NCBI GenBank assembly: GCA_944390275.1
Contig: CALXPL010000003.1
Span: forward strand, 18,373 to 82,372
Direction of reading: 5' to 3'
Source: an uncultured Alphaproteobacteria bacterium
GTDB taxonomy: Bacteria; Pseudomonadota; Alphaproteobacteria; RF32; CAG-239
Length of the DNA: 64,000 bases
Shown here: positions 1 to 64,000 of the stretch, in pieces
How positions within the stretch are numbered: position 1 is the first letter of the stretch
Layout: each line of letters begins with the position of its first letter
Program-made: the position numbers and the translations under genes
The notes under the pieces: model-generated
The model's input: the letters and a program-made list of their open reading frames with translations, nothing else
What the model was told of the DNA's origin: nothing
The model's database searches: none

Positions 1-1
1 A

Positions 2-496
2 ACATCGGTTGTTGAAGCTGATATTGCAAAAGTCAAAGAAGGGCAAAGCGTTGAATTCAGCGTCGATAGTTATCCCGATGAAAAGTTTTTTGGTATTGTT
101 ACTCAAGTTCGTAACGAAGCAATTACAACGTCAAATGTTGTTACCTATGAAGTTATTATCGAAATTGATAATAAAGAACTTAAATTGAAGCCCGGTATGA
201 CTGCAAATGTCGAAATAATTACAGCAGAAGAAAAAGGTGTATTGTTGGTGCCTAATAAAGCCTTACGTTTCTTTATTGAGGAAGAAGACGGGACAACAAA
301 ACGTTATAAAGATAAAGGTTTGTGGATATTGAAAAGCGGCGTCCCCGTTCGTGTCTCTATTACAACAGGCGTTTCTGATGAAGATAATACCGAAGTTGCC
401 TCGGAATTACTTAATGAACATGTTGAAGTTATTATTGATGAAAAGGGACGTTATTCCTCTCAACAAGGTAATACTCGCTTAAGGATGCCTCGCTAA
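2..496 (+). CDS. HlyD/MacA-family periplasmic adaptor subunit of a tripartite efflux pump, C-terminal fragment. The 5' end lies outside the window.
   Basis: The open frame runs from position 2 (TSVVEADIAKVKEGQSVEFSVDSYPDEKFFGIVTQVRNEA...). The beta-barrel/MP-proximal domain is typical of MacA/HlyD adaptors. Its stop overlaps the start of the ABC ATPase (TAATG at 494-498). Confidence 0.7.
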   Translation, partial: TSVVEADIAKVKEGQSVEFSVDSYPDEKFFGIVTQVRNEAITTSNVVTYEVIIEIDNKELKLKPGMTANVEIITAEEKGVLLVPNKALRFFIEEEDGTTKRYKDKGLWILKSGVPVRVSITTGVSDEDNTEVASELLNEHVEVIIDEKGRYSSQQGNTRLRMPR

Positions 497-1203
497 TGCC
501 TTTGATAGATGTGAAAAATCTTAAAAAAAGCTATCTTGTCGGTGATATGAATCTTAATATTCTTAAAGGTATTGATATTACTATCGAAAACGGTGAGTTT
601 GTCGCTATTATGGGACCATCAGGATCGGGAAAATCAACCTTTATGAATATTCTTGGTTGTCTTGATAAACCTTCATCCGGAAAATATTTTCTTGATGGTA
701 CCGATATCGGAAAACTCTCTTCAGATAAACTTGCCGAAATTCGTAATCGTAAAATCGGTTTCGTTTTTCAGGGTTTTAATCTTCTTTCTCGAACATCAGC
801 AATCGAAAATGTTGAATTACCGATGATTTATGCCGGCGTTCCCGCCGATGAACGTTTTAATCGCGCTAAGAAGGCTTTGGAAAAGGTTGGCTTACGCGAA
901 AGAATGGATCATCAACCAAATCAACTTTCAGGAGGTCAACAACAACGCGTCGCTATTGCGCGTGCCATTGTGAATGAAGCTCCGATTATTTTTGCCGATG
1001 AGCCGACGGGTAATCTTGATACGAAAATGAGTGTCGAAATTATGAAACTGTTTCTTAAACTTAATGAAGAAATGGGAAGAACAATTATTTTAGTAACTCA
1101 TGAAGAAGATATTGCGCGTTATGCCAAAAGAGTTATTCGCATCGTTGATGGTGAAATTCATTCTGATGATAAAGTTTTAGACAGATTAACGGGGGCGGAA
1201 TGA
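496..1203 (+). CDS. ABC transporter ATP-binding protein of the MacB/LolD type, encoded as a split ATPase.
   Basis: Walker A GPSGSGKST, ABC signature LSGGQQQRVAIARA, Walker B IIFADEPTGNLD. It is translationally coupled to the adaptor upstream and to the FtsX-type permease downstream (ATGA overlap at 1200-1203). Confidence 0.85.
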   Translation: MPLIDVKNLKKSYLVGDMNLNILKGIDITIENGEFVAIMGPSGSGKSTFMNILGCLDKPSSGKYFLDGTDIGKLSSDKLAEIRNRKIGFVFQGFNLLSRTSAIENVELPMIYAGVPADERFNRAKKALEKVGLRERMDHQPNQLSGGQQQRVAIARAIVNEAPIIFADEPTGNLDTKMSVEIMKLFLKLNEEMGRTIILVTHEEDIARYAKRVIRIVDGEIHSDDKVLDRLTGAE

Positions 1204-2429
1204 TTAATCTTAAAATGATAGGAAGTATCGCTTTTCGCGCTATTAAAGCCAATAAAATGCGTTCTATTTTAACCAGTCTTGGTATTATTATCGGGGTAGC
1301 TGCTGTTATCATTATGTTAGCTGTCGGAAACGGGGCTTCCATTTCAATTAAAAACGATATGAAATCTATGGGATCTAATCTCATCATTGTTCGTTCCGGT
1401 GTCGCAACTTCCAGCGGTTCTCGTGGAGGATATGGTTCTCAACCAACTATGAAAAAATCTGACGGAGATGAGATTCAAAAACGTATTCCCGCTATCAAAT
1501 TAGCCGCTCCTGTCTTAGAGGAAACAGCGCAAATCGTTTATGGTAATGCTAACTGGTCAACAAACGTTACCGGTACCGACAATCGTAATTTTCTAATTAA
1601 AGACTGGAATTTAGATTATGGTCGTCTTTTTTCTGAAGCTGATGTAAAAAATGCCGGAAAGGTTACCATTTTGGGGCAAACTGTTGTAAAAGAGTTGTTT
1701 GGTGATGTCGATCCTATTGGAAAAACTATTCGTATCAAAGGTTTTCCTTTTCAGGTAATCGGCGTGTTGGAAAGGAGAGGACAAAGTTCAAACGGTATGG
1801 ATCAAGACGATGCCGTTTTTATTCCGATTACAACGGCTCAGAAAAAAGTTATGGGTATAAAATTTCCGGATCAAGTTAAGTTTATAATGCTTCAAGCTGT
1901 TGATTCACAAAGTACTTATACGGCACAGGAGGACATTCGTTTGCTCTTACGTCAAAGACATAATTTAGGAGCAAATAAAGAAGATGACTTTGTCATTCGT
2001 AATCTTACGCAAATGATGGAAATGATGGAAAGTTCAACGCGCGTGATGACTATTCTTTTAGGTTCGATTGCCTCTATTTCTTTATTAGTCGGTGGTATCG
2101 GTATTATGAATATTATGCTTGTTTCGGTAACGGAAAGAACGCGTGAAATCGGTATTCGTATGGCTATTGGTGCTAAGTCGTGGGATATTCGTTGGCAGTT
2201 TCTTATGGAGGCTTTGGTTTTGTCCTTGATTGGAGGAATTGTTGGTGTATTGTTGGGTTTTATCGGTGTTGAACTTGTGGCTTATTTTACCTCTTTGACA
2301 CCCCAAGTTTCGCTGATTTATGTCCTTTTACCTTTTTCTTTTGCCGGTTTTGTCGGTTTGTTCTTTGGTTTTTATCCGGCTTATAAAGCATCATTACTCA
2401 ATCCGATTAACGCTTTGCGTTATGAATAA
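1200..2429 (+). CDS. FtsX/MacB-type ABC transporter permease.
   Basis: 409 aa. It has an N-terminal TM helix, a large periplasmic domain and a C-terminal 3-TM FtsX domain (LVGGIGIMNIMLVSVTERTREIGIRMAIGA). It forms an operon with the ATPase. Confidence 0.8.
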   Translation: MINLKMIGSIAFRAIKANKMRSILTSLGIIIGVAAVIIMLAVGNGASISIKNDMKSMGSNLIIVRSGVATSSGSRGGYGSQPTMKKSDGDEIQKRIPAIKLAAPVLEETAQIVYGNANWSTNVTGTDNRNFLIKDWNLDYGRLFSEADVKNAGKVTILGQTVVKELFGDVDPIGKTIRIKGFPFQVIGVLERRGQSSNGMDQDDAVFIPITTAQKKVMGIKFPDQVKFIMLQAVDSQSTYTAQEDIRLLLRQRHNLGANKEDDFVIRNLTQMMEMMESSTRVMTILLGSIASISLLVGGIGIMNIMLVSVTERTREIGIRMAIGAKSWDIRWQFLMEALVLSLIGGIVGVLLGFIGVELVAYFTSLTPQVSLIYVLLPFSFAGFVGLFFGFYPAYKASLLNPINALRYE

Positions 2430-2445
2430 GTTTTGTATGGGGAGT

Positions 2446-2482
2446 GCACCTTAGCCTTTAGGGGTGGTTAAGGTGCTTTTTT
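2446..2482 (+). terminator. Rho-independent terminator after the efflux operon.
   Basis: Hairpin gcacctta...taaggtgc followed by TTTTTT. Confidence 0.55.
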
Positions 2483-2611
2483 ATGTGTATAAATTGAAAT
2501 TATTAGATAAGTTTCTTTACAAAATGCAATTTTTGTTATTTATATCTTAATAATGGTTGTTATCCATTATTGATATTTTTAGCTGAATCAAAATAATATA
2601 AAGGATTGAAT

Positions 2612-2839
2612 ATGCTTTATGGTAAATTAAAATGGTTTGATGAGAAAAAAGGTTATGGTTTTATTACAAATGAGACGAGTGGCCGTGATGTTTTTGTTCA
2701 TGTTACACAATTTCAAAAAGCCGGAATAGGGAGGATTTGTGTCGGGCAAGATGTGTCGTATGATTTATATAATGATAAAGGGCGGATTGCTGCCGGAAAT
2801 CTGTCTTTAGTTTATGATTTAGGTGGAAAACATTATTGA
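2612..2839 (+). CDS. Cold-shock protein of the CspA family.
   Basis: MLYGKLKWFDEKKGYGFITNE...VFVHVTQF is the canonical cold-shock domain with RNP motifs. It is about 75 aa. Confidence 0.85.
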   Translation: MLYGKLKWFDEKKGYGFITNETSGRDVFVHVTQFQKAGIGRICVGQDVSYDLYNDKGRIAAGNLSLVYDLGGKHY

Positions 2840-2875
2840 TTTTACTATTTTGATTATAATTTCTAAAAAATATGC

Positions 2876-2904
2876 TTGACAAGTAATTTAAAACGGCGTA
2901 TGTA
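2876..2904 (+). promoter_or_regulatory. Putative sigma70 promoter for tRNA-fMet.
   Basis: TTGACA at 2876-2881, a 17-nt spacer and TATGTA at 2899-2904, about 26 nt upstream of the tRNA. Confidence 0.4.
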
Positions 2905-2930
2905 TTCCCTCGAGTTAAGATTTTATTTAT

Positions 2931-3007
<77 letters not shown>

Positions 3008-3016
3008 AGGAAAATA

Positions 3017-3050
3017 AAGGCTTTTGAGGAATCAAAAGCCTTTTTGTTTT
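3017..3050 (+). terminator. Rho-independent terminator after tRNA-fMet.
   Basis: aaaggcttttga ... tcaaaagccttt hairpin followed by a T-run. Confidence 0.6.
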
Positions 3051-3205
3051 ATCTTTTCTCTAAATGAGAAATTTTTTATTGATTTAATTTATAAAATAGA
3101 ATATGTCAGTTATTAAATATTCTATTATTAACTTTTTATTATAAACCGAGGAAGGGATTAGGAAACCCGTGCGCCTCTTGAAATAAAGACAAAATTAAAA
3201 GTATT

Positions 3206-3691
3206 ATGGAAATTTATTTTGTTATTTCGTTATTTTTGACATTTGTATTTGTTGGTTTGAGGTATCCTTTGTACCTTAGGACTTTACGCGATTACAAAAG
3301 TCTTTTATCTTCCGCTGAAACTTTTTGGCGTTTCAGAGATGATGAAAGCAGCACATCATTGGATTTTAAAAAAGAATTGCAGAATGAATATCAACATAAT
3401 TACAGAAAATGCGTGAGTTATACAAAACAATTTTTTTGGTTACCTATTCCAATTGTGTTTTTGTTTTTGAGTGGGTTTAATTATTTTCTAAAACCTGAAC
3501 TTATGTGGAATAATGTTGTATTTTATGTTGAATTGATTTTCTTGTGTTTTTTGGCTGTACCGGATATGTATTGTCATCTTTCTTACTATTCTGCACCGGT
3601 TGTTTGGATATGTAATGATTTTATTTTAAAAATTTCCCTGGTTCTTACATTAATTGTTTTATCTTTGAAAATTGTAGGTATTTTATTATAA
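3206..3691 (+). CDS. Hypothetical polytopic membrane protein (ORFan).
   Basis: 161 aa with several hydrophobic segments and no recognisable domain. Codon usage is ordinary. Confidence 0.4.
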   Translation: MEIYFVISLFLTFVFVGLRYPLYLRTLRDYKSLLSSAETFWRFRDDESSTSLDFKKELQNEYQHNYRKCVSYTKQFFWLPIPIVFLFLSGFNYFLKPELMWNNVVFYVELIFLCFLAVPDMYCHLSYYSAPVVWICNDFILKISLVLTLIVLSLKIVGILL

Positions 3692-3817
3692 ATGCTTCTT
3701 GAAACTAAAATTTCCTTTTAAAAAAGCTATGATTCTTTATCATAGCTTTTTCTTTTTTTACAATTGTTTTTACTTTTAGCATTTTTTTTGGTATTTTATA
3801 TTTAATATTTATGAGTT

Positions 3818-4804
3818 TTGCGAGCAATGCCAATGACTGAAAAAGACACTTATGATGTTGACGAAGAGCAAGAAATTTCTGCGATTATTTTTAATAAAGA
3901 ATTTTATACCGCTCACGGTGAAGGATTAAATGATGAAGATGCTCGCAAATATGCTCAACAAAAATCAAATGAAGCTCGACGTAAACACGCTCTTTTGTTT
4001 TTAAATAAACTTGAAAAAAAATTATCTGAATTATCAAATCAAGAAGTTGCTGATTTGTTGCGAGCTTTGATTGCTTCGGGGCTGCCTATCGAAACAGAAG
4101 AAGAGCTTGAGTTTTGGATACGGAAACTTGAACGGGAAAGTTTACATCGAATCGCTGTTTATTTTGTTTTGCGTAATGACAATAATGCAAAATCGTCTCG
4201 GCATAAACGGAAGTTTCAGAAAAATTTTGAGGATTTTACCGCTGATGATATTGCTGCTTTGGCTTCTATGATGACTTCTATAAATCAAATTTTTTTGAGA
4301 AAAGCACCAAAAGATAAAAATTCTGAAGAATATAAAAGATTTTTAGAGAGAAAAAAGTTTTTTAAACGCGTGGAAAAAATCTTACAACAAGATGCTCAAA
4401 AACGTAAAAAAGAAGAAAAACAATTACAAAATATTCCTCGAAACAAAAGAGAAGAGGTGGATTATTTAAGTCTTTTGAAAGAGAAAATGTTGAGAGAAGA
4501 TGTTTTGAGGGGTGGAAAGTATTGGAATGCGGTAATTGATGATTTTTCTGTTGCTCCGGACAAAGCTGAATTTGTTTCGTTATGGCAAAAAGATGAAATG
4601 CGTCAGCTCGCACTCGATTTTCCAGATAAAAATATGCAAGAGCAAATTCAGAAACTCCGTGGTATTGATAATTTTCAAGAAAGAACGGCTCAAGATACCA
4701 ATTCGTCTCAAAATAAGCAGAAATCTGATCAATCAAATGCTAACCAAAATAATGCAGCACAACAAGCGGCTCAAGCAAACGCCAATGCTTCTGCAGGTCG
4801 CTAA
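3818..4804 (+). CDS. Hypothetical K/E-rich soluble protein with a Q/N/A-rich C-terminal tail.
   Basis: 328-aa ORF with no signal peptide or TM. It has coiled-coil-like charged stretches and the tail ...QSNANQNNAAQQAAQANANASAGR. Confidence 0.45.
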   Translation: MRAMPMTEKDTYDVDEEQEISAIIFNKEFYTAHGEGLNDEDARKYAQQKSNEARRKHALLFLNKLEKKLSELSNQEVADLLRALIASGLPIETEEELEFWIRKLERESLHRIAVYFVLRNDNNAKSSRHKRKFQKNFEDFTADDIAALASMMTSINQIFLRKAPKDKNSEEYKRFLERKKFFKRVEKILQQDAQKRKKEEKQLQNIPRNKREEVDYLSLLKEKMLREDVLRGGKYWNAVIDDFSVAPDKAEFVSLWQKDEMRQLALDFPDKNMQEQIQKLRGIDNFQERTAQDTNSSQNKQKSDQSNANQNNAAQQAAQANANASAGR

Positions 4805-4845
4805 TTTTTTAGTCTATAATATTGACAAATATATGAAGAAATGTT

Positions 4846-5271
4846 ATGTTGTGCTTAATTCGCAAATTATTAAAATTATTAATTATGAAAAATTTTTTGA
4901 AAAACATTTTCCGCTTAACTACGGCGGAAGAACTCGAAAAAAAAGTAAAATCATTTTCTTATGAAGACGTAAACAATATTTTGCGTTGGAATAAGAAGTT
5001 GGTCAACCACATTTATTCTCATAGTGTAACGGAAAGTGATGAGGATAATGTTGGTTGGACGAGAACAACGTATTATACGCTTCTTGATATTGCCGATGAG
5101 CATATGAAGCGTTTGTTGCGTCATTGGGGCGGTAAAACCTTTTCGGAATTAGAAGAAGAAAAAGACGTTCTTCGTCGAAAAGAGGAGGAAGCTGCTCAAA
5201 AAGAAAAACTTGCTGCTGAAAACCGCAAAAAAAACGGCAAGGAAATTGTTGACCGTTTGTTAGGCTGTTAA
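4846..5271 (+). CDS. Hypothetical charged protein.
   Basis: 141-aa ORF. The start is uncertain; an alternative ATG lies at 4885. It has an E/K-rich C-terminus and is followed by a terminator. Confidence 0.35.
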   Translation: MLCLIRKLLKLLIMKNFLKNIFRLTTAEELEKKVKSFSYEDVNNILRWNKKLVNHIYSHSVTESDEDNVGWTRTTYYTLLDIADEHMKRLLRHWGGKTFSELEEEKDVLRRKEEEAAQKEKLAAENRKKNGKEIVDRLLGC

Positions 5272-5282
5272 AAATTATTGCG

Positions 5283-5312
5283 GGTCTCTCTTCGTGAGAG
5301 GCCTGTTTTTTT
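5283..5312 (+). terminator. Rho-independent terminator.
   Basis: ggtctctc ttcgt gagaggcc hairpin (8 bp including one G-U pair), followed by TGTTTTTTT. Confidence 0.6.
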
Positions 5313-5359
5313 ATGATTTTTTATTTAAGAAAAAAATATTCTTTTTTTTGTCTAGGGTG

Positions 5360-5388
5360 TTGACAAATGCAAAAAATTGTGCTAAATA
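5360..5388 (+). promoter_or_regulatory. Putative sigma70 promoter.
   Basis: TTGACA at 5360-5365, a 17-nt spacer and TAAATA at 5383-5388, upstream of the 5441 ORF. Confidence 0.45.
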
Positions 5389-5440
5389 GTGCGTAATTTT
5401 TTATTTATTATTAATATTATTCACTAAATTATTTTGCCTT

Positions 5441-5893
5441 ATGGAAAATTTTAATCTTTGGCTGACTATTGTCAGCGTTGTATTGGGAATTGTTGTTGTT
5501 GCTGCTGTTTGGGGTGGAATTTGGCTTTATAAACGCCATAAAAATACCCTTGAACAGGAAAAACAACTGAAAGACAAACTGTCAGAAATTGATCAGAATT
5601 TGTTGCTCCAAGGCGACAAAATCAACGACACGGATGCTTACAACAAGGCCATGGGCGTCTTGATACTTGAAGAGCAGAAAGTCTATCTTCAAGGAGTTGT
5701 AAATGTATTGAGCGGATTTATCCGCAAAAATCAATTGTTAGTGAAACACAATTTGATTCAGCCATCCGTTGGCGATTTGCGAAATGCGCAGTTATCTGTT
5801 CTGAAGACAAATCTCAAGGAGTACGCTAAGCAATTAGCGCAGGTTACAGAAACAGAAGAACCGCAGAAGATTGAGAACAAAGAAGAAAATTAA
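5441..5893 (+). CDS. Hypothetical membrane-anchored coiled-coil protein.
   Basis: An N-terminal TM helix (WLTIVSVVLGIVVVAAVWGGIWLY) is followed by a charged coiled-coil region. Confidence 0.4.
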   Translation: MENFNLWLTIVSVVLGIVVVAAVWGGIWLYKRHKNTLEQEKQLKDKLSEIDQNLLLQGDKINDTDAYNKAMGVLILEEQKVYLQGVVNVLSGFIRKNQLLVKHNLIQPSVGDLRNAQLSVLKTNLKEYAKQLAQVTETEEPQKIENKEEN

Positions 5894-5905
5894 CCTCTAA
5901 AATGA

Positions 5906-6370
5906 ATGATTATGGAAATGCTAAAAAACAACAAATTGGTGACCATGATTATTTTAGTGGTTATCATCCTTATACTTCTGACAGGTGGTTGGAAGTTGGT
6001 ACTTGGTGCGGTATTGATGGGAGGTGCTGTTTATTACTTCGGTGAAGAAAAAGTAAAAAAATTCTTTGTCGATAGCTATAAGAAAATCGTGTCTCTATTC
6101 CAAACGGCGGCAGCAGAACCCTTGGTTCAGTCTGTAACAATTTCCAATGTTTCTATCGTTCCGGCCGAGAACAGATTCCGCGTTATTGTGGTTGCCGGTC
6201 AAACTTCTTATTTGCTGTCTCCTCAAGAAAGTTCGGAAATTCCTGAAGTCTTGAAAAAAGGGAGAAAAGCAGAAGTGAAGAAACTTCTGAAATTGAAAAA
6301 AGATTCTCCTCAAAATCAGATGCTTCTGATTGCAGGTGGTCAAGAATTTGAAATCGATGCTATTTTATAA
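5906..6370 (+). CDS. Hypothetical membrane protein.
   Basis: Two N-terminal TM helices and a basic C-terminus. It overlaps no other gene. Confidence 0.4.
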   Translation: MIMEMLKNNKLVTMIILVVIILILLTGGWKLVLGAVLMGGAVYYFGEEKVKKFFVDSYKKIVSLFQTAAAEPLVQSVTISNVSIVPAENRFRVIVVAGQTSYLLSPQESSEIPEVLKKGRKAEVKKLLKLKKDSPQNQMLLIAGGQEFEIDAIL

Positions 6371-6388
6371 TAGTTTCGGTTTCTTCTT

Positions 6389-6426
6389 AAAAAAAACAGC
6401 TTGTATTAAAACAAGCTGTTTTTTTA
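6389..6426. terminator. Bidirectional rho-independent terminator.
   Basis: AAAAAAA acagcttgt attaaa acaagctgt TTTTTTT. It lies between convergent genes (5906 ORF on + and uvrB on -). Confidence 0.65.
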
Positions 6427-6484
6427 TTGCATGAAAATTAATGAGCGATTTGTGAATTTATTGTATGTAACAGAATTACGGCGG

Positions 6485-8485
6485 TTAGCTATGTTCTATG
6501 GCTAATTTTTCTAGGGCTTTTAATTTATCTCGATATATTACCGCTTCTTCAAATTCTAAATTCTCAGCGGCCTCTTTCATCTTTTTCGTGTATTCTTTAC
6601 GCTTCTTTTCAATATTCTTTATGTCGGTTATGTCTTCGGCTTTTAACTTATCTTCTTGCAGATAATCTGCTTCCGTCATCGCGGATAATGCTGAAGATAT
6701 GTTCTTCTTTATCGTTTTGGGTATAATCCCGTGCTCGCTGTTATATTTTAGTTGTTTGTCGCGGCGGCGTTGCGTTTCCTCTAATGCTGCTTGCATTGAG
6801 CCGGTTATTTTATCCGCATATAATATGACGCGACCTTCTGCGTTGCGGGCGGCTCGACCTATTGTTTGAATTAAGGAGCGGGGGGAACGTAAAAAGCCTT
6901 CTTTATCGGCATCTAAAATTGCTACTAAGGAGCATTCCGGTATGTCTAATCCTTCTCTTAATAAATTAATTCCAACTAAAACATCAAAATTTCCAAGTCT
7001 TAAATCGCGGATGATTTCTATTCTTTCCAGAGTATCAATATCCGAATGTAAGTAACGGACTTTGACACCGTTATCGTGTAAATATTCTGTTAAGTCTTCT
7101 GCCATTTTTTTGGTCAATGTCGTGACTAAAACCCTTTCCCCTTTGGCAGCGGTTTTACGGCATTCTTCCATTAAATCATCAATCTGATTTTCAACCGGTC
7201 GGACAAGGCATAACGGGTCGGGCAAACCTGTCGGTCGTATGACTTGTTCTGTGAAAACTCCTTGTGTCGATTCAAGTTCCCAATCTCCCGGTGTGGCTGA
7301 TACAAAAATACTTTGTCCGCGCATGGCATTCCATTCTTCAAATTTTAAAGGACGGTTATCAACACATGACGGTAATCGAAAACCATATTCTGCTAATGTC
7401 CCTTTGCGATTACGGTCGCCTCGATACATTCCGCCTATTTGCGGCAGCGATATGTGACTTTCGTCAACAAAAATTATGGCATTGGGAGGCAAATATTCAA
7501 ATAAGGTTGGAGGGGGATCTCCGGCTTTGCGTCCGGTCAAATATCGTGAATAGTTTTCTATGCCTTTGCAATGTCCTGTCGTTTCTAACATTTCCAGATC
7601 AAATCGTGTCCTTTGTTCCAGCCTTTGCGCTTCTAAATATTTGTTTTCTTGCTTGAAAATGTTTAATTGTTCTTCTAACTCTTTTCTTATACCTACCATG
7701 GCTTGTGATAATGCCGGACGCGGTGTTACATAATGGTTTGCCGGATAAACAACGATTTCATCTAAATCTTGTGTTTTCTTTCCTGTTAATGAGTCAAATT
7801 CACAAATGCTTTCTATCTCTTCTCCGAAAAATGAAATTCTCCAACCATGATCTTCGTAGTGGGCCGGAAAAATGTCTAATGTATCTCCGTTAACGCGAAA
7901 AGTTGAACGTACAAAATTTTGTTGATTCCTTTCATATTGTAGTTCTGCCAATCTTTTGTATATTTTGGTGGGTTCTATTTCATCGCCGACTTTTAAATCT
8001 ATGGTCATTGCAGCATAGGAATCTACATCGCCTAAACCATAAATGCAGGAAACCGAAGCGATGATTATGACATCGTTGCATTCCAAAATATTGCGTGTGG
8101 CCGCGTTTCTCATACGGTCTATTTGCTCATTTATGGCCGAATCTTTTTCTATGTAGGTATCTGTTTTCGGAACGTAGGCCTCCGGTTGATAATAATCATA
8201 ATAGGAGACAAAATATTCAACATGATTTTCCGGAAAAAATTCTTTCATTTCGGCATACAATTGGGCTGCCAGAATTTTATTCGGAGCCATAATTAGGGCA
8301 GGGCGCTGGCTTTCTTCTATTATCTTGGCCATGGTAAACGTTTTACCTGAACCCGTTACCCCTAACAGAACTTGGTTTTTTTCTCCTCTTTGTAATCCTT
8401 CGCATAATTCTTTTATGGCTTGCGGTTGATCTCCAGAGGCTTCAAACGGACTATGTATTTTAAATTTTTTTTGATGTATCGGCAT
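6485..8485 (-). CDS. uvrB: Excinuclease ABC subunit B (UvrB).
   Basis: 666 aa. Walker [10 protein letters not shown], a helicase motif set, and the C-terminal UvrB/UvrC interaction coiled coil ([14 protein letters not shown]). Its ATG directly abuts the stop of the upstream TPR gene (TAAATG). Confidence 0.95.
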
Positions 8486-11400
8486 TTATTTTATTGTCTC
8501 GCTCAGACTGCTCTTTTGCATTGAATCCGTGTATATTTTTGCAAAATTTCTAAAATCGGCAATATTGTTTATGGTTTCATCAATGTTGTGCAGGTCTATT
8601 GTTTCTGTTTCCATTGTATCTGTCAATACATTGAATATACTAATATAGGGGGTTGTGGCAAAATATGGCTCAAAGGTGTTCTTTAATCTGACAATAACCG
8701 TTTCTCGTCCCGCTTTCTTTAATGCCGTTGCCCATTCTAAAATTAATTGAATTTGCTCTTGGCTTAATGCTTTGCCTTCTTGGGGCTTTTCTATTAAATA
8801 TTTTATGTTATCGGCTGCATCTCCCCATTGTTGATTGTTCCAGAATATTTCGGCTTTTAGTAATATTCCGTTTCGGCTGTAATCTTCTTTTAATAATTCT
8901 AAGGCTTCTTCTGTCTTCTCTAGTCCAGATAAGGCTTTGGCTCTGATTATGCGGCGATGGGCTACGATACTTGGTGAAAGTTCATCACTTTCTGTCTTGT
9001 CTAAATTTTCTATGGCTTTTTCCGGTTCGTTATTAAATAAGTTTATTAAAGCCATTCTTGTTCCTATCGTTCCTGCTTCATTGGCTGTTAATTTGCCGTT
9101 TTCCATTTGGTGTGATAGAATATTATAAGCTCGTCCTAATAAATCAACAGCAACCAAGCGATCTGCTAATTTTTGCACAATCTCGTTGTAATACTGACTT
9201 TGCGGAGCCAGTTCATGATAATCTTGGTACAAGGCTAATGACTGAATCGCCGGCATTTTATCGTCTTGATTGTAGTAATATATATCTTCAAAAAATTTTA
9301 CCATGCGGCGTGTGATGGCTTCCGAATCTTTACTTAAACCTAAATTCTTGGCTTCTTTTAAAGTCTTTAAGGCTTGAGGGTAATCCTTATTTTGGGCATA
9401 GATTTCTGCTAACTCTTGCAAGACTTTTATCTTAAATTCTGCTTCTCCCCATGCATAACGCAATTTCTCGTATTCTTCTGCTGCTTTGCTTAAGCTGATT
9501 GTATTGGTTTTCTTTTGAATTTCAATTATTTTCTTTCTTGATAATACGGAATAGTAGTTGGCTGAGGAATCAGCGGCATTGCGGTATTCTCTGAGAGCGT
9601 TTAACGGATAGCCCATGGCTTCTAAACGGCGTGCGTTGTAATAGTTTATTGCGGCTTTGTTATCTGTTCCATCCGAATCGCGCAGTATTTCAATATAATT
9701 TTGAACAGCTAAGTCATCATTGGCCATTAATGCCGGTTCTATGGCTACTAATGCAATTCTTCTTCTAATTTCGTTCGGATAATTCTTTAGCATATATATG
9801 TATGGTGATATAACTTCATTGCTTCTTTCATTTGGTTGTAATGCCGCTATACTTAAGTTTTTCCAGAACCGTGCTTCTTCATTTTGTACTAAATTTCCGT
9901 AAGAAAAATCTTTAATGGCTTCTTCATAACGGCGCATCAGAAAATTAGCAATACCTCTCATACTGTGAAATGTATCACTCTCACTTTCCGAAGCTTTTTC
10001 TTTTTCTAAGGAGTTTAATATTTTTATCGCATTGCTCCCTAAGCCTCTGTTGAGAAAATAGCCGGCCTCTCTTAAGCGTATCTTGTTGGTATCTTGGCTG
10101 TCAGATGTTATGATGTCTTGTTCTAGAAGTTTTACGGCTTCTAAAAATGGTTTATTTAGTATTTCCGCTGGAATGTTCATTACAAATTGTTTGTCAATAT
10201 TGTTATCTCCGTATAATAAATTACGTCTTTTTAATTCATCTAATTCGGCAGAAATGTTTAAATTACCTTGTAGCTTGCGTATATTTATTCCGTTGGTGCC
10301 TCGTGTGATTTCTATATCATCTGATTTATAAATTAAAGCTAAACCATTAATCGTTTCTATAAAATCTAAATCAGGATATTGGTATGCATGGTTGATACCA
10401 ACGTTGGTGGTGTCGGTCGGAACAATGCTGATAACATCACCTATGTCGGGATCAAATATTGATATGATATTGCCAACGTTGTTTAATGGTGCATAAAGAT
10501 AAGAATGATTTAATGCGTCATATCTCGTATATATCGGTATTTCTTCCGTTTCCATATCTTTTCCTCCGGTGTAGAGATCTACTATCCATAGCAATCCTTC
10601 TTTTCTTAAATTTACTTTTATATCTTTTTCCGGAGTTAAGCGTATTATCGTTGCTTGTGGGTTGGGAAGTTGGTATAAATTTTTTGCTAAGGGAATTATT
10701 TCTTTGTTTAATGCTGCAATATCCAGATTTTGGTATTGGTCAAATACTATCCATAAGTGTTCACCTCTTTTAAATGCAGCTATGTTTACTGGTTTATTCC
10801 ATGAGAAACTTAAACTTCTAATCTTTAAAAGCGGCGCATTTGATATATCTGTTAATTCTTCTTCTTTAAAAGATTTTTCTGTCGGGGATACATCTATAAC
10901 AATTTGATTGCTTTGTTCAAAAGAACGTTGTGTGATTGCAGGTATTGTAAAAATGTATTTTTCAGGACTTTCTTGCTTAAAACTAATTTGATTGTATTTG
11001 GGATAATTTATCAAATTTTGTGTTGCAAATTTATAGGGCTTTTTAAAAATAATTTGTGTATTTTTTGCGTTTTGCTTTATTTCATATGGCGGAATCGTAT
11101 CAAAATGAAATGAAAAACGTGAAAATTTGTCATTCGCGCTATAACTTAATTCTGCTCCTTCTAAACCTTCCGGATTCATTTTTTGAGTTTCGGTTGGTGT
11201 GGAAAGAGGTATATTTATGATTAATTTGTTTCCTTCTCGGTAGTGGTTAATTGCCGTATCTTGTGTTAACTCAATGACAAAAACTTTTTTATCATCCGAA
11301 ACTTCATATTTTTTTAAAATTTGCGGATAACGCTCTTGTGTTTCTGCTAATTGATGTTCTACCGGTTGATTAAAGGTTAGGTGTACTTTCTTGTTTTGTT

Positions 11401-11584
11401 GTTCTATGGTGTAATCGTTTAATTTTCCTATTTCAAATTCTATGCGGAGGCTGTTTTTTTCTTGTAAGCTATGGACTGCGGATTGTACAGGAGTAACTGT
11501 TGAAAAAAACAACAAAAAGATTATTGCGATATGGTATCGTAATATTTGTTGAATAAACTTCTTTGATAACACAATCAAATGCAA
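8486..11584 (-). CDS. Large secreted TPR-repeat protein (1032 aa). It may be a flagellar-motor accessory or scaffold protein.
   Basis: It has an N-terminal signal peptide, a beta-rich N-terminal half and a C-terminal half of TPR-like helical repeats (for example AIKDFSYGNLVQNEEARFWKNLSIAAL and YYNARRLEAMGYPLNALREY). It is the last gene of the fliL-fliM operon, 1 nt after the motE-like gene. Confidence 0.55.
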   Translation of the reverse strand: MHLIVLSKKFIQQILRYHIAIIFLLFFSTVTPVQSAVHSLQEKNSLRIEFEIGKLNDYTIEQQNKKVHLTFNQPVEHQLAETQERYPQILKKYEVSDDKKVFVIELTQDTAINHYREGNKLIINIPLSTPTETQKMNPEGLEGAELSYSANDKFSRFSFHFDTIPPYEIKQNAKNTQIIFKKPYKFATQNLINYPKYNQISFKQESPEKYIFTIPAITQRSFEQSNQIVIDVSPTEKSFKEEELTDISNAPLLKIRSLSFSWNKPVNIAAFKRGEHLWIVFDQYQNLDIAALNKEIIPLAKNLYQLPNPQATIIRLTPEKDIKVNLRKEGLLWIVDLYTGGKDMETEEIPIYTRYDALNHSYLYAPLNNVGNIISIFDPDIGDVISIVPTDTTNVGINHAYQYPDLDFIETINGLALIYKSDDIEITRGTNGINIRKLQGNLNISAELDELKRRNLLYGDNNIDKQFVMNIPAEILNKPFLEAVKLLEQDIITSDSQDTNKIRLREAGYFLNRGLGSNAIKILNSLEKEKASESESDTFHSMRGIANFLMRRYEEAIKDFSYGNLVQNEEARFWKNLSIAALQPNERSNEVISPYIYMLKNYPNEIRRRIALVAIEPALMANDDLAVQNYIEILRDSDGTDNKAAINYYNARRLEAMGYPLNALREYRNAADSSANYYSVLSRKKIIEIQKKTNTISLSKAAEEYEKLRYAWGEAEFKIKVLQELAEIYAQNKDYPQALKTLKEAKNLGLSKDSEAITRRMVKFFEDIYYYNQDDKMPAIQSLALYQDYHELAPQSQYYNEIVQKLADRLVAVDLLGRAYNILSHQMENGKLTANEAGTIGTRMALINLFNNEPEKAIENLDKTESDELSPSIVAHRRIIRAKALSGLEKTEEALELLKEDYSRNGILLKAEIFWNNQQWGDAADNIKYLIEKPQEGKALSQEQIQLILEWATALKKAGRETVIVRLKNTFEPYFATTPYISIFNVLTDTMETETIDLHNIDETINNIADFRNFAKIYTDSMQKSSLSETIK

Positions 11585-11585
11585 G

Positions 11586-12263
11586 TTATTCTCCTTCTAA
11601 TCCGCTGTTGTTTAGGCTATTTCCTATTAAAGCATCCGTAATTGCTTTAGCCTTGGAGGCTTCCATTTGCGATATAATGGCTGATGAAGCGGAAGGTTTC
11701 ATCTCTCTTACTAAAGCTGTGGTTATTTCTAAATCAAGTGTATTAAATATTCTTGCGGCATCTTTAGGTTTCATGCTGGTATAGACTTTTACCAATGAAT
11801 CTAATTTTTCTTTTTCTTTTGCTGTATATTCTTTCATTAAAGCACGAAGTCTCTTTTCATAATTTTGAAGTTGAGCTAGTTTTTTTCCTATTTCTTCTTC
11901 CGTTACTTTTAACTGTACTGCTTTTTTATCAATTTCTTTGCTGCGTAAATCTAGTGCTTCTCTACGTTCTGCTAATTCTTGAAGTATGGCGATTTCTGAT
12001 TGGCTGAAACTTTTTCCTTTATTAACCGTTGTGTCATTTTTCGTTGTGGTTTCTGATGCTCCTTCAAGTATTTTGTTGAGTTCTGCCGTTGTATTGCCTG
12101 ATTGTTCTTCTGCTTGTGCCTGATTCGAGCTTAAGCTAAACGAATTGCTACCGCGTTGCTTTATGTTATCAACTACGTTATTAATCCTTAATGTTAGCAT
12201 TAGGACTGACATAAATATTACTATCGGCAATATACGAAATCTTTTGTTCTTTATCGGCTTCAT
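11586..12263 (-). CDS. MotE-like flagellar protein with an MgtE_N-type domain. It is signal-anchored and contains a coiled coil.
   Basis: The C-terminus SMKPKDAARIFNTLDLEITTALVREMKPSASSAIISQMEASKAKAITDAL matches the MgtE_N helical repeat found in MotE/FlbB-type flagellar proteins. It has an N-terminal TM segment and sits in the flagellar operon. Confidence 0.55.
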   Translation of the reverse strand: MKPIKNKRFRILPIVIFMSVLMLTLRINNVVDNIKQRGSNSFSLSSNQAQAEEQSGNTTAELNKILEGASETTTKNDTTVNKGKSFSQSEIAILQELAERREALDLRSKEIDKKAVQLKVTEEEIGKKLAQLQNYEKRLRALMKEYTAKEKEKLDSLVKVYTSMKPKDAARIFNTLDLEITTALVREMKPSASSAIISQMEASKAKAITDALIGNSLNNSGLEGE

Positions 12264-12286
12264 TTTTTTCTCTTTTTATTTCTTTC

Positions 12287-12766
12287 TTATTTGATGGCTC
12301 GTAAGGCTTTAAGCAATTCTAATTCGGCTTCCGAACGCATGGCGTCTTGTTCCGATATTTGTGTTTGAAATCCTTTTTCTTCTTTTTTCTTGTTTGATGA
12401 CTGGGGGGCCGTTTCTGATGGTTGTGGTGCTTCTTTTATTTTGCGGCTGTTGTGAATAACATTCTCCAATCGATCCGCTAAATTATCAGCTCTTTCATTA
12501 ATAAATGTTAAATCATCTTTTAATGTTTTGGCACTGTTTACTACTTCTTTTAGTTCTCCTGACGTGCTTTGGGTGGCACTCTTTAATTTGGGGATTGAGT
12601 TTTCTGCTTTATATGTTGCTTCGTTTAATGATTGTATCAATTTTGACAGGCTACTTTGATTTTGTCTGAGCAGGGTTAGGTTTTTGTTTAAACGGTAAGC
12701 GTAAATTATGGTCGGTATGAGCAAACCGATGATAATTATGTTGATGATTAATTCTATACTATCCAT
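12287..12766 (-). CDS. Hypothetical flagellar-operon protein with an N-terminal TM anchor and a coiled coil.
   Basis: 159 aa. Its start overlaps the fliM stop by 8 nt. TM helix IELIINIIIIGLLIPTIIYAY is followed by a coiled coil. No family was recognised. Confidence 0.45.
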   Translation of the reverse strand: MDSIELIINIIIIGLLIPTIIYAYRLNKNLTLLRQNQSSLSKLIQSLNEATYKAENSIPKLKSATQSTSGELKEVVNSAKTLKDDLTFINERADNLADRLENVIHNSRKIKEAPQPSETAPQSSNKKKEEKGFQTQISEQDAMRSEAELELLKALRAIK

Positions 12767-13859
12767 TTTTTTCTGCTTTCCCTTTAACTTTTATGACTAT
12801 CTTATCTCCTTTTCTGCCCATCGTCCCTTTTAGCAAAGCGATGTCTCCGCATAGGAGATTTATTTCCGAATCCTTTTCCATTTCAAGGTTGATAAAAGAG
12901 CCTTTTTTCCATTGTGAGATTTCTTTTAAATTTATCATTTGTTCTTTTAAACATGCTTGAAGTTCAATTTCTGTTTTCCATAACTCTTCTACCAAATGAT
13001 TTTCCCAAATCGTATCACGACCATAACGTTCTCCCATGAACATTTGCAACAAAATATCTCTAATCGGTTCTAACGTTGCGTAGGGTATCATTAAATCGAG
13101 TTTTCCACCTCGGTCTTCCATATCTATTCTTAAGTGAGCTACGATAACGGCATTTGATAAACGGGCTATCGCGGCAAAACGAGGGTTGGTTTCTGTTCTT
13201 TCGTAGCTGAAATTGATGGTGGTAATTGGGTCAAATGCTGTTGATAAATCCGCTAATATTAAATCTATCATGTCTTTGACTAAATTTAATTCTATGGTGG
13301 TGTAGGGGCGACCTTCTATTCGGATGGCTGCCGTTCCTCTCCTCCCTCCCAGCAAAACGTCAACAATGGAGTACACCAGCGGCGAATCTACGGATATTAA
13401 ACCGTAATTATCCCATTCTTCAGCTCGGAAGACTGATAATAATGTCGGTAGCGTTAACGAATCGATATATTCTCCAAATCTCATCGACTCGATGCTCTCT
13501 ATCGAAACTTCTATGTTATCTTGCGTGAAGTTACGTAGTGATGTAACCATCATACGGATTAATCGGTCGAAAACAACATCCAACATCGGTAAGCGTTCAT
13601 AAGATCCCATCGAGGAATTTAATATGGCTTTAACTCCCGTATTGATGATGCCTTCTTCTTTTGAAGTTCCGTTTGTATAACCAAATAAAGTATCAATTTC
13701 TTCTTGATTTAGTATTTTTGAATTGCTCGTTCCGGTTTCGCTAATTGTTTCTTCGCGCACATTAATCATATCCGTCCATTCTTCTTGTTTGGACGTTTGG
13801 GAAGCTTCTGTGGGAGATGAGCTGTCGCTTTGTTGGCTCTTTTTTTCTTCTTCTGACAC
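12759..13859 (-). CDS. fliM: Flagellar motor switch protein FliM.
   Basis: 366 aa. An S/T/E-rich N-terminal extension precedes the CheY-P-binding-like motif LNQEEIDTLFG. The FliM middle domain and a C-terminal FliN-like domain are present. Confidence 0.85.
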   Translation of the reverse strand: MSEEEKKSQQSDSSSPTEASQTSKQEEWTDMINVREETISETGTSNSKILNQEEIDTLFGYTNGTSKEEGIINTGVKAILNSSMGSYERLPMLDVVFDRLIRMMVTSLRNFTQDNIEVSIESIESMRFGEYIDSLTLPTLLSVFRAEEWDNYGLISVDSPLVYSIVDVLLGGRRGTAAIRIEGRPYTTIELNLVKDMIDLILADLSTAFDPITTINFSYERTETNPRFAAIARLSNAVIVAHLRIDMEDRGGKLDLMIPYATLEPIRDILLQMFMGERYGRDTIWENHLVEELWKTEIELQACLKEQMINLKEISQWKKGSFINLEMEKDSEINLLCGDIALLKGTMGRKGDKIVIKVKGKAEKNG

Positions 13860-13865
13860 GGTTTC

Positions 13866-14423
13866 CTATCCTTGTTGCTGCTCTTTTTGTATCTCGAATT
13901 GTTTGATGTTAATTTTATCAATGTTCAAAGGGGATACGATAAGGTTAATTCTGTATAGTAATTCTTCTTTTAACCAAAACATGCCTTCGCTGTTGGTTAT
14001 TTCTTCCGGATATAATTCAACCAGGTGGCTGATAATGACATCTTGTATTTTTGATGACATGCCGTCAAGTATGCTAATCTTATCTTCACTTAGACTTTCA
14101 CTTTCTAAACTAACTCGCATTCTTGCACTCATCGGCGTGTCTTTTTTGCTTTTTAAAACTGTAATGATTTCCGGTAAATCGTAGTAAACCGTTGTCTTTT
14201 CTCCACCGCTTTTCGGATCATTATTGGTTACAATATTGTAATTCTTTATCTCTTTTTCTTTATGATTAAAAACAGCATAAAAACTTACAATTAATCCTAT
14301 AATGATTATTGCTGGAAGAATTATTAAAAGTATTTTCTTTTTATTTATTTGTTTACGATTGTTTTGGAGTTCTTCTTCCTCTTTATCAAAATCGTCATTT
14401 CGTCTTATCATCTTATTCCCCAA
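13866..14423 (-). CDS. fliL: Flagellar basal-body-associated protein FliL.
   Basis: 185 aa with a single N-terminal TM helix (ILLIILPAIIIIGLIVSFYAV) and a periplasmic FliL domain. It lies immediately upstream of fliM. Confidence 0.75.
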   Translation of the reverse strand: MGNKMIRRNDDFDKEEEELQNNRKQINKKKILLIILPAIIIIGLIVSFYAVFNHKEKEIKNYNIVTNNDPKSGGEKTTVYYDLPEIITVLKSKKDTPMSARMRVSLESESLSEDKISILDGMSSKIQDVIISHLVELYPEEITNSEGMFWLKEELLYRINLIVSPLNIDKINIKQFEIQKEQQQG

Positions 14424-14682
14424 TCAATGATATTTTATATCTAATCTAGTATATTATTCTTTAGATTAAAACAGGAAATGTTAACTTATTAAACGAAAAT
14501 ATTTTCTTTTTGATTAATCTTGTAATTTTAACTTTTAATTATCTTCTTCGTTTTATAATCTTTCTCAAGTTTCATGAACGACTTTGTTACAGATATGTTA
14601 AATTTTTTTATTTTGCAGCGTATCTTCTGGATTTCGGACGGCGTTTATGTTATGATGAAAAAAAATTACTGAGGTTGAGCTT

Positions 14683-15369
14683 ATGTATATTTGGGTGGTT
14701 TTGGCTACTTTTATCGCTATCTTGTACGGCTTTAATTTGTCCGTGCGTTCCGATATGCGCCAAATTTATGTCGAGCCTCAAGCTGAAGCCGCTGTGAGTA
14801 AAATTGTCTTGCAGCATCGTGCCGCTGAGAAATTTTTTAATGATAAAGTTGCTCAACATATCGGGTATAGTGCCGGAAGGGTTAATGTACAAACTTTTGA
14901 GGATTTTTTACCTGTCGGTTTTGATCCTAATTATGATGATGACGGAAAAACTTATTATATTACAACTATGTATTGTTTGGATAAAAATTCAGACAAATTA
15001 TCTGCGGCTGCGGCAAGTTGTAATGCTGAAAATTCTCTGAATTATTTAATTACGTACGGTTGTGTGCCTCAACGTTGGAAAAGTATCAAAGGGGGACGAC
15101 CGGCTAATGATTTGGTTAATGCTATGCGTCGTGTAACAGGTAGAGGTTCTAATTTTGGTTATACTCAGCTTGTTGAAGCTGATGCCGAAAAAAATGATTT
15201 GGGGACGGAAATCGGTATTAATACCGGAAATAATCAATGGTTATCCGTGCCTCAATATATCATTTCTCAATCGGGTACCTTGGGTGATGAAAGTTTTGCA
15301 TCAATGTGCGGACTTGATGGCGCTTGTGCTTATTGTATGGCTTATATGACACCGTATGAACAATTGTAG
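14683..15369 (+). CDS. Hypothetical protein with an N-terminal hydrophobic anchor. It is the first gene of an operon with the giant prepilin-like protein.
   Basis: RBS GAGG 8 nt upstream of the ATG. N-terminus MYIWVVLATFIAILYGFNLSV. The C-terminus is Cys-containing (CGLDGACAYCMAY). The gene is divergent from fliL. Confidence 0.45.
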   Translation: MYIWVVLATFIAILYGFNLSVRSDMRQIYVEPQAEAAVSKIVLQHRAAEKFFNDKVAQHIGYSAGRVNVQTFEDFLPVGFDPNYDDDGKTYYITTMYCLDKNSDKLSAAAASCNAENSLNYLITYGCVPQRWKSIKGGRPANDLVNAMRRVTGRGSNFGYTQLVEADAEKNDLGTEIGINTGNNQWLSVPQYIISQSGTLGDESFASMCGLDGACAYCMAYMTPYEQL

Positions 15370-15378
15370 GGGGTGCGT

Positions 15379-18145
15379 TATGTGGTTTGATAAAAATATT
15401 GCAAAACAAGATGCCGGTAGCCTTATGATCGAGGCTTTGGCTATGTTGGCTTTAATTGCTATGGTGACTCCTATCCTTTATAAAAAAGCTGCGGAAAGAA
15501 CAACCGAGTTGCAAGATATTAATGCTGCCAGCCAAATGCGTGTGATGATTAAAGCTGTTGATGATTATTTAAGCGATAATTATCAAGATATTATGGCTGG
15601 ACGTGAAGTACAAAATAATTGTAAAGGCACAAAACCTAACTTTTCTGATTTTAAAAATGCCGGTGATAAAGTTACTCAAGTCGATATTCAACAACTTTGC
15701 GATTATTTACCTTACGGTTTCTTGGATAATGCCGGTAATGTACAAGGGAGTTATTCTTTTTCCGGTTATCAACTTGCGGTTAAAAAACATGATGCCGGAA
15801 GCGATAACAGTAGCGCTTCTTTAACCGGATTCATTTTAGCCAACCCTAAGGCTGATACCGGAATTCCTTTGTTGCGCGCTTCTCGTATTGCTTCTATGAT
15901 TGGTAGTAACGGTGGTTATACTCAAGGTGATAAGGCTAACGGTGTGCAAGGTATTTGGCGTATTGATAATGTCAAAAATGAATTGGGTATGGAGCCTAAA
16001 GCCGATGGTTCAATTATTGCTGCTTCTATTCAATCTATTACCGATGGAAGCGGTATTAATGAAAACGTACTCTATCGTAAAGCTATTCCCGGTAAGCCTG
16101 GCTTAAATACAATGGAAACAACCCTTAGTATGGGCGATCACAATATTGAAGATGTTAACCAGCTTATTATTTCGGCAAATAATCCTGCCGGAGGAAATCG
16201 CGATGAAGCTCTTTTAATTGAAAATGGCGGTGGTGCTAAAATTGATGGTATGCTTGATGCTGCCGGTGGAAATTTTCATGTTGATACTTCCGGTAATACG
16301 GATATTGGCGGAAATGCTAATATTGCCGGCGATGCTGTCGTCGATGGCAGTGCCGATATTGCTGGCGATACCGGTGTGGGCGGAAATTTACAAGTTGACG
16401 GAAAAGCTGATATTGCCGGTGATACTACAGTTGGTGGAAATTTGACGGTTAATAAGGATTCCGATTTAAAAGGTAATGTTAATGTCGGCGGAAATTTAAA
16501 TGTTGCCGGTAATACAACTTTGAATAAACTAACCGTAAATGGACAAAGCGATTTTAACGGACCGGTTAATATTAATAATCAGCTTACCGTTAATGCTGAA
16601 GCAACTTTCAAAGAAGATGTTTTGATGGAAAAAAATCTTACCGTTAATGGGTCTATTCGCACTCCGGATTTGCGTTCAAAAACGTTGCGCGGTGGTTTGC
16701 AAGGCGATGATTTTGATACCGGTACTTATGCTTTTACCGCTTATTGGAGTGGTGAAAATAAACCTTATGATGTTTACATCGGTGTTAACAATGAAGTGAA
16801 AGTCGGTGATGGTGTTGTTCACATCGGGCGCAATAACGAAGTTCAAGTTACTGATAATAAAATGGTTGCCGGTTTGAATAACGAACTAGAAGTTGAAACA
16901 ACAGGTTCCGGTACAGGTACAGTTAAACTTGGTCCAACATCTACGGCTAAAGAATTTATTGTTTCTAAAGGAAAAACACTCGTTGATAATGGTGTCTTTG
17001 AAGTGCAGACTGGGGCTAATACTTATAGTCAGATTTTAACTTCTGATAGTCGTGTCGATATTATGCGAAATGCGAATGACGGACAAAGTTTATTTTCAGT
17101 TGAAGATAATGCTAGTGCAACGCGTGGTTCGGTGCATGTTCGCAAGGGTATTCTTGAAGTCGCTTCCAAATATGATAGTATTGCAAGTGTTGAAAGCACT
17201 TCTGCCGGTTATGTGAAAGCTGACCGTTTTATTGATAACAAACCTTTGGAAAGTGCTGCTTTACCTCGGATGGCTGTGAATGGTTATACGGCCCAAGGTA
17301 CGGCTTATACAAATTATCAAATTAATCCTGCTTACACTTCCGTTATGCATGATATTAAATTAACCAGCCGTGGCGGGGCACGCTTGAGTGATATTTTACC
17401 CGACTTCATTAATAAAGGTATTTATGTCGTTGATAATACTTATAAAGAAAGTGTTCCTTATTGGGCTAATTTGAACCCAACTGTTTCCGGCGGAACAGTT
17501 CAAATTTCCGGTCAGTCCGGTTATGCTTGTAGTGATTATTCTTGTTGGACTTCTCCTTGGCTTGGTATTATTCCTTCACCGCAATGTCCTCCGGGATATG
17601 CTAAAGTGGTAACGATTACTCCTGCTGGTTGGGCTATGGCTCAAGCCGGTGTCCCTCCTTCCGGTTCGGAAAGTACGCGTAAAGATTTATTATATCTGAA
17701 CGTACCCAAGAATCCTAATGATTATGCTTCCGGTTCGGCTGATGCTCCTATGCCCTTGTATTTTCAGAAAAGTACTTGGTTAAGAGCTAATGTTTATCCT
17801 CATGGTTCCGGGGCTAATTTTAAAGGTTGGAGTGCCATTATGGGATTTATGTATCCGTATTCTTATTACAAAACTTATATTGATGACCTTGGTGTAACAA
17901 TTAACAAAGACGGAGCGACAAGTTCAAGTCAATGGGTCGTTTGGAATCTCTTTCCGGTCTTGCGTCGGCAACTTGAAGCCTATGTTACGGTTTATTGTTA
18001 CTTTGATCGAACAAACAGTGCATACAACAGTAAGTATGTTGATAAGTACGACCAGTTAAATAATTTCCGTCAAGGTTGGAATAAGGATTCAACTTATAAG
18101 ACCCGTCTGAATGATGAAACTTTGACCTTTACGGATCCTTGGTAG
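15379..18145 (+). CDS. Giant (922 aa) protein with a type IV prepilin-like leader and central beta-helix-like GGN/D-x-x-IAGD tandem repeats. A pilin-like adhesin or fibre subunit is the hypothesis.
   Basis: Start chosen at ATG 15379 with RBS GGGGG. N-terminus MWFDKNIAKQDAG|SLMIEALAMLALIAMV has Gly at -1, Glu at +5 and a 20-aa hydrophobic helix. Residues about 300-430 contain repeats GGNANIAGDAVVDGSADIAGDTGVGGNLQVDGKADIAGDTTVGGNLTVN.... The C-terminus is Cys- and aromatic-rich. Confidence 0.5.
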
Positions 18146-18163
18146 TCATTTTTTAATGAAAAA

Positions 18164-18198
18164 ACCGCTGAAAATACCAGCGGTTTTTTTGTTTTTTT
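18164..18198 (+). terminator. Rho-independent terminator.
   Basis: accgctg aaaatac cagcggt hairpin followed by TTTTTTT. Confidence 0.65.
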
Positions 18199-18276
18199 AA
18201 TAAAAATTTTATTGGTGTTCTTTTATTTTTATATTATCTTGTTTGCATCCTTTTTATCTGTTATGGGAGTCTTACT

Positions 18277-19050
18277 ATGAAAAAGTCTTTCTTTTTTTCC
18301 GCATTTTCTTGTCTGTTGTTGGCAAGTTTTTCTTCTTATGCTCAATTTAATAATTTACGTGAAGGAGTGCAGTCTTTTCAGCAAGAAAGAGACGCTTGGC
18401 GACGACAAGATACTACCGAAATAAAAGTTTTGCAAAATATGCGTGATTCTTTAGGTAATGCTGCCGTACTTAATGTTACCGATGCGGAACAAGTCTTTTG
18501 TTATCAAGTTGAAAATCGTTCCGCAGATTATTCGGGATATACCCTTAATGGCTTTGCTGTTACCGGTTTTTGCGGTATTATTAATGATAACTTGAAAAAT
18601 GTTTTGGTTACACAATTCTTAACAAATGCAGATAATTTTGATTTTACAACCTCTGAACAATGTGTTATTCGACCGAAACTTATGATTCGTTTTGTTCGTG
18701 GTGTTGATATGACAGATGTCTTGATTTCTGCTCCTTGCTATTCTGTTGCCTTTTATTATGCCGGTAAAGTTAAGGCTTATAATTTTAAACCCGGTGGTGA
18801 GTTGTTGGATACGATGGTTACTTCTTTTGATGCTCAAAAACGAGATTTCATTTCTCCGACTCTTTTGAATCAAATGTTGCCAATCGGTGTTCCTCAAACA
18901 GTTGAACAGCAACAGCTCGTGCGTAAAAATTCTCAACCTATTCGTAATTGGGAAATGGCAAAAACTCCTGAAAAAAATTCTGCTTCCTCTCAATCAACAA
19001 AAAAAGAAACTACTCATGGGTGGAATAAGTTAAAGGTTAACATTAAATAG
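18277..19050 (+). CDS. Hypothetical secreted protein.
   Basis: Signal peptide MKKSFFFSAFSCLLLASFSSYAQ. No domain recognised. Confidence 0.45.
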   Translation: MKKSFFFSAFSCLLLASFSSYAQFNNLREGVQSFQQERDAWRRQDTTEIKVLQNMRDSLGNAAVLNVTDAEQVFCYQVENRSADYSGYTLNGFAVTGFCGIINDNLKNVLVTQFLTNADNFDFTTSEQCVIRPKLMIRFVRGVDMTDVLISAPCYSVAFYYAGKVKAYNFKPGGELLDTMVTSFDAQKRDFISPTLLNQMLPIGVPQTVEQQQLVRKNSQPIRNWEMAKTPEKNSASSQSTKKETTHGWNKLKVNIK

Positions 19051-19067
19051 TTTCTTTTCTCTCCTGT

Positions 19068-20120
19068 TTATGGCAGATAAACTGTTTGGTTGAAAACATT
19101 TTCTAAAAAGAAAAGCGAAATAAAACATATTCCCGCAGCGATAATCGGCGTGGTTATCCATCCGATGATTATTCTTCCTATTATGCCCCAACTTATGTTG
19201 CGTCCTCCTTTGGCTATACCGACTCCCATGATGGCTCCGATTACGGCTTGTGAACTTGAAACGGGTACTAACGGAAGTGAAGGGAGGTTGTGGCTTATTA
19301 AAAAAGTTTGTAGTGAGCTTGAGGCAAACAAAAATAAAACGACAGATTGTGAAAAAACAACTATCCAAGCAATTGCCGGAGTCATGTACATCAGGTTATT
19401 ACCTATGGTGTGAATTGTTTTTTGTGAGTATGTAAATACTCCGACGCATATTGAAATACTTCCGATTAAAAATAGTATTTGTGTGCTGCTGAGTGTCAAA
19501 CCATGAAAGTTAATATCATGAAACGGACTCGAAGCAACAAAAACTCCCATAACATTAGCGATGTTGTTTGCTCCGAGAGCATAAGCTCCGAAAGCTGCTA
19601 TTATTATTAAGCCACTGCGGACATAGCAATCTTCTCTTAAAAGATGAATGTGGCTATGTCTTAATAATTTACGTACGATAAAATAGCTGAAAAAGGCTAT
19701 AACAGCACTTAGTATTGGGCAGATTACCCATGAGCTGGCAATTATATTTAAGGTTTCAATGTCTGTTGGACGGTTACTGTATATATTCCAACCAACTATG
19801 GCTCCAACTATGGCTTGTGATGTCGAAACACTTATTCCCGAACGTACCATCCAGTAAACGCTTATTGCTGCTGATAAAGCAACCATAAATGCTCCTGCTA
19901 GGGCATTGACGCTTCCTAAACTTTCTAGGGTCTTGCTTGCTCCGGCACCAGAATAAACGGCTCCTATGATAATAAAAATAGAGGCTATAGTTGCTGCGGT
20001 TTTGAATTTTAGCATTTTACTGCCAACGGCTGTGCCAAATATGTTTGCGGCATCATTTGCTCCTAATGACCAGCCCAAAAATAAACCACTGCTTAAAAAT
20101 ATAAAAAATAATATTTCCAT
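19068..20120 (-). CDS. Inorganic phosphate transporter of the PiT family.
   Basis: PHO4 signature GANDAANIFGTAVGS near the N-terminus and a second GANNIANVMGVFV repeat. About 10 TM helices. Confidence 0.85.
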   Translation of the reverse strand: MEILFFIFLSSGLFLGWSLGANDAANIFGTAVGSKMLKFKTAATIASIFIIIGAVYSGAGASKTLESLGSVNALAGAFMVALSAAISVYWMVRSGISVSTSQAIVGAIVGWNIYSNRPTDIETLNIIASSWVICPILSAVIAFFSYFIVRKLLRHSHIHLLREDCYVRSGLIIIAAFGAYALGANNIANVMGVFVASSPFHDINFHGLTLSSTQILFLIGSISICVGVFTYSQKTIHTIGNNLMYMTPAIAWIVVFSQSVVLFLFASSSLQTFLISHNLPSLPLVPVSSSQAVIGAIMGVGIAKGGRNISWGIIGRIIIGWITTPIIAAGICFISLFFLENVFNQTVYLP

Positions 20121-20780
20121 TTATATGTCTCTTTTTATGGTGAAAATGAGAAGTTCATCAACGCAATCTTCCGCTAAGTCGGCTACATCGGCTATTTCTT
20201 CTATTAAATTACTTAATTGGAGTTTATTGGCCAAGGGTATATCTGAGTCAAAAATTGCTTCTTTCAAATGTCCAAAACTGATATCGCTTTCGTGTTCCAA
20301 AAAATAGACTTTTTGGGAATAATCTCTGACTAAACTGAAATCTCTGAAAAAAGAACGTGAGGCTATACTCATGTTTTCAGCGCATTCCGTAACTTGATTG
20401 ACTAGCTCTATGATGCGGTTGTGGTATATTTCCGGTATTTCCGGGCGCTCAATATAAAATTTATAAGAAACTTCATCAAAACGATTTATGACTTTATCAA
20501 TGTTTTCTACAAGTTCCAATACATCAGCTCGCAAGTCCGGAATGAGGTTGTTTGAGTATAAATTACTCTCGATGCTCCTTCTTAACATGTCGGCATCGTG
20601 TTCTATTTGTTTTATTTGTTTATTTATTTTTTTGAATTCATCACTGCGATGTTCGGCTAAAAATATTCGAATCGCTTTGTTGAAAGTCATCGCCGCATCA
20701 ATTACTTTGTCATGAAACGAATCTATTTTGTTTTCTAATTTTTTTGTGTTGGCGAATAGTGAGATTTTGATATTAAACAT
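20121..20780 (-). CDS. DUF47/PhoU-like protein, the partner of the PiT transporter.
   Basis: 219-aa helical protein (TIGR00153-like) immediately upstream of the PiT gene and sharing a stop/start junction with it. This is the canonical DUF47-PiT pair. Confidence 0.7.
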   Translation of the reverse strand: MFNIKISLFANTKKLENKIDSFHDKVIDAAMTFNKAIRIFLAEHRSDEFKKINKQIKQIEHDADMLRRSIESNLYSNNLIPDLRADVLELVENIDKVINRFDEVSYKFYIERPEIPEIYHNRIIELVNQVTECAENMSIASRSFFRDFSLVRDYSQKVYFLEHESDISFGHLKEAIFDSDIPLANKLQLSNLIEEIADVADLAEDCVDELLIFTIKRDI

Positions 20781-20953
20781 TATGTCTGCTTCCTTGGTTA
20801 TTTTCTTTGATTATAATGTTTTTTTTATTTGTTTGTTAAGTCTTTTATTCTCTTTTTTATAAATATCTTTTTTTTTACTCTTGTCAATCTGTTCTAAATT
20901 AGTTAAATTATCTTCGTTTATATAATTTGCTTTTTTGTAAAAAGGATAAAATA

Positions 20954-21709
20954 ATGAATAAAAATTCTGGTATTATATCTGTTTTTGCATTGATTGTTTC
21001 TATTCTCGCTTTTGCTATGTGTTTTTGGAAATGCAATGCTAAAAATCAGACTGAAACTCAAACAGCTAATTCTTCTGAGTTGGTTGCTGCTGCTTTGTTA
21101 GAAAAACCTGAAATGGTTATTGATGCTCTTAATGCTTATGAAATTCAACAAAGAGCAAAAGCTGAAGAAGCAGCTCGTGAGCAGATTAAACCTTATTTGG
21201 AGCAGGTTTATGATGATCAAGTCATTCCGGCTATCTTCAATCCTGAAGGAAAAATGGTTCTTGTTGAGTTCTTTGATTTCTCTTGCGGATATTGTCATCG
21301 TCTCTATCCGGAAATGCAAAAAGTGGCTCAAGCTAATCCCGATGTTAAAATTATTGCCAAACCGGTTGCTTTCTTAGGACCTAATTCTCTTTATGCCGCT
21401 CAAGCTGTTTTGGCTGCCGGTGAACAAGGAAAATATGTCGAAATGTATAATGCTTTGTTTGCCATTAATGAGCAGTTAACTCAAGAAAATGTTGATAAAG
21501 CTGCTGAAAGCATTGGTTTAAATATGGATAAATATAAAGCTGATGTTGCTTCTGATGTCGTTTCTCAAAAACTTAACGACAGCCAATCTTTGGCTCAGAA
21601 AATCGGCGTCGATGGTGTTCCTACTTTAGTATTTAATGGTACAAAGTTTAACGCCGGTTCTGCTGATTTTATTCAGACAAAAATTGATGAGGCTAAGTCG
21701 GCTCAATAA
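20954..21709 (+). CDS. DsbA-family thiol:disulfide oxidoreductase, secreted.
   Basis: Start moved to ATG 20954 (RBS AAGGAT); the ORF track used an upstream TTG. It has a signal peptide and the thioredoxin-fold active site FSCGYCH. Confidence 0.75.
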   Translation: MNKNSGIISVFALIVSILAFAMCFWKCNAKNQTETQTANSSELVAAALLEKPEMVIDALNAYEIQQRAKAEEAAREQIKPYLEQVYDDQVIPAIFNPEGKMVLVEFFDFSCGYCHRLYPEMQKVAQANPDVKIIAKPVAFLGPNSLYAAQAVLAAGEQGKYVEMYNALFAINEQLTQENVDKAAESIGLNMDKYKADVASDVVSQKLNDSQSLAQKIGVDGVPTLVFNGTKFNAGSADFIQTKIDEAKSAQ

Positions 21710-21775
21710 TTTTTGCATCCTTTCATGAAAAAGGCAACTCTTTATGAGTTGCTTTTTTTGTTTGGAAGTTTGAAT

Positions 21776-22675
21776 TTAGTAATTGCGGTAAATGATAAAA
21801 TCTGCCAGATTTTGTAGTGTCGTTGATTTTATACCAAAGACTTGTTCAAGACATTCTTTGGCTTCCGCTATATAATCTTGTTCCATTTGCTTGGCTTTAT
21901 CCAGACCGTACAAGCTGACAAATGTTGCTTTTCCTTGTGCCGAGTCTTTATTTAATTTTTTGCCGACAAGTTGAGGATTTCCTTCAACATCTAATATGTC
22001 ATCTGCAATTTGGAAGGCTATGCCTATTTTTCTTGCATAGTTTATTAGACTGTTTTTTTCTTCTTCTTGAGCATTGCCTAATATTGCTCCGGCTTCACAG
22101 GCATATCGAATTAATCGTCCTGTTTTCATTTCTTCAATATGTTTTACTAAATTATCGCTTGTTTTCTCGGTTGTCTTTTCGGCATATAAGTCAAGCATTT
22201 GTCCGGCTACCATCCCTGAAAAAGCTCCCGCTGCGTTACTCAAGCATTCTATTAAGTTAATTCGAACTTGTGCGGAAGGATGGGTCTTTTCTTGACTTAA
22301 AATTTCAAAAGCGTAGGTGAGTAATCCATCTCCTGCCAATATGGCGGTTGCTTCGTCATAGGCTTTATGGCAAGTCGGTTTCCCTCTCCGCATATCATCA
22401 TTATCCATTGCGGGTAAATCATCGTGAATGAGCGAATAAGAATGTAAGCATTCTAATGCTACTGCTGTTCTCAATGATTCTTCGAAGTCTAAACCGAATA
22501 GTTTTGCACTTTCATATACCAGAAAAGGGCGAAGTCTTTTGCCTCCGTTAGTGACGGAATATTTCATGGCTTCGACAACGCGATGTTCCGGTTGTGCCGT
22601 TAACGGAAAAAATTCAGCTAAGCGGGCATTAAATTCTAATGAATATGCGGAAAGTTCTTCTTTTATATCAGACAT
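21776..22675 (-). CDS. ispA: Farnesyl-diphosphate synthase (geranyltranstransferase).
   Basis: FARM motif LIHDDLPAMDNDDMRRG and SARM motif FQIADDILD. It is downstream of xseB, as in many proteobacteria. Confidence 0.9.
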   Translation of the reverse strand: MSDIKEELSAYSLEFNARLAEFFPLTAQPEHRVVEAMKYSVTNGGKRLRPFLVYESAKLFGLDFEESLRTAVALECLHSYSLIHDDLPAMDNDDMRRGKPTCHKAYDEATAILAGDGLLTYAFEILSQEKTHPSAQVRINLIECLSNAAGAFSGMVAGQMLDLYAEKTTEKTSDNLVKHIEEMKTGRLIRYACEAGAILGNAQEEEKNSLINYARKIGIAFQIADDILDVEGNPQLVGKKLNKDSAQGKATFVSLYGLDKAKQMEQDYIAEAKECLEQVFGIKSTTLQNLADFIIYRNY

Positions 22676-22679
22676 TGTT

Positions 22680-22922
22680 TTATTCTTCTACTGTATCTAA
22701 CGGTGTGGTTTCGAGTTCCCCATTCGGGGTGATTTGTATTTTTTCAATTTTCAACTGTGCTGCTTTTAATTTGTTTTCACAGAATTGTTTTAATGCAACG
22801 GCTTTTTCATAAGAGGTTACTGCTTCATCCAATTTTATGCGTCCGCCTTCCAATTCTCTTACTATATTTTCCAGTTGTTGAAGTGCTTCTTCAAAACTGA
22901 TGTCTTGGATTGTTTCCGACAT
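22680..22922 (-). CDS. xseB: Exodeoxyribonuclease VII small subunit.
   Basis: 80-aa helical protein (FEEALQQLENIVRELEGG...). The xseB-ispA arrangement is classic. Confidence 0.85.
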   Translation of the reverse strand: MSETIQDISFEEALQQLENIVRELEGGRIKLDEAVTSYEKAVALKQFCENKLKAAQLKIEKIQITPNGELETTPLDTVEE

Positions 22923-23098
22923 TATTTTCTCCTTATTTTTTGTTTTTTTGATGCTAATACATTATTTTTTATTCTTCAATCTTTTTATATATAACTTTTG
23001 TTTATTAATCTAAAGTTTAGATGTCTTTTTGTTGTGCTACAACTATCTTAATTTTTCTGAATATGTTACATTAGTAATGTATTGAAACGGAGGAAAAA

Positions 23099-23389
23099 AT
23101 GAAAAACGCCATTATTAAAAACGGAGCAAAATTACTTAAAGCTCTTGCTAATGAAAAACGTTTGGAAATTTTATTCTTGCTTATGAATCAAGAATTTAAA
23201 GTTGGTGAAATTGAGAAATTGGTTGCTTTAAGTCAGTCGGCTTTATCTCAGCATTTGGCAATTCTGCGTGAGGCTAAAATTGTAAAATGCCGCCGTGTGG
23301 CTCAAGCTGTCTATTATTCTTTTTGCAGCGAAGAGGCAAAAAAAATTGTTGAATTACTTTATAATCTTTATGCAAAGCATTATAAATAA
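23099..23389 (+). CDS. ArsR/SmtB-family transcriptional regulator.
   Basis: Winged HTH LKALANEKRLEILFLL...VGEIEKLVALSQSALSQHLAILREAKIV. Confidence 0.8.
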   Translation: MKNAIIKNGAKLLKALANEKRLEILFLLMNQEFKVGEIEKLVALSQSALSQHLAILREAKIVKCRRVAQAVYYSFCSEEAKKIVELLYNLYAKHYK

Positions 23390-23424
23390 TTTTTTATAAG
23401 AGGCTTTGGCCTCTTTTTTGGTTT

Positions 23425-24582
23425 TTAATCGCTATCCTTTTCTATGAAATTTATTTTTTTTGTTAACGGCTCGTATTTAATACTTAGTTTTCCTGAGCAT
23501 AATTTTAAGGCCTTTTGTCCGAAAATTTCGTATCGCCAGCCTTGCAAAAGTCGATTGTTTTTTCCATTCGACAGCTCTTGTAATTCTTCTTCCGAGGCAA
23601 TTAATTTACCGACGACTCCTTCGCTTTGACTTATGATATTTAAGAGAAGTTTTAATAACTCATATAAGGCTTTGTTTTCGTTGTTTGTATTTTTTTCTCT
23701 TATAATCTTTATGTAATCTTCATTGCTGTATTGTTCCGCTCTGTTGACAATATCAACAATTTCCGATGCTAACTTTCCATTTACAATATCTTGTCTTATG
23801 TTTCTGACTTTCCCAAGCTCTTCTATACTGTGGGGACGGGCTGCTGCTATATTTAACAAACTTTCATCTTTGATGATGGTTTGGCGTGGTAGGTTCTTCT
23901 CTTGTGCTCTTATTTCTCTCCATGCTGCTAAATCTCTCAGCAATGTGAGGTATTTACTGTTGTGAGAGTGATGCTTTATTTTTTTCCATGCATCTTGTGG
24001 ATTGATGGTATATGTGTCCGGATTGAGCAAAGCGGCCATTTCTTCATCTATCCAGTGTTCCCTTTGATTATTTTTAAGTTCTTGTTTTTCCCATTCGTAT
24101 ATTTCGACCAGGTATGTTACATCTCCCAATGCATATTCTACTTGTTGTTTATCTAATGGTCGTATGCACCAATTCGTCAAACGGCAACTCTTATCAATGT
24201 CTTTTTTCAGAATGTGTTTTACCAAATTTTCATAACTGATACTGCTCCCTAAACCGCATACTTGGGCGGCGACTTGAGTATCAAATACCGGTGTCGGTAT
24301 AAAACCGCTTAATAAATATAGTATTTCTATGTCTTGGCGGCAGGAATGAAATACTTTGGTTATATTAGAATTTGACAGTATTGCATAAAAACTGGATAAA
24401 TCTATTTCCGGTGCTAACGGGTCAATGACTGCTTCTCCTCCTTTATAAGCTACTTGTATTAATCCCAGCTGCGCATAGTAGCTTTTTTCACGGTGGAATT
24501 CTAAATCAACCGTAATGAATTCTTGTTTGTTTAACTTTTGGCAAAAGGCTTTCAAATCTTTTGTATTTTCTATAATTTCCAT
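23425..24582 (-). CDS. rnd: Ribonuclease D.
   Basis: A DEDDy 3'-5' exonuclease domain (VDLEF...YAALDV-type motifs) plus a C-terminal HRDC-like region. 385 aa. Confidence 0.85.
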   Translation of the reverse strand: MEIIENTKDLKAFCQKLNKQEFITVDLEFHREKSYYAQLGLIQVAYKGGEAVIDPLAPEIDLSSFYAILSNSNITKVFHSCRQDIEILYLLSGFIPTPVFDTQVAAQVCGLGSSISYENLVKHILKKDIDKSCRLTNWCIRPLDKQQVEYALGDVTYLVEIYEWEKQELKNNQREHWIDEEMAALLNPDTYTINPQDAWKKIKHHSHNSKYLTLLRDLAAWREIRAQEKNLPRQTIIKDESLLNIAAARPHSIEELGKVRNIRQDIVNGKLASEIVDIVNRAEQYSNEDYIKIIREKNTNNENKALYELLKLLLNIISQSEGVVGKLIASEEELQELSNGKNNRLLQGWRYEIFGQKALKLCSGKLSIKYEPLTKKINFIEKDSD

Positions 24583-24664
24583 CTTTTTCTCTTTCCTTTA
24601 TGAATTTCTTAAAGCATATTTGTTTCTGCTTGGCAATATTTTTTTGCTTTTTTTATAAAAATGC

Positions 24665-25294
24665 TTGATTTTGTCTATTCTTTTTGTTATTGTGTTCGCT
24701 GTTTTCTTATTATTTTATTTATTAATTTATAAACTTATCATTATGTATCCGATTTTTTGTAAAAAAAGGAAAAATCAAAATTTTAAGGAATTTTGTGATA
24801 GTGTTGCTCAGGATTTAATTGATGCCGGTATTCACTGGGATGATTTGTGCCCAGCCAAGGCTGTTTTTGAAAAAGGGACTTTGGAACAAAAAGGTTTTGA
24901 TGTCCTTGTTGAAGATGGTGTTGTCCTTCTTTTTAATGATTTCGAAATTGCTTACAAGGCTGCTTGTTGGCTTAAACCACATCTTGTTCCGGGATTGTAT
25001 TCCGTGAAATTGAATGATGCTTATCCTTTTGCTTGGTTTTGTTCTTATTTTGCGTATCAGCAATATAATGGTGTTGATACTATAGATAAAGCTACGCAAG
25101 TTTGGAAGGTTTTGGCTGAAAGGGCTAAAAAAGTCTTTGGTGCATTTGTTCCGGTTTGCTTTTATTCAATGCCGATTGGAGTTCGTATCTTTGGTGGGAC
25201 ACTTTGTTCTGAAGATATAAAGGTTTGGAAAAACTCTATCATAAATATCGTTAAAGATGCTGATAATATTGCTTATCCAAAATTTATTGAATAA
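24665..25294 (+). CDS. Hypothetical protein (ORFan).
   Basis: 209-aa ORF. The true start is probably the internal MYPIFCKK.... Cys-rich, no domain recognised. Confidence 0.35.
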   Translation: MILSILFVIVFAVFLLFYLLIYKLIIMYPIFCKKRKNQNFKEFCDSVAQDLIDAGIHWDDLCPAKAVFEKGTLEQKGFDVLVEDGVVLLFNDFEIAYKAACWLKPHLVPGLYSVKLNDAYPFAWFCSYFAYQQYNGVDTIDKATQVWKVLAERAKKVFGAFVPVCFYSMPIGVRIFGGTLCSEDIKVWKNSIINIVKDADNIAYPKFIE

Positions 25295-25326
25295 GTGTTT
25301 GTTTAATTAATTTTATTTCTATAATT

Positions 25327-25818
25327 ATGAATGAAAAAGTAAATGCTCTGATTTTAATTGAGCAAGCTAATTTAGCAAGTTGGAATTGTGGTTTTTCTGC
25401 TTCTGCAGAAATTACTCCTAAGGGTAGAGTATTTAATAAGAAAATTTATTGTTGGAAAGGATCTTGTTCTGATTTGGCAAAAGAAATTCGCCATATTCAG
25501 CAATACAACTACAAACGCTTGTTCTTGGTGGCAGATGAAAAAGCTGTTGCGGATATGAAACCGGCTTTTGTTGTGGAATGTAGTTTTCCGACAATGGCCA
25601 AAGGAACAGGAAGAAATCTTCTTATTCATAATCTATCAAAGTTTGCCGATAAGACATGGGTGTGGATGGAAAATTCTACGGATTGTGGTATGCTTATTGC
25701 CTACAAATTTCAGCCTGAAGAAGCTGCTGAAGTTAAGGAAAAACTCCGGAAGAATTTAGCTGAAGCTAATCTTAAAGCAGAGGTGCGTGAAGCCTTTGTT
25801 TTCTTTAGTGGTAAGTAA
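25327..25818 (+). CDS. Hypothetical protein (ORFan).
   Basis: 163 aa, soluble, no domain recognised. Followed by a terminator. Confidence 0.4.
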   Translation: MNEKVNALILIEQANLASWNCGFSASAEITPKGRVFNKKIYCWKGSCSDLAKEIRHIQQYNYKRLFLVADEKAVADMKPAFVVECSFPTMAKGTGRNLLIHNLSKFADKTWVWMENSTDCGMLIAYKFQPEEAAEVKEKLRKNLAEANLKAEVREAFVFFSGK

Positions 25819-25826
25819 AACTGATG

Positions 25827-25862
25827 AAAAGAGTCTGAATTTTTTTCAGACTCTTTTTTTGT
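25827..25862 (+). terminator. Rho-independent terminator.
   Basis: gagtctga atttttt tcagactc hairpin followed by TTTTTTT. Confidence 0.65.
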
Positions 25863-25951
25863 TGAGAAAACTAAATGCTAAAAGTTTCTTGCTTTTCGGG
25901 TAAAAATGAAGTACAAATATTCCAGTTTTTTAATTATAAATGAGGATAAAG

Positions 25952-27718
25952 ATGAATCGCTATCGTACGCATACTTGCGGTCAACTTCGTGCTTCTGATG
26001 TTAATCAAGAAGTAAAATTGGCCGGTTGGATACATCGTAAACGTAATTTGGGTAATTTGTGTTTCTTGGATTTACGAGATCATTATGGCATTACTCAATG
26101 TGTGGTTGATAGCGGTTCGGATTTGTTAGAAAAATTTGAAAATTTACGCCCCGAATCGGTAATTGGTATTTCCGGTGTGGTTGTTAAACGTGAAAGTGTT
26201 AATTCTCATATCCCTACCGGTGAAATTGAAGTTAAAGTGAATAAGTTGGAAATTTATTCCGAAGCTCCTGAAACTTTACCCGTGCAAGTGTCTGGTGATG
26301 GTTCTGAACCTGAAGAAATTCGTTTGAAGTACCGCTTCCTTGATTTGCGTCGTGAAAAAATTCATAATAATATGATTTTACGCTCAAAAGTCATTGCTTA
26401 TATGCGTAAAAAAATGGTCGAGCAGGGCTTTACGGAATATCAAACTCCTATCCTCACGGCTTCTTCTCCTGAAGGCGCTCGCGACTTTTTGGTGCCTTCT
26501 CGTATTAATCCCGGAAAATTTTATGCTTTGCCTCAAGCTCCTCAACAATTTAAACAGTTGCTTATGGTCGCTGGTTTTGACCGCTATTTCCAAATTGCTC
26601 CTTGTTTTCGTGATGAGGATCCTCGTGCCGACCGTTCTCCCGGTGAGTTCTATCAATTGGATATGGAAATGTCTTTTGTGGAACAAGAAGATGTGTTTCA
26701 AGCTATTGAATATGTTATGGGAGGGGTCTTTAATGAGTTTGGTAATGGTCGAAAAGTTGATCAAGCTCCGTTTATTCATATTCCTTTTAAAGAAGCAATG
26801 TTAAGATATGGCTCTGATAAACCCGATTTGCGGAATCCTCTTGAAATTACCGATGCTACACCTTTCTTTAACAATTCCGGTTTCGGTTTGTTTGATACAA
26901 AAGCCGCTAATGGCGAAAAAATCAGAGCTATCCTTTTGAAAGGATTAGCTGATAAGCCGCGTTCTTTCTTTGATAAATATGATGCTTTTGCAACAGATGA
27001 AAAAATGGGCGGTATGGCTTATATTGCTTTGTCTTCTTCCGGTCCTAAAGGAATATCTCGTTTCTTGAGTGAAGAAAAGTTAAATGAAGCTAAAAATTTC
27101 TTTGGTTTAGGTGAGGGCGATGTTGTTTTGTTAATGTCTGGACCGGAACTTAAAGTTAGTAAATTTGCCGGAAAAGTTCGTTTGAAATTAGGTGAAGAAC
27201 TTGATTTGGTGGAAAAAGATGCTTTCCGCTTGTGTTGGATTGTCGATTTTCCCTTCTATGAAGAAAATGAAGAAACAGGTGCCGTTGAATTTTCTCACAA
27301 TCCTTTTTCTATGCCTCAAGGTGGTTTAGAGGCTTTGCAGACAAAAAATCCTTTGGATATTTATGCTTTCCAATATGATTTGGTTTGTAACGGCGTTGAA
27401 CTTGCTTCCGGTGGGGTTCGTAATCATGAACCTGAAATTATGTACAAGGCTTTTGAAATTGCCGGCTATAATAAAGAATTCGTCGATAGTAAATTCGGCG
27501 GTATGATTAATGCTTTTAAGTATGGTGCTCCTCCTCACGCCGGTTGTGCTCCCGGAATTGACCGTACGGTTATGTTGTTGCTTGATGAACCGATTATTCG
27601 TGATGTTATCTTGTTCCCGTTAAACGGTAAAGCTCAAGATTTGATGATGCAGGCTCCGAATACCGTAACTCAGCAACAATTGGATGAACTTCATATTAAA
27701 GTTGTTGACGATAAGTAA
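25952..27718 (+). CDS. aspS: Aspartate--tRNA ligase.
   Basis: The N-terminal OB fold ([40 protein letters not shown]) and the class II core motifs ([14 protein letters not shown] / [14 protein letters not shown]) are present. Start chosen at ATG 25952 with RBS GAGGA. Confidence 0.95.
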
Positions 27719-27803
27719 TTCTAATCTTTTTTGTCAAGGGTTAAAAGGAACAAATATCATTGCTGTTTGTTCCTTTTTTGTGTTGTGCCGATGATAAATT
27801 TGC

Positions 27804-27832
27804 TTGACAGGATTATGTTTTTTGTGTATCTT
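27804..27832 (+). promoter_or_regulatory. Sigma70-type promoter for tRNA-Gln.
   Basis: TTGACA at 27804-27809, a 17-nt spacer and TATCTT at 27827-27832, 13 nt upstream of the mature tRNA 5' end. Confidence 0.5.
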
Positions 27833-27845
27833 ATTTCCGTTCTCT

Positions 27846-27919
27846 TGCTTCATCGTCTAATGGTAGGACAGCGGACTCTGACTCCGTTAATCGTGGTTCG
27901 AATCCATGTGAAGCAGCCA
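27846..27919 (+). tRNA. tRNA-Gln (anticodon CTG).
   Basis: Acceptor stem TGCTTCA/TGAAGCA. Anticodon stem GCGGA/TCCGT with loop CTCTGAC. T-loop GGTTCGAATCC. CCA encoded. Confidence 0.75.
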
Positions 27920-28021
27920 TTGTTTGCCATTAAGTTTACTTAATGGCTTTTTTTTGTTTTATGTATTTTGTTGATTTTTGACTTCTTTTTTGTTATCCTA
28001 TGCTTATAAAGCGAGGTTCAA

Positions 28022-29656
28022 ATGAAGAAGATTAATGAAGAAAAATTGTTGCAAGAATATGCTGATTTTAGAAAAAAACCTGAAGTCATCCTTATTAATC
28101 ATCAAAAAATATTAATACCCGTTGAATATACTCTTAAAGGTACGAAAGAGGAGATTCTGCGCGCCTTTTTGCGTGATTATTTGGATGTGCAGAAAAAAGA
28201 TATTGCAAAATATGCAAAAAATAATCTTCCTGTTGAAAAAATCTCTTGGAACGGTATGCCTTTTGTGGTTCCTTTTCATTTTCGCGGCAAAAATTATCGG
28301 GATACGGAAATTGTTGATTATGTCTTGGAACGCGCTCAAGCCAAGTTTGAACATGCTGTTACACTTACACGAAAAATGGATAGAGCCTTTCCGGAACGTA
28401 AATATACCGTGGAAATTGCTCAAGAACATGTTGATGCCTTGCAGAATGCCTATGATGATTATTTAATGCAGAAGCGTCGTGAAAAAATATCTCAAGCGGC
28501 AATTAAAGTTTCGGATTTTATTTTATCCGGTTTCCGTTTTATGAAAAAACAAAAATCTCCTTTCGCAAAATCTAAGTTAAATAATGCGGCGCGCAAAGTC
28601 GTTTTTGCTTCTTTATTAACCGGCGGTGCAGTTTGGGGTATATCATCTTTGCAAAAGGAAAATCATGATACTGATACTCAAAATTTTGATAAAACAGTTT
28701 TAAATAATGCTCCTGCTGAAAATGATATTTCTGAAAAAACTGCATCTTCCGAACTCTTTAAAGAAATGTATGATGTCATTTTAGAAGTAGGTAAAGATGT
28801 AAAACATAATATTCAGAAAAATCAAAATAAAGATGAAAATTTTACAGAAACTCCATCTTCTGACAATATAAAAAGTGAAAAAAAGTCAGTTACTAAAAAG
28901 TCTTCCGAAGCTGCAAAAGCATCTTCTAAAAAAGTTTCTGAAAAAAATGAAACTGAAAACAGTTCTTCACAAAAATTTAAAATTTCTAAGAATTTTAAAC
29001 ACTCTGAAGCTGAAAAAACATGTTTATTTAATAAATATATGAAAGACATTTTTGCCAGTGAAGGCGGCTATGCCGATAAAACTATTGATCAACCGACGAA
29101 TATGGGTATCATTCAACCTACTCTTAATTCATTTTTGAAAAAATACCCTGATTTGGCTAAGAAAAATGGTTTTCCTAGAACTGTTAAAGGCTTGAAAAAA
29201 CGTCATGCTTTGCTTGTTTATCGAAAGCTCTATTTTGATTTTTATAAAATCGGTGATTATCGAAATGAAAGTATTGGTATGTTTATCTATGACATGTATG
29301 TTAATCATACGACGGCTTCTGTTGAACTTTTTGTTCATCAAGCTCTTAAAGCAGCGCGGAAAGCCGGTGCGGATATTCCTTTACCAAAAGATTTTCGGGA
29401 GCAAGTTGCTATTGTCAATTCTTTGGCTCTTAATCCTAAAGCTGAAAAGGCTTTTTATAACCAACTTATTATTGAACGTCGGTTCTTTATGTATAAAAAC
29501 ACGACTTTAAAAGTTAAAAAAGGTCAAATTTCAGAATCACGCTTTGCTCAAGGTTTGCGTAATCGTGTTAATAAGTATGAGAAAAAATACGTATCAACTC
29601 AAGCACAAGAAAGGGCTGCTCAACAATATGTTTCTCGGCAGGTGGCCTCTCGTTAA
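28022..29656 (+). CDS. Membrane-anchored multidomain protein with a C-terminal GH108-family peptidoglycan hydrolase (N-acetylmuramidase) and a PG-binding region.
   Basis: It has an N-terminal domain of about 170 aa of unknown function and a TM segment (VVFASLLTGGAVWGISSL). A K/S/E-rich low-complexity linker follows. The C-terminal part carries the GH108 catalytic motif FASEGGYADKTIDQPTNMGI and a downstream region resembling PG_binding_3. Confidence 0.6.
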   Translation: MKKINEEKLLQEYADFRKKPEVILINHQKILIPVEYTLKGTKEEILRAFLRDYLDVQKKDIAKYAKNNLPVEKISWNGMPFVVPFHFRGKNYRDTEIVDYVLERAQAKFEHAVTLTRKMDRAFPERKYTVEIAQEHVDALQNAYDDYLMQKRREKISQAAIKVSDFILSGFRFMKKQKSPFAKSKLNNAARKVVFASLLTGGAVWGISSLQKENHDTDTQNFDKTVLNNAPAENDISEKTASSELFKEMYDVILEVGKDVKHNIQKNQNKDENFTETPSSDNIKSEKKSVTKKSSEAAKASSKKVSEKNETENSSSQKFKISKNFKHSEAEKTCLFNKYMKDIFASEGGYADKTIDQPTNMGIIQPTLNSFLKKYPDLAKKNGFPRTVKGLKKRHALLVYRKLYFDFYKIGDYRNESIGMFIYDMYVNHTTASVELFVHQALKAARKAGADIPLPKDFREQVAIVNSLALNPKAEKAFYNQLIIERRFFMYKNTTLKVKKGQISESRFAQGLRNRVNKYEKKYVSTQAQERAAQQYVSRQVASR

Positions 29657-29795
29657 ACCTAATTGACCTCGTGTGCTTTTTTTGATATAATAATCTAAAT
29701 GTGATGTGTGAATGAAGTGCTCGGTTGGGAATGCCTTGACTTCTTTCTTTTATAACTCTGTATTCTTTTTGTCGTACAGAGTTATTTTTTTATAA

Positions 29796-29830
29796 AAAAT
29801 AAAGGGCGAAACATCGCCCTTTACTTTTTA
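29796..29830. terminator. Bidirectional rho-independent terminator.
   Basis: AAAAAAT aaagggcga aacat cgcccttt ACTTTTT, between convergent genes. A second hairpin lies at 29752-29790 (aactctgta...tacagagtt). Confidence 0.6.
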
Positions 29831-29846
29831 TATTGTTATTGCTTCT

Positions 29847-30407
29847 TTAGAATGAATATCTAATACCGGCTGAATATTCATTAATGATGTCTAAATCACT
29901 GTGTTCAACGATAACATGACGGAACATTCCGCGGATTGCAATTTTATCGTTGATATTGTATTGGGCTCCGGCACTCATTCTATAGCCTATACCGTAATCT
30001 TTCTTTGAATCAGCATAGGTTCTTGCTTTTAATTCATATTCTCCGATACCTAATCCGCCAATTAATTCTACTTTCTGTTCACAACCTAAAGGGAGATATC
30101 CCAGAGCATCTAAGCCGTATCCGCTAATTCTTGATGTTACTTTTGTTGTATCTTGGAATGAACGGCTTTCATTTAATGATCTCTGATAAAAAGCTTCTAA
30201 ACCGAAATTTTTGTGCATCTTTGCTCCGGCAACGATTGATGCTGAATTGTAATCATCTTCAACGCCCCAATTCTTTGAATTTTTCGCTACGTCTATGCTG
30301 GAATAGTTGTAATCAAGACCTACATATGGTTTGATTTCTATAGCTTGTGCGCTAAATGCCATAGCACTCATAACACCGGCTAGTAATAAAACTTTTTTCA
30401 TCTTCAA
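29847..30407 (-). CDS. Small outer-membrane beta-barrel protein of the OmpA-like/opacity porin family.
   Basis: Signal peptide MKMKKVLLLAGVMSAMAFSAQA. Alternating amphipathic beta-strands. C-terminal ...GIRYSF with a terminal Phe. Confidence 0.65.
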   Translation of the reverse strand: MKMKKVLLLAGVMSAMAFSAQAIEIKPYVGLDYNYSSIDVAKNSKNWGVEDDYNSASIVAGAKMHKNFGLEAFYQRSLNESRSFQDTTKVTSRISGYGLDALGYLPLGCEQKVELIGGLGIGEYELKARTYADSKKDYGIGYRMSAGAQYNINDKIAIRGMFRHVIVEHSDLDIINEYSAGIRYSF

Positions 30408-30646
30408 TATCCTTTTGTCGTTTCGAATGTACAGGTTAGCTTTTCCCCCTTCTTCTTTGGGGTAATATTGGGTAGCCTGAAGTTTCTACCATCAATACCT
30501 TATAACATACACTTTTTTTTTTATTTTTCAAGTCTTATTCTCTGAATCCTTTTTTCAACTTTCTTTTTTTGTTTCTTTTCCTTTGTTAATCTTTATTTAT
30601 CTTTTGGGTGCTATTCTTCCTCTTAATTTGTATATGAGGCTTTGTT

Positions 30647-31585
30647 ATGAAAAATATTGTTCTTAAATCCGGTGTTCAAATGCCCGTACTGGGGCTTGGT
30701 ACTTGGAAAGCTAAACCCGGTGATGTTTATCAAGCCGTTTTGTGGGCTTTGCAAATGGGATATCGGCATATTGATTGCGCTCAAATCTATGGAAATGAAA
30801 GAGAAATAGGACAAGCCTTACATGATGCTTTTATGCAAAATATTGTCAAACGTGAAGATTTGTTTGTTACATCAAAACTTTGGAACAATGCTCATGAACC
30901 GACTGATGTTTTGCCTGCTTTGCGTAAATCTTTAGCTGATTTGCAACTCGATTATTTAGATTTATATCTTATTCATTGGCCCGTTTCTCAAAAAAAAGAA
31001 GTCATTTTCCCTTCTTGTGATGATGATATGATTTCTTCAAAAATTTTACCTTTGGAAGTTACATGGTGTGAATTGGAAAATATTGCAAAGTCCGGTCTGG
31101 TAAAATCTATCGGGCTTTCTAACTGTGGAATCGAGCATTTGCAAAAAATTTTGGATGCTTCTTTACGACGTCCAGATGTCTTACAGGTCGAATGTCATCC
31201 TTTCTTACAACAAAAAAAATTATTGGCCTTTTGTAAAAAAAATAATATTGCCGTAACGGCTTATTCGCCTTTAGGTTCTTCGGATCGTGTTGATAAAAGG
31301 GGAAATGAACCTGTTTTGCTTCAGAATCCCGTCGTCTCTGAGATTGCTTCCGAAATGCAGATTACTCCGGCTCAACTCTTAATCGCTTGGGGGCTTCATC
31401 ATGGTACTGCTGTTATTCCAAAGTCCGTAAATTTGGAGCATTTGCGTGAAAATTTTCAAGCCGTTGATATTATTCTTCCAAAACTTTATCTTGATAAACT
31501 TGCTCACCTTGAATGTGGTTGGCGTTATGTCGATGGAAGTTGTTTTGCTTATGGCGACTATTCTGTCGAAACTATTTTTGCTTAA
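30647..31585 (+). CDS. Aldo/keto reductase. The motifs are AKR1-like (aldose-reductase-like).
   Basis: GLGTWKA, HIDCAQIYGNEREIG, IHWP, and the catalytic tetrad context. 312 aa. Confidence 0.85.
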   Translation: MKNIVLKSGVQMPVLGLGTWKAKPGDVYQAVLWALQMGYRHIDCAQIYGNEREIGQALHDAFMQNIVKREDLFVTSKLWNNAHEPTDVLPALRKSLADLQLDYLDLYLIHWPVSQKKEVIFPSCDDDMISSKILPLEVTWCELENIAKSGLVKSIGLSNCGIEHLQKILDASLRRPDVLQVECHPFLQQKKLLAFCKKNNIAVTAYSPLGSSDRVDKRGNEPVLLQNPVVSEIASEMQITPAQLLIAWGLHHGTAVIPKSVNLEHLRENFQAVDIILPKLYLDKLAHLECGWRYVDGSCFAYGDYSVETIFA

Positions 31586-32546
31586 TATGAGCTGAAAGTT
31601 GTTGAATGATAAAGTTGCGTAAACTCGTTTCGTCTTCCCAATCTATTTTGATAGATAATACTTCTACTTTTTTTTGGAATTCTTTGGGGAGTTTAACATA
31701 GTCCTTACTTGTTGTATATAAAACGGCATCTAACTCTTTCGCTCGTTTTTCCAGTTCTTGTGTATCTTGAGTCGTGTAGGGATGGTGATCCGGAAAGTCA
31801 TAGGTTTCGATGACTTTTCCTCCCGCTTGTTTTAAACTTTCATAGAATTTTTGAGGACGACCTATTCCCGCAAATGCTATAATTTCTTTTTCTTGCTGTG
31901 CAATAGGTAAGGGGATAATCTTTCCCGAAAATGTCGGTAATTCTCCGAGATGTTTCTTTATTGATGTTTTGTCTTCGCCGATGATGATTGCCGCTTGCGC
32001 TCTTTTTATTCCTTGGGAAAAAGTTTCTCTTAAAGGACCAGACGGTATTGCTCGAAAATTACCAAAACCGAATCCTCCGTCTATAACAATAAAGGATATG
32101 TCTTTGTGTAATGTCGGATTTTGAAAACCATCATCCATAATTAAAATATCGGCTCCGGCTGCTTCCGCTAATCTTGCTCCTTTCCCTCGGTCCGCATTGA
32201 TAACAACAGGAGCTGTTTCGGATAAAAGCAAAGGTTCATCACCGCATTCTTCCGCTTGATAATTTTGTTTGTTGACTATGATATTTTGATATTTTCCGCC
32301 ATATCCTCTGGAAAGAAAATAAGGGCAGTATCCTTCTTTTTGAAGAATTTGTGCAAGAGCTATCGCCGTTGGGGTTTTACCACTGCCTCCGGCGGTCAGA
32401 TTGCCAATGCAAATAACCGGAAGTTTACTCTTATAGGGATGATGCAATTTTAACCGCAACCTTGTCAGCCCCGAATATAACCATCCAAACGGAATAAGAA
32501 TATCCGATAACAAGTTTTTTTGATTCCAAAAAGTGGGGGTCTTCAT
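31572..32546 (-). CDS. lpxK: Tetraacyldisaccharide 4'-kinase.
   Basis: P-loop GNLTAGGSGKTP. 324 aa. Overlaps the kdtA stop by 4 nt. Confidence 0.85.
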   Translation of the reverse strand: MKTPTFWNQKNLLSDILIPFGWLYSGLTRLRLKLHHPYKSKLPVICIGNLTAGGSGKTPTAIALAQILQKEGYCPYFLSRGYGGKYQNIIVNKQNYQAEECGDEPLLLSETAPVVINADRGKGARLAEAAGADILIMDDGFQNPTLHKDISFIVIDGGFGFGNFRAIPSGPLRETFSQGIKRAQAAIIIGEDKTSIKKHLGELPTFSGKIIPLPIAQQEKEIIAFAGIGRPQKFYESLKQAGGKVIETYDFPDHHPYTTQDTQELEKRAKELDAVLYTTSKDYVKLPKEFQKKVEVLSIKIDWEDETSLRNFIIQQLSAHIKQK

Positions 32547-33814
32547 GCTTTGATATACTCTTGTATCTTTTCAATTATGCCTTCTAAAACCTTGTTTTCA
32601 CTTTGTGCCCACTCATAGGCTTGTTGACGTTTCTTGTCTAAATAACTCTTATTGCTCAGAAGTTTTAGAACGCTGTCAATGACTCCTTGGCTGTCTTTTA
32701 CTTGTATAATTGCATCGGCTTTTAAGGCTCTGTTTATGGCATCCGTAAAGTTATGCATGTGCGGACCCGCTATTACGATATCTTTCATGCGCGATGGTTC
32801 CATGAAGTTTTGTCCGCCGTGGGGGATTAATGAACCTCCGATGAAAACAATCGGGCATAAATGATACCATAGCCCCATTTCTCCTATCGTATCGGCGATG
32901 TAAACATCCGTTTGCGGGCTTATTGCTTCTTGTTTTGAACGCAAGGAAACATTTAATCCCATTTCGGTTAAGGCTTGTTGTATTTCTTGTCCGCGGTGGG
33001 GGTGGCGAGGGGCTATCAAAGTCAGAATATTCGGAATTTGGGCTTTGAGTTGTGCAATATGCCTCCCTAATTGTAATTCTTCATCATTATGGGTGGAACT
33101 GATTAACCAAACCGGTCTTGCGCCTATGCTTTCTTTTATTGTTTGCAAACTTTCTTCTTTGTATGGCAACGGTAATCCGGCATATTTTATGTTTCCCAAA
33201 CACCCGCTTGCCTTTGCTCCGAGTATTTGTAAGCGTCTTGCGTCTTCTTCCGATTGTCCTAAGCAATAGGTAAAGCAATCTAATATTTCTTTAATGATAA
33301 ACGGAAATTTTTGCCAACGGGCAAAGGAGCGATTGGATATTCTGCCGTTTACCAACAGAAGAGGAATGTTGTGTCTTTTTATTTCCGAAAGCATTGAAGG
33401 CCAAAAATCGGATTCAAACCACAATATTGCGTCCGGATGCCAGTGTTCTATAAATTTTTTGGAAAATTTAGGATTATCTATCGGAAAATATTGATGAAAG
33501 GCTCTTGGCGGCAATCTTTTTTTCATTATTTCCGCTGATGTAACCGTACCGGTGGTTACCATAATATGGAGCTCTTTATTGCTTTGCAGCAAACGCTCGA
33601 TTAAGGGGAGCATTGAAATTGATTCTCCTACCGATGCTCCGTGAAACCATACTAATTTACCATCAGGGCGTGTTAATTGGCTCTCTCCTATTCTTTCATT
33701 AAATCTTTCTTTATCTTCTTTTCCTATTTTTTTGCGATGAGCAATATAGGGTTTGATGGCTATGGGGTATAAACTTTGGATGAGACCGCGATAAAGAGAT
33801 ATAAACATATTCAA
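32543..33814 (-). CDS. waaA: 3-deoxy-D-manno-octulosonic acid (Kdo) transferase.
   Basis: 423-aa GT30-family protein with an N-terminal glycosyltransferase N domain (WFHGASVGE) and a C-terminal GT-B half. Located between the DUF374 gene and lpxK. Confidence 0.85.
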   Translation of the reverse strand: MNMFISLYRGLIQSLYPIAIKPYIAHRKKIGKEDKERFNERIGESQLTRPDGKLVWFHGASVGESISMLPLIERLLQSNKELHIMVTTGTVTSAEIMKKRLPPRAFHQYFPIDNPKFSKKFIEHWHPDAILWFESDFWPSMLSEIKRHNIPLLLVNGRISNRSFARWQKFPFIIKEILDCFTYCLGQSEEDARRLQILGAKASGCLGNIKYAGLPLPYKEESLQTIKESIGARPVWLISSTHNDEELQLGRHIAQLKAQIPNILTLIAPRHPHRGQEIQQALTEMGLNVSLRSKQEAISPQTDVYIADTIGEMGLWYHLCPIVFIGGSLIPHGGQNFMEPSRMKDIVIAGPHMHNFTDAINRALKADAIIQVKDSQGVIDSVLKLLSNKSYLDKKRQQAYEWAQSENKVLEGIIEKIQEYIKA

Positions 33815-33818
33815 CTTC

Positions 33819-34571
33819 CTATTTTATGATAATCATGGGTTGCTTTTTCTTTTTTATTTTTGTTCCGGGGAGTATCGGATGTCGTCCGACCCTTTGGTCT
33901 GCTCGTATGCTTGCTGACACAAACTCTTTTTCAATTTCTTGTCGGTAGTGTTCTAAATCTTTCATGTCGGCGTTTTCTGGAATAAAAAATGGTTGGGTTA
34001 CAATCAAGGCTCCTTGGGAAAAGGGAAGGGGAAACATCATTTCGTCCCAGCTCTTTTTTAGAATAAAACCGTGTTTGATACTATAAGTCATACCAACTAT
34101 CGGTTTTCCGCTTTTTTGTGCAAAAATTAACGGGCTTAAGTTCATATGCATACTCGGACCTATCGGTCCATCCGGTGTTAAACATATCGATTCACCATTT
34201 TGTAAGGTTTTCATGAGCTTTACCGCCGCTCGGCTCGCATTGCTTGTTGACGACCCGTCTATTAAACCTAAACCATATCTTTTGACAATTTTTCCCATTA
34301 ACTGTCCGTCTTTATGCTCGGATACCAAAGCGTGAAGTGGGTGCTTTTTGTTCCAGAAAAAAGGGATTAATCCGGCGCGGCCATGCCATGATAAAATTAT
34401 CATGCTGCCTTCTTTATCCCATGTTTTATTCATGGCTTCCAAGCCTTCAATTTGCCATCTGGTCGTATGTCCCACTATTTTCAGATATTTACTTATTATC
34501 CAACTGATTATATCAGTTGCTTTATCTGATTTTAATAATTTTCTTGTGAATTTTTTGACTGCTTTTGTCAT
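33819..34571 (-). CDS. DUF374 protein, a lysophospholipid-acyltransferase-like protein.
   Basis: 250 aa. This is the conserved DUF374 gene that precedes kdtA in many Gram-negative genomes, especially alphaproteobacteria. Confidence 0.7.
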   Translation of the reverse strand: MTKAVKKFTRKLLKSDKATDIISWIISKYLKIVGHTTRWQIEGLEAMNKTWDKEGSMIILSWHGRAGLIPFFWNKKHPLHALVSEHKDGQLMGKIVKRYGLGLIDGSSTSNASRAAVKLMKTLQNGESICLTPDGPIGPSMHMNLSPLIFAQKSGKPIVGMTYSIKHGFILKKSWDEMMFPLPFSQGALIVTQPFFIPENADMKDLEHYRQEIEKEFVSASIRADQRVGRHPILPGTKIKKKKQPMIIIK

Positions 34572-34574
34572 CGA

Positions 34575-34850
34575 TTATGCGTTCTTTTTTACAAGCTCGG
34601 TAATTGAAACTCCGATAGTTTCATCTTCGGTTATAACCACTTCCCCGTGCCCGATTAAAATGTTGTTGGCGTAGATATCAACATAATCATTTAAGGTTCT
34701 ATCTAATTCAACAACAGCACCGCGACCGAGTTTTAGTAATTGGTGTATGCGTAAACTTGCCGAACCTAATTCTACGGAAACGTCAACATCTATGCCGTTG
34801 CCTAAATTGTCAATTCCAAGCTGTTTTGACATTGTGTGTTCTATCCTCAT
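34575..34850 (-). CDS. fliN: Flagellar motor switch protein FliN.
   Basis: 91 aa with a SpoA/FliN C-terminal domain (VDVSVELGSASLRIHQLLKLGRGAVVELDRTLNDYVDIYANNILIGHGEVV). It is the first gene of the fliN-DUF374-kdtA-lpxK string. Confidence 0.85.
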   Translation of the reverse strand: MRIEHTMSKQLGIDNLGNGIDVDVSVELGSASLRIHQLLKLGRGAVVELDRTLNDYVDIYANNILIGHGEVVITEDETIGVSITELVKKNA

Positions 34851-35072
34851 TCCTATCTTCTTTTCTTTTTACCTTAGCGGATTTGTTCTTAAATTGCAAC
34901 GATTGTTATATTTGTGTGAACAATTTTACTTTCTTATTGTGATTGTTTGGGTTGTGGATTATTCTTCTTTGTAGTTGCTCTCCTATTCGGTTCGGGCATA
35001 AAATGTTATTTCATGCAAGTTCCTCTGTTTGAAAACTTGATGTTTATTGTGTAATTTTTTTTGAGGTATATT

Positions 35073-37409
35073 ATGGCTGTCAAAAAAGAAAAATATCCTG
35101 CTTTGCCTTTGCGTGATATTGTCGTCTATCCTAAAATGATTGTTCCTTTGTTCGTTGGACGCGAAAAGTCTATTCGCGCTTTGCAGGAAGCTGTTGATAA
35201 AGAGTTAAATGTGGTGTTGGTTACACAAAAAGATGCCGCTGTCGAAGAAGCTACTCCCGATAATGTGTTTCATGTCGGAACTTTAGGCTCTGTCTTGCAG
35301 TTGCTTAAATTACCCGATGGTACTCTTAAGGTTTTAATTGAAGGCGTCGAACGTGTTAAAATCGAATCCTTTACCGATAATACTGAATTTATGGAGGTTC
35401 TCGCTTCAAAATTACCCGTTTCTCAAAAAGATGATATTGAAATTGAAGCCTTGTCTCGAGCGGTGATTTCTCAGTTCGAAGAATATGTCAAACTTTCTAA
35501 AAAAATTCCTCCCGAAGTCTTGGTTTCCTTAAATCAAATCGATGATTGGGGAAAAATGGCCGATACCATCGCTTCTCATCTCTCTCTTAAAATTGCCGAT
35601 AAACAAGCTCTCCTTGAAGCCGCTACACTTAAAAATCGTTTTGAAAAACTTTTGGCTTTCCTTAATTCCGAAATTACTATGCTTGAAGTTGAGAATCGTA
35701 TTAAATCACGTGTTAAAAAACAAATGGAGAAAAGTCAAAAAGAATATTATCTCAATGAACAAATGAAGGCTATTCAGAAAGAACTCGGCGATACCGAAGA
35801 CGAAGAATTAGCCGAGTATATGAAAAAAATTTCTAAGACAAAACTTTCTAAGGAAGCCAAAGAAAAGGCTCTCAGCGAAGTGAAAAAACTTAAATCCATG
35901 AGCCCCATGTCCAGTGAGGCTACGGTCGTTCGGAATTATTTGGATTGGGTTCTCGGTATTCCTTGGAAAAAGCCCTCTAAAGTTAAAAAAGATTTGCATG
36001 AGGCTATGGAAATTCTTGATGCCGATCATTATGGTTTGGAAAAAGTCAAAGAACGTATTATTGAATATCTTGCCGTACAATCTCGCGCTGATAAAGTGAA
36101 AGGTCCTATCCTTTGTCTCGTCGGCCCTCCGGGAGTGGGAAAAACTTCTTTGGGACGTTCTATCGCTAAGGCTACAGGTCGTAATTTCGTTCGCGCTTCT
36201 TTAGGCGGAATGCGTGATGAAGCTGAAATTCGCGGACATCGTCGTACTTATATCGGTTCTATGCCCGGTAAAATTATTAAAGGAATGAAAAAAGCAGGTA
36301 CTTCTAATCCGCTCTTCCTTTTGGATGAAATTGATAAACTCGGTAATGATTATCGCGGCGATCCCAGTTCCGCTTTGCTTGAAGTCCTTGACCCCGAGCA
36401 GAATTCTACCTTTAATGACCATTACCTTGAATTGGATTATGATTTATCCGATGTGATGTTTATTACAACTGCTAATTCTTTGGATATGCCTCGTCCTCTC
36501 TTGGATCGTATGGAAGTTATTCGCCTTTCCGGTTATACCGAAGAAGAAAAAATTGAAATTGCCAAGCAGCATCTTTTGCCGAAAATTTTTGAGGAAAATG
36601 CTGTTAAGCCAACCGAACTCTTTATTACCGATGAGGCTATTCGCGATGTTATCCGTTATTATACGCGAGAAGCCGGTGTACGTAATTTAGAACGTGAGTT
36701 GGCGACAATTGCTCGTAAAGCAATTAAAGACATTATTATTGATAATGAAGAAAAGAAATCTTCCTCAAAAATGGTTAAGGTTAATGCCGAGAATCTAAAA
36801 AAATATCTTGGTGTTATTAAATATCGCTATGGTATTGCCGAAGAAGAAGATCATATCGGGGTTACAACCGGTTTGGCTTGGACGGAAGTCGGCGGGGATA
36901 TCCTCTTTATTGAAGCTGTCGATATGCCCGGAAAAGGTAAAATTACTCAAACCGGAAAACTCGGTGATGTGATGAAGGAATCTATTGAAACGGCTTATTC
37001 CGTTGTTCGTTCTCATTCAAAAGATTTGGGTATTGATCCCGAAGTTTTTGAAAAAATAGATATTCATGTGCATGTTCCCGAAGGGGCAACTCCGAAAGAC
37101 GGTCCTTCTGCCGGTATTGCCATGTACACGACTTTGGTTTCCGTATTGACGAAAACTCCTGTACGCAAAGATGTTGCCATGACCGGTGAAATTACGTTAC
37201 AAGGTCGCGTTTTGCCAATCGGTGGGTTGAAAGAAAAATTACTTTCAGCTTTGCGCGGAGGAATTAAAACCGTTATTATTCCGAAGGACAATGAAAAGGA
37301 TTTGGAAGAAATTCCTGAAATTGTTACGAAGGAAATGACTATCGTTCCCGTGAGCGAGGTTTCCGAAGTCTTGAAAATTGCTTTGAAACCGAAGAAAAAG
37401 TCAAAGTAG
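35073..37409 (+). CDS. lon: ATP-dependent Lon protease.
   Basis: Lon N-terminal domain, AAA+ Walker A GPPGVGKTS and proteolytic site DGPSAGIAM. Very high identity to canonical LonA throughout. Confidence 0.97.
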   Translation: MAVKKEKYPALPLRDIVVYPKMIVPLFVGREKSIRALQEAVDKELNVVLVTQKDAAVEEATPDNVFHVGTLGSVLQLLKLPDGTLKVLIEGVERVKIESFTDNTEFMEVLASKLPVSQKDDIEIEALSRAVISQFEEYVKLSKKIPPEVLVSLNQIDDWGKMADTIASHLSLKIADKQALLEAATLKNRFEKLLAFLNSEITMLEVENRIKSRVKKQMEKSQKEYYLNEQMKAIQKELGDTEDEELAEYMKKISKTKLSKEAKEKALSEVKKLKSMSPMSSEATVVRNYLDWVLGIPWKKPSKVKKDLHEAMEILDADHYGLEKVKERIIEYLAVQSRADKVKGPILCLVGPPGVGKTSLGRSIAKATGRNFVRASLGGMRDEAEIRGHRRTYIGSMPGKIIKGMKKAGTSNPLFLLDEIDKLGNDYRGDPSSALLEVLDPEQNSTFNDHYLELDYDLSDVMFITTANSLDMPRPLLDRMEVIRLSGYTEEEKIEIAKQHLLPKIFEENAVKPTELFITDEAIRDVIRYYTREAGVRNLERELATIARKAIKDIIIDNEEKKSSSKMVKVNAENLKKYLGVIKYRYGIAEEEDHIGVTTGLAWTEVGGDILFIEAVDMPGKGKITQTGKLGDVMKESIETAYSVVRSHSKDLGIDPEVFEKIDIHVHVPEGATPKDGPSAGIAMYTTLVSVLTKTPVRKDVAMTGEITLQGRVLPIGGLKEKLLSALRGGIKTVIIPKDNEKDLEEIPEIVTKEMTIVPVSEVSEVLKIALKPKKKSK

Positions 37410-37426
37410 TTTTTTCTTCTCTTTTT

Positions 37427-37460
37427 AAGCTGCCGTAGTTCAAAACGGCAGCTTTTTTGT
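37427..37460 (+). terminator. Rho-independent terminator after lon.
   Basis: aagctgccgt agttcaaa acggcagctt hairpin followed by TTTTTT. Confidence 0.7.
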
Positions 37461-37667
37461 TGGCTTAAAATGCAAAGTTATGCACATCTTAAAAATGAAA
37501 AAAAATTTTTTTATGCGACAATTTAACCGTAAAATCAGCATGTTGAAACTTGCTTGTCGCGGTTACTTTTTTTTTTAATGAAATTTTTTCTATTCGGTTT
37601 GACTAACCCCTGTCGGCATAGTATATTTTCTTCATTATTTTTTTAACTTTTAAGGATTTATTTTCCT

Positions 37668-40244
37668 ATGATTCTTGATGACCAAATTGGTTCTCTTGCA
37701 CAGTTGTTTGGCATTGAAGCCGAAGCTTCAACCGAAAATAAGGTTTTCTTGTTACAATCGATGGGTGTTCTTTCCGAAGATTTTAACCCCTATGATAAAG
37801 ATAAAGTTTTTGCTAATTCTCTTTTTTTGAAAGATCTCATTAAAACGCAAATAGATGCCGAATATAAAAATGTTGTTCATCAGGTGTCTGTTATGCGTAA
37901 AAATAGGGTGGAGCATCTTGTTATTGCTTTGCCTGATGGGGTGGATAAACTCTCTTGGGAATTGAACGAAGAAAATTGTGATTGCCCTTACCGTTACGAA
38001 ATCGATGCTTCTCAGCTTGAACCCGTTAAAAATAATGACGGTTCTGATTGTTCTCATTCTATTGACGGGGTTATCTATAGAAAATATAAATTTTCTTTCC
38101 CTTTTGATATCGGCTTGGGGTATCATAACGTAAAGTTTTCTTTTAAACATCCAAACTCCGGAAATTTAGTAGAACATACCTCTCGTATCATTTCTGCTCC
38201 CGAAAAATGCTATGATCGTTTGGGGATTGATCAAGGCAAGAAAACTTGGGGTGTGCCCGTTCAACTTTATGAACAAGTGTCTGAAAATAATCTTGGTATC
38301 GGAAATTTTAGCGATTTGGCTCAGTTAGGACATATCTTAGGAAAAAATGGCGCCGGTATTATCGGTGTTAACCCTTTACATGCCATGCGTGATGATCAAC
38401 CTGAAAATGCAAGTCCTTATGAGCCGGATAGCCGTATGTTCTTTAATTATATCTATTTGGATGTAACGGCGATTAAGGAGTTTAAAAATAGTCCTGAAAT
38501 TCAAAAATATTATCATAGCTCAGAATTTCAGGAAAAAATTAAAGCAAACCGTCGTAAAACTTATGTCGATTATGCTATTACGCAAGAGTTAGTCGATGAT
38601 ATTGTTGGGAAATGTTTTGATAAATTTTGTGAAAATAAAAAATCCGAAGATTATAAACGCTTTTGTGTCTTTTGTGATAAGTATGGCGATGATTTAGAAA
38701 TGTATGCTTTGTATCGCGCCCTCAGCCGTTACATGGCTCAACAAAATCCTCCTCCCGTTTCTTGGCAACAATGGCCAAAGCAATACAAAAATCCTAATTC
38801 TCCTGAAGTACGACGTTTCCAATATGCTAATCGGGATTGGATTAATTTCTATAAATATTCTCAATGGCAGTGCCATGACCAATTGCAAAAAGTTCAAGAA
38901 GCCTGTCTTAATTCCGGTATGGCTATCGGTTTATATACGGATAATGCCGTTGGAAGTTCTCGTAAAGGATTTGAAGCATGGTATTATCAAGGCTTGTTTA
39001 TGAAAGCTGCTGCCGGTGCTCCTCCAGATATTTTGAGCCAAGGCGGGCAAAATTGGAGCGTACAAGGTTTTAATCCTATAGCTTTGCGTCAAGAAGGTTA
39101 TGAGCCTTATCGTAAAATTTTGGAAGCAAATATGAAATTTGCCGGTTGTACGCGTATTGATCATGTCTTGCAATTGCAACGCTTGTACATGATTCCTGAA
39201 GGAAAATCTCCAAAAGAAGGTGCTTTTATTTATTATAATTCCGATGAGCTTATGGCTATTGTGGCTTTGGAAAGTCATCGCAATAAAACAATGGTTATTG
39301 GTGAAGATTTAGGCGTTATTCCTGAGGGATTTCGTCCGAAATTGGAAGATTTTGGTATTCTTTCTTATCGGGTCTTGCCTTTTGAGCGGGAAATGGGCTT
39401 CGAAAATGGTTCCGGTAATAATGCTATGCGCCATCCCGAAGAATATCCTCTTCGTTCCGTTTGCGCAACTTCAACTCATGATACACCTCCTTTGGCTGCT
39501 CAATGGAATGTTCAAGATGTTTATCAAAAACTTAAACTCGGCTTGATTGATCAAGAACAAGCAAATAAAAAGTTTGAACAATTTGCAACCCAGCGTGAAT
39601 CTTTGAATTATGCTCTTCAAGAAAAAGGTTGTTGGGAACGTGTCGGAGGGCATGTTTGCTATCGTCCAAGAGAGGATGCCCCTTATATTCCTGAAAAATA
39701 TGTTGAGGCTGTTACGGATTATCTTGGGCAAAGTAATTCTGCCATTATGTTGATTCCTTTTTCTGATATCTTTGGGACTAAAGAAATGGGGAATATTCCC
39801 GGAATCAAGGAACTTCCTTATTCTGATAAGCAGGTTTTGCTCGAAATTAATGAAGATAAGGCTTATCCCAATTGGCGAAAAAAAATGCACATCCCTGTTG
39901 AACATGTTGATAAAATTCAAATCTTTAAAGATGTGGCAAAAATTGTTAATGGTTATCGTGCTGATGGTAACAATGGGAAAGGTCTCTTTTTTCAATTTCA
40001 AAGAATGGGAGAACAGCAACAACCTGTTATTAGTTTTGAACATTATCAAAGTCTTTATAATATTTTAAAAAACCAGAAGAAATTTCAACAAGAAAATATG
40101 TTGCGCGTTCGTTATGGTGATGCTTATAAAAATCGTATTCAAAACCGTACACAACGAGTGAAAAATTATTTTCATCAGACAAAAAATGCTTATGATGCTT
40201 TTCGTTTAGAGCAGTTGCGAAGTAAAGTTGCGGCTATGCGTTAG
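37668..40244 (+). CDS. malQ: 4-alpha-glucanotransferase (amylomaltase, GH77) with an N-terminal extension.
   Basis: GH77 catalytic region (RIDHVLQLQRLYMIPEG...VIGEDLGVIPEGF...VLPFE). 858 aa. A putative promoter TTGACT-17-TATATT lies about 60 nt upstream. Confidence 0.85.
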   Translation: MILDDQIGSLAQLFGIEAEASTENKVFLLQSMGVLSEDFNPYDKDKVFANSLFLKDLIKTQIDAEYKNVVHQVSVMRKNRVEHLVIALPDGVDKLSWELNEENCDCPYRYEIDASQLEPVKNNDGSDCSHSIDGVIYRKYKFSFPFDIGLGYHNVKFSFKHPNSGNLVEHTSRIISAPEKCYDRLGIDQGKKTWGVPVQLYEQVSENNLGIGNFSDLAQLGHILGKNGAGIIGVNPLHAMRDDQPENASPYEPDSRMFFNYIYLDVTAIKEFKNSPEIQKYYHSSEFQEKIKANRRKTYVDYAITQELVDDIVGKCFDKFCENKKSEDYKRFCVFCDKYGDDLEMYALYRALSRYMAQQNPPPVSWQQWPKQYKNPNSPEVRRFQYANRDWINFYKYSQWQCHDQLQKVQEACLNSGMAIGLYTDNAVGSSRKGFEAWYYQGLFMKAAAGAPPDILSQGGQNWSVQGFNPIALRQEGYEPYRKILEANMKFAGCTRIDHVLQLQRLYMIPEGKSPKEGAFIYYNSDELMAIVALESHRNKTMVIGEDLGVIPEGFRPKLEDFGILSYRVLPFEREMGFENGSGNNAMRHPEEYPLRSVCATSTHDTPPLAAQWNVQDVYQKLKLGLIDQEQANKKFEQFATQRESLNYALQEKGCWERVGGHVCYRPREDAPYIPEKYVEAVTDYLGQSNSAIMLIPFSDIFGTKEMGNIPGIKELPYSDKQVLLEINEDKAYPNWRKKMHIPVEHVDKIQIFKDVAKIVNGYRADGNNGKGLFFQFQRMGEQQQPVISFEHYQSLYNILKNQKKFQQENMLRVRYGDAYKNRIQNRTQRVKNYFHQTKNAYDAFRLEQLRSKVAAMR

Positions 40245-40300
40245 GTTTTTTGTATGGTGTTTTTATAGAGCGGATTTTGTTCCGCTTTTTCTTTATTTTT

Positions 40301-40750
40301 TTATACTAATTCATCCACTTCTTCCGGTGGTTCATTATTTTCGTATAAGTGTTTTATGTAATGTTCATTATAGTATTTTTCTTGTTCTTGCTCTATTTCA
40401 TCTCTGATAATTGTTTGATTTGTGTCATAAACACTTATTTTACGATTACGGTTTATTTCTCTCTTATCAACTTCTTCATAAGCTCCACTGGCACTGATTG
40501 CTTCAACGGCACCAGCTACGTAAGTTTGATTGCTTAGTATTTTTGCTTCACGATTTTCTTTATTTTGTGGAGTATATTCTTCTTTATTGCTGCTTTCGTT
40601 TCGTGCATCAGCATTGACGGATACTTGATTTGACGTATCAATCTTTTCTACAAATTGTTCTGAAGCAGCGGCATATTTTGCATTGTTTGTTCCTGCAACT
40701 TTAGACGTATTGCTTGAACCGGATACTCTTCTAGTAGCGGATATACTCAT
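40301..40750 (-). CDS. Hypothetical protein, predicted to be disordered.
   Basis: 149 aa, S/N/E-rich, with no TM or signal peptide. No family recognised. Confidence 0.35.
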   Translation of the reverse strand: MSISATRRVSGSSNTSKVAGTNNAKYAAASEQFVEKIDTSNQVSVNADARNESSNKEEYTPQNKENREAKILSNQTYVAGAVEAISASGAYEEVDKREINRNRKISVYDTNQTIIRDEIEQEQEKYYNEHYIKHLYENNEPPEEVDELV

Positions 40751-41124
40751 TGTCTTCTCCTGAGCTTTTTTTTCATTTTATCATAATTTATTCTTTTTTT
40801 CTAGTGCTATTTCTTTGATTTTTATTTATTTATCCTTTATTTTTGCTTTGTCGAAGAATCTTAAGTGAGTGTATTTTTATCTTCAAGAACGAATCTTCTT
40901 CTTTTCTTTCTTGGAAAACCGCAGAATCCCTTGATTATTCTTTTTTTGTTGTGAATAACTTAAAAAAAATATTATTTTTGCTTCTTTTTTCCACTTTTTT
41001 TTACTTTTTTTGCGGGTAACCGTTGATTTTATTTGACTTCGCTTTTTTTTCGTTCTTAAATTTCTTTGTAACCGCAGTTTGCTGTTACTTGGTTTATAAC
41101 TTTATTTTAGAGGGAGTCCTCATC

Positions 41125-41397
41125 GTGAATAAAAATGAATTGATTTCCAGCATTTCTAATGATACTGGTTTAACTAAAACTGATTCAGCTAAAGCTGTTG
41201 ATGCTTTCATTTCTTCTGTTACTGAAGCTTTGAAATCAGGCGATGAAGTTCGTTTGGTTGGTTTCGGTACTTTTGCTGTTTCTAAGCGTTCTGCTACTAC
41301 CGGCCGTAATCCTCGTACCGGTGCCGAAATTAAAATTCCGGCTCGTAATCAGGCTAAATTTAAAGCTGGTAAGGCTCTTCAGGACTCTGTTAACTAA
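41125..41397 (+). CDS. hupB: DNA-binding protein HU.
   Basis: GTG start with RBS GAGGGAG. MNKNELISSIS...GFGTFAVSKRSATTGRNPRTGAEIKIPARNQAKFKAGKALQ matches the HU/IHF fold and arm. Confidence 0.85.
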   Translation: MNKNELISSISNDTGLTKTDSAKAVDAFISSVTEALKSGDEVRLVGFGTFAVSKRSATTGRNPRTGAEIKIPARNQAKFKAGKALQDSVN

Positions 41398-41449
41398 TTT
41401 AAGTGTGGACTGGCTTATGCTCAGTCCTTCTTCTTTAGTTATTCTGAAT

Positions 41450-41509
41450 AAAAAAGCTCTCTTTTTTAATCTGCCCTAAAGTTGGACAGTAAAAAAAGAG
41501 AGCTTTTTT
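41450..41509. terminator. Long inverted repeat that may act as a bidirectional terminator between hupB and scoB.
   Basis: aaaaaagctctctttttt ...23 nt... aaaaaagagagctttttt. The arms are perfectly complementary over 18 bp. Confidence 0.3.
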
Positions 41510-41522
41510 ATTGTTTCTTTTG

Positions 41523-42188
41523 TTATGCCGCCATGTTTTGTAGGTGGCTTGGTATTATTAAGTCGGCTTCTACCGTTGATGTTATATCTTCTAATGTGAA
41601 TAGTGGATTTATTTCTTCCAGAACCAAGCCTTCCTCACTTACTCTTAAAACACATCGTTCGGTAACTATCAAATCTACTTCATGGGCAGCTGTTAATGGC
41701 AAAGTGCACTTTTTTAATATCTTAATTCCATTCTTGGAGAGATGTTCCATTGCTACTATAACTTTTTTGGCTCCGACTACCAAATCCATTGCTCCTCCCA
41801 TGCCTGGAACAAAAACTCCAGGAACCATCCAGTTGGCTATGTTTCCTTCTTGATCTACTTGTAAAGCTCCAAGAACCGTTGCATCTATATGCCCCCCTCT
41901 TATCATGGTAAAAGAGGTCATGCTGTCAAAAAATACGGCTCCGGATTTTGTGGTTACGGGTATCCCTCCGGCATTGGTAATCTTTGGGTCTTCTTTTCCT
42001 TCTTGTGGTTTGGGCCCAACTCCAATAACACCGTTTTCTGATTGTATCATGACATGCATCTCTTGCGGTATGTAATTGGCTACTTCTGTCGGAAGACCTA
42101 TTCCTAGTGTTATATAGTCTCCTTCATGTAGTTCTTGAGCTACTCGTTTGGCTATGATTGCTCTAATTTCTTCTTTGCTTAATTCCAT
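41523..42188 (-). CDS. scoB: 3-oxoacid CoA-transferase subunit B.
   Basis: 221 aa. CoA-transferase family I beta subunit, including the catalytic Glu region ...SENG. Confidence 0.85.
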   Translation of the reverse strand: MELSKEEIRAIIAKRVAQELHEGDYITLGIGLPTEVANYIPQEMHVMIQSENGVIGVGPKPQEGKEDPKITNAGGIPVTTKSGAVFFDSMTSFTMIRGGHIDATVLGALQVDQEGNIANWMVPGVFVPGMGGAMDLVVGAKKVIVAMEHLSKNGIKILKKCTLPLTAAHEVDLIVTERCVLRVSEEGLVLEEINPLFTLEDITSTVEADLIIPSHLQNMAA

Positions 42189-42197
42189 GTCTGTTTC

Positions 42198-42848
42198 CTA
42201 TTGGTTGATTGCTATAATATAATCTACAAATATACCTGGAATCGTAATCATGTTCGGATCTAAACTTCCTTCAATGAGCCTATCTGCTTCAACAATTACC
42301 GTTTTGGCTGCCGTTGCCATAACGGTGTTGAAGTTTTTGGTGCTGCCTTCCAAGTAAACATTTCCAAATCTATCGGCTTTGGTACCATAAATAATTGCAA
42401 AATCTGCTTTTAGGGGTTTTTCATAAAGATACTTTTTTCCTTCTATTTCTATGATTTGTTTATCTTTTTCTACTATAGTTCCTATTCCGGTAGGAGTTAA
42501 GACTCCGCCTAAACCTGCTCCTCCGGCGCGAATCCTTTCAACTAATGTTCCCATTGGAACAAGTTCAACTTCTAAACTGCCGTCGTGCATTTGTTTTCCT
42601 GTTTCAGGATTGGTTCCAACATGTGCAACTATAGCTTTTTTTATTCTTTTGTTGCTGATTAGTTTTCCTCGGTCGCTGTCAGGATAGGAGGTGTCATTGG
42701 CAATCAGTGTTAAATCATGGATATTGTTTGCTAGTAATTCATCTATGATTTTGGTTGGTGTTCCGCATTTAAGAAAGCCTCCTATCATAAGGCTTGCTCC
42801 GTTACCGATGAGCTTTCCAGCATCACTGACTGAGATTATTCTTTTCAC
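42198..42848 (-). CDS. scoA: 3-oxoacid CoA-transferase subunit A.
   Basis: 216 aa. CoA-transferase family I alpha subunit. Adjacent to and co-directional with scoB. Confidence 0.85.
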   Translation of the reverse strand: MKRIISVSDAGKLIGNGASLMIGGFLKCGTPTKIIDELLANNIHDLTLIANDTSYPDSDRGKLISNKRIKKAIVAHVGTNPETGKQMHDGSLEVELVPMGTLVERIRAGGAGLGGVLTPTGIGTIVEKDKQIIEIEGKKYLYEKPLKADFAIIYGTKADRFGNVYLEGSTKNFNTVMATAAKTVIVEADRLIEGSLDPNMITIPGIFVDYIIAINQ

Positions 42849-43085
42849 TGTTGCTTTATCCTTTCCTTTTGACCGGATGCATTATAACATATTTTTTTTA
42901 AAAGTACAGCGTTTAATGCAAATCGAAATTTCTTTATTACTTTAGGGTGTATTATTTGGTATGATTACTTTTTTCCCTTGTTAGAAGTTTGTTTTTTCTT
43001 TATTTTGAAAAAAATGTAATTTTTTTTGTTTTTTTTACTTGATTAATTTTTTTTATAAGTGTATAAACTATTTTGTTGTTAACGA

Positions 43086-43161
43086 GGGCGCTTAGCTCAG
43101 CTGGAAGAGCATCTCGTTTACACCGAGAGGGTCGGGAGTTCGAACCTCTCAGCGCCCACCA
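43086..43161 (+). tRNA. tRNA-Val (anticodon TAC).
   Basis: Acceptor stem GGGCGCT/AGCGCCC. D-arm AGCTCAGCTGGAAGAGC. Anticodon loop TTTACAC. T-arm GGTTCGAACC. CCA encoded. Confidence 0.8.
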
Positions 43162-43166
43162 TTTTG

Positions 43167-43193
43167 AAAACCGCATTCTATGCGGTTTTTTTT
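43167..43193 (+). terminator. Rho-independent terminator after tRNA-Val.
   Basis: aaaaccgcat tct atgcggtttt hairpin followed by a T-run. Confidence 0.65.
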
Positions 43194-43300
43194 CTTTTAA
43201 ATTTTTTATCTGCGTTGTTTATTTTTTTTATTTAATACTTGAAGTTGATTTATTTTCTGCTATCTTAAAGCGACATATTAATTTATTACAACCTAGTCAA

Positions 43301-44920
43301 ATGGTGAATGTCTTTATGAAAAATTTTTTCGTGGTGTCGTTTCTTAAAAAAATTTGTCGTGATAAAGAGTTGTTAAATCTTGCTCTTATTGTTTTGTATG
43401 TCGCTTTGGCTTTCTTTCTGAATGAGTTTGTGCAGAATAAACCGCGTTATCGTATGTCTTTTTTTCTTTCTATGGCTTTTTTGTTGCCGGTCTTCCTCTT
43501 TCCTAAACAGGTTAAAATATATTTGCTCCTTTTTTTAGGAATCGTCTATATTCCCACTTTAATTAATGTCGCTCATATTGTTATTTTTGGGGAAGTTATT
43601 AATCCTGCTTCTTTACGTTGTATTTTTAACACAAATTGGGCCGAAGCATGGGAATTTATTGTGCATTTCTCAAGCTGGCAACTTGCAATTTGTTTGTTGG
43701 CGGTTTTAACTTTTGCTTTGCTTGCTTTTCGTACCGCTCGTCCCGTAAATAAACTTAATCCAAATTTAATTAAGTTTCTGTCTCGTTTTTGTTATCTCTG
43801 CTTGATTTTGACTATTTGTAAAGGTGCTTACACTTATTATGACCGTTCTAATCAACTTCCCGTCTTGGCATTACGTGATGAACTACATTCTTATAATCAA
43901 GAAGTTGAAACAACGCTACGCTTGCGAAATTCTCTTCCCGAATATCGCTTTCGTAATATAAAATCTTCTTTGCCGGATGATTTACCTCAAACTTATGTTT
44001 TGGTGATTGGGGAATCTCTTAATCGTAATCATATGAGCCTGTACGGCTATCAGCGTGAAACTTCTCCTCTTCTAAAGCAAATCCAAAATGAACTTTTGCT
44101 CTTTGATAATGTTTATTCTCCCCATGCTACAACTTTAGCAAGTTTAACAAAAGTTTTGAGTTTTGCTAATGATGATGCCGAAGGTTTGGCTATGTTACGC
44201 GGTTCTTTGGTCGATTATTTTAAAGATGCCGGTTTTAAAACTTTTTGGATATCTAATCAATTTGATTCCGGTGAAAATGATGATTTGCTCGGTGTTTGGG
44301 GGCATGCCGCCGATGAACCTCTCTTTATTAATAAATCTTATTGGCGAAATTTGAATGCTCCTTTTGATGAAAAAGTTATTCCCGTTTTTGAAACGGCTCT
44401 TCAGGATAAAGCTCCTAAAAAACTTATCTTGGTTCATTTAATGGGGAGCCATACACGTTATACAAAACGTTATCCTAATAGTTTTAACAAATTTTCAGGA
44501 GATGGAGCTAGAGCCCTCAATGTTGCTCAGTATGATAATTCTGTGCTCTACAATGATTTTGTTGTGCGTTCTTTAATCGAAACTTTACGCAAGTATTCCA
44601 ATAATCACGCGGCATCGTTACTTTATCTTTCCGATCATGGCGAAGATGTGTCTGAAGCTCCTGATAGCTGTCATTGTCATTCCGAAGTGATTGCTTCTGA
44701 AGAAATGTTTCAAATTCCTTTTATTGTGTGGAATTCTTCAAAATATAATCAAATCCGTTCTGGTTTTGTGCAAAAAATTAAGTCTAAGCAGAATGTATTG
44801 TTTAATTCTGAAAATTTAATCCATGCTTTTGCCGAGTTAGCCGGGCTTAAAAATAAAGATATTAACCCAAGATTAAGTTTGTTTGCCGACAATTATAAAA
44901 TTCCCGATGAACCTTTCTAG
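43301..44920 (+). CDS. Phosphoethanolamine transferase of the EptA/CptA sulfatase superfamily. A role in LPS modification is the hypothesis.
   Basis: Start set at ATG 43301, downstream of tRNA-Val and its terminator. The longer ORF in the track overlaps the tRNA. It has five N-terminal TM helices and a periplasmic sulfatase domain with LVHLMGSHTRYTKRYP and YLSDHGE motifs. Confidence 0.75.
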   Translation: MVNVFMKNFFVVSFLKKICRDKELLNLALIVLYVALAFFLNEFVQNKPRYRMSFFLSMAFLLPVFLFPKQVKIYLLLFLGIVYIPTLINVAHIVIFGEVINPASLRCIFNTNWAEAWEFIVHFSSWQLAICLLAVLTFALLAFRTARPVNKLNPNLIKFLSRFCYLCLILTICKGAYTYYDRSNQLPVLALRDELHSYNQEVETTLRLRNSLPEYRFRNIKSSLPDDLPQTYVLVIGESLNRNHMSLYGYQRETSPLLKQIQNELLLFDNVYSPHATTLASLTKVLSFANDDAEGLAMLRGSLVDYFKDAGFKTFWISNQFDSGENDDLLGVWGHAADEPLFINKSYWRNLNAPFDEKVIPVFETALQDKAPKKLILVHLMGSHTRYTKRYPNSFNKFSGDGARALNVAQYDNSVLYNDFVVRSLIETLRKYSNNHAASLLYLSDHGEDVSEAPDSCHCHSEVIASEEMFQIPFIVWNSSKYNQIRSGFVQKIKSKQNVLFNSENLIHAFAELAGLKNKDINPRLSLFADNYKIPDEPF

Positions 44921-45018
44921 GAAATTGGAAGTTTGATAATTATAATTTTAGGGTTGTATTTCTCTTTATTTCTTTTATAGTATTTGTGTCTTTTTTATAT
45001 TTGTTTGTATAGGTTGTA

Positions 45019-46788
45019 ATGTTTACGAATTTTAAACAAAAATTTAATTCTTTTTATTTTGTAAAAAACTATCGCAAAATTTTAGTATATGTGAAGCCTT
45101 ATTGGTTTCGTGCTTTAATCGCTGTTTTGATTACTATTCCCATTGGAAGTATGGATGCCGTTATCGCTTGGTCTTTACGCCCTTATATGGATGTGGTGAT
45201 GGTTGAAAAAAATACAACGGCTTCTTCGACTTATCTTATCCCGTTGTTGATTGTCGTATTTAGCTGTTTTCAGAGTTTGCTTAATTATACCGCGACTTAT
45301 TTAAATACTTGGGTCGGGCAAAAAATTGCCATGGATGTCAAACTTAAACTTTTTGCAAAGTTAATGACTTATAATGCGGCTTTTTTTGATAAACGTAATT
45401 CCGGTGATATCCTCTTTCGGTTTAATGCCGATGTCGATTTAGCTTGCAGCGGCTTGCTTTCTAATTTAAAACTTTTTACAACACGCGTTTTTTCTTCGCT
45501 TTCCTTAATCGGCGTTTTGTTTTATAATTCTTGGCAACTGGCTATTGTGGCTGTGGTTGTTTTGTTGGGGGCTCTTTTCCCGTTAACTCGTGTGCGTCGC
45601 AAAATTTTGAGCATTATGGATAAGACTATCTTTTCCGGTGCCGCGGTCATGACGCATTATAATGAAACTTACAGCGGTAACCGAATCGTTACTTCTTATA
45701 ATTTATATGATTATCAGTTAGCGCGATTTAAAAATACTTTGCATAGTGTTTTTAAACTCGGTATGAAAATGATTCAGCGTACTGGTATGCTTTCTCCTTT
45801 GATGCATTTTATTGTCTCTCTCGGTACTGCCGCGGTTATTTGGTTAGGAAGTTATCTCATTGTTACTCATCAAATTACTGCGGGGAGTTTTGTTTCTTTT
45901 ATTACGGCGTTAATTATGCTGTATAACCCTATTAAAAGTATCGGTAATAATTTTAACTCTGTGCAAATGTCTTTAATGGCGATGGAACGCGTGTTCGGTT
46001 TGTTGGAAGCAACACCCGCGATTACCAGTAAACCTAATGCCGTTAAACTTGATAAAGTTGTTAATGAAATTGAATATAAAGATGTTTGTTTCGAATATGT
46101 TCCCGGTAAGCCTATTCTTAAGCATGTTAATTTAAAAATTAAGGTGGGTGAAACGGTTGCCTTTGTCGGTAATTCCGGCGGTGGTAAAACAACTATGGTA
46201 AATATCTTACCGCGTTTTTATGATATTAAATCCGGTTCTTTGACTATTGACGGAATCGATGTGCGTGATATTGAGTTAAATTCTCTTCGCGATAAAATTG
46301 CGATTGTGTTTCAAGATAATTTTTTGTTTTCGGGGACTATTCGCGAAAATATTCTTTTGGGACGTGAAGATGCAACTCCCGAACAATTGAATAATGCCAT
46401 AAAAGCAGCTTGTTTAGAAGAATTTATTCAAACTTTGGAAAAGGGGTTGGATACTCAAATCGGAGAAAGAGGTGTTTTGCTTTCCGGTGGTCAAAAACAA
46501 CGTGTGGCTATCGCACGTGCCTTTATTAAAAATGCTCCTATTGTTATTTTAGATGAAGCGACTTCGGCTCTTGATAATAAATCTGAGGCGGTTGTTCAAC
46601 AAGCTATTGATAATTTAATGAAAGACAGAACGGTGTTTATTATTGCTCACCGTCTTTCAACCGTACGAAATGCCGATAAAATTGTGGTCGTAAATTATGG
46701 TGAAATTGTTGAGCAAGGTACTCATGAGGAATTATTAAATATGCCTAATAGTATTTATGCTTCTCTTTATCGTGCTCAGTTAAAATAA
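45019..46788 (+). CDS. msbA: ABC exporter with fused permease and ATPase, MsbA-like (lipid A/LPS flippase family).
   Basis: Six TM helices at the N-terminus and an NBD at the C-terminus (GNSGGGKTT, LSGGQKQRVAIARA, ILDEATSALD). It lies between the eptA-like gene and rmlA. The MsbA call rests on context. Confidence 0.6.
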   Translation: MFTNFKQKFNSFYFVKNYRKILVYVKPYWFRALIAVLITIPIGSMDAVIAWSLRPYMDVVMVEKNTTASSTYLIPLLIVVFSCFQSLLNYTATYLNTWVGQKIAMDVKLKLFAKLMTYNAAFFDKRNSGDILFRFNADVDLACSGLLSNLKLFTTRVFSSLSLIGVLFYNSWQLAIVAVVVLLGALFPLTRVRRKILSIMDKTIFSGAAVMTHYNETYSGNRIVTSYNLYDYQLARFKNTLHSVFKLGMKMIQRTGMLSPLMHFIVSLGTAAVIWLGSYLIVTHQITAGSFVSFITALIMLYNPIKSIGNNFNSVQMSLMAMERVFGLLEATPAITSKPNAVKLDKVVNEIEYKDVCFEYVPGKPILKHVNLKIKVGETVAFVGNSGGGKTTMVNILPRFYDIKSGSLTIDGIDVRDIELNSLRDKIAIVFQDNFLFSGTIRENILLGREDATPEQLNNAIKAACLEEFIQTLEKGLDTQIGERGVLLSGGQKQRVAIARAFIKNAPIVILDEATSALDNKSEAVVQQAIDNLMKDRTVFIIAHRLSTVRNADKIVVVNYGEIVEQGTHEELLNMPNSIYASLYRAQLK

Positions 46789-46879
46789 TACTTGGAGAGC
46801 TATTGGTTTTTTTCTTGAAAAATTGCTTAAGTTTGGTGTATGATTTCTTATCGTTTTTTTATTTTTTAAGGAAAAAATT

Positions 46880-47761
46880 ATGAAAGGTATTCTTCTTGCC
46901 GGTGGTTCCGGTTCGCGACTTTATCCTTTAACCAAAACGACCAGCAAACAATTATTGCCTGTCTATGATAAACCGATGATTTATTATCCTTTATCGACGC
47001 TTATGTTGTTTGGAATTCGCGAAATTTTGATTATTTCAACACCTCAAGATATTCCGAATATTGAAAAATTGTTTGGAGATGGACGATGGTTGGGGTTGGA
47101 TATTACTTATAAAGTTCAACAAGAACCAAAAGGAATTGCCGAGGCTTTTTTGATTGGTGCGGATTTTATCGGAAATGATGATGTCTGCTTAATTTTAGGT
47201 GATAATATCTTTTATATGGGTGATCAACTGCAGAATTTCCGTGAAGAAATTAAGAATAATACGGGAGGAACTGTTTTTGGGTATCATGTTTCTGATCCTG
47301 AACGTTTTGGTGTTGTCGAGTTTGATAAAAATCATAAGGTTGTTTCAATTGAGGAAAAACCAAAACAGCCTAAATCAAATTATGCTGTTGTCGGTTTGTA
47401 TTTTTATAAATCAGATGTTGTTGAGAAAGCACGTGCTTTGAAACCTTCAAAACGTGGTGAATTGGAAATTACGGATTTAAATAGTGCTTATCTTGATGAA
47501 GGGCGTTTAAATGTTGTTACAATGAAACGTGGTAATGCTTGGCTTGATGCCGGAACTCCTCAATCTTTATTGGAGGCCTCGAATTTCATTGGTATTATTG
47601 AAAAACGTCAAGATTTAAAAATTGCTTGTATTGAAGAAATTGCTTATCGTCGTGGTTTTATTTCTGATAAACAAATGCTTGATATCATTCATTCATTAAA
47701 AGATGGTATTGAATATAAAGATTATTTGATCAGAATTTATGAAGATTATCACGAATTGTAA
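46880..47761 (+). CDS. rfbA: Glucose-1-phosphate thymidylyltransferase.
   Basis: N-terminal GILLAGGSGSRLYPLT motif. 293 aa. High similarity to RmlA throughout. Confidence 0.9.
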   Translation: MKGILLAGGSGSRLYPLTKTTSKQLLPVYDKPMIYYPLSTLMLFGIREILIISTPQDIPNIEKLFGDGRWLGLDITYKVQQEPKGIAEAFLIGADFIGNDDVCLILGDNIFYMGDQLQNFREEIKNNTGGTVFGYHVSDPERFGVVEFDKNHKVVSIEEKPKQPKSNYAVVGLYFYKSDVVEKARALKPSKRGELEITDLNSAYLDEGRLNVVTMKRGNAWLDAGTPQSLLEASNFIGIIEKRQDLKIACIEEIAYRRGFISDKQMLDIIHSLKDGIEYKDYLIRIYEDYHEL

Positions 47762-47801
47762 GCTTGTTTTTTCTTATAATTATAAAAATCAATACTAAAA
47801 A

Positions 47802-47991
47802 ATGGAAAAAATAATGAAGAAAGCTATAGGCTTTTTAATTTTTGTAATTATGTTGTTGATATATTAATAAAAGCAGGGGCCGATAAAAAAATTCGTAATC
47901 ACGAGGGGGCTTTGTATTTTCAAGTGAATGGGGCTGTTAATACAAGAGTTACATTGCAAGAAGATGGAAATATAATTCAAGAAAATTTTTA
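47802..47991 (+). pseudogene. Possible decayed ankyrin-repeat gene remnant.
   Basis: A short ORF MEKIMKKAIGFLIFVIMLLIY* is followed, in a shifted frame, by IKAGADKKIRNHEGALYFQVNGAV.... The latter resembles the ankyrin consensus LxxAGADVNxxDxxGxT. No intact gene is present in this 320-nt gap. Confidence 0.2.
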
Positions 47992-48081
47992 ATATAAGAG
48001 ATATTATTTCAGTTCACAGTAAGGATAAAAAATAAAACGTCTTCTTTTGCTGGTAAGACGTTTTATTTCTTTCTTAAAGGG

Positions 48082-48546
48082 TTAACGCATGCTGTAATCT
48101 TCTAATCGCGATAAACCTCTTTTTAGATAAACATATACATTTTCGGGAATGAGGACAATTTTTACTGTGAAAGTTTCAATCTCGCCGCTGTATCGATTGT
48201 ACGATTTTACTTTTGTGCTATATGTGTCATAATAGCCTTTTATGAGTTTCTTGTGCAATTTTTCTTTCCGCCCTTTGAGCTTGTATATCCATATATATCC
48301 TTCTCGGTTCTCTATTCTGGTGTCTAACCACTTTAATGAAAGCGTCGTGGAGCGATTAAAAGCATATATTGCTTCCGTGCCGTTTATACTGGGCTGATAC
48401 GGTGAACGATTTTTTATTTCTTTCACTTTGCTTTCGTGAAATTCCCAAAGTTGAACGAAACGTTCAAGTTGTCCCATAAAATTTTGTCCCATTATGCTGA
48501 CTGATAAAAATATCAGCAGGCTGCTTAATAATAATTTCCTTTTCAT
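48082..48546 (-). CDS. Hypothetical secreted protein.
   Basis: Signal peptide MKRKLLLSSLLIFLSVSIMG. 154 aa, K/Y-rich. It is the last gene after tatC on the same strand. Confidence 0.4.
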   Translation of the reverse strand: MKRKLLLSSLLIFLSVSIMGQNFMGQLERFVQLWEFHESKVKEIKNRSPYQPSINGTEAIYAFNRSTTLSLKWLDTRIENREGYIWIYKLKGRKEKLHKKLIKGYYDTYSTKVKSYNRYSGEIETFTVKIVLIPENVYVYLKRGLSRLEDYSMR

Positions 48547-48643
48547 AATTATATGTTTTTAATTATAGACTTTATTGACAAAATATAACATATCCTGCAA
48601 ATAATGCAATTCTATTTTTTATGCTTTTTTACCAATATGTCTT

Positions 48644-49354
48644 TTATTCTTTGCTCTGTTTTCGTGCTGACCAAAGTCCTATTTCAAATAATAAATAGGT
48701 CGGTATGGTCAACATAAGTTGGCTGACAATATCCGGCGGGGTTAATATGCCGGCAATGATTAATATTCCGACAAAAATGTAAGAACGTTTGTTTTTAACG
48801 CTTTCATAAGATGTGATATTAAATCGGATTAAAGAATACGTAATAATCGGAAATTGAAACATTAAACCAAAAATTATTGAAAGCATTAGAGCTAAGCCAA
48901 TAATGTTTGAAATTCCGAACATGGCTTTAATTTCCGAAGTGGAAAAACTTATGCCGAAGTTGATGATTAACGGTAAGATAAAAAAGAGGCAAAATAAAAC
49001 CCCGATAATAAACAATGCTGATGAACTGAATACAATCGATTTTATAAATTTTCGTTCATTTTCATATAAGGCAGGAACGACAAATTGCCAGATTTGTCGG
49101 GCAATATAAGGAAAACAACATAAAAAATCTAAGACAACGGCAATTTTTATTTGCAGGATGAAGACTTCCATCGGAGAAAAATAGTTCAGAGAAACATTAT
49201 TTTTTCCAATCATAATTTTTATTAAGCAATCCATGAAATAGGGTGCAACCAAAAACAGCGGAATCAACCCAATTCCCAGCGCAACAAAACATCGTATTAA
49301 TGTGGAACGCAATGCTTCAAGATGTGTTAGCAGACTTTCGTCTTTATCTTCCAT
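48644..49354 (-). CDS. tatC: Twin-arginine translocase subunit TatC.
   Basis: 236 aa with six TM helices and TatC family motifs. It overlaps the tatA stop. Confidence 0.85.
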   Translation of the reverse strand: MEDKDESLLTHLEALRSTLIRCFVALGIGLIPLFLVAPYFMDCLIKIMIGKNNVSLNYFSPMEVFILQIKIAVVLDFLCCFPYIARQIWQFVVPALYENERKFIKSIVFSSSALFIIGVLFCLFFILPLIINFGISFSTSEIKAMFGISNIIGLALMLSIIFGLMFQFPIITYSLIRFNITSYESVKNKRSYIFVGILIIAGILTPPDIVSQLMLTIPTYLLFEIGLWSARKQSKE

Positions 49355-49566
49355 TATTTCTTCTCGGATTTCTTTTCTTCTGCTTCGGCGGCTTTTTGAA
49401 CGCTATCTTTTAAATCTTGTGCTTCGTTTTGCAACATTTCTTTCGCTTTTTTGTATTCATATTGGGCTTTGCCCAAGGCTTTGGCTAATTCCGGAATACG
49501 TTTTCCGCCAAAGAGTACTAATACAACTATTAAAATCAGCGCAATTTCTGTTAATCCTAATGACAT
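49354..49566 (-). CDS. tatA: Twin-arginine translocase subunit TatA/E.
   Basis: [34 protein letters not shown]: a TM helix followed by an amphipathic helix. 70 aa. Confidence 0.85.
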
Positions 49567-49578
49567 TTCTTTCTCCTT

Positions 49579-50853
49579 TTATAACAATTTTTGTTTTTCT
49601 ACTGCCACAATCTCTATTGCTTTAACCGGACAAGCCTTTTGACAAGCCCCGCAACCGATGCAGATTTCGGGATTGACTTTGGGAAAAGCATCTCCCTCTT
49701 TACTGATGGCTTCTTTGGGGCATTTCATGACGCATAAACCGCATTTGACACATTTTTCTTCATTAATTTGTGCCAGAGCGATTTGTGTCTTTTGCTTTTG
49801 TTCTAACGAAATTTTGGCAATAGCTCCCGAAGGACAAACCTCTGAACATTTATGACAATTATAATCGCAAAAACTATCTTCATAGTCAATATAAACCGTT
49901 GAATGTTCTTCATCGGCTTTTTTGATGATTTTCATGGGGCAGTTTTGTACGCATAGATTGCAGTTCAAGCACCGATTGGCAAAATCTTTTGCAGATTCTG
50001 CACCGGCTGGTAATATGGCTTTTTTGATTTTGGCGGCTATATTTTTGCTCAAAATGATGCCGCTTTTAATACCTGCCGCCAAAACAACCAAAGCCGTACC
50101 GCCAATAAGGAGTTTTCTTCGATTGGGGTTGAAGGAAACTTTTTCTTTGGGCTTTATGCCGTAATGAATCGCTTGTTTGGGGCATTTATCCAAACATTTT
50201 AAGCACTTGACACAAGTTTCATTATCTACAATTTTGTTTTTGAAATCAATACAACCGCTTGGACATTTTGACGCACAACTGCCGCAAGATACGCATTTCT
50301 CTTTTTCGATATAAATTTTATTTAAACTGCATTTGGAGATTAAGCCTAAAATGGCTCCGACCGGACAAATATTGGTGCAGAAAAAACGTCCCTTAAACCA
50401 GACCAGAGCGACTAACAAAATTAAAATTCCACCACCAAGATATGCTCCAGATATCGCTGAACCAAACAGGGTGTAGGGGTCTATCAGGCGAATCAAATAA
50501 ATTGTTCCTCCGATTAAAGTTCCGAAAACCACGGCGGCAAGAAAATATTTATACGGATAATTTTGTTGCGGTTTTCCTTTGCGGCGAAAGAGGCACGTTA
50601 GCAATTCTTGATATAAGCCCAGAGGACACAATGTTGAGCAATAAATTCTTCCTAAAAGAAAGGTCAGTAGAAAGTTTCCGGTTAACAGTATTATACTAAA
50701 TAAGCTGAAGTCTATTAACGCTCTTTGTCCTAACGCTATGATTTGTATATTAAAAATTTTCAAGGGATAAAAAATACCCAAAAAGGCAAGAATAGTTAAA
50801 ATTGCCATTAGTATTGCAAAAATTCGGCAAAAATAAAAAGTGGTTTTGTTCAT
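49579..50853 (-). CDS. Membrane-bound polyferredoxin, NapH-like. It has four to five TM helices and six [4Fe-4S] binding motifs.
   Basis: Start set at the internal Met (MNKTTFYF...) with RBS AAGGAAG, which avoids overlap with the flavodoxin stop. The N-terminal TM region carries a CSTLCPLG motif of the NapH/NosR type. The C-terminal region has six CxxCxxCxxxCP motifs: CVSCGSCASKCP, CVKCLKCLDKCP, CLNCNLCVQNCP, CHKCSEVCP, CVKCGLCVMKCP and CIGCGACQKACP. Confidence 0.7.
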   Translation of the reverse strand: MNKTTFYFCRIFAILMAILTILAFLGIFYPLKIFNIQIIALGQRALIDFSLFSIILLTGNFLLTFLLGRIYCSTLCPLGLYQELLTCLFRRKGKPQQNYPYKYFLAAVVFGTLIGGTIYLIRLIDPYTLFGSAISGAYLGGGILILLVALVWFKGRFFCTNICPVGAILGLISKCSLNKIYIEKEKCVSCGSCASKCPSGCIDFKNKIVDNETCVKCLKCLDKCPKQAIHYGIKPKEKVSFNPNRRKLLIGGTALVVLAAGIKSGIILSKNIAAKIKKAILPAGAESAKDFANRCLNCNLCVQNCPMKIIKKADEEHSTVYIDYEDSFCDYNCHKCSEVCPSGAIAKISLEQKQKTQIALAQINEEKCVKCGLCVMKCPKEAISKEGDAFPKVNPEICIGCGACQKACPVKAIEIVAVEKQKLL

Positions 50854-50863
50854 CAAATCTTCC

Positions 50864-51442
50864 TTATATCTTAAATCCCAAATCTTCAAGCCAGCTCGAA
50901 AGTCCGATACTCATGCTTCCGTATCCGCTCCACCCTGAAGAAACAACATCACAACCTTTGCATTGTGCCTTTATATCGGTTATGGTATTTTGTTTGCCGC
51001 CACCGCCGTGGGTGATGAACGGAATTACTTTTTTTCCGCTTAAATCATAGCTTTCTAAAAAACTGCTGACTTGCGGGGTAATTGTTCCCCACCAGTTGGG
51101 CGAACCAATGAAAATAATGTCATATTGATCGATATTTTCAACTTTAGTCGTTAATTTCGGTCGAAAACCCGATTGTATTTCTTTTTGTGCTTGTTGTGTC
51201 ATCGCGCGATATTCTTCGGGATAGCTTCCTTCGGCTTTAATTTCAAAAATTTCTCCGCCGATTTTTTTATGGATGGCATTGGCAATTTTTTGTGTGTTGC
51301 CGCTATATGAATAATAAGCCACCAAGATTTTTTTGTTTTGTGTATCCATTTTTTCTTCCATTTTTGTTTGTGCCATCAGTCGGTAGCCGGAAAATACGGC
51401 TATCGCCAAAATTATAATTCCTAAAATCAAATATTTATTCAT
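50864..51442 (-). CDS. Flavodoxin-family FMN protein with an N-terminal signal peptide or anchor.
   Basis: Hydrophobic N-terminus MNKYLILGIIILAIAVFSG, followed by flavodoxin motifs ILVAYYSYSGNTQKIA and IFIGSPNWWG. Confidence 0.7.
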   Translation of the reverse strand: MNKYLILGIIILAIAVFSGYRLMAQTKMEEKMDTQNKKILVAYYSYSGNTQKIANAIHKKIGGEIFEIKAEGSYPEEYRAMTQQAQKEIQSGFRPKLTTKVENIDQYDIIFIGSPNWWGTITPQVSSFLESYDLSGKKVIPFITHGGGGKQNTITDIKAQCKGCDVVSSGWSGYGSMSIGLSSWLEDLGFKI

Positions 51443-51453
51443 TTTATCATCCT

Positions 51454-52692
51454 TTATGCTTCAAAAGTTTTGGCAACTTCCTTCATCCATTTACTAATCT
51501 CAATATGTTGCGGGCAATTTTTTTCGCAAAGTTTGCAACCGATACACTGCGAGGCTTTGCCGTGTGTCTTTATCAAATTGGCATAATAAACGGCTTGAGC
51601 GTTGAAAGGTTTATCGCCTCGTTCTTGTTTTTCGGCATTGTATAAAGCAAAATAATCCGGAATGGCGATTTTCATCGGGCAGGCTTCAACGCAATATTTG
51701 CAAGCCGTGCAAGGAATTGTGATTTCATCATGCAAGGTTTTAACGGCGGTTTCAACAACTTTTAATTCCTGTTGCGTCATGGGTTTGAAGTTTTGCATAT
51801 AAGAAGTGTTATCTTCAACTTGTTCCCTATTGCTCATGCCGCTCAAGACCATCATAACACCGTCCAAGGATGCCGCGTAACGAATTGCCCAAGAGGCAAC
51901 CGACATATTGGGTTCGGCATTTTTGAAGATTGTTTCCACTTTTTCCGGAACAAGAGCCAAACTTCCGCCTTTAACCGGCTCCATAACAATAACCGGTTTG
52001 TTATATTTTTGAGCCACTTCATAGCATTTGCGTGATTGAATACTCGGGTTATCCCAATCGATATAGTTAATTTGTAATTGTACAAACTCAACTTCCGGAT
52101 GCTCTTTTAAAACTTCTTCCAAAAGCTCTGGGCTATCATGGAAGGAAAATCCGATATGCTTAATTTTTCCTTCTTTTTTCTTGTCGGCTACAAATTTGAA
52201 ACTATCATATTTGCGTGCATTGCCGATGGTGTTGGCATTAACATTGTGTACGAGATAATAGTCAAAATAGTCCAAACCGGTTTTTTCTAATTGTTTATTG
52301 AATATTTCTTCTTGGTGTTCTGCACTTTTGAGCATACCGATAGGAAGTTTGCTGGCAACGGTAAACTTATCTCTCGGATGACGCTCAACCAAAGATTTTC
52401 TCAAAGCATTTTCACTTTCATAGCCCATGTACATCCACGCCGTGTCAAAATAGGTAAAACCTCTTTCCAAAAAAGTATCGACCATTTTATTTAATTCATT
52501 ATAATCAATGGAAGTTTGGTCTTGCGGGTCTTTTAACGGTAAACGCATAAAGCCGAATCCAAGTTTGTTTTTATTATTGATTTGTTTTTTTACGGCTTCG
52601 GATACGGGAATCGTATCTGCTAATGTTAATTTGGGAAGTGCCGATAAGGCAAAAGCGGCTAAAGTACTCATTAAAAATTCGCGTCTGTTCAT
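51454..52692 (-). CDS. Tat-exported aldo/keto reductase fused to a C-terminal 4Fe-4S dicluster ferredoxin domain.
   Basis: Twin-arginine signal [28 protein letters not shown] core ([11 protein letters not shown]...). C-terminal motifs [12 protein letters not shown] and [12 protein letters not shown]. Confidence 0.75.
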
Positions 52693-52766
52693 GGAATGCT
52701 CCTGTAATAAGTTAACTTTTGTAAAGTATAATTTTTAGAGTGTACTCAAAGTCAAGAATTTTTTAT

Positions 52767-53225
52767 TTAATCATCATCATTTTCAAAAACTTCTATTTTG
52801 GCATTAAATCCGCCTTTGTATGCTGACAAATTTTCCAGTCCTCTTTCTATTTGTCCTAATTCTATCAGATTCTTATCAAGATAATCTCCGTGGTCTTTAT
52901 AAAAGAAACCCCAGTTGCCCCACGGAACGTAAATAAACATCTTTCCGGCAGAGGCAATCATGCCGCGAGGAACGTTATTTAAAGATAAAGGTCTTGAAAA
53001 TTTTGATATTTTTTCTTCTCCGGCAAAATCAATAAATTCAAAATTTGTAGGAAGCATCTTTATAAATTGTTCTGCTGCCGAATTATCAGCCATTCGGACA
53101 ATGATTTCTTTTTGATTTTCTATTGTCAGCTTAATTTTCATTACATTTGTATCCTGTATGTTTTTTCCATAAGATATTGAACTTATCAGATTAAATAAAA
53201 TTAACAAAACAACCCGTCTTTTCAT
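52767..53225 (-). CDS. Secreted cyclophilin-like-fold protein of unknown function.
   Basis: Signal peptide MKRRVVLLILFNLISSISYG. About 130-aa mature domain; no family recognised. Confidence 0.35.
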   Translation of the reverse strand: MKRRVVLLILFNLISSISYGKNIQDTNVMKIKLTIENQKEIIVRMADNSAAEQFIKMLPTNFEFIDFAGEEKISKFSRPLSLNNVPRGMIASAGKMFIYVPWGNWGFFYKDHGDYLDKNLIELGQIERGLENLSAYKGGFNAKIEVFENDDD

Positions 53226-53230
53226 AAAAC

Positions 53231-54085
53231 TTATTCCTCATAAATGGGTTTATAATTTTCAATATCGGCGTCTTTAATCAAATTGATGGTTGTCATGGCG
53301 TTGGCCAGTCCGATATACGGAATGGCTTGAACCATAGCGGCTAAAAGTGTTTCTTTATCATTTCCGGCTTTTATGGCTCCAACCACATGAGCACTTAGTT
53401 GTTTTTCTGCTCCCAGGGTTGTTAAAATGACTAGAGATAACAACTCTCTCTGCTGAATGGATAAGCCGCCTCTGGTATAAAAATCACCAAAACAAAAAGT
53501 CGTCAGAGTATTGGGGACAACATCTTTATAAATATCGGGTAAAGATGCCATGGCTTTCTTGACTTCATCACCATAAAGTTGATTTTGAATTTCCAAACCC
53601 TTTCCATAACGGTTTTCATCAGTTGTTGCAGAAACATTGTCAAGCGGCAGCTTTATTCCTCTTTCTTTTGCCACTTCGTTAAAAACCCCAATGGCATTAA
53701 GGGTACGCGGAAAACCGATAAACGGGGCACATTGATAAATTGCTTCTCTGATTTCAAGAGGAGAATTGCCAACATTAAGTGCCGCATTGATATGAGCTTT
53801 GAGCTGAGGTAAAGTTTGTAAAGTTGATAAAGCCACAACCGTAATAAGCTCTCTGTCCTTAGCTGTTAAGTTTCCGCTATGGAATACTTCTCCAAAAATA
53901 TTACGTTGTAAAATTTCCATAAATTCCGGATCGGTTGGACTTGGTGTTCGTTCTGCTTGAAAGAGCTCTTTATAAACGATATCTGCTTTTTCTGCTCTGG
54001 TCATTGTTTTTTCCTCCGCCTGAACATTATTAAAACCCATTGCTAAAACCATAAGTAAAATGGTAATAAATCGTTTCATAAACAT
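53231..54085 (-). CDS. Secreted protein with two tandem domains of the carboxymuconolactone decarboxylase (AhpD-like) family.
   Basis: Signal peptide MFMKRFITILLMVLAMGFNNVQA. Two CMD-like halves (…GNSPLEIREAIYQCAPFIGFPRT… and …GNDKETLLAAMVQAIPYIGLANA…). Confidence 0.65.
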   Translation of the reverse strand: MFMKRFITILLMVLAMGFNNVQAEEKTMTRAEKADIVYKELFQAERTPSPTDPEFMEILQRNIFGEVFHSGNLTAKDRELITVVALSTLQTLPQLKAHINAALNVGNSPLEIREAIYQCAPFIGFPRTLNAIGVFNEVAKERGIKLPLDNVSATTDENRYGKGLEIQNQLYGDEVKKAMASLPDIYKDVVPNTLTTFCFGDFYTRGGLSIQQRELLSLVILTTLGAEKQLSAHVVGAIKAGNDKETLLAAMVQAIPYIGLANAMTTINLIKDADIENYKPIYEE

Positions 54086-54151
54086 CTCCGTAAAATGATA
54101 GCTTTAGCGTTATTATGATTGACTTTAGAAAATAAGTCTAATATTGTTTTT

Positions 54152-54178
54152 TTATAGAACTATAAATTTTACTTATAG
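54152..54178. promoter_or_regulatory. LysR-type regulator binding motif (T-N11-A palindrome plus an extra half-site) in the divergent intergenic region.
   Basis: TTATAGAACTATAA palindrome at 54152-54165 and a repeat TTATAG at 54173-54178, 10-35 nt upstream of the lysR start and upstream of the divergent operon. Confidence 0.4.
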
Positions 54179-54187
54179 TGAGAAATT

Positions 54188-55084
54188 ATGGAATTAACTC
54201 AATTATTACAATTCAAAACCATTGCCGAATGCAAAACGATGACAGCGGCAGCCGAAAAATTACATATATCACAACCGGCATTAAGTGCGGGATTAAAAAA
54301 ACTTGAAGAAGAACTCGGCATACAGCTTTTTGAAAGAAAGAAAAATAACATATCCTTAAACAAAGCAGGAGAAATGGCATTTACTTATACTTGTGCAATT
54401 TTAGGACAAGTTGAAGAAATGAAAAATGCTTTTCGCCAATATTCAAAAGAAAATAACAATATTAGTCTTGGCTTTTGCGACCCAGGGCCGATGCGCTTTG
54501 CAACACCGTTGTTGCAACAAGATAATCCAGAGCTGGAAATTTCTTCGGAAATCGTTGCTGATGATTCAATTTTGTTGAACGATTTGTTAAGTCATCGATA
54601 TGATGCTGTTGTATCTTTGGAAAAATTCGAATATCAAGATGTTATAAGTATTCCTTTTGCCAAAGAACAACTCATGTTATCTGTTCCTATCGGAGATGAA
54701 CTTGCAAATAAAACAAGCGTTAATTTGCACCTTTACCCAAATCGAGAATTTGCCGTATATCGAATGTATTGTGCTTATGAACAAAAAATGAAGGATTTTA
54801 TGGATTGGCTTGTTTCGTTGCCGCACGTTACTGTTTATACGGATTATTTTGTGTTTCGCCAAATGCTGGAACATAAAAATCTTTTGAGTTTTACTACCAG
54901 ATTAGTGCAATTTTATCGTCATGACGGCGAACGCGTCATCATTCCGTTAGAAGATGAGGGAATAACCGCAACTTATTGGTTTTCGTATATAAAAGACAAT
55001 AAAAAGCGTATGCAACCTTTCATATCATGGATTGAAAAAAATTCCTTAATGCTTTTAGGAACAGAAAGTCATAGCTATAAATAA
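54188..55084 (+). CDS. LysR-family transcriptional regulator.
   Basis: N-terminal HTH (LLQFKTIAECKTMTAAAEKLHISQPALSAGLKKLEEELGIQLFER) and a C-terminal substrate-binding domain. It is divergent from the redox operon. Confidence 0.85.
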   Translation: MELTQLLQFKTIAECKTMTAAAEKLHISQPALSAGLKKLEEELGIQLFERKKNNISLNKAGEMAFTYTCAILGQVEEMKNAFRQYSKENNNISLGFCDPGPMRFATPLLQQDNPELEISSEIVADDSILLNDLLSHRYDAVVSLEKFEYQDVISIPFAKEQLMLSVPIGDELANKTSVNLHLYPNREFAVYRMYCAYEQKMKDFMDWLVSLPHVTVYTDYFVFRQMLEHKNLLSFTTRLVQFYRHDGERVIIPLEDEGITATYWFSYIKDNKKRMQPFISWIEKNSLMLLGTESHSYK

Positions 55085-55172
55085 AATTTATAACTTTATA
55101 AACAAATAATATTAGACGGTTATCCGGTTTTGCTCTAAACTAAATTTATCTGAATATATAGAAGGCATAAAT

Positions 55173-56240
55173 ATGTTAAAATTCATAACAATAGTTATTC
55201 TCTTAGTCATAGTTTTTTGTGGGTATGTCTTTAATGAAATTGGGAAATCTCCTTCTCAAGAAGAATTAAAAAAATATGAATCTTTACCCTATTTTAAAGA
55301 TGGTAGCTTTCAAAGTCCTCAAAAGTTGGTTTATGATTTTGATAATGTACGAAATGGTCCGGCAACTTGGTTTCGCTTTCTGAAATGTTCTCCTTTTGCA
55401 CCTAAACAAGAATTGCCAATGAAAAAATTAACCCGAGCAGATTTTAGCCAAAATGCTGATGATTTTGCGCTCTACTGGCTTGGACATTCTTCTGTCTTAT
55501 TAGAATTAGACGGTAAAAGAATCCTTTTCGACCCTGTTTTTGGAAATGCTGCGCCTCTGCCTTTTATGGTTCCTCGCTATAATAAAGCTCCGGTTAAAGT
55601 ATCTGAGTTACCGAAGATTGACATTGTCATTATTAGCCATAATCACTACGATCATTTGGAAAGAAAAACCGTGCAAAGTCTTAAAAATTCTCATTTTATT
55701 GTTCCCTTAGGTGTCGGTGCTGCTTTGCGAGGGTGGGGAATTAAACACGAAAATATTACCGAGCTTGGTTGGGGTGATAAGTACAGCAATCAAGGAATAA
55801 ATATTATTGCGGAAACTGCCGTTCATTATTCAAGTCGTGGTTTTGGTGATCGTAATAAAACTTTATGGAATTCTTATATCCTTCAATCTGGTGCGGTCAA
55901 TCTTTATTGGAGCGGCGATAGCGGCTACGGTACTCATTTTCAGAAAATTGGTAAAAAGTATGGACCTTTTGATTTAGCTGCTCTTGAAATTGACGGTTGG
56001 AATACCGGATGGCCAAATACCCATATGTTTCCTCAAGAAGTTATAAAAGTTACAAAAGAGTTAAAAGCTGAAAAAATTTTACCTCTTCATTGGGCTGTAT
56101 TTGATTTAGCTTTGCACCCATGGCATGAATCTATAGATATGATTCTTGAAGAAACTAAAAATACTCCCATAAAAGTTTTAACTCCATTAATGGGCCAGAA
56201 GATAAATCCTTTTGACACGAAAACTCAAAAATGGTGGTAA
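55173..56240 (+). CDS. MBL-fold metallo-hydrolase (NAPE-PLD-like) with an N-terminal TM anchor.
   Basis: HxHxDH motif SHNHYDHLE and downstream His/Asp ligands. 355 aa. Confidence 0.7.
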   Translation: MLKFITIVILLVIVFCGYVFNEIGKSPSQEELKKYESLPYFKDGSFQSPQKLVYDFDNVRNGPATWFRFLKCSPFAPKQELPMKKLTRADFSQNADDFALYWLGHSSVLLELDGKRILFDPVFGNAAPLPFMVPRYNKAPVKVSELPKIDIVIISHNHYDHLERKTVQSLKNSHFIVPLGVGAALRGWGIKHENITELGWGDKYSNQGINIIAETAVHYSSRGFGDRNKTLWNSYILQSGAVNLYWSGDSGYGTHFQKIGKKYGPFDLAALEIDGWNTGWPNTHMFPQEVIKVTKELKAEKILPLHWAVFDLALHPWHESIDMILEETKNTPIKVLTPLMGQKINPFDTKTQKWW

Positions 56241-56375
56241 TTGTTTGTTTTACAACTTTCTTCCTTATTTTGACGATGAACCGGGCTTTGCCCTCACCGT
56301 CATACTTCCGTCTGCCTCTCCTCCTAGTCAAACCGCTCTCTCCGCGGTTCGAGAATTCTATATTGTTACCATTAC

Positions 56376-56404
56376 AAAAAAACCTCCGCAAGGGAGGCTT
56401 TTTT
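56376..56404. terminator. Bidirectional rho-independent terminator, shared by the + strand upstream gene and the - strand tRNA-Thr.
   Basis: AAAAAAA cctcc gcaag ggagg C TTTTTT. The whole 39-nt element attacaaaaaaacctccgcaagggaggcttttttgtaat is nearly palindromic. Confidence 0.7.
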
Positions 56405-56408
56405 GTAA

Positions 56409-56485
56409 TGGTGCCGACACACGGACTCGAACCGCGGACCCACTGATTACAAATCAGTAGCTCTACCAACTGAGCTATGTCGGCA
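56409..56485 (-). tRNA. tRNA-Thr (anticodon TGT).
   Basis: The reverse complement gives TGCCGACATAGCTCAGTTGGTAGAGCTACTGATTTGTAATCAGT...GGTTCGAGTCC...GTCGGCACCA. Anticodon loop TTTGTAA. CCA encoded. Confidence 0.75.
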
Positions 56486-56544
56486 CAACTGAATGCTTTA
56501 TATACTAATCTTTTTTTTGTGTCAATAGTATTTTTTTATTTATT

Positions 56545-56928
56545 TTATGCTTTATCTAATAGAAAAAATCTTGTGCCATAGGCGGCTGCAAAACAGACTA
56601 TTATGCCGCTTAATACCGAACCACTTGTATAAACAAGCGATTTTATCATTTCATTCTTTTCAATTAAAAAAACGTTATCTAGGGCAAAGGTTGAAAAAGT
56701 GGTGAATGAACCTAAAAATCCGGTGATTAGAAATAATTTTGCTTGGTAGGGAAGGTTGCTTTTTAATGCAAATATTTCTGCTAATATTCCTATTAATGCA
56801 CATCCTATTATATTTACTATTAAGGTATGATATGGAAAATTTGTGATTTTATTTTCAAATTGCGTAAATATGTAGTGGCGGCTTATGGCTCCTAAAACTC
56901 CACCTAAGCCTATAAATAGATAATTCAT
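56545..56928 (-). CDS. crcB: Fluoride ion channel CrcB/FluC.
   Basis: 127 aa with four TM helices and a GFLGSFTTFSTF motif. Confidence 0.85.
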   Translation of the reverse strand: MNYLFIGLGGVLGAISRHYIFTQFENKITNFPYHTLIVNIIGCALIGILAEIFALKSNLPYQAKLFLITGFLGSFTTFSTFALDNVFLIEKNEMIKSLVYTSGSVLSGIIVCFAAAYGTRFFLLDKA

Positions 56929-57047
56929 TTTCTTTCTCCTCTTTCTCGTTTATAGGCTTCTTATTTTTTTTCGCAAGTTATTTTTTTGTTGTTTCTTTTT
57001 CTTTTTTTGTGATTATATATTTTATGTCTTACTTTATGGAGGTTTTT

Positions 57048-57668
57048 ATGAAATTTTTGAAATTCGTTTATCCTATTCTTGCCGCAACTTGGTTGGCGAC
57101 TCCTTGTTGGGCTCAAATGCAAAATTTACCCATTAATTCTTTGCCTCCCCCTAATATTTTTGGCGGTTTGGCTATCATGGAAGCTCTTAATAATCGCCAT
57201 TCTGGAAAGGATTTTAGTTACAATACTATTGATTACCAAACGCTTAGCGAAATTCTATGGGCAGCTTGGGGAATTAATCGCGATGATGGGAAACGTACCG
57301 TTCCAACAGCTATGAATCAACAAAATATGCAAGTCTATGTGTTGATGGCTAACGGAGCTTGGCTGTATAATGCTCAAAATAACAATATTGAACAAGTTAC
57401 GGCTCAAGATTTGAGAAGTTATTTACAAACTCAAGAATATACTCAAAATGCTCCGGTTTTCTTGCTTTATACAACAAATGGTAATCCTGCAGGAATGACT
57501 GATGCTATGCAGGCTGGGTCTATGTACCAAAATGTAGCTCTCTATTGTGCGGCTAAAGGATTAAATAATGTTGTGCGGGCCGATTTCCAAAAATCAGATT
57601 TAGCTGCTGCTCTTGGTATTGATGAAGATACTATCTTGATTTCTCAAGTTGTCGGCTATCCTATTTAA
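57048..57668 (+). CDS. Secreted nitroreductase-fold protein (SagB/ThcOx-like dehydrogenase family).
   Basis: RBS GGAGG 5 nt upstream of the ATG. Signal peptide MKFLKFVYPILAATWLATPCWAQ. Nitroreductase-like core (LWAAWGINR...RTVPTAMNQQNMQVYVL). Confidence 0.55.
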   Translation: MKFLKFVYPILAATWLATPCWAQMQNLPINSLPPPNIFGGLAIMEALNNRHSGKDFSYNTIDYQTLSEILWAAWGINRDDGKRTVPTAMNQQNMQVYVLMANGAWLYNAQNNNIEQVTAQDLRSYLQTQEYTQNAPVFLLYTTNGNPAGMTDAMQAGSMYQNVALYCAAKGLNNVVRADFQKSDLAAALGIDEDTILISQVVGYPI

Positions 57669-57805
57669 TTTTTTCTTATGTTTTTTATAAGGCAGTCTTT
57701 CTGCCTTATTTTTTTATGTCCTTTTTCTTCTTTCCAAGTAAAATTAGGTATTTACATGTTGCAACAAATATGTTATATTAGAGTCGTGATGATAAGAAGG
57801 AGGAT

Positions 57806-58972
57806 GTGATGAAGAGTATATCAAAGATACTATTACTGTCTGCTGTCGGCTTATATGTTGAGAGCGGAAATTTATCTTATGCGTCTTTTGAGGCAGCTTC
57901 ATTTCACCTCAAGTCTGGCATTCCCACTTTACACACACATCACACATACATACGCCATACTCAGGAAATACTCAACTTATCATCACACCTTTTTGATAAA
58001 GGAACAGATAAGGGTGTGAAAATTGCTTCGGTGTGTTTTATAACCGATGCGGGAAATTGTGGAGCAGACAAATTCGGTAATACGGAAACTCCTGACGGTG
58101 GCGGGGGCGGAGGAAATCCCGATGACCACGGCACTCCTGAGGAACTTTGTAAACAAGCCGGTTATACCAACACGCCTTGTCCCGATGGAAGCTCCCCTAC
58201 CTCTTATTGCCCTTATGACAGTTCTTATCATTCCGATTGTGAATGTTCTTCCGAATATAATCAAGTTTGTGATACGGCTCTTGGAGAACAAGGTGTTGGG
58301 AATCCTTGCGGCGGCAAATATAAAGAATGTTGTAATCTCTGTTCTGATTATAAATATACATCTATTCCCTCGGGTTATGTGAACAACGGTGAATGTCAAT
58401 CTTGTGATGGTAAAAAATACAAAATCAAATGCGACCCACAAAAATATGTTTTAGCACCAACCTGTGGAACATTGGGCGGCTATGGTAATACCTGTTCCGA
58501 TGATAGCGGAACTTATTATACTGAATGTAAATGTCCCAATAATTATGAATGGAGTTCCTCGCAAAAGAAATGCGTTTGTGCCACTTCTTTCAAATATTCT
58601 TGCTCCGGTACGGGGTATTCGGGAGGAGATGGGAATTCTTGCGACAACAAATATTCAAAATGTAAATGTGCAAACGGTTTTACATGGAATGCTTCGCAAG
58701 GGGCATGTGTTTGTTCAAGTTCTTATAAATACTCATGTAGTGGAACGGGCTATGCCGGAGGAGAGGGAACTGCTTGTAATGGCAAATATTCACAATGTAA
58801 ATGCGCAAGCGGTTATGTTTGGAATGCTTCGCAAGGAGCTTGTGTCTGTAATGGTTTAGACTGGTGTTCTCTTAACCAAAATTGTTCGGCTTGGGGTTAT
58901 GCCAAACAAAGTTGTGAGGGAAAATCCGTTAAATGTCCATTTAACATGAATTATGTTTATTGCCTCGATTAG
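57806..58972 (+). CDS. Secreted cysteine-rich repeat protein of 388 aa with about 56 Cys.
   Basis: Signal peptide and a Gly-rich linker (PDGGGGGGNPDD). Three tandem repeats of about 48 aa: C[VK]C...YSCSGTGY[SA]GG[DE]G..C..KYS[KQ]CKCA.G..WNASQGACVC. Confidence 0.5.
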   Translation: MMKSISKILLLSAVGLYVESGNLSYASFEAASFHLKSGIPTLHTHHTYIRHTQEILNLSSHLFDKGTDKGVKIASVCFITDAGNCGADKFGNTETPDGGGGGGNPDDHGTPEELCKQAGYTNTPCPDGSSPTSYCPYDSSYHSDCECSSEYNQVCDTALGEQGVGNPCGGKYKECCNLCSDYKYTSIPSGYVNNGECQSCDGKKYKIKCDPQKYVLAPTCGTLGGYGNTCSDDSGTYYTECKCPNNYEWSSSQKKCVCATSFKYSCSGTGYSGGDGNSCDNKYSKCKCANGFTWNASQGACVCSSSYKYSCSGTGYAGGEGTACNGKYSQCKCASGYVWNASQGACVCNGLDWCSLNQNCSAWGYAKQSCEGKSVKCPFNMNYVYCLD

Positions 58973-58986
58973 AAAGGAGAAAAGAA

Positions 58987-59736
58987 ATGAGAAAATATAC
59001 TTTATTAACTTCGGTTTTGTTAACGGCTCCTTTTTCTGCGAGCAATGTTTTGGCACAATGTGTTGCCACCCAAGACTGCGCAAGTTTAGGTTATACCGAA
59101 ACTTCTTGCCAAAACGGTGGTATCAAATGTCCCTTTGGCGATAAATGGGCTTGCAAAAGCGACGGAACAACAGATTGTACTTATGGAACAATTTATTTTT
59201 CTGACGGAAGCTGTGGAGAACAACTTATCAAAGGAAAAACAGCTATTGGTGTCGTTGTCTATGATGAAAATAATGAAAAATGGATTGTTTCTTTATATAA
59301 TGTAAGTACTAATGTAAAATGGTCAGAAGAATATGTTGATATACCTGAAATAACAAATTATACAGGGCAAACGGAAATATATGATTTGAAGAGCTGCGAA
59401 AATACGGAAGCGATGCTCGCTTTAGGCAAATCGAAATATCCTGCTGCGCTTGCTGCCACGTATTATGCTCCAACAGGAGCGGAAAGTACTGCAGGAAAAT
59501 GGTGTTTACCGGCAGCAGGTATTTGGAATGCGATAGATAATCATCTTGCTGAAATAGATGCTGCTATAATATTGGCAAATGGAGAACCCATAGGAAATTC
59601 AGAATATGAAACTTATTGGACTTCGTCAGAATGTACTTATTACTACGCTGCGTATAGAATTTTTTCCGGTGAACTCGTTTGCGCTATCAAAAGTAGCTTT
59701 TATGATCGTAATGTTCGCCCAGTTTTAAAAATTTAA
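58987..59736 (+). CDS. Secreted cysteine-containing protein, paralogous at its N-terminal module to the C-terminus of the upstream Cys-rich protein.
   Basis: Start set at ATG 58987 with RBS AAAGGAG. Signal peptide MRKYTLLTSVLLTAPFSASNVLAQ. It shares the SCxxGxxKCPF...C module with the previous protein (SCQNGGIKCPFGDKWAC versus SCEGKSVKCPFNMNYVYC). Confidence 0.5.
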   Translation: MRKYTLLTSVLLTAPFSASNVLAQCVATQDCASLGYTETSCQNGGIKCPFGDKWACKSDGTTDCTYGTIYFSDGSCGEQLIKGKTAIGVVVYDENNEKWIVSLYNVSTNVKWSEEYVDIPEITNYTGQTEIYDLKSCENTEAMLALGKSKYPAALAATYYAPTGAESTAGKWCLPAAGIWNAIDNHLAEIDAAIILANGEPIGNSEYETYWTSSECTYYYAAYRIFSGELVCAIKSSFYDRNVRPVLKI

Positions 59737-59783
59737 TTTATTGTTCTAATTTATAGTTTTTATTTTCTCGTCAATGTTGCTCT

Positions 59784-59820
59784 AAAAAACTCCCTTATCT
59801 TCAAAATAAGGGAGTTTTTG
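59784..59820. terminator. Bidirectional rho-independent terminator between the Cys-rich gene (+) and ftsZ (-).
   Basis: AAAAAA ctcccttat cttcaaa ataagggag TTTTT. Confidence 0.7.
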
Positions 59821-59830
59821 GTTCGTCTTC

Positions 59831-61555
59831 TTATCTTCTTCTTAAAAATGACGGTATTTCTAAATTCATTCTATCATCATTTTCGTTGTCTTCTGAAAAA
59901 GAGGGCGCTATTTGTTCTTGAGCTTGCTCGCTTTCTTTCAGTTTCTTGCGGTTCCTTTTCGCTATGGAAAATCCCGTTACGCGCTCTATTAATGTTGGTG
60001 TATATTCTTCATCTTCATCACTAACTATTAATTTTTCTTGCTCCTCTTCAATACTCTTGTGCGTGAAGGGTTTGGGATTATGGTTGGGGAAAAGTTCCGG
60101 TTCTTCTTCAACATTCTTTACGCTCGTTTTGGCGGTGAAAACATTTTCGTTTGATGATAAGATGTTTTCTAATTGTGCGTTGACTGAAGCGTCTTCGGTT
60201 TTGTTGTTGATTATGGCCTTGAATAAGGATGATGCTTGCGGCATTTCACTTATTACCTCCGATGCATCCAGACTGCTGAAAGTTTCAACCTTCTTTTCTT
60301 CAACGATATTTTCTTGTATGTTTCTGTTTTCCGCTTCTTTAGCTACTTCTTTTTCTGTAACTGTCGGTTCTTCTTTTATTATTTCTTTGATTATTTCTTT
60401 TTCTGTTGCTGCTGCTGTTGTCGGTGCTTCCGTAACTGGTTTTGTCGCTGAGAATTTTTCTAAGTTCGAATCTATTTCTGAACTCGGTATGGTCGGCTTG
60501 CTGACTTCATGTATGTAGCTTTGCTCAATGTAGCTTGCTATTTTGGCTGCTTGAGGCTGCTGTGGTTTGTTCGCGTTGCCTATGGCATCGCCTATACCTG
60601 TTGCTACTATCGAAACTCTTATCTTTCCGTTTAGGGTTTCATCAAAACTCGAGCCGAAAATGATGTTGGCTTCATCGTCAACTTCTTCTTTAATACGACT
60701 GGCGGCTTCATCTATTTCAAATAATGTTATATCGTTGCCTCCGGTAATGTTTATTAATACCCCTTTGGCTCCTTTCATGTTACAATCATCTAATAACGGA
60801 TTCGATAAGGCTTGTTCCGCTGCTTTGACCGCTCGGTCTTCTCCTTCCGCTTCTCCCGTTCCCATGATGGCTTTGCCTTTATCCTGCATAATCGATTTTA
60901 TGTCGGCAAAATCCAAATTGATTAATCCAGGCATCATCATTAAATCCGTAATTGAACGAACCCCTGAATATAAAACATTATCTGCCATAATAAAGGCATC
61001 TGCTAATGTCGTTTTCTTGTCGGCTATACGGAATAAATTTTGATTGGGAATGATTATGATACTATCTACGGCTTTGGTAAATTCTTCAACGGCTTTTTCC
61101 GCTGTTTCCATTCTCTTTCTGCCTTCAAATTGGAACGGTTTGGTAACGACACCAATCGTCAATATTCCCTTTTCTTTAGCGAGTTTGGCAACAACAGGGG
61201 CTGCTCCGGAGCCTGTACCACCGCCCATGCCGGCTGTGATGAAAACCATATTGGAGCCTTCTATCTCCTTTTCTATTTCTTCTTTGGCTTCTTCCGCGGC
61301 TTGTTTCCCTATCTCCGGACGTGCTCCGGCTCCTAAACCTTGTGTCGTCTTCAATCCTAACTGTATTTTCCTGCTCGCTGATGAGTGCGCTAACGCTTGC
61401 GAATCGGTATTGGCAACAATAAAATCAACTCCTTCTAAATTTTGAGCTATCATGTTGTTTACTGCGTTGCCTCCGCCCCCTCCGACTCCAATTACGGATA
61501 TACGGGGTTTTAAATGGGTAATACTCGTTTCGGGTACAGCTAGTTTGATAGACAT
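59831..61555 (-). CDS. ftsZ: Cell division protein FtsZ with a long (about 250 aa) E/K/T-rich C-terminal linker.
   Basis: GTP-binding motifs [10 protein letters not shown] and the tubulin signature [11 protein letters not shown]-terminal conserved peptide ...[10 protein letters not shown]. 574 aa. Confidence 0.95.
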
Positions 61556-61735
61556 TGTTTTTCTTTCTCCAATCTAAAAATTTTTTTTCTTTATTTCTAA
61601 TCTACTCTTAATTCATTAAGTAAACGTTACTACTTAATCTATTTTTTTGTTTTTTAATTTATTTGACTTTCTTTTATTTTTTGCTATTTAATTTTTATGA
61701 ATTTTATTATTGTTATTTATTAATTTTGTATTTGT

Positions 61736-61885
61736 ATGAAAACACGTTTTTTTCAATGTGTCGGTTTGGCTGTCCTTTTTGTGGGCGGTATGGCTTCTGG
61801 AATTTTGCTGACTAAAATCAATTTTTCCAAGTTTGCGGATAAAATCATTGATGATATTCGTAATGATGATGAACCGATTATGTAA
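61736..61885 (+). CDS. Possible small membrane protein of 49 aa, encoded antisense within the ftsA-ftsZ intergenic region.
   Basis: MKTRFFQCVGLAVLFVGGMASGILLTKINFSKFADKIIDDIRNDDEPIM with one TM helix. A hairpin terminator (aagccatga ttttttt tcatggctt TTTTT) lies at 61923-61952. Confidence 0.25.
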   Translation: MKTRFFQCVGLAVLFVGGMASGILLTKINFSKFADKIIDDIRNDDEPIM

Positions 61886-61952
61886 GTGTCTATAATCTTT
61901 GTTTTGAAGATTATTTCTGTTTGAAGCCATGATTTTTTTCATGGCTTTTTTC

Positions 61953-63206
61953 TTAAAAGTTTTGTTTCATCCAGCCAAATATTTTACTGAAACTTGACCC
62001 GTTGTGCGGAGCCTTATTTATAATCTTTCCAGGTTTCTTTTCCGTATAGTTTAGTGCAAATAAAAGCAAACCTACCGCTGTCGAAAATGCCGGATTGTAT
62101 AAATTGTCCGGAAGATTTAATATGTTTCTTGGCTTGCCTAGTCGAACTTGTTTATCTAATATCATCGCGGCAACATCTCTTATTCCCGATAAGTTGCTTC
62201 CTCCTCCCGTGAGTACTACTCGGTGGCTCGAGATGTTTTTTAAACCTTGTTCGCTGAGTTTTTGATTCACTAGTTCAAATGTTTCTTCTATACGCGGAGT
62301 TATGATACTGATTAATTCTGCTTTGGGAACCTGTTTTATTGAACTGTCGTCTTCTTCTCCAACAGGATATACATTTATGCTTTCTTCTTTGTCTTTACTT
62401 GTCATAAAGGCGCAACCATGTAATGTTTTTAATCTTTCTGCATGCGTAAATGATGTGGTCAATCCCCATGCTATGTCGTTGGTAACGTTATTCCCTCCTA
62501 CCGGAAGTGCTGCAAAATAGGTCGGATGACCATGCTTGAAACTGCATATGCTGGTTGTGCCTCCTCCTATATCTATTATGGTCGAACCTATTTCCATTTC
62601 ATCTTCAACTAGACACGTTAACCCCGAGGCATAAGCCGAAAATGCTTTTTCCGCTATCTCTAAATGTGAGTTTTCTATTACGGTTTCGACATTGCGAAAC
62701 ATTATTTCCGGTATCAATCCAAGCAATATATCAACACTTAAATTTTCTCCGTAGATATTGCGCGGGTCTTTTATTTCTTCTCCGTTATCACATTTGTAAC
62801 TCATGGGAAGGCAATGGATTAATTCGTTGCCTTCAACATTGATTTTGTGAATGCCTTTTTCAATGACTTTGTTTATATCATTTTCACTTATCGGACGGTT
62901 CTTGCTTATGGATATGTTGGCACTCTTTATGACGCTTTTTATTTTATCTCCCGATATATTGACAATTACTCGATCTATTCTTTCATTTGCCATTTGTTCC
63001 GCTGTTTCAACCGCATTACATACCGATAGGGTTGCTTGATTTAAATCTGTTATAATTCCGTTCTTTATTCCTTTGGAGGCGTTGTAACCGTATCCGACGA
63101 CGTTTATTCTTTTATCTCGGCTGATTTTGGCTATGATGCAGCATACCTTAGATGAGCCTATATCTAATGCGGCTACCGTTGTCAGACGATTAAATGAATG
63201 TGTCAA
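61953..63206 (-). CDS. ftsA: Cell division protein FtsA.
   Basis: Actin/Hsp70-fold ATPase. N-terminal ALDIGSSKVCCIIA. 417 aa. Located between ftsQ and ftsZ. Confidence 0.9.
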   Translation of the reverse strand: MTHSFNRLTTVAALDIGSSKVCCIIAKISRDKRINVVGYGYNASKGIKNGIITDLNQATLSVCNAVETAEQMANERIDRVIVNISGDKIKSVIKSANISISKNRPISENDINKVIEKGIHKINVEGNELIHCLPMSYKCDNGEEIKDPRNIYGENLSVDILLGLIPEIMFRNVETVIENSHLEIAEKAFSAYASGLTCLVEDEMEIGSTIIDIGGGTTSICSFKHGHPTYFAALPVGGNNVTNDIAWGLTTSFTHAERLKTLHGCAFMTSKDKEESINVYPVGEEDDSSIKQVPKAELISIITPRIEETFELVNQKLSEQGLKNISSHRVVLTGGGSNLSGIRDVAAMILDKQVRLGKPRNILNLPDNLYNPAFSTAVGLLLFALNYTEKKPGKIINKAPHNGSSFSKIFGWMKQNF

Positions 63207-63238
63207 CTTATCCCCCTATATCTTATTCTCTCTTCTTT

Positions 63239-64000
63239 TTATATCTTATTCTCTTTTCTTTTTGGCGACCTTGTCGGTCTTTTCCCGCTTCTTTCCAACT
63301 TTATTATTACTTTTCCTTTTAATCTTAAATCAATGTTGGTTAATTTACGTTTAAGAATGTTTTTGCTTTTATTTAATTTTAGTAATTTTTTCCATGCCTC
63401 TTTAACTCCTTGGGCCGGAAGTTTTATGGTTATTCCGTTGCTTATATCATCTAAAATTAAGTTCCAGCGGCGATTGGAAATGTAATGCGCTACTCTTATT
63501 CTTTGAAAAATCTCTGATTCTGTATCTAATTCTGATAATAATTCGTTGATGTGCTCCGGAGCGTTGTCTCCGACTATGAGTAATAGCGGTTTATCCGGAG
63601 TGTAGGGGGCTTCGATTACCTTTCCTTCTTCGCTGATGGGATAAAATTTTTCTTGATGTTGCCAGAGACTTTTTACTTCATGCTCCTTTAAACTTATTTG
63701 TATTACATTGGGCGAATAACTCCTTCTGATGCGGGCTTGTTTTACCCAAGGAAGTTCCTCTATTCTTCTTTTCAATTCGTATAAATCAATTTCTAATATA
63801 TTACTGTGGCGATTGAGGCCGCTTTGCGCTAAAAGTTCTTCTTTTCCGGTATGCTTTCTTCCTTCTACTATTATATCATCTAGTGTAAAGCCTAATTCTG
63901 ATGTCATGAGGAAAAACGAATCTTTTAAACTTAAGAGTTGCTTATTAATTAAGTCTGTTTTTATGGTGATGGTTATGGAGGCTAGAAATAATATTATTCC
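63239..64000 (-). CDS. ftsQ: Cell division protein FtsQ. The N-terminus, including the TM helix, extends beyond the window end.
   Basis: POTRA-containing periplasmic domain. Reading upstream of the first in-frame ATG at 63907 gives no stop, and the frame continues through a TM helix (GIILFLASITITI...). The true start is therefore outside the window. Confidence 0.75.
   Translation of the reverse strand, partial: GIILFLASITITIKTDLINKQLLSLKDSFFLMTSELGFTLDDIIVEGRKHTGKEELLAQSGLNRHSNILEIDLYELKRRIEELPWVKQARIRRSYSPNVIQISLKEHEVKSLWQHQEKFYPISEEGKVIEAPYTPDKPLLLIVGDNAPEHINELLSELDTESEIFQRIRVAHYISNRRWNLILDDISNGITIKLPAQGVKEAWKKLLKLNKSKNILKRKLTNIDLRLKGKVIIKLERSGKRPTRSPKRKENKI

Follow-up and report, generated by a model that had tools for sequence, protein, structure and literature searches.

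A putative PilV-lineage modular pilin and a candidate PilM-like partner form a chromosomal two-gene unit in uncultured gut Alphaproteobacteria

The window, that is the whole 64-kb stretch of alphaproteobacterial DNA analysed here, contains a two-gene module divergent from fliL, and both open reading frames are present as given in a preliminary description of the sequence. The features of the module are collected in Table 1. The first gene encodes a 228-residue protein, referred to here as g228, and the second a large protein of 921 residues when counted from its MWFDK start, rather than the approximately 922 first reported; likewise, the distance from the g228 stop to the start of the large gene is 10 nt and not 9. 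The start that had been described as supported by a ribosome-binding site is indeed preceded by such a site, GGGGTG, and the lengths of the leaders across the family favour it over the ATG at 15356, further upstream, from which the gene is called in the database. The divergent region of 259 nt was correctly measured to the fliL TTG start at 14423, and extends to 271 nt with the called 181-aa FliL.

Table 1. Features of the g228-large pilin unit, numbered from the first nucleotide of the window.
Feature	Position	Strand	Details
Extended -10 promoter-like element	14648..14656	+	TGTTATGAT; 35 nt 5' of the g228 start codon
g228 gene	14683-15369	+	ORF read from the sequence; 228-aa product
Shine-Dalgarno-like GGGGTG	15370-15375	+	4 nt before ATG 15380; read from the sequence
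Large pilin gene	15380-18145	+	ATG 15380 (MWFDK start); 921-aa product
Class III (prepilin-type) leader, putative	15380..15418	+	MWFDKNIAKQDAG; residues 1-13, the last being Gly(-1)
PilV-like pilin module	15419..16234	+	alpha-1 helix and alpha/beta head; residues 14-285
Beta-helical stalk	16235..17179	+	residues ~286-600 of the 921-aa protein
C-terminal domain and stop codon	17180..18145	+	residues ~601-921; presumed ligand-binding module
Intrinsic terminator-like hairpin	18155..18193	+	16-bp stem and T-run, 10 nt after the stop codon

In 30 of 31 species the sequence TGnTAnnnT occurred 35-55 nt 5' of the g228 start codon; a mononucleotide-shuffle control averaged 5.7 and never exceeded 14. 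The pair is predicted to possess its own conserved sigma-70-type extended -10 promoter. When the consensus sequences for CtrA, sigma-54 and sigma-28 were sought in the 259-nt intergenic region, none was found convincingly. At the other end a predicted hairpin, classed as a strong terminator, closes the two-gene unit, and the downstream gene, encoding a 257-aa protein, would therefore belong to a separate transcription unit.

The large protein begins with a 13-residue basic leader ending in Gly(-1), followed by a hydrophobic helix of approximately 20 residues with Glu at +5 (MWFDKNIAKQDAG/SLMIEALAMLALIAMVTPIL), the putative processing motif reading MWFDKNIAKQDAG/SLMIEALAML. The pattern G-x4-E-A-x-A-[ML][LM], mostly preceded by leaders of 11-16 residues, was found in the 120 best homologues and in 109 of 116 further full-length representatives, and G(-1), E(+5) and A(+6) were kept in all 227 full-length relatives that carry the signal. 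The predicted prepilin-type motif is thus conserved far beyond chance. Identity across the family was only 24% in the leader, as against 82% in the alpha-1 helix that follows, as selection on cleavage and on helix packing would be expected to produce. Judged from these alignments, a genuine, family-wide class III (prepilin-type) signal is supported, and the prepilin hallmark recognised in the preliminary description extends to the family. The search with N_methyl/prepilin models that the same description proposed gave a different outcome, as the generic prepilin HMMs (Pfam N_methyl and TIGR02532) did not match the N-terminal fragments even at E<=10. Type IVb pilins are often missed by models of this kind.

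Residues ~30-345 of the large protein are homologous to PilV, the tip adhesin/minor pilin of R64/PAPI-1-type IVb pili. The isolated N-terminal 284 residues matched Pfam Shufflon_N (PF04917) with 32.4 bits (threshold 27.5), a match that was not reported when the full-length window protein was searched against Pfam, while one homologue, P0102, scored 44 bits over profile positions 10-223 of 324; overall, 11 of 46 family members were matched by Shufflon_N. Annotated pilV genes in 106 plasmids were matched by tblastn (best E 8e-13), and the reciprocal search with plasmid PilV matched 55 related loci. Identity to PilV was 26-34% over ~230-310 residues, and the motifs LYRKAxPGxPxLNTM and RIAxxIGxxGGY are common to the window protein and a plasmid PilV. 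Structure prediction, which had been suggested as a check on the pilin-like N-terminal helix, bore it out, with the AF2 model giving a 65-residue helix at residues 2-66 and an alpha/beta head at pLDDT 83-92, that is, the long alpha-1 helix on a beta-sheet head of the pilin fold. TcpB, CofB and CofA were among the weak structural matches, and no family match to TadE, Flp or GspK was obtained in Pfam and HMM searches. On the strength of these comparisons, the 921-aa protein is most likely a modular minor pilin of the PilV lineage.

Autocorrelation of the large protein gave peaks at 6, 12, 18 and 24 residues, and approximately seven rows of 18 residues stacked in register over residues ~308-430, so that the roughly eight degenerate beta-helical repeats first noted are real. 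The stalk is a hexapeptide beta-helix with 18 residues per turn and differs in length across the family; no tandem repeats were detected at the DNA level. A bactofilin identity for the stalk was rejected (PF04519, 21.7 bits against a threshold of 27.9). Bactofilins and left-handed hexapeptide beta-helix proteins are cytoplasmic polymers or enzymes, whereas the stalk sits in an exported pilin context, and hence only the beta-helix fold is shared.

The C-terminal domain occupies the last ~340 residues (about 601-921), with a mean identity of 55% across the family and an invariant block, MHDIKLTxRGGARLSDILPDFINKGIY. Its description as Cys- and aromatic-rich stands for the aromatic residues (Y 8.6% and W 4.3% in residues 690-921) and was overstated for cysteine, of which the entire protein contains six, two of them invariant (C736 and C873). 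The domain had no match in Pfam, NCBIfam or PDB sequences. A phmmer search against 1.84 billion representatives retrieved 380 clusters (at 50% identity) with E<=1e-3; in the 150 of these clusters that were listed the domain was always C-terminal, and full-length members measured ~830-1470 aa. It is presumed to be a ligand-binding module.

In g228, the N-terminal hydrophobic helix starts at M1-Y2-x-W4; the protein also has a long helix and a beta-sheet, and four of its Cys are conserved. The uncleaved-looking hydrophobic start noted previously is leaderless, while the pilin fold and PilM-like nature of the protein had been missed. Its best structural match was R64-type PilM, and the GspI and EpsI pseudopilins were among its structural neighbours. 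R64/PAPI-1-type PilM (PF07419; PDB 3EOI and 3HG9) shares the fold, the leaderless hydrophobic helix followed by basic residues and the position beside a pilV-type gene, pilV and pilM being adjacent in PAPI-1-type operons (PMC3984277). However, g228 is ~80 residues longer, has the four conserved Cys and shows no sequence-level relationship to PilM; the gene order is also reversed, the PilM-like gene coming first. A Pfam search of 40 g228-family members returned no match at all, PF07419 included, and hhalign with a single PilM or with an eight-sequence PilM alignment revealed no relationship (probability below 1%). The search seeded with PilM recovered only 11 close relatives. The sole PDB profile match of the g228 family, to tyrosine phosphatases, was weak and implausible, and was rejected. 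Only structure and gene position connect g228 with PilM, and from the modelled fold we propose that g228 is the counterpart of R64/PAPI-1-type PilM, a pilin-fold partner that lacks a leader.

The order of pilin module, repeat stalk and distal binding domain, with a pilM-type gene adjacent, is that of PilV in R64 thin pili (IncI1) and PAPI-1/ICE elements. In contrast to PilV, at ~430-480 residues, the large protein is roughly twice as long (genomic loci encode 921 to at least 1282 aa) and possesses a long hexapeptide beta-helix, an unrelated C-terminal domain and a canonical Glu at +5; it is also chromosomal and vertically inherited in gut Alphaproteobacteria, whereas PilV is carried on plasmids and ICEs. 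Neither a shufflon nor an Rci recombinase accompanies it, since the search for inverted repeats yielded only AT-rich chance examples, no recombinase gene was found among the neighbours of the pair, and the terminator directly 3' of the large gene also argues against shufflon membership. CofB (ETEC CFA/III) and TcpB (Vibrio cholerae TCP) are likewise large three-part minor pilins of type IVb pili, with a pilin domain, a beta-repeat region and a C-terminal domain, which are located at the tip and start assembly. Both were among the structural matches for the two proteins of the pair, but they are much smaller, lie inside their own pilus operons and have no detectable sequence similarity to the pair. 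Modular type IV pilins are a described class that includes the CofB layout, the largest in one survey having 860 aa (PMC8179133). In Streptococcus sanguinis PilB/PilC and Thermus ComZ, the latter also with a beta-solenoid, a functional module is grafted onto a pilin module for display; the family described here differs in its modules, and no database signature matches those added to the pilin part.

The large protein has relatives in 265 species genomes, and the two genes were linked in all 72 gut Alphaproteobacteria species in which the region upstream of the large gene was visible. The chromosomal surroundings of the pair in 78 species consist of housekeeping and flagellar genes, and where flagellar genes were lacking Pfam identified the neighbours as housekeeping genes. 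No other pil gene accompanied the pair in these 78 species, in contrast to the type IVb pil operons of conjugative plasmids and ICEs, and no pilus machinery was found within +/-10 kb. The reported absence of PilB, PilC and PilD nearby holds over the 64-kb window and 10 kb past each end, and these ~84 kb were also devoid of genes for an ATPase, platform protein, secretin, major pilin or prepilin peptidase. When 12 type IVb components of an Enterobacter plasmid were compared by tblastn with 1.7 Mb of related loci and the window, only PilV was found. A canonical type IV pilin gene was nevertheless present in related genomes (L072:579-1280, with a fragment in L079), indicating that there are other pilins in this bacterial group, for which a literature search on pili returned nothing.

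We consider it probable, at roughly 60%, that the pair is an operon in its own right, supplying the tip (or initiator) module of a type IV filament, with the genes for the filament machinery lying elsewhere. The class III signal would take the large protein into the inner membrane, cleavage after Gly13 would fall to a prepilin peptidase from another locus, and the highly conserved alpha-1 helix would dock the protein at the end of the pilus. The beta-helical stalk, of variable length, would then keep the conserved C-terminal domain of 340 residues clear of the fibre, where this domain may bind a ligand on host mucosa or other cells, and g228, acting in the membrane or at the tip, would probably prime the large pilin or stabilise it. 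The three-part layout shared with PilV and CofB counts in favour of this explanation, while the missing linked machinery, the lack of an N_methyl match and the structural-only nature of the g228-PilM link count against it. PilV C-terminal segments bind recipient LPS (PMC5297154). The preliminary description had offered a very unusual giant pilin, a secreted fibre or an adhesin tip; the last option fits the homology to the PilV tip adhesin, and the relationship to pilins and the beta-helical stalk are upheld, while membership of the PilV lineage means that the pilin is not of an unknown sort.

The absence of linked machinery and the location among housekeeping genes would also suit an orphaned, repurposed pilin pair, the matching pilus machine having been lost from, or never present in, these genomes. 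The PilV-like protein, with its helix cleaved or not, would then be anchored in the inner membrane and form with g228 an envelope or periplasmic fibre, a sensor or an anchor; g228 itself needs no peptidase, because it has no leader. However, strict Gly(-1) and Glu(+5) beside a freely varying leader are hard to explain without cleavage and helix-helix packing, a 300-400-residue stalk ending in a conserved distal domain has the look of a device for reaching beyond the cell, and the presence in related genomes of a canonical pilin gene points to a working type IV system. Moreover, PAPI-1 and Burkholderia Tfp7 operons can be without their own peptidase and borrow one encoded elsewhere (PMC3984277). 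An orphaned pair is thus unlikely.

It is more doubtful still that this self-contained combination of a leaderless pilin and a giant PilV-like protein, genetically uncoupled from any pilus machine and in most cases adjoining the flagellar switch operon, represents a new tip complex with a new receptor-binding fold, possibly on a machine not normally tied to PilV-type pilins, or a motility-to-attachment device of the gut. We regard it as improbable that the pair tips or caps not an R64-like type IVb pilus but a type IV filament of non-pilus kind, for instance a Tad-type fibre or the pseudopilus of a type II secretion system. Tad systems are common in Alphaproteobacteria, the G/SxxxEA site resembles those of TadE-type pseudopilins, and the GspI and EpsI neighbours of g228 point the same way; but the sequence homology is specifically to PilV, TadE, Flp and GspK are unmatched, and a distal domain of this size sets the protein apart from known pseudopilus caps.

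The pair abuts the fliL-fliM cluster in 51 of the 72 species (45 divergent, five co-directional upstream and one close by), and since both arrangements are seen this adjacency has survived an inversion. A flagellum-linked function, in which the pair would be co-regulated with or physically serve the flagellum, for example as a motility-to-adhesion switch or an accessory flagellar envelope structure, would explain the adjacency, but is very improbable given that fliL is missing from the locus in 21 species, that the pair is intact where no intact flagellar genes remain between uvrB and g228 (L061, L068 and L073) or only FliM and DUF6468 fragments are left (L071), that the predicted promoter is of the sigma-70 extended -10 type, with no sigma-28, sigma-54 or CtrA consensus, and that both proteins have pilin folds and not flagellar ones. 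The suggested co-regulation with motility is therefore not sustained, and the motility link of the pair is positional only.

The pair represents a variant, widespread though unstudied, of an adhesion device already known, and not a new kind of system; current models of type IV filaments are left unchallenged. It extends PilV, known mainly from conjugative plasmids and ICEs, to a chromosomal, vertically inherited form that has no shufflon and carries a long beta-helical stalk and an uncharacterised, putatively binding C-terminal domain, and it lends support to the view of R64-type PilM as a pilin-like partner of PilV. Its carriers, which include 'Azospirillum sp.' UMGS/CAG bins, Proteobacteria bacterium CAG:495 and Candidatus Scatocola, are uncultured gut Alphaproteobacteria common in humans, livestock and poultry, and the pair offers a concrete candidate for their attachment to mucosa or to other microbes.

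The large protein (921 aa), encoded directly downstream of the gene for the 228-aa protein g228, starts with MWFDKNIAKQDAG, followed across the putative cleavage site by SLMIEALAMLALIAMVTPIL. The preliminary description had read this N-terminus as prepilin-like, and the reading was borne out in the family, since the pattern G-[STG]-[LM]-[ML]-[IV]-E-A-x-A-[ML][LM] was present in 120/120 best homologues and, of 116 additional full-length representatives, in 109. Truncated N-termini or single substitutions account for six of the seven that lack it; the seventh, the database homologue P0187, had a different N-terminus. Across a 46-sequence alignment G13 and E18 were invariant, and identity was 24% in the leader and 82% in the alpha-1 helix (residues 14-66). 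The motif is no chance resemblance, and a variable leader before a conserved helix is the pattern that would be expected of a class III signal that is cleaved off ahead of a partner-packing helix. The proposed check with prepilin N-methylation HMMs was run, and these generic models were silent on the large protein.

The Pfam family Shufflon_N (PF04917) matched the isolated N-terminal 284 aa at 32.4 bits (threshold 27.5), the database homologue P0102 at 44 bits (profile positions 10-223 of 324) and 11 of 46 relatives searched as whole proteins. A tblastn search with residues ~30-345 recovered annotated PilV genes in 106 plasmids (identity 26-34%, best E 8e-13), the annotation being 'shufflon system plasmid conjugative transfer pilus tip adhesin PilV', and the reverse search with plasmid PilV as query matched 55 related loci (best E 1.6e-16). 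Plasmid PilV and the large protein have the motifs LYRKAVPGHPELNTM and RKIATRIGATGGY in common, as well as the order of a pilin module, a Thr/Ala/Gly-rich repeat stalk and a distal domain. AlphaFold2 (AF2), run on the 46-sequence alignment, drew the N-terminus as a 65-residue helix, with pLDDT 83-92 for the alpha/beta head, in a whole model of only moderate quality (pLDDT 66, pTM 0.34), for which Foldseek ranked the type IVb minor pilin TcpB top, weakly (E 0.04). The large protein is very probably a PilV-lineage pilin.

The stalk repeats showed sharp autocorrelation at 6, 12, 18 and 24 residues (residues ~308-430) and stack as 18-residue rows, DIAGDTxVGGNLxVxGxx, in which AF2 placed 3-residue strands, one per 6 residues. 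There were also weak matches to a PDB tail-fibre chain (E 9e-6) and to phage long tail fibre genes. On these features the stalk is beta-helical, as had been proposed, and not disordered; the Pfam Bactofilin score for the large protein was below threshold. The stalk is the least conserved part (24% identity) and spanned 327-427 residues in the 22 relatives with both flanking motifs locatable, whole proteins being 914 to at least 1282 aa long in the genomic loci, with a maximum of 1471 aa in database representatives. The distal domain, the last ~340 residues, is Tyr- and Trp-rich, with a mean identity of 55%, an invariant C736 and C873 pair and an invariant block, MHDIKLTxRGGARLSDILPDFINKGIY. 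Searches of Pfam, NCBIfam, PDB sequences, plasmids and phages gave no match to it.

The partner g228 is without a Pfam family, and its own family begins invariantly M1-Y2-x-W4, with no leader, no Glu at +5 and four conserved Cys. Its AF2 model was confident (pLDDT 88.7, pTM 0.82); the N-terminal helix is kinked and reaches residue 57, and a beta-sheet is also present. PilM of an Enterobacter plasmid likewise begins directly as a hydrophobic helix, MNYSIIAFLML, within a PAPI-1-type operon of the order major pilin, ATPase, pilV, pilM and prepilin peptidase. In PAPI-1 and Burkholderia Tfp7, pilV2 and pilM2 are reported to be adjacent, and their operons, having no peptidase of their own, to depend on one from another locus (PMC3984277). 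The PF07419-type PilM profile gave 3eoi and 3hg9 as its top PDB matches, both weak. A sequence-level link between g228 and PilM was looked for and not found, and g228 is therefore named PilM-like rather than a PilM family member; in its model it is pilin-shaped.

We propose that the giant PilV-type modular minor pilin and its PilM-like partner would together make up a tip or initiator module for a type IV filament; the key prediction is that the prepilin peptidase and filament machine would be encoded elsewhere in the genome. The alpha-1 helix would anchor the large protein in the fibre, the stalk would give it reach and the distal domain would bind ligand, by analogy with CofB, TcpB, PilV C-terminal segments, which bind recipient LPS (PMC5297154), and modular pilins in general (PMC8179133). 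The adhesin tip suggested earlier fits the homology to PilV tip adhesins; that the large protein works as a pilus tip adhesin, with prepilin cleavage and machinery as predictions, we hold with moderate confidence, at about 60%.

As described previously, PilB, PilC and PilD are missing nearby: the window and its 10-kb flanks on either side yielded no pilus ATPase, platform protein, secretin, peptidase or major pilin, and neither did the +/-10 kb around the pair in any of 78 species. A repurposed membrane-anchored orphan would suit these surroundings; for a pair whose large member keeps the class III motif, it is rather unlikely. Related gut alphaproteobacterial genomes have a canonical type IV pilin gene at 7-9 kb from the pair, beside proS at locus L072 (579-1280, + strand; 233 aa, MKYINENG followed across the putative cleavage site by RSMVEMLGVLAIIGVLS...) and as a fragment at L079 (35-214). 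At least some of these genomes thus have other class III substrates, an indirect hint of machinery elsewhere. About 10 kb past the window's right end, dprA (DNA processing protein A) lies beside topA near the dcw cluster (L086:1-946); it is compatible with DNA uptake and, being widespread, is no evidence of a competence pilus. That the large protein belongs instead to another kind of type IV filament, for instance Tad or T2SS, is improbable for a protein whose plasmid matches are annotated as PilV.

Relatives of the large protein occurred in 265 genomes in a scan of species representatives. All 78 retrieved loci were from uncultured Alphaproteobacteria or unclassified proteobacteria, with stated sources mostly gut, rumen or faecal, carriers including 'Azospirillum sp.' UMGS63, Proteobacteria bacterium CAG:495, Ca. 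Scatocola, and ruminant and Hadza bins. The g228 gene lay directly 5' of the large gene in 72/72 loci with a visible upstream side. A phmmer search of 1.84 billion representatives with the C-terminal 348 aa gave 380 clusters (defined at 50% identity) at E<=1e-3 and 209 at E<=1e-30; the distal domain lay at the C-terminal end in all of the best 150 of the 380, whose full-length entries were of about 830-1470 aa, shorter ones resembling fragments. In P0187 (966 aa) the distal stalk and C-terminal domain follow a Sec signal and BspA-type leucine-rich repeats, a fusion that arose either by domain shuffling onto a carrier that is not a pilin or through chimeric metagenome assembly.

Features of the pair and its surroundings (window coordinates)
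Feature	Position	Strand	Remarks
fliL-fliM operon continuation	8486-12766	-	DUF6468 protein, 225-aa protein, 1032-aa TPR protein
Extended -10 element TGTTATGAT	14648-14656	+	35 nt upstream of g228
g228	14683-15369	+	ORF, co-directional with large gene
Large gene	ATG 15380 (MWFDK) to 18145	+	921 aa
Terminator-like hairpin	18155-18193	+	strong; 16-bp stem plus T-run
g257	18277-19050	+	257-aa protein, Sec signal, no family match, after terminator

The public gene call starts the large gene at an upstream ATG (15356, 929 aa), and this start, in the stretch 15356-15379, overlaps the g228 stop codon. The downstream ATG is favoured because it fits both the leader lengths of relatives (mostly 11-16 residues, commonest 13) and the GGGGTG Shine-Dalgarno-like site that precedes it; the RBS-supported start described earlier thus stood, with sizes slightly corrected, to 921 rather than about 922 aa and to a gap of 10 rather than 9 nt after the g228 stop codon. 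In 30/31 species TGnTAnnnT preceded the g228 start by 35-55 nt, against a shuffle mean of 5.7. With this element and the terminator around it, the pair makes up a two-gene operon complete in itself, under a housekeeping-type promoter. The g257 gene is often, not always, syntenic with the pair, sometimes several kb off or on the opposite strand.

Divergent from the pair lie fliL, fliM, the DUF6468 gene, a FlbB/MotE-like gene, the 1032-aa TPR protein gene and uvrB. The 225-aa protein has weak FlbB (flagellar collar) and MgtE_N/MotE-like matches and the TPR protein a signal-like N-terminus; with DUF6468 their genes are syntenic in dozens of species, and the three may be lineage-specific periplasmic flagellar components. 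The fliL gene was divergent from the pair in 45 loci, had the pair co-directional just upstream of it in five, lay ~3 kb upstream with a g257 homologue between in one, and was absent from 21. In L061, L068 and L073 the uvrB-g228 interval lacked intact flagellar genes and the pair was retained. Between uvrB and g228, just FliM and DUF6468 fragments accompany the intact pair in L071 (7718-8403) and only flagellar-gene fragments (fliM, DUF6468 or FlbB-like) are left in L073 (6764-6934), such fragments not being detected in L061 and L068. This points to decay of the flagellar cluster in situ in some lineages, the pilin pair staying intact. Elsewhere the pair neighbours proS, pheST, rplT, fadL or an aldolase gene. 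The association with flagellar genes is thus common but dispensable. The suggested co-regulation with motility found no support, with no CtrA, sigma-54 or sigma-28 consensus in the pair's control region, no evidence of flagellar-class regulation found, and those 21 loci without fliL; a flagellum-linked role, which the common neighbourhood would favour, is very improbable. A stand-alone FliN-like gene (FliMN_C, 85 aa; window 34.6 kb region, L081:6908-7165), far from fliM, adjoins lipid A genes (lpxK, kdtA-like); in the source genome, flagellar genes are dispersed.

Modular minor pilins of the PilV lineage are an established class, and current models would not be surprised by the pair as a tip or initiator module. 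What is new in the large protein is its size, its long beta-helix and a distal domain without known match, and, relative to PilV, the missing shufflon, the organisation as two chromosomal genes away from any machinery and the host group, which make the pair relevant to pilus and gut-microbiome specialists.

Follow-up and report, generated by a model that had tools for sequence, protein, structure and literature searches.

A putative quinone-linked, periplasm-facing oxidoreductase, perhaps a nickel-pincer enzyme, in uncultured gut Alphaproteobacteria

Organisation of the locus

The 64-kb stretch of DNA analysed here (the window) contains, on its minus strand, a gene (51454..52692) for a 412-aa aldo/keto reductase (AKR) fused to a 2x[4Fe-4S] domain and bearing a Tat signal, with matches to Aldo_ket_red (170.6 bits) and Fer4_9. 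The twin arginines R3-R4 (MNRREFLMS...), with cleavage predicted after A25, form the sole N-terminal Tat motif within the window. This textbook signal, recorded in a first-pass annotation of the same DNA, is conserved, with 116 of 123 AKR homologues of at least 78% identity carrying it, and the other seven being fragments or start-codon miscalls. Only three others among 150 family representatives (50%-identity clusters) have an RR signal, a rarity which suggests that export is a trait derived in this group. The catalytic-tetrad residues D83, Y88, K115, and H149 are intact, M237 and K241 lie within a MEPVKGG motif, and the cluster motifs fall at C328-P339 and C383-P394. In the predicted model the TIM barrel has a pLDDT >90, with the Fe-S domain modelled poorly.

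Also on the minus strand are genes for a Flavodoxin_4 protein (50864..51442; PF12682, 95 bits) whose N-terminus (...YRLMA/QT) is a Sec-type signal peptide or anchor, and for a polyferredoxin (49579..50853) that is a NapH-NapG fusion. The latter probably starts at the ATG at 50853, giving 424 aa, rather than at the TTG at 50889, and has two Fer4_5 stretches, with the NapH/MauN model covering residues 67-243 and the NapG model residues 251-428 (numbered from the TTG start). Its four TM helices carry CxxxCP at residues 72 and 159, and its 4Fe-4S motifs are predicted to be cytoplasmic at 187 and 214, and periplasmic at 295, 329, 368, and 398. Residues RR245-246 lie ahead of a weakly hydrophobic TM5, followed by a Lys-rich stretch, with crude insertion energies of -4.0 to +0.1 for TM1-4 and +2.7 for TM5. 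Two CxxxCP motifs and the six 4Fe-4S motifs described previously are present, although one of the six reads CxxxCxxCxxxCP, against CxxCxxCxxxCP in the other five. Similarly, the NapH-like assignment is correct but incomplete, since the C-terminal part matches NapG, and the view that no gene of the block resembles a named respiratory system is contradicted by these two matches. Overlapping by 1 nt at the tatC start and tatA stop, minus-strand tatA (49354..49566; PF02416, 58 bits; TIGR01411, 51.4 bits) and tatC (48644..49354; PF00902, 191.8 bits; TIGR00945, 165.6 bits, above cutoff) complete the core.

On the other side of the AKR gene, again on the minus strand, lie genes for an exported cyclophilin-like protein (52767..53225; Cyclophil_like2, PF18050, 84.5 bits) and an exported protein with two carboxymuconolactone decarboxylase-like (CMD) domains (53231..54085; PF02627 in two stretches, 117 bits; PcaC-like model 103 bits, under cutoff). 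The CMD protein begins with a Sec-type signal peptide (...NNVQA/EEK), and its sequence contains no CxxC motif. Export of the flavodoxin, CMD, and cyclophilin-like proteins, as proposed earlier, is predicted from Sec-type signal peptides conserved among homologues, with a hydrophobic N-terminus and AxA-like site in 36 of 41 flavodoxin homologues, a hydrophobic N-terminus in 15 of 15 CMD homologues, and a signal peptide in 9 of 9 cyclophilin-like homologues. The divergent LysR-family regulator (54188..55084, plus strand; 298 aa) is borne out by HTH_1 and LysR_substrate domains, and is followed by a membrane-anchored or exported MBL-fold hydrolase (55173..56240, plus strand; Lactamase_B_2, 121 bits) with a weak UlaG-lactonase-like match (49 bits, below cutoff) and a hydrophobic N-terminus in 20 of 21 homologues.

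The palindrome reported between the LysR and CMD genes was found as the dyad TTATAGAACTATAA (54152..54165), a candidate LysR box of the T-N11-A type, which is the sole copy in the window (expected count by chance 0 in 100 shuffles) and retains its outer TTAT-N6-ATAA in six related species. Ahead of the CMD gene, a consensus scan gave the promoter-like TAGACT-17-CATAAT (54112..54140, minus strand), a match to consensus only, both hexamers of which are kept in an intergenic alignment of six species. The same type of scan, overall no better than chance, gave TTGACT-16-AATTAT (52728..52755, minus strand) in the gap 5' of the AKR gene.

All of the minus-strand ORFs claimed in the first-pass annotation exist, with nearly all domain calls correct in Pfam and NCBIfam searches. 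The tight packing claimed holds at most junctions, but those between the cyclophilin-like and AKR genes (74 nt) and between tatC and a 154-aa ORF (97 nt) exceed the 12 nt stated as a maximum. The span first assigned to the block, 49354-54187, omits tatC and the 154-aa gene, the latter not being conserved, with homologues confined to contigs of the same species. The block was also thought to look acquired, a view which lacks support given a GC content (0.35-0.39) like that of the flanks (0.32-0.39) and a core kept in 80 species; the block is clade-wide, with no recent acquisition. Comparison with one sister species shows strong purifying selection on all of its genes (dN/dS 0.02 in the AKR, 0.03-0.21 elsewhere in the block).

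Conservation of the neighbourhood

Across 80 species-level loci of uncultured gut Alphaproteobacteria, in which the core genes are co-directional, the AKR is accompanied by the polyferredoxin in 56, tatA in 52, and tatC in 51, and the flavodoxin gene lies behind the AKR in 46. Synteny in related genomes is thus conserved rather than scattered, and the co-directional AKR, polyferredoxin, tatA, and tatC of most of these species uphold the idea that tatAC is linked to these genes because an Fe-S enzyme is exported already loaded with cofactor. LysR, CMD, and cyclophilin-like genes, found near the AKR in 10, 14, and 8 of the 80 loci respectively, are peripheral to the module. The MBL-fold hydrolase, present in 22 loci and often immediately upstream of the AKR, is a recurrent neighbour and possibly an accessory hydrolase. 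Together with the regulator, doubled CMD, and cyclophilin-like proteins, it may represent a lineage-specific set of accessories, probably for substrate sensing or processing.

Directly after the AKR or flavodoxin gene, some 40 of the 80 species have larB-larC-larE and an unclassified membrane gene (larB in 40 loci, larC in 38, larE in 37, and the conserved membrane protein in 36). The lar products score over the NCBIfam equivalog cutoffs (LarB 291, LarC 192 and 145, and LarE 257 bits). In the nearest sister species, and likewise in a common, more distant one, the flavodoxin and polyferredoxin genes of an otherwise collinear operon have the lar genes between them. Cytoplasmic AKR-Fer4 genes adjoin LarC-LarE-LarB at three further loci (L114, L120, L141), and cytoplasmic AKR relatives adjoin flavodoxin and FMN_red genes at two (L141, L148). 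No lar genes occur in the 64-kb window, or within 10 kb at roughly half of the related loci, and a sample of 80 metagenomic loci shows most of the AKR-Fer4 family without lar linkage.

Cofactor of the exported reductase

AKR-fold proteins adjoining larBCE bind nickel-pincer mononucleotide, with H144 of one such protein, NphT, serving as a nickel ligand and K200 as a cofactor tether (Semersky et al. 2026). H185 of the AKR (IGFSFH) aligns with H144 of NphT (IGITGH), and 110 of 111 family representatives share this histidine; the ring-stacking I199 has M237 as its counterpart. The K200 tether, however, has no secure equivalent, with K241 aligning only across a 3-residue gap and its position occupied by Arg in more distant family members; M237 is followed immediately by an invariant Glu. 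The H185 site corresponds to the nicotinamide-amide-binding position of canonical AKRs ("IGVSN"), and as the histidine is invariant even where lar linkage is not seen, it may serve a different purpose. Near the C-terminus, the conserved LSGMS...N resembles the dinucleotide-binding region of ordinary AKRs, which would fit either NAD(P) or NPAD. The presence of larBCE in sister operons and of an NphT-type histidine points to a cofactor other than that of an ordinary AKR, and from these sequence features we lean slightly towards a nickel-pincer nucleotide, rather than NAD(P)H, as the hydride cofactor.

The AKR could instead carry tightly bound NAD(P)(H) through Tat, as does the exported glucose-fructose oxidoreductase of Zymomonas, with the lar genes of sister species serving another protein or being chance neighbours brought in by operon shuffling. 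This would fit the absence of lar genes from the window and from about half of the related loci, the standalone larBCE operons without a nearby AKR in related gut contigs, the intact tetrad, and the conserved LSGMS...N. The nearest folds to the AKR model are also ordinary NAD(P)H-dependent AKRs, however the Foldseek library is older than the 9YEB release, so NphT could not have been favoured. We consider such an enzyme somewhat unlikely, given the histidine at the canonical nicotinamide-amide position, as in NphT, the lar genes inside the operon in about 40 species, and the absence of a recurrent LarA-like protein within +/-10 kb and of any other known pincer-cofactor user among the recurrent neighbours. 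Fe-S clusters, moreover, cannot exchange hydride with NAD(P) unless a flavin or metal mediates.

Alternative roles for the module concern the source and direction of electrons. The earlier proposal of a path from quinol through polyferredoxin and flavodoxin to a carbonyl-reducing AKR is sound as regards a periplasm-facing redox module, but assumes ordinary carbonyl reduction, which the cofactor evidence and thermodynamics make doubtful. In the form of a LysR-induced operon detoxifying reactive periplasmic aldehydes and ketones, it draws on the divergent LysR with its conserved candidate box, and on CMD/AhpD-like proteins and AKRs being common in stress regulons. NapGH modules, moreover, normally pass quinol electrons outward (PMC5449189). 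Against this, the LysR, CMD, and cyclophilin-like genes occur in 8-14 of 80 species compared with 51-56 for the polyferredoxin and tatAC, the CMD protein lacks the CxxC peroxidase motif, and the constraint on the AKR, one of the tightest at the locus, is more usual for a gene of core metabolism. Menaquinol, at ~-74 mV, is also ill suited to donate electrons to simple carbonyl/alcohol couples, which lie near -200 mV, making their quinol-driven reduction thermodynamically doubtful, and detoxification is thus judged unlikely. Carbonyl reduction would be favourable from a low-potential cytoplasmic donor, were the polyferredoxin a transmembrane wire feeding the periplasmic AKR through its two cytoplasmic clusters and not a quinol dehydrogenase. 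Both cytoplasmic 4Fe-4S motifs are kept, and the flavodoxin and FMN_red neighbours of cytoplasmic AKR relatives suggest low-potential partners, however this arrangement appears improbable, as the census of 80 loci reveals no conserved cytoplasmic donor gene and the sole characterised relatives, NapGH, are quinol dehydrogenases (PMC5449189). That tatAC simply lies beside its main client, the polyferredoxin, with the AKR nearby by chance is very improbable indeed: whilst 8 of 80 loci have no recognisable AKR partner, and none of the core partners is present in 7 of 42 full-length loci, co-directional pairing in 56 species occurs in several gene orders, a polyferredoxin gene immediately precedes a Tat-signal AKR-Fer4 gene in two unrelated metagenomic lineages with no tatAC nearby, and the AKR is the window's only N-terminal Tat substrate. 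Functional coupling of the polyferredoxin and AKR is considered likely.

Proposed mechanism and relation to known systems

Our reading, which we consider probable, is that these uncultured gut Alphaproteobacteria have here an oxidoreductase that faces the periplasm, exchanges electrons with the quinone pool, and is likely of the nickel-pincer type. The TIM barrel and 2x[4Fe-4S] domain of the AKR would be folded and loaded with cofactor in the cytoplasm prior to Tat export, with the adjacent tatA and tatC probably serving both the AKR and the polyferredoxin. With no periplasmic NAD(P)H pool, an NphT-type histidine, and larBCE in sister operons, the hydride cofactor would most likely be a nickel-pincer nucleotide, NPMN or NPAD, the synthesis of which in the cytoplasm would give a second reason for the need for Tat. 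Conserved adjacency and the analogy with NapGH suggest that electrons pass between the quinone pool, the polyferredoxin clusters, and the AKR Fe-S domain, with the Sec-exported flavodoxin-like protein a likely one-electron/two-electron converter. On redox potentials, a periplasmic sugar or alcohol being oxidised, with menaquinone as the electron acceptor, is slightly favoured over the alternative, reduction of a high-potential carbonyl by quinol; we rate the oxidative direction as an even call.

Reporter fusions have shown that a NapH-NapG fusion polyferredoxin needs both Sec and Tat, with members of this family having an RR before TM5, low TM5 hydrophobicity, and positive charges after TM5 (Tooke et al. 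2017, PMC5449189). The polyferredoxin of the window shares the internal RR, weak TM5, and subsequent Lys-rich stretch, and as a dual Sec/Tat protein of this type would itself be a Tat client. Its sequence suggests four Sec-inserted helices bearing CxxxCP, with two [4Fe-4S] sites toward the cytoplasm, whilst Tat would insert the fifth helix and place the NapG-like domain, with its four [4Fe-4S] sites, in the periplasm. We have high confidence in the predicted topology and export. If the proposed assignment is correct, the AKR is perhaps the first nickel-pincer enzyme to be both exported and electron-wired.

Operon organisation and possible regulation

The locus consists of seven closely packed minus-strand genes running from 54085 to 48644, with a LysR gene (54188-55084, plus strand) diverging from them. 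Pfam and NCBIfam matches place, in order, a double-CMD-domain protein (53231-54085), a Cyclophil_like2 protein (52767-53225), a fusion of an Aldo_ket_red domain to a 4Fe-4S dicluster domain (51454-52692, hereafter the AKR), a Flavodoxin_4 protein (50864-51442), a polyferredoxin (49579-50853), tatA (49354-49566), and tatC (48644-49354), all on the minus strand, confirming each of the domain calls of the first-pass annotation. Gaps of 12 nt or less had been proposed throughout; the junctions from the CMD gene through tatC measure 5, 74, 11, 10, 12, and -1 nt, and a 154-aa open reading frame lies 97 nt beyond tatC, making the proposal wrong at two junctions (74 and 97 nt). The small secreted product of this reading frame had been included in the block, and was rejected here as a member of the system on the grounds of that gap, the lack of a domain match, and its restriction to the window's own species. 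The start of the polyferredoxin is likely the ATG at 50853, given an AAGGAAG ribosome-binding site and the start chosen by gene callers on identical contigs.

In the intergenic region between the LysR and CMD genes, the T-N11-A dyad noted previously was found again as the palindrome TTATAGAACTATAA at 54152-54165, which occurs nowhere else in the window and has a chance expectation of zero. The region is conserved across six species, with the outer TTAT-N6-ATAA of the dyad and a promoter-like TAGACT-17-CATAAT pair both retained. Promoter and terminator scans returned counts not above shuffled expectation, and the sites named here are candidates. LysR could plausibly control the CMD and cyclophilin-like genes, and transcription may continue across the 74-nt gap to the AKR gene.

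Several observations concern the surroundings of the locus. In two contigs of the window's species from different samples (L004 12877-13588 and L005 12865-13576, equivalent to window tatC at 48644-49354), a T-run ~233 nt from the start of tatC has an identical +1 frameshift, which breaks the gene into 97-aa and 80-aa reading frames and leaves the adjoining genes intact; genuine strain variation, phase variation, and misassembly of the homopolymer are all possible causes. Around the 55173-56240 region of the window, a tRNA-Thr(TGT) gene (56409-56484, minus strand) lies between the MBL-fold hydrolase and crcB-like genes, and L004 and L005 carry EamA, acetyltransferase, and MFS genes inserted between crcB and the hydrolase gene, identifying a variable spot. 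A nitroreductase-family protein (57009-57668, plus strand; PF00881, 63 bits), whose gene is kept beside the locus within the same species, has an apparent Sec-type signal peptide (MKFLKFVYPILAATWLATPCWAQ), unusual on such an FMN enzyme. The window also encodes a 388-aa secreted protein very rich in Cys and Gly, with repeated C-x-C and GxxC segments (57806-58972, plus strand), a 929-aa open reading frame with no Pfam match (15356-18145, plus strand), and a 1032-aa open reading frame with a weak TPR match only (8486-11584, minus strand).

The polyferredoxin as a NapH-NapG fusion

The N-terminal half of the polyferredoxin, with hydrophobic segments at residues 11-29, 49-67, 103-121, and 133-151, CxxxCP motifs at residues 72 and 159, and cytoplasmic 4Fe-4S motifs (CxxCxxCxxxCP) at 187 and 214, matches Fer4_5 twice and the NapH/MauN model. 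Its C-terminal domain is NapG-like, carrying four 4Fe-4S motifs at 295, 329, 368, and 398, with the NapG model PRK09476 matching residues 251-428 (numbered from an alternative TTG start) at 57 bits, which is below the equivalog cutoff. The two halves are separated by NRRKLLIGGTALVVLAAGIKSGIIL and then SKNIAAKIKK, comprising a twin-arginine motif, a weakly hydrophobic helix (TM5), and positive charges, with a crude insertion energy of +2.7 for TM5 compared with -4.0 to +0.1 for TM1-4. These features identify the polyferredoxin as a fusion of NapH and NapG, and it too would be a Tat client. The same feature set defines the polytopic polyferredoxins described by Tooke et al. 2017 (PMC5449189), which are inserted jointly by Sec and Tat, with one example called a NapH-NapG fusion and its Tat dependence proved by reporter fusions.

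The description of this protein as NapH-like thus holds for its first half, having overlooked the internal twin-arginine helix and the four-cluster periplasmic NapG-like domain, and the statement that no gene of the block resembles a named respiratory module does not stand against matches to both the NapH and NapG models. The proposal that Fe-S cargo explains the linkage to tatAC is strengthened, since two proteins of the operon are predicted to need Tat and the periplasmic ferredoxin domain would be placed to meet the AKR. Membership of a nap or nos system was considered and rejected, with no NapA, NapB, NapC, or Nos genes among the large open reading frames of the window or the genes within +/-10 kb; the ten largest other open reading frames encode UvrB, Lon, MalQ, AspRS, KdtA, FtsA, RNase D, and similar proteins. 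Outside the clade, a polyferredoxin gene lies directly upstream of a Tat-signal AKR-Fer4 gene (the same AKR-ferredoxin fusion) in two loci, L090 and L103.

A further membrane protein with a twin-arginine motif was observed in the related locus L058 (4215-5330) and nine other related loci, near the same tat cluster. This metallophosphoesterase (Metallophos) carries RR before a late N-terminal helix (...KVRRLSAAILLVVVILFAA...) and resembles the YkuE-type family, listed by Tooke et al. as a third dual Sec/Tat class (PMC5449189).

Predicted export of the AKR

The AKR N-terminus comprises an S/T-R-R-x-F-L-K-like motif, a hydrophobic core, and an AxA-type cleavage site, and is the only N-terminal twin-arginine sequence among the open reading frames of the 64-kb window. 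The motif of the twin-arginine signal assigned earlier is kept in 116 of 123 homologues, the remaining 7 being start-codon miscalls or fragments. Conserved Sec-type signal peptides are carried by the flavodoxin (36 of 41 homologues), CMD (15 of 15), and cyclophilin-like (9 of 9) proteins. In the wider AKR-Fer4 family, nearly all of 150 representatives (50%-identity clusters) begin ~40 residues later with no signal, with ~97% lacking any signal peptide and an RR signal found in only 3 others, each with a lipobox. Such rarity points to export as a rare, derived state in an otherwise cytoplasmic family, and the conserved Tat signal suggests that the AKR works outside the cytoplasm, away from the soluble NAD(P)H pool.

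The Aldo_ket_red domain of the AKR scores 170.6 bits (PF00248), and the catalytic tetrad D83, Y88, K115, and H149 is conserved in at least 106 of 111 AKR-Fer4 family members. An AF2 model gave a barrel with pLDDT >90 and a poor Fe-S tail, with the top Foldseek matches in the PDB all being ordinary AKRs. The Foldseek comparison adds nothing on the cofactor of the modelled AKR, since its library ends in April 2026 and predates PDB entry 9YEB. A search for solved structures related to the whole fusion gave none, with matches to ordinary AKR domains alone. Searches of the literature returned no characterised member of the AKR-Fer4 family, nothing relevant on periplasmic or Tat-exported AKRs or AKR-Fe-S fusions, and nothing relevant on the combination of CMD, cyclophilin-like, AKR, and flavodoxin genes.

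Evidence bearing on a proposed nickel-pincer cofactor

The nickel-pincer nucleotide is made by LarB, LarC, and LarE. Semersky et al. 2026 (Nat Chem, PMC13524815) mined lar neighbourhoods free of LarA, finding 427 AKR-family neighbours, and their nickel-pincer AKR NphT (PDB 9YEB), which acts on sugars, binds nickel-pincer mononucleotide in its TIM barrel, with H144 ligating nickel, K200 forming a covalent tether, and I199 stacking on the ring. Both His and Lys are present in 34% of lar-linked AKRs and His only in 40% (PMC13524815), so that the Lys tether is optional among them. Their study makes no mention of ferredoxin domains, Fe-S clusters, Tat, or the periplasm (PMC13524815).

Residues 29-185 of 9YEB were recovered from phmmer alignments (chimeric query), and NphT homologues of 60-82% identity were used for profile alignment, in which the C-terminal half aligned poorly. 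Both phmmer and hhalign align H185 of the window AKR ('IGFSFH') with NphT H144 ('IGITGH'), and this residue is invariant in 110 of 111 AKR-Fer4 representatives; canonical AKRs are not known to carry a His at this position. The catalytic Asp and His also align, as does M237 with the ring-stacking I199. The residue following M237 is Glu, with K241 (MEPVKGG) pairing with NphT K200 only across a 3-residue gap in the poorly aligned C-terminal half (hhalign), and the K241 position being Lys in every close relative and Arg in distant AKR-Fer4 members.

Searches with LarB, LarC, and LarE (tblastn) found none of the three in the 64-kb window, where the flavodoxin stop lies 10 nt from the polyferredoxin start. 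At this very site the nearest sister species (L007) carries a 3.4-kb segment passing the NCBIfam equivalog cutoffs for LarB (291 bits), LarC (192 and 145 bits), and LarE (257 bits). Among 80 related species loci, LarB is linked in 40, LarC in 38, LarE in 37, and an accompanying membrane protein in 36, with the lar genes always directly behind the AKR or AKR-flavodoxin genes on the same strand, and about half of the loci having no lar genes within 10 kb. Contexts retrieved with LarC, from the sister species as well as from a more distantly related, common one, read LysR, then divergently CMD, cyclophilin-like, AKR, flavodoxin, LarB, LarC, LarE, the membrane protein, polyferredoxin, TatA, and TatC, and no LarA-like protein recurs in the lar-bearing neighbourhoods. 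The association extends beyond the clade, with cytoplasmic AKR-Fer4 genes adjoining LarC-LarE-LarB (L114) or polyferredoxin-LarE-LarB (L120), and lying near LarB-LarC with flavodoxin-type genes (L141).

The LarC search recovered sister-species LarC, all in the operon context, together with standalone larBCE in other gut contigs. In one such set (L176-L178, 7318-10026), larB-larC-larE follows a TspO gene on related gut contigs and is surrounded by genes for tRNA synthetase and NAD synthase, with no AKR and no LarA within 8 kb. The lar genes can be unlinked from their user, and given these standalone operons they may sit elsewhere in the window's genome. The membrane protein encoded directly after larE (L007 14516-15247, 243 aa) is polytopic, conserved at 241-249 aa in 36 of the 80 loci, and has a signal peptide and an HxxxGPDH-like motif; neither Pfam nor NCBIfam matched it, even at a threshold of E = 5. 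Such motifs are known from HupE/UreJ proteins, and position and motif together make this protein a candidate nickel permease of an undescribed family.

Considering that the periplasm lacks an NAD(P)H pool and that lar genes are embedded in the operon of the sister species, a nickel-pincer nucleotide appears the most likely hydride cofactor of the AKR, to which we would give somewhat better than an even chance.

Distribution, conservation, and origin

Long human gut metagenome contigs carry loci identical or near-identical to that of the window. The 80 related loci come from a census in which one genome per species was scanned (AKR 76-99% identical, partners counted by profile). Nearly all are in metagenome-assembled genomes from the guts of humans, ruminants, and other animals, under labels such as uncultured Alphaproteobacteria, Rhodospirillales, and 'Acetobacter sp. 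CAG:977'. These labels bear out the alphaproteobacterial backbone, and fit the RF32 group. The AKR is accompanied by the polyferredoxin in 56 of the 80 loci, tatA in 52, tatC in 51, and the signal-peptide flavodoxin in 46, with an MBL-fold hydrolase in 22, CMD in 14, LysR in 10, and the cyclophilin-like protein in 8. The core genes are co-directional in every locus and occur in several orders, including polyferredoxin-tatA-tatC-AKR-flavodoxin and AKR-flavodoxin-...-polyferredoxin-tatA-tatC, and LysR, CMD, and the cyclophilin-like protein are accessories in a subset of species, outside the conserved core.

Against the nearest sister species, the AKR shows 99% amino-acid and 94% nucleotide identity and a dN/dS of 0.02, with values of 0.03-0.21 for the other genes. 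Judged by these ratios, all genes of the locus are functional and the AKR is the most constrained, its very strong constraint arguing for a working enzyme in this lineage, whatever its cofactor. Recent horizontal acquisition was considered, the block having been described as looking acquired; its GC content does not stand out from the surroundings and its core is clade-wide, conserved across 80 species, on which grounds this origin was rejected.

Some related loci are more elaborate. In a common related species (L174, 1587-5387), a larger LysR-controlled block precedes the AKR-Fer4 gene, with cupin, cyclophilin-like, CMD, and extra TatA-like genes, a 365-aa second AKR without an Fe-S domain, and a Tat-signal FMN_red protein. 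Approximately 12-21 of the 80 loci encode more Tat-signal proteins beside the polyferredoxin-tatAC-AKR core, of either an FMN_red/Flavodoxin_2 type (MNRRKFLK...) or a DUF362 type (MKRRDFFK...), as in L021 (9254-9889) and L047 (817-1758). Their recurrence suggests that this tat locus may serve a small set of periplasmic redox clients.

Proposed mechanism and significance

The first-pass annotation was essentially correct in its observation, with minor errors; the architecture it described stands, whilst its biochemistry, in which the AKR was an ordinary carbonyl reductase, and its evolutionary reading need revision. Sequence shows the topology signals, the cluster motifs, the conserved gene linkage, and the histidine at the predicted nickel-ligand position, and in the route we propose the AKR-Fe-S protein would be loaded in the cytoplasm with its clusters and hydride cofactor and exported through the adjacent TatAC, which would also insert helix 5 of the polyferredoxin. 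The quinone pool would exchange electrons with the AKR clusters by way of those of the polyferredoxin, with the exported flavodoxin-like protein possibly bridging one-electron and two-electron steps. The two directions of flow appear about equally likely: NapGH normally moves electrons outward from quinol (PMC5449189), but by standard potentials menaquinol would be a weak donor for ordinary carbonyls, whereas oxidation of an aldose or alcohol to the quinone pool would be favourable. Speculatively, a dehydrogenase-plus-lactonase route would fit the MBL-fold hydrolase, which is recurrent and has a weak lactonase-like match.

The system appears to combine dual Sec/Tat NapH-NapG polyferredoxins with nickel-pincer AKRs, both of them described recently and still little explored, and this combination was found in no paper of the searched literature. 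Before 2026 the nickel-pincer cofactor was known from LarA-type racemases alone, and NphT, the first AKR-fold user, passes hydride from substrate to substrate without any net flow of electrons. It is conceivable, though we rate it at rather less than an even chance, that the AKR-Fer4 protein is the first exported nickel-pincer enzyme and the first wired to an electron-transport chain. If so, a periplasmic Ni-pincer/2x[4Fe-4S] oxidoreductase would couple the hydride chemistry of a sugar, alcohol, or carbonyl to one-electron exchange with the quinone pool, in either direction, by way of a NapH-NapG polyferredoxin inserted by Tat. This would represent a new class of respiratory enzyme widespread in gut Alphaproteobacteria, and, by extension, the cytoplasmic AKR-Fer4 proteins of anaerobes would be nickel-pincer enzymes linked to ferredoxin. 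The nickel-pincer cofactor would then be able to support net redox catalysis tied to membrane energetics. Functions would furthermore be provided for the large uncharacterised AKR-Fe-S family, for the orphan NapH-NapG fusion polyferredoxins, so far studied for membrane targeting alone, and for lar genes in genomes without LarA, and a metabolic trait of an abundant, uncultured gut lineage would be defined.

Comparison with known systems

The window polyferredoxin resembles that of Tooke et al. in its four N-terminal TM helices, NapH-type CxxxCP, two cytoplasmic 4Fe-4S sites, twin-arginine just ahead of a weakly hydrophobic TM5 with positive charges behind, and C-terminal NapG-like domain with four 4Fe-4S sites, a likeness of described features that are known here from sequence. 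The example from delta proteobacterium MLMS-1 was tested for targeting alone, whereas here conserved adjacency allows a redox partner to be identified, and tatAC lies directly downstream. The NapGH of E. coli and Wolinella similarly pairs a membrane NapH module with a periplasmic, Tat-dependent NapG module, carrying quinol electrons to a catalytic subunit that Tat exports to the periplasm (PMC5449189). In contrast to NapGH, both modules are fused in one polypeptide in the window polyferredoxin, its scores all fall under the NapH and NapG equivalog cutoffs, and the catalytic partner is an AKR-Fe-S protein rather than a molybdoenzyme.

[quoted passage not shown] The Asn position of the Ser/Asn pair that contacts the nicotinamide amide, 'SN' in the canonical motif, is occupied by His185. 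The cytoplasmic AKR-Fer4 proteins of anaerobes ('predicted aldo/keto reductase-like oxidoreductase') have the same two-domain architecture, the invariant GFSFH, MEPxK/RGG, and 2x CxxCxxCxxxCP motifs, and 56% identity to the window AKR in the best representative, although in a sample of 80 metagenomic loci they mostly show no linkage to polyferredoxin, tat, or lar genes. Glucose-fructose oxidoreductase of Zymomonas mobilis, exported by Tat with bound NADP, is a precedent for Tat export of a hydride-transfer enzyme with a tightly bound nicotinamide-type cofactor. In contrast to the window AKR, it has a GFO/IDH/MocA fold and lacks both an Fe-S domain and an electron partner in the membrane, and its ping-pong redox reaction is internal.

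With NphT, the window AKR shares the AKR TIM barrel, the His corresponding to the nickel ligand, and a hydrophobic residue where the ring is stacked; its orthologues likewise sit amid larB, larC, and larE genes in neighbourhoods free of LarA. The similarity is remote (E 9e-5; ~20% identity by profile alignment), the window locus itself has no lar genes, and the tethering Lys is not securely present. Furthermore, NphT is a 290-aa soluble cytoplasmic monomer that moves hydride from one sugar molecule to another independently of any outside electron partner, whereas the window AKR possesses a Tat signal, a 2x[4Fe-4S] domain, and polyferredoxin and flavodoxin partners.

What the first reader, a model, noticed from the sequence alone, without database searches (positions are those of the whole stretch)
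57806..59736. Tandem secreted cysteine-rich repeat proteins with a shared Cys-Pro-Phe module
Gene 1 (388 aa, about 56 Cys) has a signal peptide, a poly-Gly linker and three tandem repeats of about 48 aa with fully conserved Cys spacing (CVC..S.KYSCSGTGY.GG.G..C..KYS.CKCA.G..WNASQGACVC). The repeats are visible at the DNA level between about 58520 and 58850. Gene 2 (250 aa) is also secreted. It opens with the same SC..G..KCPF....C module that closes gene 1, which points to module shuffling or duplication. Cysteine knots this dense resemble eukaryotic EGF-like or granulin-like extracellular modules more than typical bacterial proteins. The genome context (a DsbA-like gene is present; a possible ankyrin remnant lies nearby) fits a secreted effector or adhesin of a host-associated bacterium. 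No known family was recognised.
Basis: seen in the sequence. Interest (0 to 1): 0.6.

Follow-up and report, generated by a model that had tools for sequence, protein, structure and literature searches.

The report
Cysteine-rich stalk and lectin-head operon
Two adjacent genes of an uncultured human-gut alphaproteobacterium encode exported, disulfide-rich modular proteins, a repeat "stalk" and a lectin-like binding "head", from a large lineage-specific family that varies between strains and that a mutagenic retroelement diversifies in a related bacterium.

Summary
The two ORFs, the shared module and the tandem repeat are real, but several details are wrong. Gene 1 has 38 Cys, not 56. The repeat period is 45 aa/135 bp, not 48 aa/144 bp.

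Gene 1 has a signal peptide, an invariant ASVCFITDxGxC motif and a Gly linker. The linker is followed by five ~44-aa six-Cys repeats between two ~35-aa "GY…CPF" cap modules. None of these modules matches Pfam, NCBIfam or PDB sequences.

Gene 2 has a signal peptide, one cap and a divergent Lcl_C/DUF1566 C-type-lectin-like domain (hhalign 99.4%; Foldseek hits to 4EPS and to phage DUF1566 tail-fibre tips). So gene 2 does belong to a known superfamily.

Both genes belong to a family confined to uncultured gut Alphaproteobacteria, with 9–15 or more loci per genome bin. Only 280 of 1.84 billion clusters carry the modules. Stalk and head are fused in some paralogues.

The most likely role is an exported ligand-binding (adhesin-like) unit. 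Similarity to EGF/TNFR modules is at fold-class level only and is not significant.

A 99.7%-identical strain has one repeat fewer. Its sequence diverges to 76% exactly at the repeat boundary.

In a related bin, the head gene is the target of a diversity-generating retroelement (DGR) that has an unusual array of eight template repeats. The window itself has no DGR.

The parts
57687..57709 (+). Terminator-like hairpin ending the upstream nitroreductase gene. It marks the 5' boundary of the unit.
   Evidence: The nitroreductase is identified.
57751..57779 (+). Sigma-70-like promoter, TTTACA-17-TATATT, with TG before the -10.
   Evidence: 10/12 matches. This is a consensus match only; the count in the region is no higher than in shuffles.
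57806..58972 (+). Gene 1, the 'stalk' protein: 388 aa from GTG 57806, likelier 387 aa from ATG 57809. It has 38 Cys.
   Evidence: 132 homologues, best 85% identical.
57806..57883 (+). Gene 1 Sec-type signal peptide (residues 1-26, ...SYA|S).
   Evidence: Read from the sequence; conserved in alignment A1.
57884..58021 (+). Variable His/Thr-rich region (residues 27-72; ...TLHTHHTYIRHT...), predicted disordered.
   Evidence: variable in length and sequence, recurrent HTH-type motif. (pLDDT <50).
58025..58060 (+). Near-invariant motif ASVCFITDAGNC (residues 74-85, two Cys). It is the family signature of gene-1-type proteins.
   Evidence: V76 C77 I79 T80 D81 C85 invariant. (VC[FS]ITD in 111/120 gene-1 hits and 0/120 gene-2 hits). 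(used as a scan pattern).
58061..58129 (+). Gly/Pro/Asp-rich linker that includes GGGGGG.
   Evidence: low pLDDT.
58130..58246 (+). First 'GY...CP[YF]' cap module (residues 109-147, 5 Cys).
   Evidence: HMM hit 109-145, E 1.7e-11.
58247..58579 (+). Three degenerate copies of the ~44-aa Cys repeat (residues 148-258).
   Evidence: HMM hits 149-186, 180-216 and 217-258, E 5e-9 to 9e-11.
58580..58714 (+). Repeat R4 (residues 259-303), six Cys in the spacing C-x12-C-x6-C-x-C-x12-C-x-C.
58715..58849 (+). Repeat R5 (residues 304-348). It is absent from the 99.7%-identical strain L087, and identity to that strain drops at its 5' edge.
58850..58969 (+). Second cap module (residues 349-388), the module shared with gene 2.
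   Evidence: 352-386, E 2e-15.
58987..59736 (+). Gene 2, the 'head' protein: 249 aa, 11 Cys. It starts 14 nt after gene 1's stop and has its own RBS.
   Evidence: 313 homologues, best 96% identical.
58987..59055 (+). Gene 2 Sec-type signal peptide (residues 1-23, ...VLA|Q).
   Evidence: Read from the sequence; conserved in alignment A2.
59056..59157 (+). Gene 2 cap module (residues 24-57).
   Evidence: 23-57, E 9e-19. Present in 117/120 gene-2-family hits.
59164..59733 (+). C-type-lectin-like head domain (residues 60-249). Residues 123-249 are homologous to Lcl_C/DUF1566.
   Evidence: pLDDT >90 over the domain. (4EPS, E 6e-5). (phage DUF1566 and tail-fibre proteins, E 1e-10 to 3e-14, TM up to 0.70). 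(hhalign 99.4%, E 4e-21).
59599..59733 (+). Hypervariable C-terminal segment of the head (residues ~205-249). It is positionally equivalent to the DGR variable region of the homologue in L014/L082.
   Evidence: highest column entropy, 2.2-3.1 bits. (VR position in homologues). (no similarity to strain L087 beyond 59591).
59785..59819 (+). Strong hairpin terminator (14 bp stem) between gene 2 and the convergent ftsZ. It marks the 3' boundary of the unit.
20927..21709 (+). DsbA-family oxidoreductase (CGYC active site). It is unlinked, but gives the cell the capacity to form the ~19 disulfides of gene 1.
   Evidence: (PF01323, E 4e-24).

Best explanation
Positions 57751-59819 form a compact two-gene operon for exported, disulfide-stabilised modular proteins. 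They belong to a paralogous family specific to uncultured gut Alphaproteobacteria.

Gene 1 is a headless 'stalk'. It has a Sec signal peptide, a disordered His/Thr-rich segment, an invariant ASVCFITDxGxC motif and a Gly linker. Then comes a rigid rod of small beta-hairpin modules: cap, five six-Cys repeats, cap. DsbA would oxidise the rod in the periplasm.

Gene 2 is a 'head'. It has a signal peptide, one cap module and a C-type-lectin-like Lcl_C/DUF1566 domain. The hypervariable C-terminal ~45 residues of that domain form the ligand-binding face.

By analogy with other uses of this fold, the pair most likely acts as a surface-exposed or secreted binding (adhesin-like) device. Those uses are the Legionella Lcl adhesin, a Bacteroides fimbrial protein (4EPS), phage tail-fibre tips and DGR variable proteins. 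The ligand is unknown.

Variation comes from recombination within the conserved repeats and caps. This changes repeat number and swaps the downstream head allele. In a sister lineage, DGR mutagenesis of the head also contributes.

Shown: the anatomy, the family, the fold and homology of the head, the fusions, the strain differences, and the DGR in relatives.
Inferred: export past the outer membrane, the disulfide pattern, stalk-head cooperation, and the binding function.
For: Operon anatomy:
- Promoter-like site, two RBSs, a 14-nt intergenic gap and flanking terminators.
- The gene-1-like then gene-2-like order is kept in L001, L002, L003, L087, L090 and L091 despite different flanks.
- 10 of 31 complete headless family genes are followed directly by a head gene.

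Fusions (Rosetta-stone argument):
- P0013 joins a gene-1-like protein to a gene-2-type head through a single cap. P0241 and P0259 carry heads inside repeat arrays.

Head identity:
- AF2 pLDDT 84.7.
- Foldseek hits to 4EPS (E 6e-5) and weakly to C-type lectins.
- BFVD hits to DUF1566 and tail-fibre proteins, E down to 3e-14.
- hhalign 99.4% to Pfam-validated Lcl_C segments.
- 36 of 110 family members weakly hit PF07603.

Stalk:
- AF2 pLDDT ~90 over residues 110-388, all short beta-hairpins.
- All Cys are invariant across homologues, and the Cys count is even (38).
- Lcl_C is the only Pfam domain that recurs with these modules.

Other support:
- DsbA is present. The cell is diderm, with LpxK and Kdo transferase.
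- Function of the fold: Lcl-CTD binds sulphated GAGs (PMC11162425). DUF1566 is the commonest DGR target domain in the human microbiome (PMC4159848, PMC5758913).
- A homologous head is a bona fide DGR target with bAvd and RT.
- Strain variation: L087 is 99.7% identical over 9.9 kb, then 76% from the R4/R5 boundary, and has one repeat fewer.
Against: - No experiment or expression data are available.
- No secretion system or anchor that would take the proteins beyond the periplasm was found in the window.
- The window protein itself does not reach any Pfam threshold.
- The ligand is unknown.
- Stalk-head association is only inferred. 19 of 31 headless genes have no head gene next to them.
- The sharp identity break at a repeat could be a metagenome mis-assembly in L087 or in the window, rather than recombination.
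- The window-type heads are not hypervariable in populations. P0129 is identical in 9 contigs and P0161 in 23.
Confidence: 0.6

Rival explanations
1. Gene 2 is itself an actively diversified DGR variable protein. Its C-terminal ~45 residues would be rewritten by a DGR located elsewhere in the genome.
For: - A gene-2-family homologue directly downstream of a gene-1-family gene is a textbook DGR target. In L014 the VR and TR differ at 13/13 positions that are TR adenines, and in L082 at 19/19. bAvd and RVT_1 lie alongside.
- The equivalent segment of the window protein is the most variable part of the family.
- That segment is enriched in NNY codons: 26/35 against 111/210, p=0.03.
- DGRs can act on remote targets (PMC5758913).
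Against: - The 64-kb window has no TR-like copy of the gene 2 3' end.
- The window has no DGR-type RT motif.
- P0121 (96% identical) is identical across the VR-equivalent.
- The orthologues P0129 and P0161 are sequence-identical in 9 and 23 independent contigs.
- No DGR lies within 10 kb in L087, L089, L090 or L091.
- A metagenome scan for the constant 3' end found only unrelated DNA.
Confidence: 0.12
2. The pair is a remnant of a prophage receptor-binding (tail-fibre) module rather than a cellular surface system.
For: The best structural matches of the head are phage proteins, including an annotated tail fibre (E 9e-12, rmsd 2.1 A over 192 columns) and crAss-like phage DUF1566 proteins. A tRNA-Thr lies 1.3 kb upstream.
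Against: - Both proteins carry Sec signal peptides, which virion proteins lack.
- There are no PHROG hits.
- The neighbours are housekeeping genes (nitroreductase, crcB, ftsZ/A/Q).
- The upstream 9 kb is syntenic and 99.7% identical in another strain.
- There are 9-15 or more chromosomal paralogues per genome bin.
Confidence: 0.04
3. Gene 1 is a eukaryote-like EGF/TNFR-type mimic, acquired from or converging on host extracellular modules, that acts as an effector on host receptors.
For: - R4 and R5 match C-x-C-x2-[GP]-[FYW]-x(4,8)-C. Two or more matches occurred in 0.08% of shuffles.
- The top Foldseek PDB hits are CD40, TNFR1, RANK, HVEM and LDLR/SCARF1 EGF modules.
- A few family members hit cEGF or RANK_CRD_2 weakly.
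Against: - All structural hits are non-significant (E >= 0.05, probability <= 0.23, TM <= 0.15).
- The window protein has no Pfam, NCBIfam or PDB-sequence hit at E <= 10.
- The modules occur in only 280 clusters, and their only recurrent Pfam partner is the prokaryotic/phage Lcl_C domain.
- The local base composition is ordinary (GC 0.39 against 0.32-0.41 in the other 2-kb bins of the window).
Confidence: 0.08
4. The proteins are periplasmic or secreted Cys/His-rich metal-binding or antimicrobial (defensin/macin-like) peptide precursors.
For: Gene 1 is 10% Cys and has a His/Thr-rich N-terminal motif. The cap module weakly matches hydramacin-1 (2K35, E 0.026), with 4 of 5 Cys aligned.
Against: - The hit is marginal.
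- The Cys count is even and every Cys is invariant, in a confidently predicted beta-hairpin ladder. That is typical of disulfides in an exported protein where DsbA is present.
- The modules are always embedded in long multi-module proteins with lectin-like heads.
- No processing sites or immunity or transporter genes lie adjacent.
Confidence: 0.04

Closest known systems
Legionella pneumophila collagen-like adhesin Lcl (stalk plus Lcl_C/DUF1566 head; PMC11162425)
   Same: Both are exported proteins built as an N-terminal surface-association region, an elongated repetitive stalk of variable repeat number, and a C-terminal CLec-like DUF1566 head. The head of gene 2 is homologous to Lcl_C. Longer paralogues carry a canonical PF07603 domain above threshold.
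   Different: The stalk here is a monomeric disulfide-ladder of Cys-rich modules, not a collagen triple helix. Stalk and head are on two polypeptides in the window. Lcl-CTD lacks disulfides. Trimerisation, GAG binding and T2SS export were not tested here. The window head does not reach the Pfam threshold.
DGR variable proteins of the CLec2/DUF1566 class (category 'd' of PMC5758913, e.g. Legionella LdtA; commonest class in the human microbiome, PMC4159848)
   Same: Same head fold and the same position of the variable segment at the extreme C-terminus, ending ...VRPV(L/M)xF/I. A family member (L014/L082) is a demonstrable DGR target.
   Different: The window copy has no TR, Avd or RT, and its orthologues are invariant across samples. 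It is not a lipoprotein, whereas LdtA is. The N-terminal Cys-rich modules are new.
Bacteroides ovatus BACOVA_04982 fimbrial protein (PDB 4EPS)
   Same: It is the best solved-structure match of the gene 2 model (Foldseek E 6e-5, probability 1.0; profile E 0.013). The matching stretch (426-489 of 510 residues) lies near the C-terminus of 4EPS.
   Different: Sequence identity is 15%. 4EPS is annotated as a fimbrial protein, and no fimbrial or pilus genes were seen here.
DUF1566 tips of gut-phage tail fibres (BFVD models, e.g. A0A8S5TDR4, A0A7M1S0D6)
   Same: They superpose best on the whole ~190-aa head (TM 0.6-0.7, rmsd 2-4 A). This argues for a receptor-binding role.
   Different: Here the context is cellular and Sec-exported, not virion-associated. 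There are no PHROG matches.
Eukaryotic EGF-like and TNFR cysteine-rich domains
   Same: Both are small (~40-45 aa) six-Cys beta-hairpin modules in tandem that form an elongated rod. R4 and R5 carry a CxCxxG[FY]x8C signature. These domains are the nearest PDB folds.
   Different: There is no significant sequence or structure match. The C2-C3 spacing of 12 is atypical for EGF. Disulfide connectivity is unknown. Distribution is restricted to one bacterial clade.

Membership tests
Lcl_C / DUF1566 (PF07603), for gene 2 | Match to the Pfam HMM above the gathering score (34.9 bits) | tested here: not met
   No PF07603 hit for the window protein, even at E <= 10 or E <= 1. 36 of 110 family members hit weakly (best E 1.7e-4).
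Lcl_C / DUF1566 (PF07603), for gene 2 | Profile-level homology to bona fide Lcl_C domains | tested here: met
   hhalign of A2 against A5 gives probability 99.4%, E 4e-21, covering gene 2 residues 123-249. A5 contains segments that pass Pfam's threshold: P0242 54.7 bits, P0244 84.6 bits, P0290 84.2 bits. Caveat: the A5 segments come from the same clade.
Lcl_C / DUF1566 (PF07603), for gene 2 | C-type-lectin-like alpha/beta fold | tested here: met
   AF2 pLDDT >90 over residues 61-249. Foldseek hits: 4EPS at E 6e-5 plus weak CD23/MBP hits, and DUF1566-annotated phage proteins at E 1e-10 to 1e-5.
DGR variable protein (target gene) | A VR with a cognate TR that differs only at TR adenines | tested here: not met
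   The 64-kb window has no repeat of 59300-59740. The feature is met for the homologue in L014 (13/13) and in L082 (19/19).
DGR variable protein (target gene) | DGR reverse transcriptase and Avd in the neighbourhood | tested here: not met
   No ORF of 200 aa or more in the window has the [ILVM]GxxxSQ and YxDD motifs together. There is none within 10 kb of the orthologues. Both are present in L082 (PF22296 bAvd, PF00078 RT). The rest of the genome cannot be seen.
EGF-like domain, for the gene 1 repeats | Match to an EGF-family profile (Pfam EGF, hEGF, cEGF, EGF_CA) | tested here: not met
   The window protein has 0 Pfam families at E <= 10. cEGF is hit weakly (E ~0.015) in 1 of 84 family members.
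EGF-like domain, for the gene 1 repeats | Six Cys with the CxC signature and 1-3, 2-4, 5-6 disulfides | tested here: inconclusive
   R4 and R5 match C-x-C-x2-[GP]-[FYW]-x(4,8)-C, a pattern recalled from memory. Foldseek EGF and TNFR hits have E >= 0.05.
TNFR cysteine-rich domain | Significant structural or profile match to TNFR CRDs | tested here: not met
   The best match is CD40 8YX9 at E 0.05, probability 0.15, TM 0.09. RANK_CRD_2 appears only in a few long paralogues.
Granulin | Match to the granulin profile or its 12-Cys pattern | tested here: not met
   No Pfam hit of any kind. The module has 6 Cys per 45 aa in a different spacing.
Legionella Lcl-type collagen-like adhesin | Collagen-like G-x-y repeat stalk | tested here: not met
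   No G-x-y repeats are present in either sequence. The stalk consists of Cys-rich modules.
Bacterial lipoprotein | Lipobox [LVI][ASTVI][GAS]C at the end of the signal peptide | tested here: not met
   Sequence inspection: gene 1 reads ...LSYA|SF and gene 2 reads ...NVLA|QC, with Q at -1 relative to the Cys.
Known bacteriocin or phage protein families | Match to NCBIfam or PHROG models | tested here: not met
   NCBIfam gave no relevant hit. PHROGs gave none.

The most novel reading that the evidence does not exclude
The family may be a programmable surface-display system of gut Alphaproteobacteria. In this reading, an invariant N-terminal tag and a disulfide-ladder stalk of new Cys-rich modules present exchangeable CLec heads.

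Two processes would vary the heads. One is recombination at the conserved repeat and cap modules, which would explain the break at 58715/58716 and the gain of one repeat. The other, in a sister lineage, is a DGR that carries a tandem array of about eight alternative template repeats. With that array, one VR can be rewritten from different templates of different length, which combines cassette choice with adenine mutagenesis.
Probability: 0.2. Interest if true: 0.8.

Novelty: new variant of a known kind. Interest (0 to 1): 0.5.

Why it matters
Uncultured gut Alphaproteobacteria have essentially no characterised surface biology. This work defines a lineage-specific multigene family with 9-15 or more loci per genome bin. 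It is built from three unannotated modules: the ASVCFITD tag, a 35-aa cap and a 44-aa six-Cys repeat. These modules carry heads of the DUF1566/CLec class.

The family gives a concrete candidate for how these bacteria bind host, dietary or microbial ligands, and for how that binding varies between strains. It offers new Pfam-type domain definitions and a rare bacterial example of an EGF/TNFR-like disulfide-ladder stalk. It also led to a DGR with an apparently unreported multi-template architecture.

Tried and rejected
- Pfam, NCBIfam, PHROGs and PDB-sequence searches with the single proteins gave nothing useful.
- Tandem Repeats Finder misses the 135-bp repeat because the copies are only ~74% identical.
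- Model coordinates are not exposed, so predicted disulfide pairing could not be extracted.
- The third homology search, with the N-terminal tag region (88 aa), returned 'no candidate'. This is probably a limit of the word index, since the motif is in 111 known relatives.
- A search for a DGR in the window (TR repeat, RT motifs) was negative.
- The prophage reading was rejected on context and signal peptides.
- The lipoprotein reading was rejected on sequence.
- The hydramacin-like hit of the cap (E 0.026) is kept only as a lead.
- The 'ankyrin remnant' was not pursued.
Full report
**Observation**

Gene 1 is 57806..58972 (388 aa from GTG). ATG 57809, 7-8 nt after AGGAGG, is the likelier start. 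Gene 2 is 58987..59736 (249 aa from ATG), which begins 14 nt after gene 1's stop and has its own RBS.

A sigma-70-like promoter (57751-57779) follows the terminator of the upstream nitroreductase gene. A 14-bp-stem terminator (59785-59819) separates gene 2 from the convergent ftsZ. The pair therefore looks like a self-contained operon.

- Gene 1 has 38 Cys, not ~56.
- The repeat period is 45 aa/135 bp, not 48 aa/144 bp.
- The DNA repeat is real: 58524-58714 against 58659-58849 is 74% identical, E 2e-29. The two copies are 82% identical at codon positions 1 and 2 and 60% at position 3. This is an old duplication kept under protein-level selection. Tandem Repeats Finder misses it.

The module shared by the end of gene 1 and the start of gene 2 is also real: 13/31 identities, E 8e-7.

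**Anatomy**

I built HMMs iteratively from the window repeats and searched them on the 240 homologues.
- The ~44-aa six-Cys repeat occurs five times in gene 1. Three copies are degenerate (149-258) and two are well conserved (R4 259-303, R5 304-348). Relatives carry 1-8 copies.
- The ~35-aa five-Cys 'GY...CP[FY]' cap occurs twice in gene 1 (109-145, 352-386) and once in gene 2 (23-57). It is found in 89/120 gene-1-family hits and 117/120 gene-2-family hits.
- Upstream of the first cap, gene 1 has a Sec-type signal peptide, a variable His/Thr-rich stretch, a near-invariant ASVCFITDxGxC motif and a Gly-rich linker. The motif is in 111/120 gene-1-type relatives and in no gene-2-type relative.
- Every Cys of the rod is invariant or nearly so across 28-84 homologues. 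The total Cys count is even.
- AlphaFold2 with the family alignment models residues 110-388 at pLDDT ~90 as a string of short beta-hairpins. It leaves residues 1-103 disordered.

**What the head is**

Single-sequence searches of gene 2 against Pfam, NCBIfam and PDB found nothing. Deeper comparisons did.
- 36 of 110 family members hit PF07603 (Lcl_C, formerly DUF1566) weakly.
- Longer paralogues of both genes carry PF07603 above threshold.
- A profile-profile comparison of the gene 2 family with Pfam-validated Lcl_C segments gives 99.4% probability and E 4e-21 over residues 123-249.
- The AF2 model (pLDDT 84.7, above 90 across residues 61-249) matches the Bacteroides ovatus fimbrial protein 4EPS (E 6e-5) and, weakly, classical C-type lectins.
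- The model matches predicted phage proteins annotated DUF1566 or tail fibre much more strongly (E 1e-10 to 3e-14, TM up to 0.70).

Gene 2 is therefore a divergent member of the DUF1566/CLec superfamily. This fold forms the GAG-binding head of Legionella Lcl (PMC11162425). It is also the commonest target of diversity-generating retroelements in the human microbiome (PMC4159848; category 'd'/CLec2 in PMC5758913).

**What the stalk is**

No Pfam, NCBIfam or PDB-sequence match exists for gene 1.
- The best Foldseek PDB matches are TNFR-superfamily CRDs (CD40, TNFR1, RANK, HVEM) and EGF modules (LDLR, SCARF1). All have E 0.05-4, probability <=0.23 and TM <=0.15, so none is significant.
- R4 and R5 match the short pattern C-x-C-x2-[GP]-[FYW]-x(4,8)-C, which I recall as PROSITE EGF_2. 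Two or more matches occurred in 0.08% of shuffles.
- A few relatives hit cEGF or RANK_CRD_2 weakly.
- The cap weakly resembles hydramacin-1 (E 0.026).

I conclude that the repeats belong to the general class of small disulfide-ladder modules. They cannot be filed under EGF, TNFR or granulin.

**Family and distribution**

- Gene 1 has 132 homologues and gene 2 has 313 in a 5.8-billion-protein collection. Almost all are unnamed metagenome proteins.
- A profile of 'repeat + cap' finds only 280 clusters (E <= 1e-3) among 1.84 billion representatives. In the large members scanned, the only known partner domain is Lcl_C.
- In GTDB species representatives, 116 stretches in nine assemblies encode relatives. 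Eight assemblies are labelled as uncultured Alphaproteobacteria, Proteobacteria or Pseudomonadota MAGs, including 'uncultured Azospirillum sp. UMGS63' and HGM16780. One, with a single 4-kb contig, is labelled Bacteroidales. From my own knowledge, UMGS and HGM identifiers belong to human-gut MAG catalogues.
- Among the 78 loci kept, individual bins have 9-15 loci. Many lie at contig ends.
- The window's other genes show an anaerobic, flagellated diderm with a DsbA. They include Fer4 proteins, LpxK, Kdo transferase, FliM, TatC and ftsZ/A/Q.

**Stalk and head belong together**

- The gene-1-like then gene-2-like order recurs in different chromosomal contexts: L001, L002, L003, L087, L090 and L091.
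- Of 31 complete headless family genes with room downstream, 10 are followed directly by a head gene. The figure for genes that already carry a head is 3 of 20. This is a trend, not proof.
- Fusions exist. P0013 is a gene-1-like protein whose terminal cap runs straight into a gene-2-type head. P0241 and P0259 embed one or two such heads in long repeat arrays. P0194 is a gene-2-type protein with an inserted repeat.

**Strain-level variation**

Contig L087, from another sample, is 99.7% identical to the window over 9.9 kb (48852-58716, TatC through most of gene 1).
- Identity then falls to 76% exactly at the R4/R5 boundary (58715/58716).
- It is lost altogether for the last ~145 nt of gene 2 and everything downstream.
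- Its gene 1 orthologue is 342 aa, exactly one repeat shorter.
- In alignment A1, only the window and four close relatives have the extra copy.

This pattern is what unequal recombination between repeats of two paralogous or allelic operons would leave. Such an event would add a repeat and bring in a different cap and head. A metagenome mis-join at a repeated module would look the same, so I mark this as inferred. A distant bin (L024) also has a family gene ~2.3 kb from ftsZ in the same orientation. That favours the window's arrangement being genuine.

**The DGR connection (outside the window)**

A screen of all fetched loci for adenine-specific imperfect repeats flagged L014 (UMGS63). The 3' end of a gene-2-family ORF, directly downstream of a gene-1-family ORF, differs from a downstream AAC-rich repeat at 13 positions. 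All 13 are adenines in the repeat.

The longer contig L082 shows the full cassette in this order:
- stalk gene
- head gene (the target)
- a YafQ/RelB pair
- bAvd (PF22296)
- 2.2 kb of non-coding DNA
- RT (RVT_1)

The non-coding stretch is a tandem array of 7.9 units of 274 bp, and each unit holds a distinct TR-like segment.
- The VR in L082 equals unit 7 with 19/19 differences at adenines.
- The VR in L014 equals unit 5 (13/13), although the part of L014's array held in the locus includes units 2, 4 and 5 at 100% identity to L082's.
- L015 matches unit 4 (17/21) and L013 matches unit 2 (22/24). No match needs gaps.

Published surveys that I could search mention at most two TRs in one DGR (PMC6642488). 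I found no description of such an array. The literature search was limited to open-access text.

**Is the window's head a DGR target?**

Probably not at present.
- The window has no TR and no DGR-type RT.
- The 96%-identical P0121 does not differ in the VR-equivalent.
- The orthologues P0129 and P0161 are identical in 9 and 23 contigs respectively.
- A metagenome scan for the constant 3' end was negative.

The VR-equivalent is nevertheless the most variable part of the family. It is mildly enriched in NNY codons (p=0.03). This is compatible with a DGR history or simply with selection on the binding face.

**Verdict**

The best explanation (confidence ~0.6) is a two-gene operon for an exported, DsbA-oxidised stalk protein and a CLec/DUF1566 ligand-binding head. 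The family is adhesin-like, lineage-specific and expanded, and it varies by module recombination.

Gene 2 is a new, divergent member of a known superfamily. The stalk modules and the N-terminal tag are unannotated. Overall this is a new variant of a known kind of system (repetitive stalk plus lectin-like head). The ligand, the localisation and the stalk-head cooperation remain untested.

Noticed in passing
L082:4852-8808 (ENA ERZ28640065 scaffold_740); also L014:8058-9502, L013:5920-6055, L015:6168-6304: A DGR lies next to a stalk/head operon of this family. Between bAvd and RT it has a tandem array of ~8 units (period 274 bp, 5230-7407), each with a different AAC-rich template-repeat-like segment. 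Orthologous VRs in four assemblies match different units (u7 19/19, u5 13/13, u4 17/21 and u2 22/24 mismatches at TR adenines, no gaps). I found no report of more than two TRs per DGR in the searchable literature.
   Followed up: partly
window 58715-59736 against L087:9865-10643: A contig that is 99.7% identical over the 9.9 kb upstream drops to 76% identity exactly at the R4/R5 repeat boundary. It has one repeat fewer and shares nothing with the window beyond 59591. This is either repeat-mediated allele replacement with a rearrangement, or a metagenome mis-assembly at a repeated module.
   Followed up: partly
window 57884-58060 (gene 1 residues 27-85): A recurrent His/Thr-rich motif (TLHTHHTYIRHT; THTHITHNT in paralogues) precedes the near-invariant ASVCFITDxGxC motif. 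Both are predicted disordered and are specific to stalk-type proteins. They could be an anchoring, sorting or metal-binding signal of unknown kind.
   Followed up: partly
window 58850-58969 and 59056-59157 (cap modules): The family profile of the 35-aa cap weakly matches the Hydra antimicrobial peptide hydramacin-1 (PDB 2K35, E 0.026), with 4 of 5 Cys aligned.
   Followed up: no
L090:10753-12963 and L091:10753-12963; proteins P0348, P0298: Some family members replace the lectin head with a ~350-aa Cys-poor, Asn/Thr-rich C-terminal region that has no Pfam match. In L090 and L091 such a gene is the third gene of the operon.
   Followed up: no
L004-L081 (genome-contig scan): Many family loci sit at contig ends in the MAGs. 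This suggests that the paralogues break short-read assemblies, so the per-genome counts of 9-15 are lower bounds.
   Followed up: no
L082:3941-4484: A YafQ/RelB toxin-antitoxin pair is inserted between the DGR target gene and bAvd.
   Followed up: no
window 3818-4804 (+) and 15356-18145 (+): Two sizeable ORFs (328 aa and 929 aa) have no Pfam match at E <= 1e-4. They are not related to the family by tblastn.
   Followed up: no
window 56409-56484 (-): A tRNA-Thr (TGT) lies 1.3 kb upstream of the operon. No integrase or other mobile-element genes were seen around it.
   Followed up: partly
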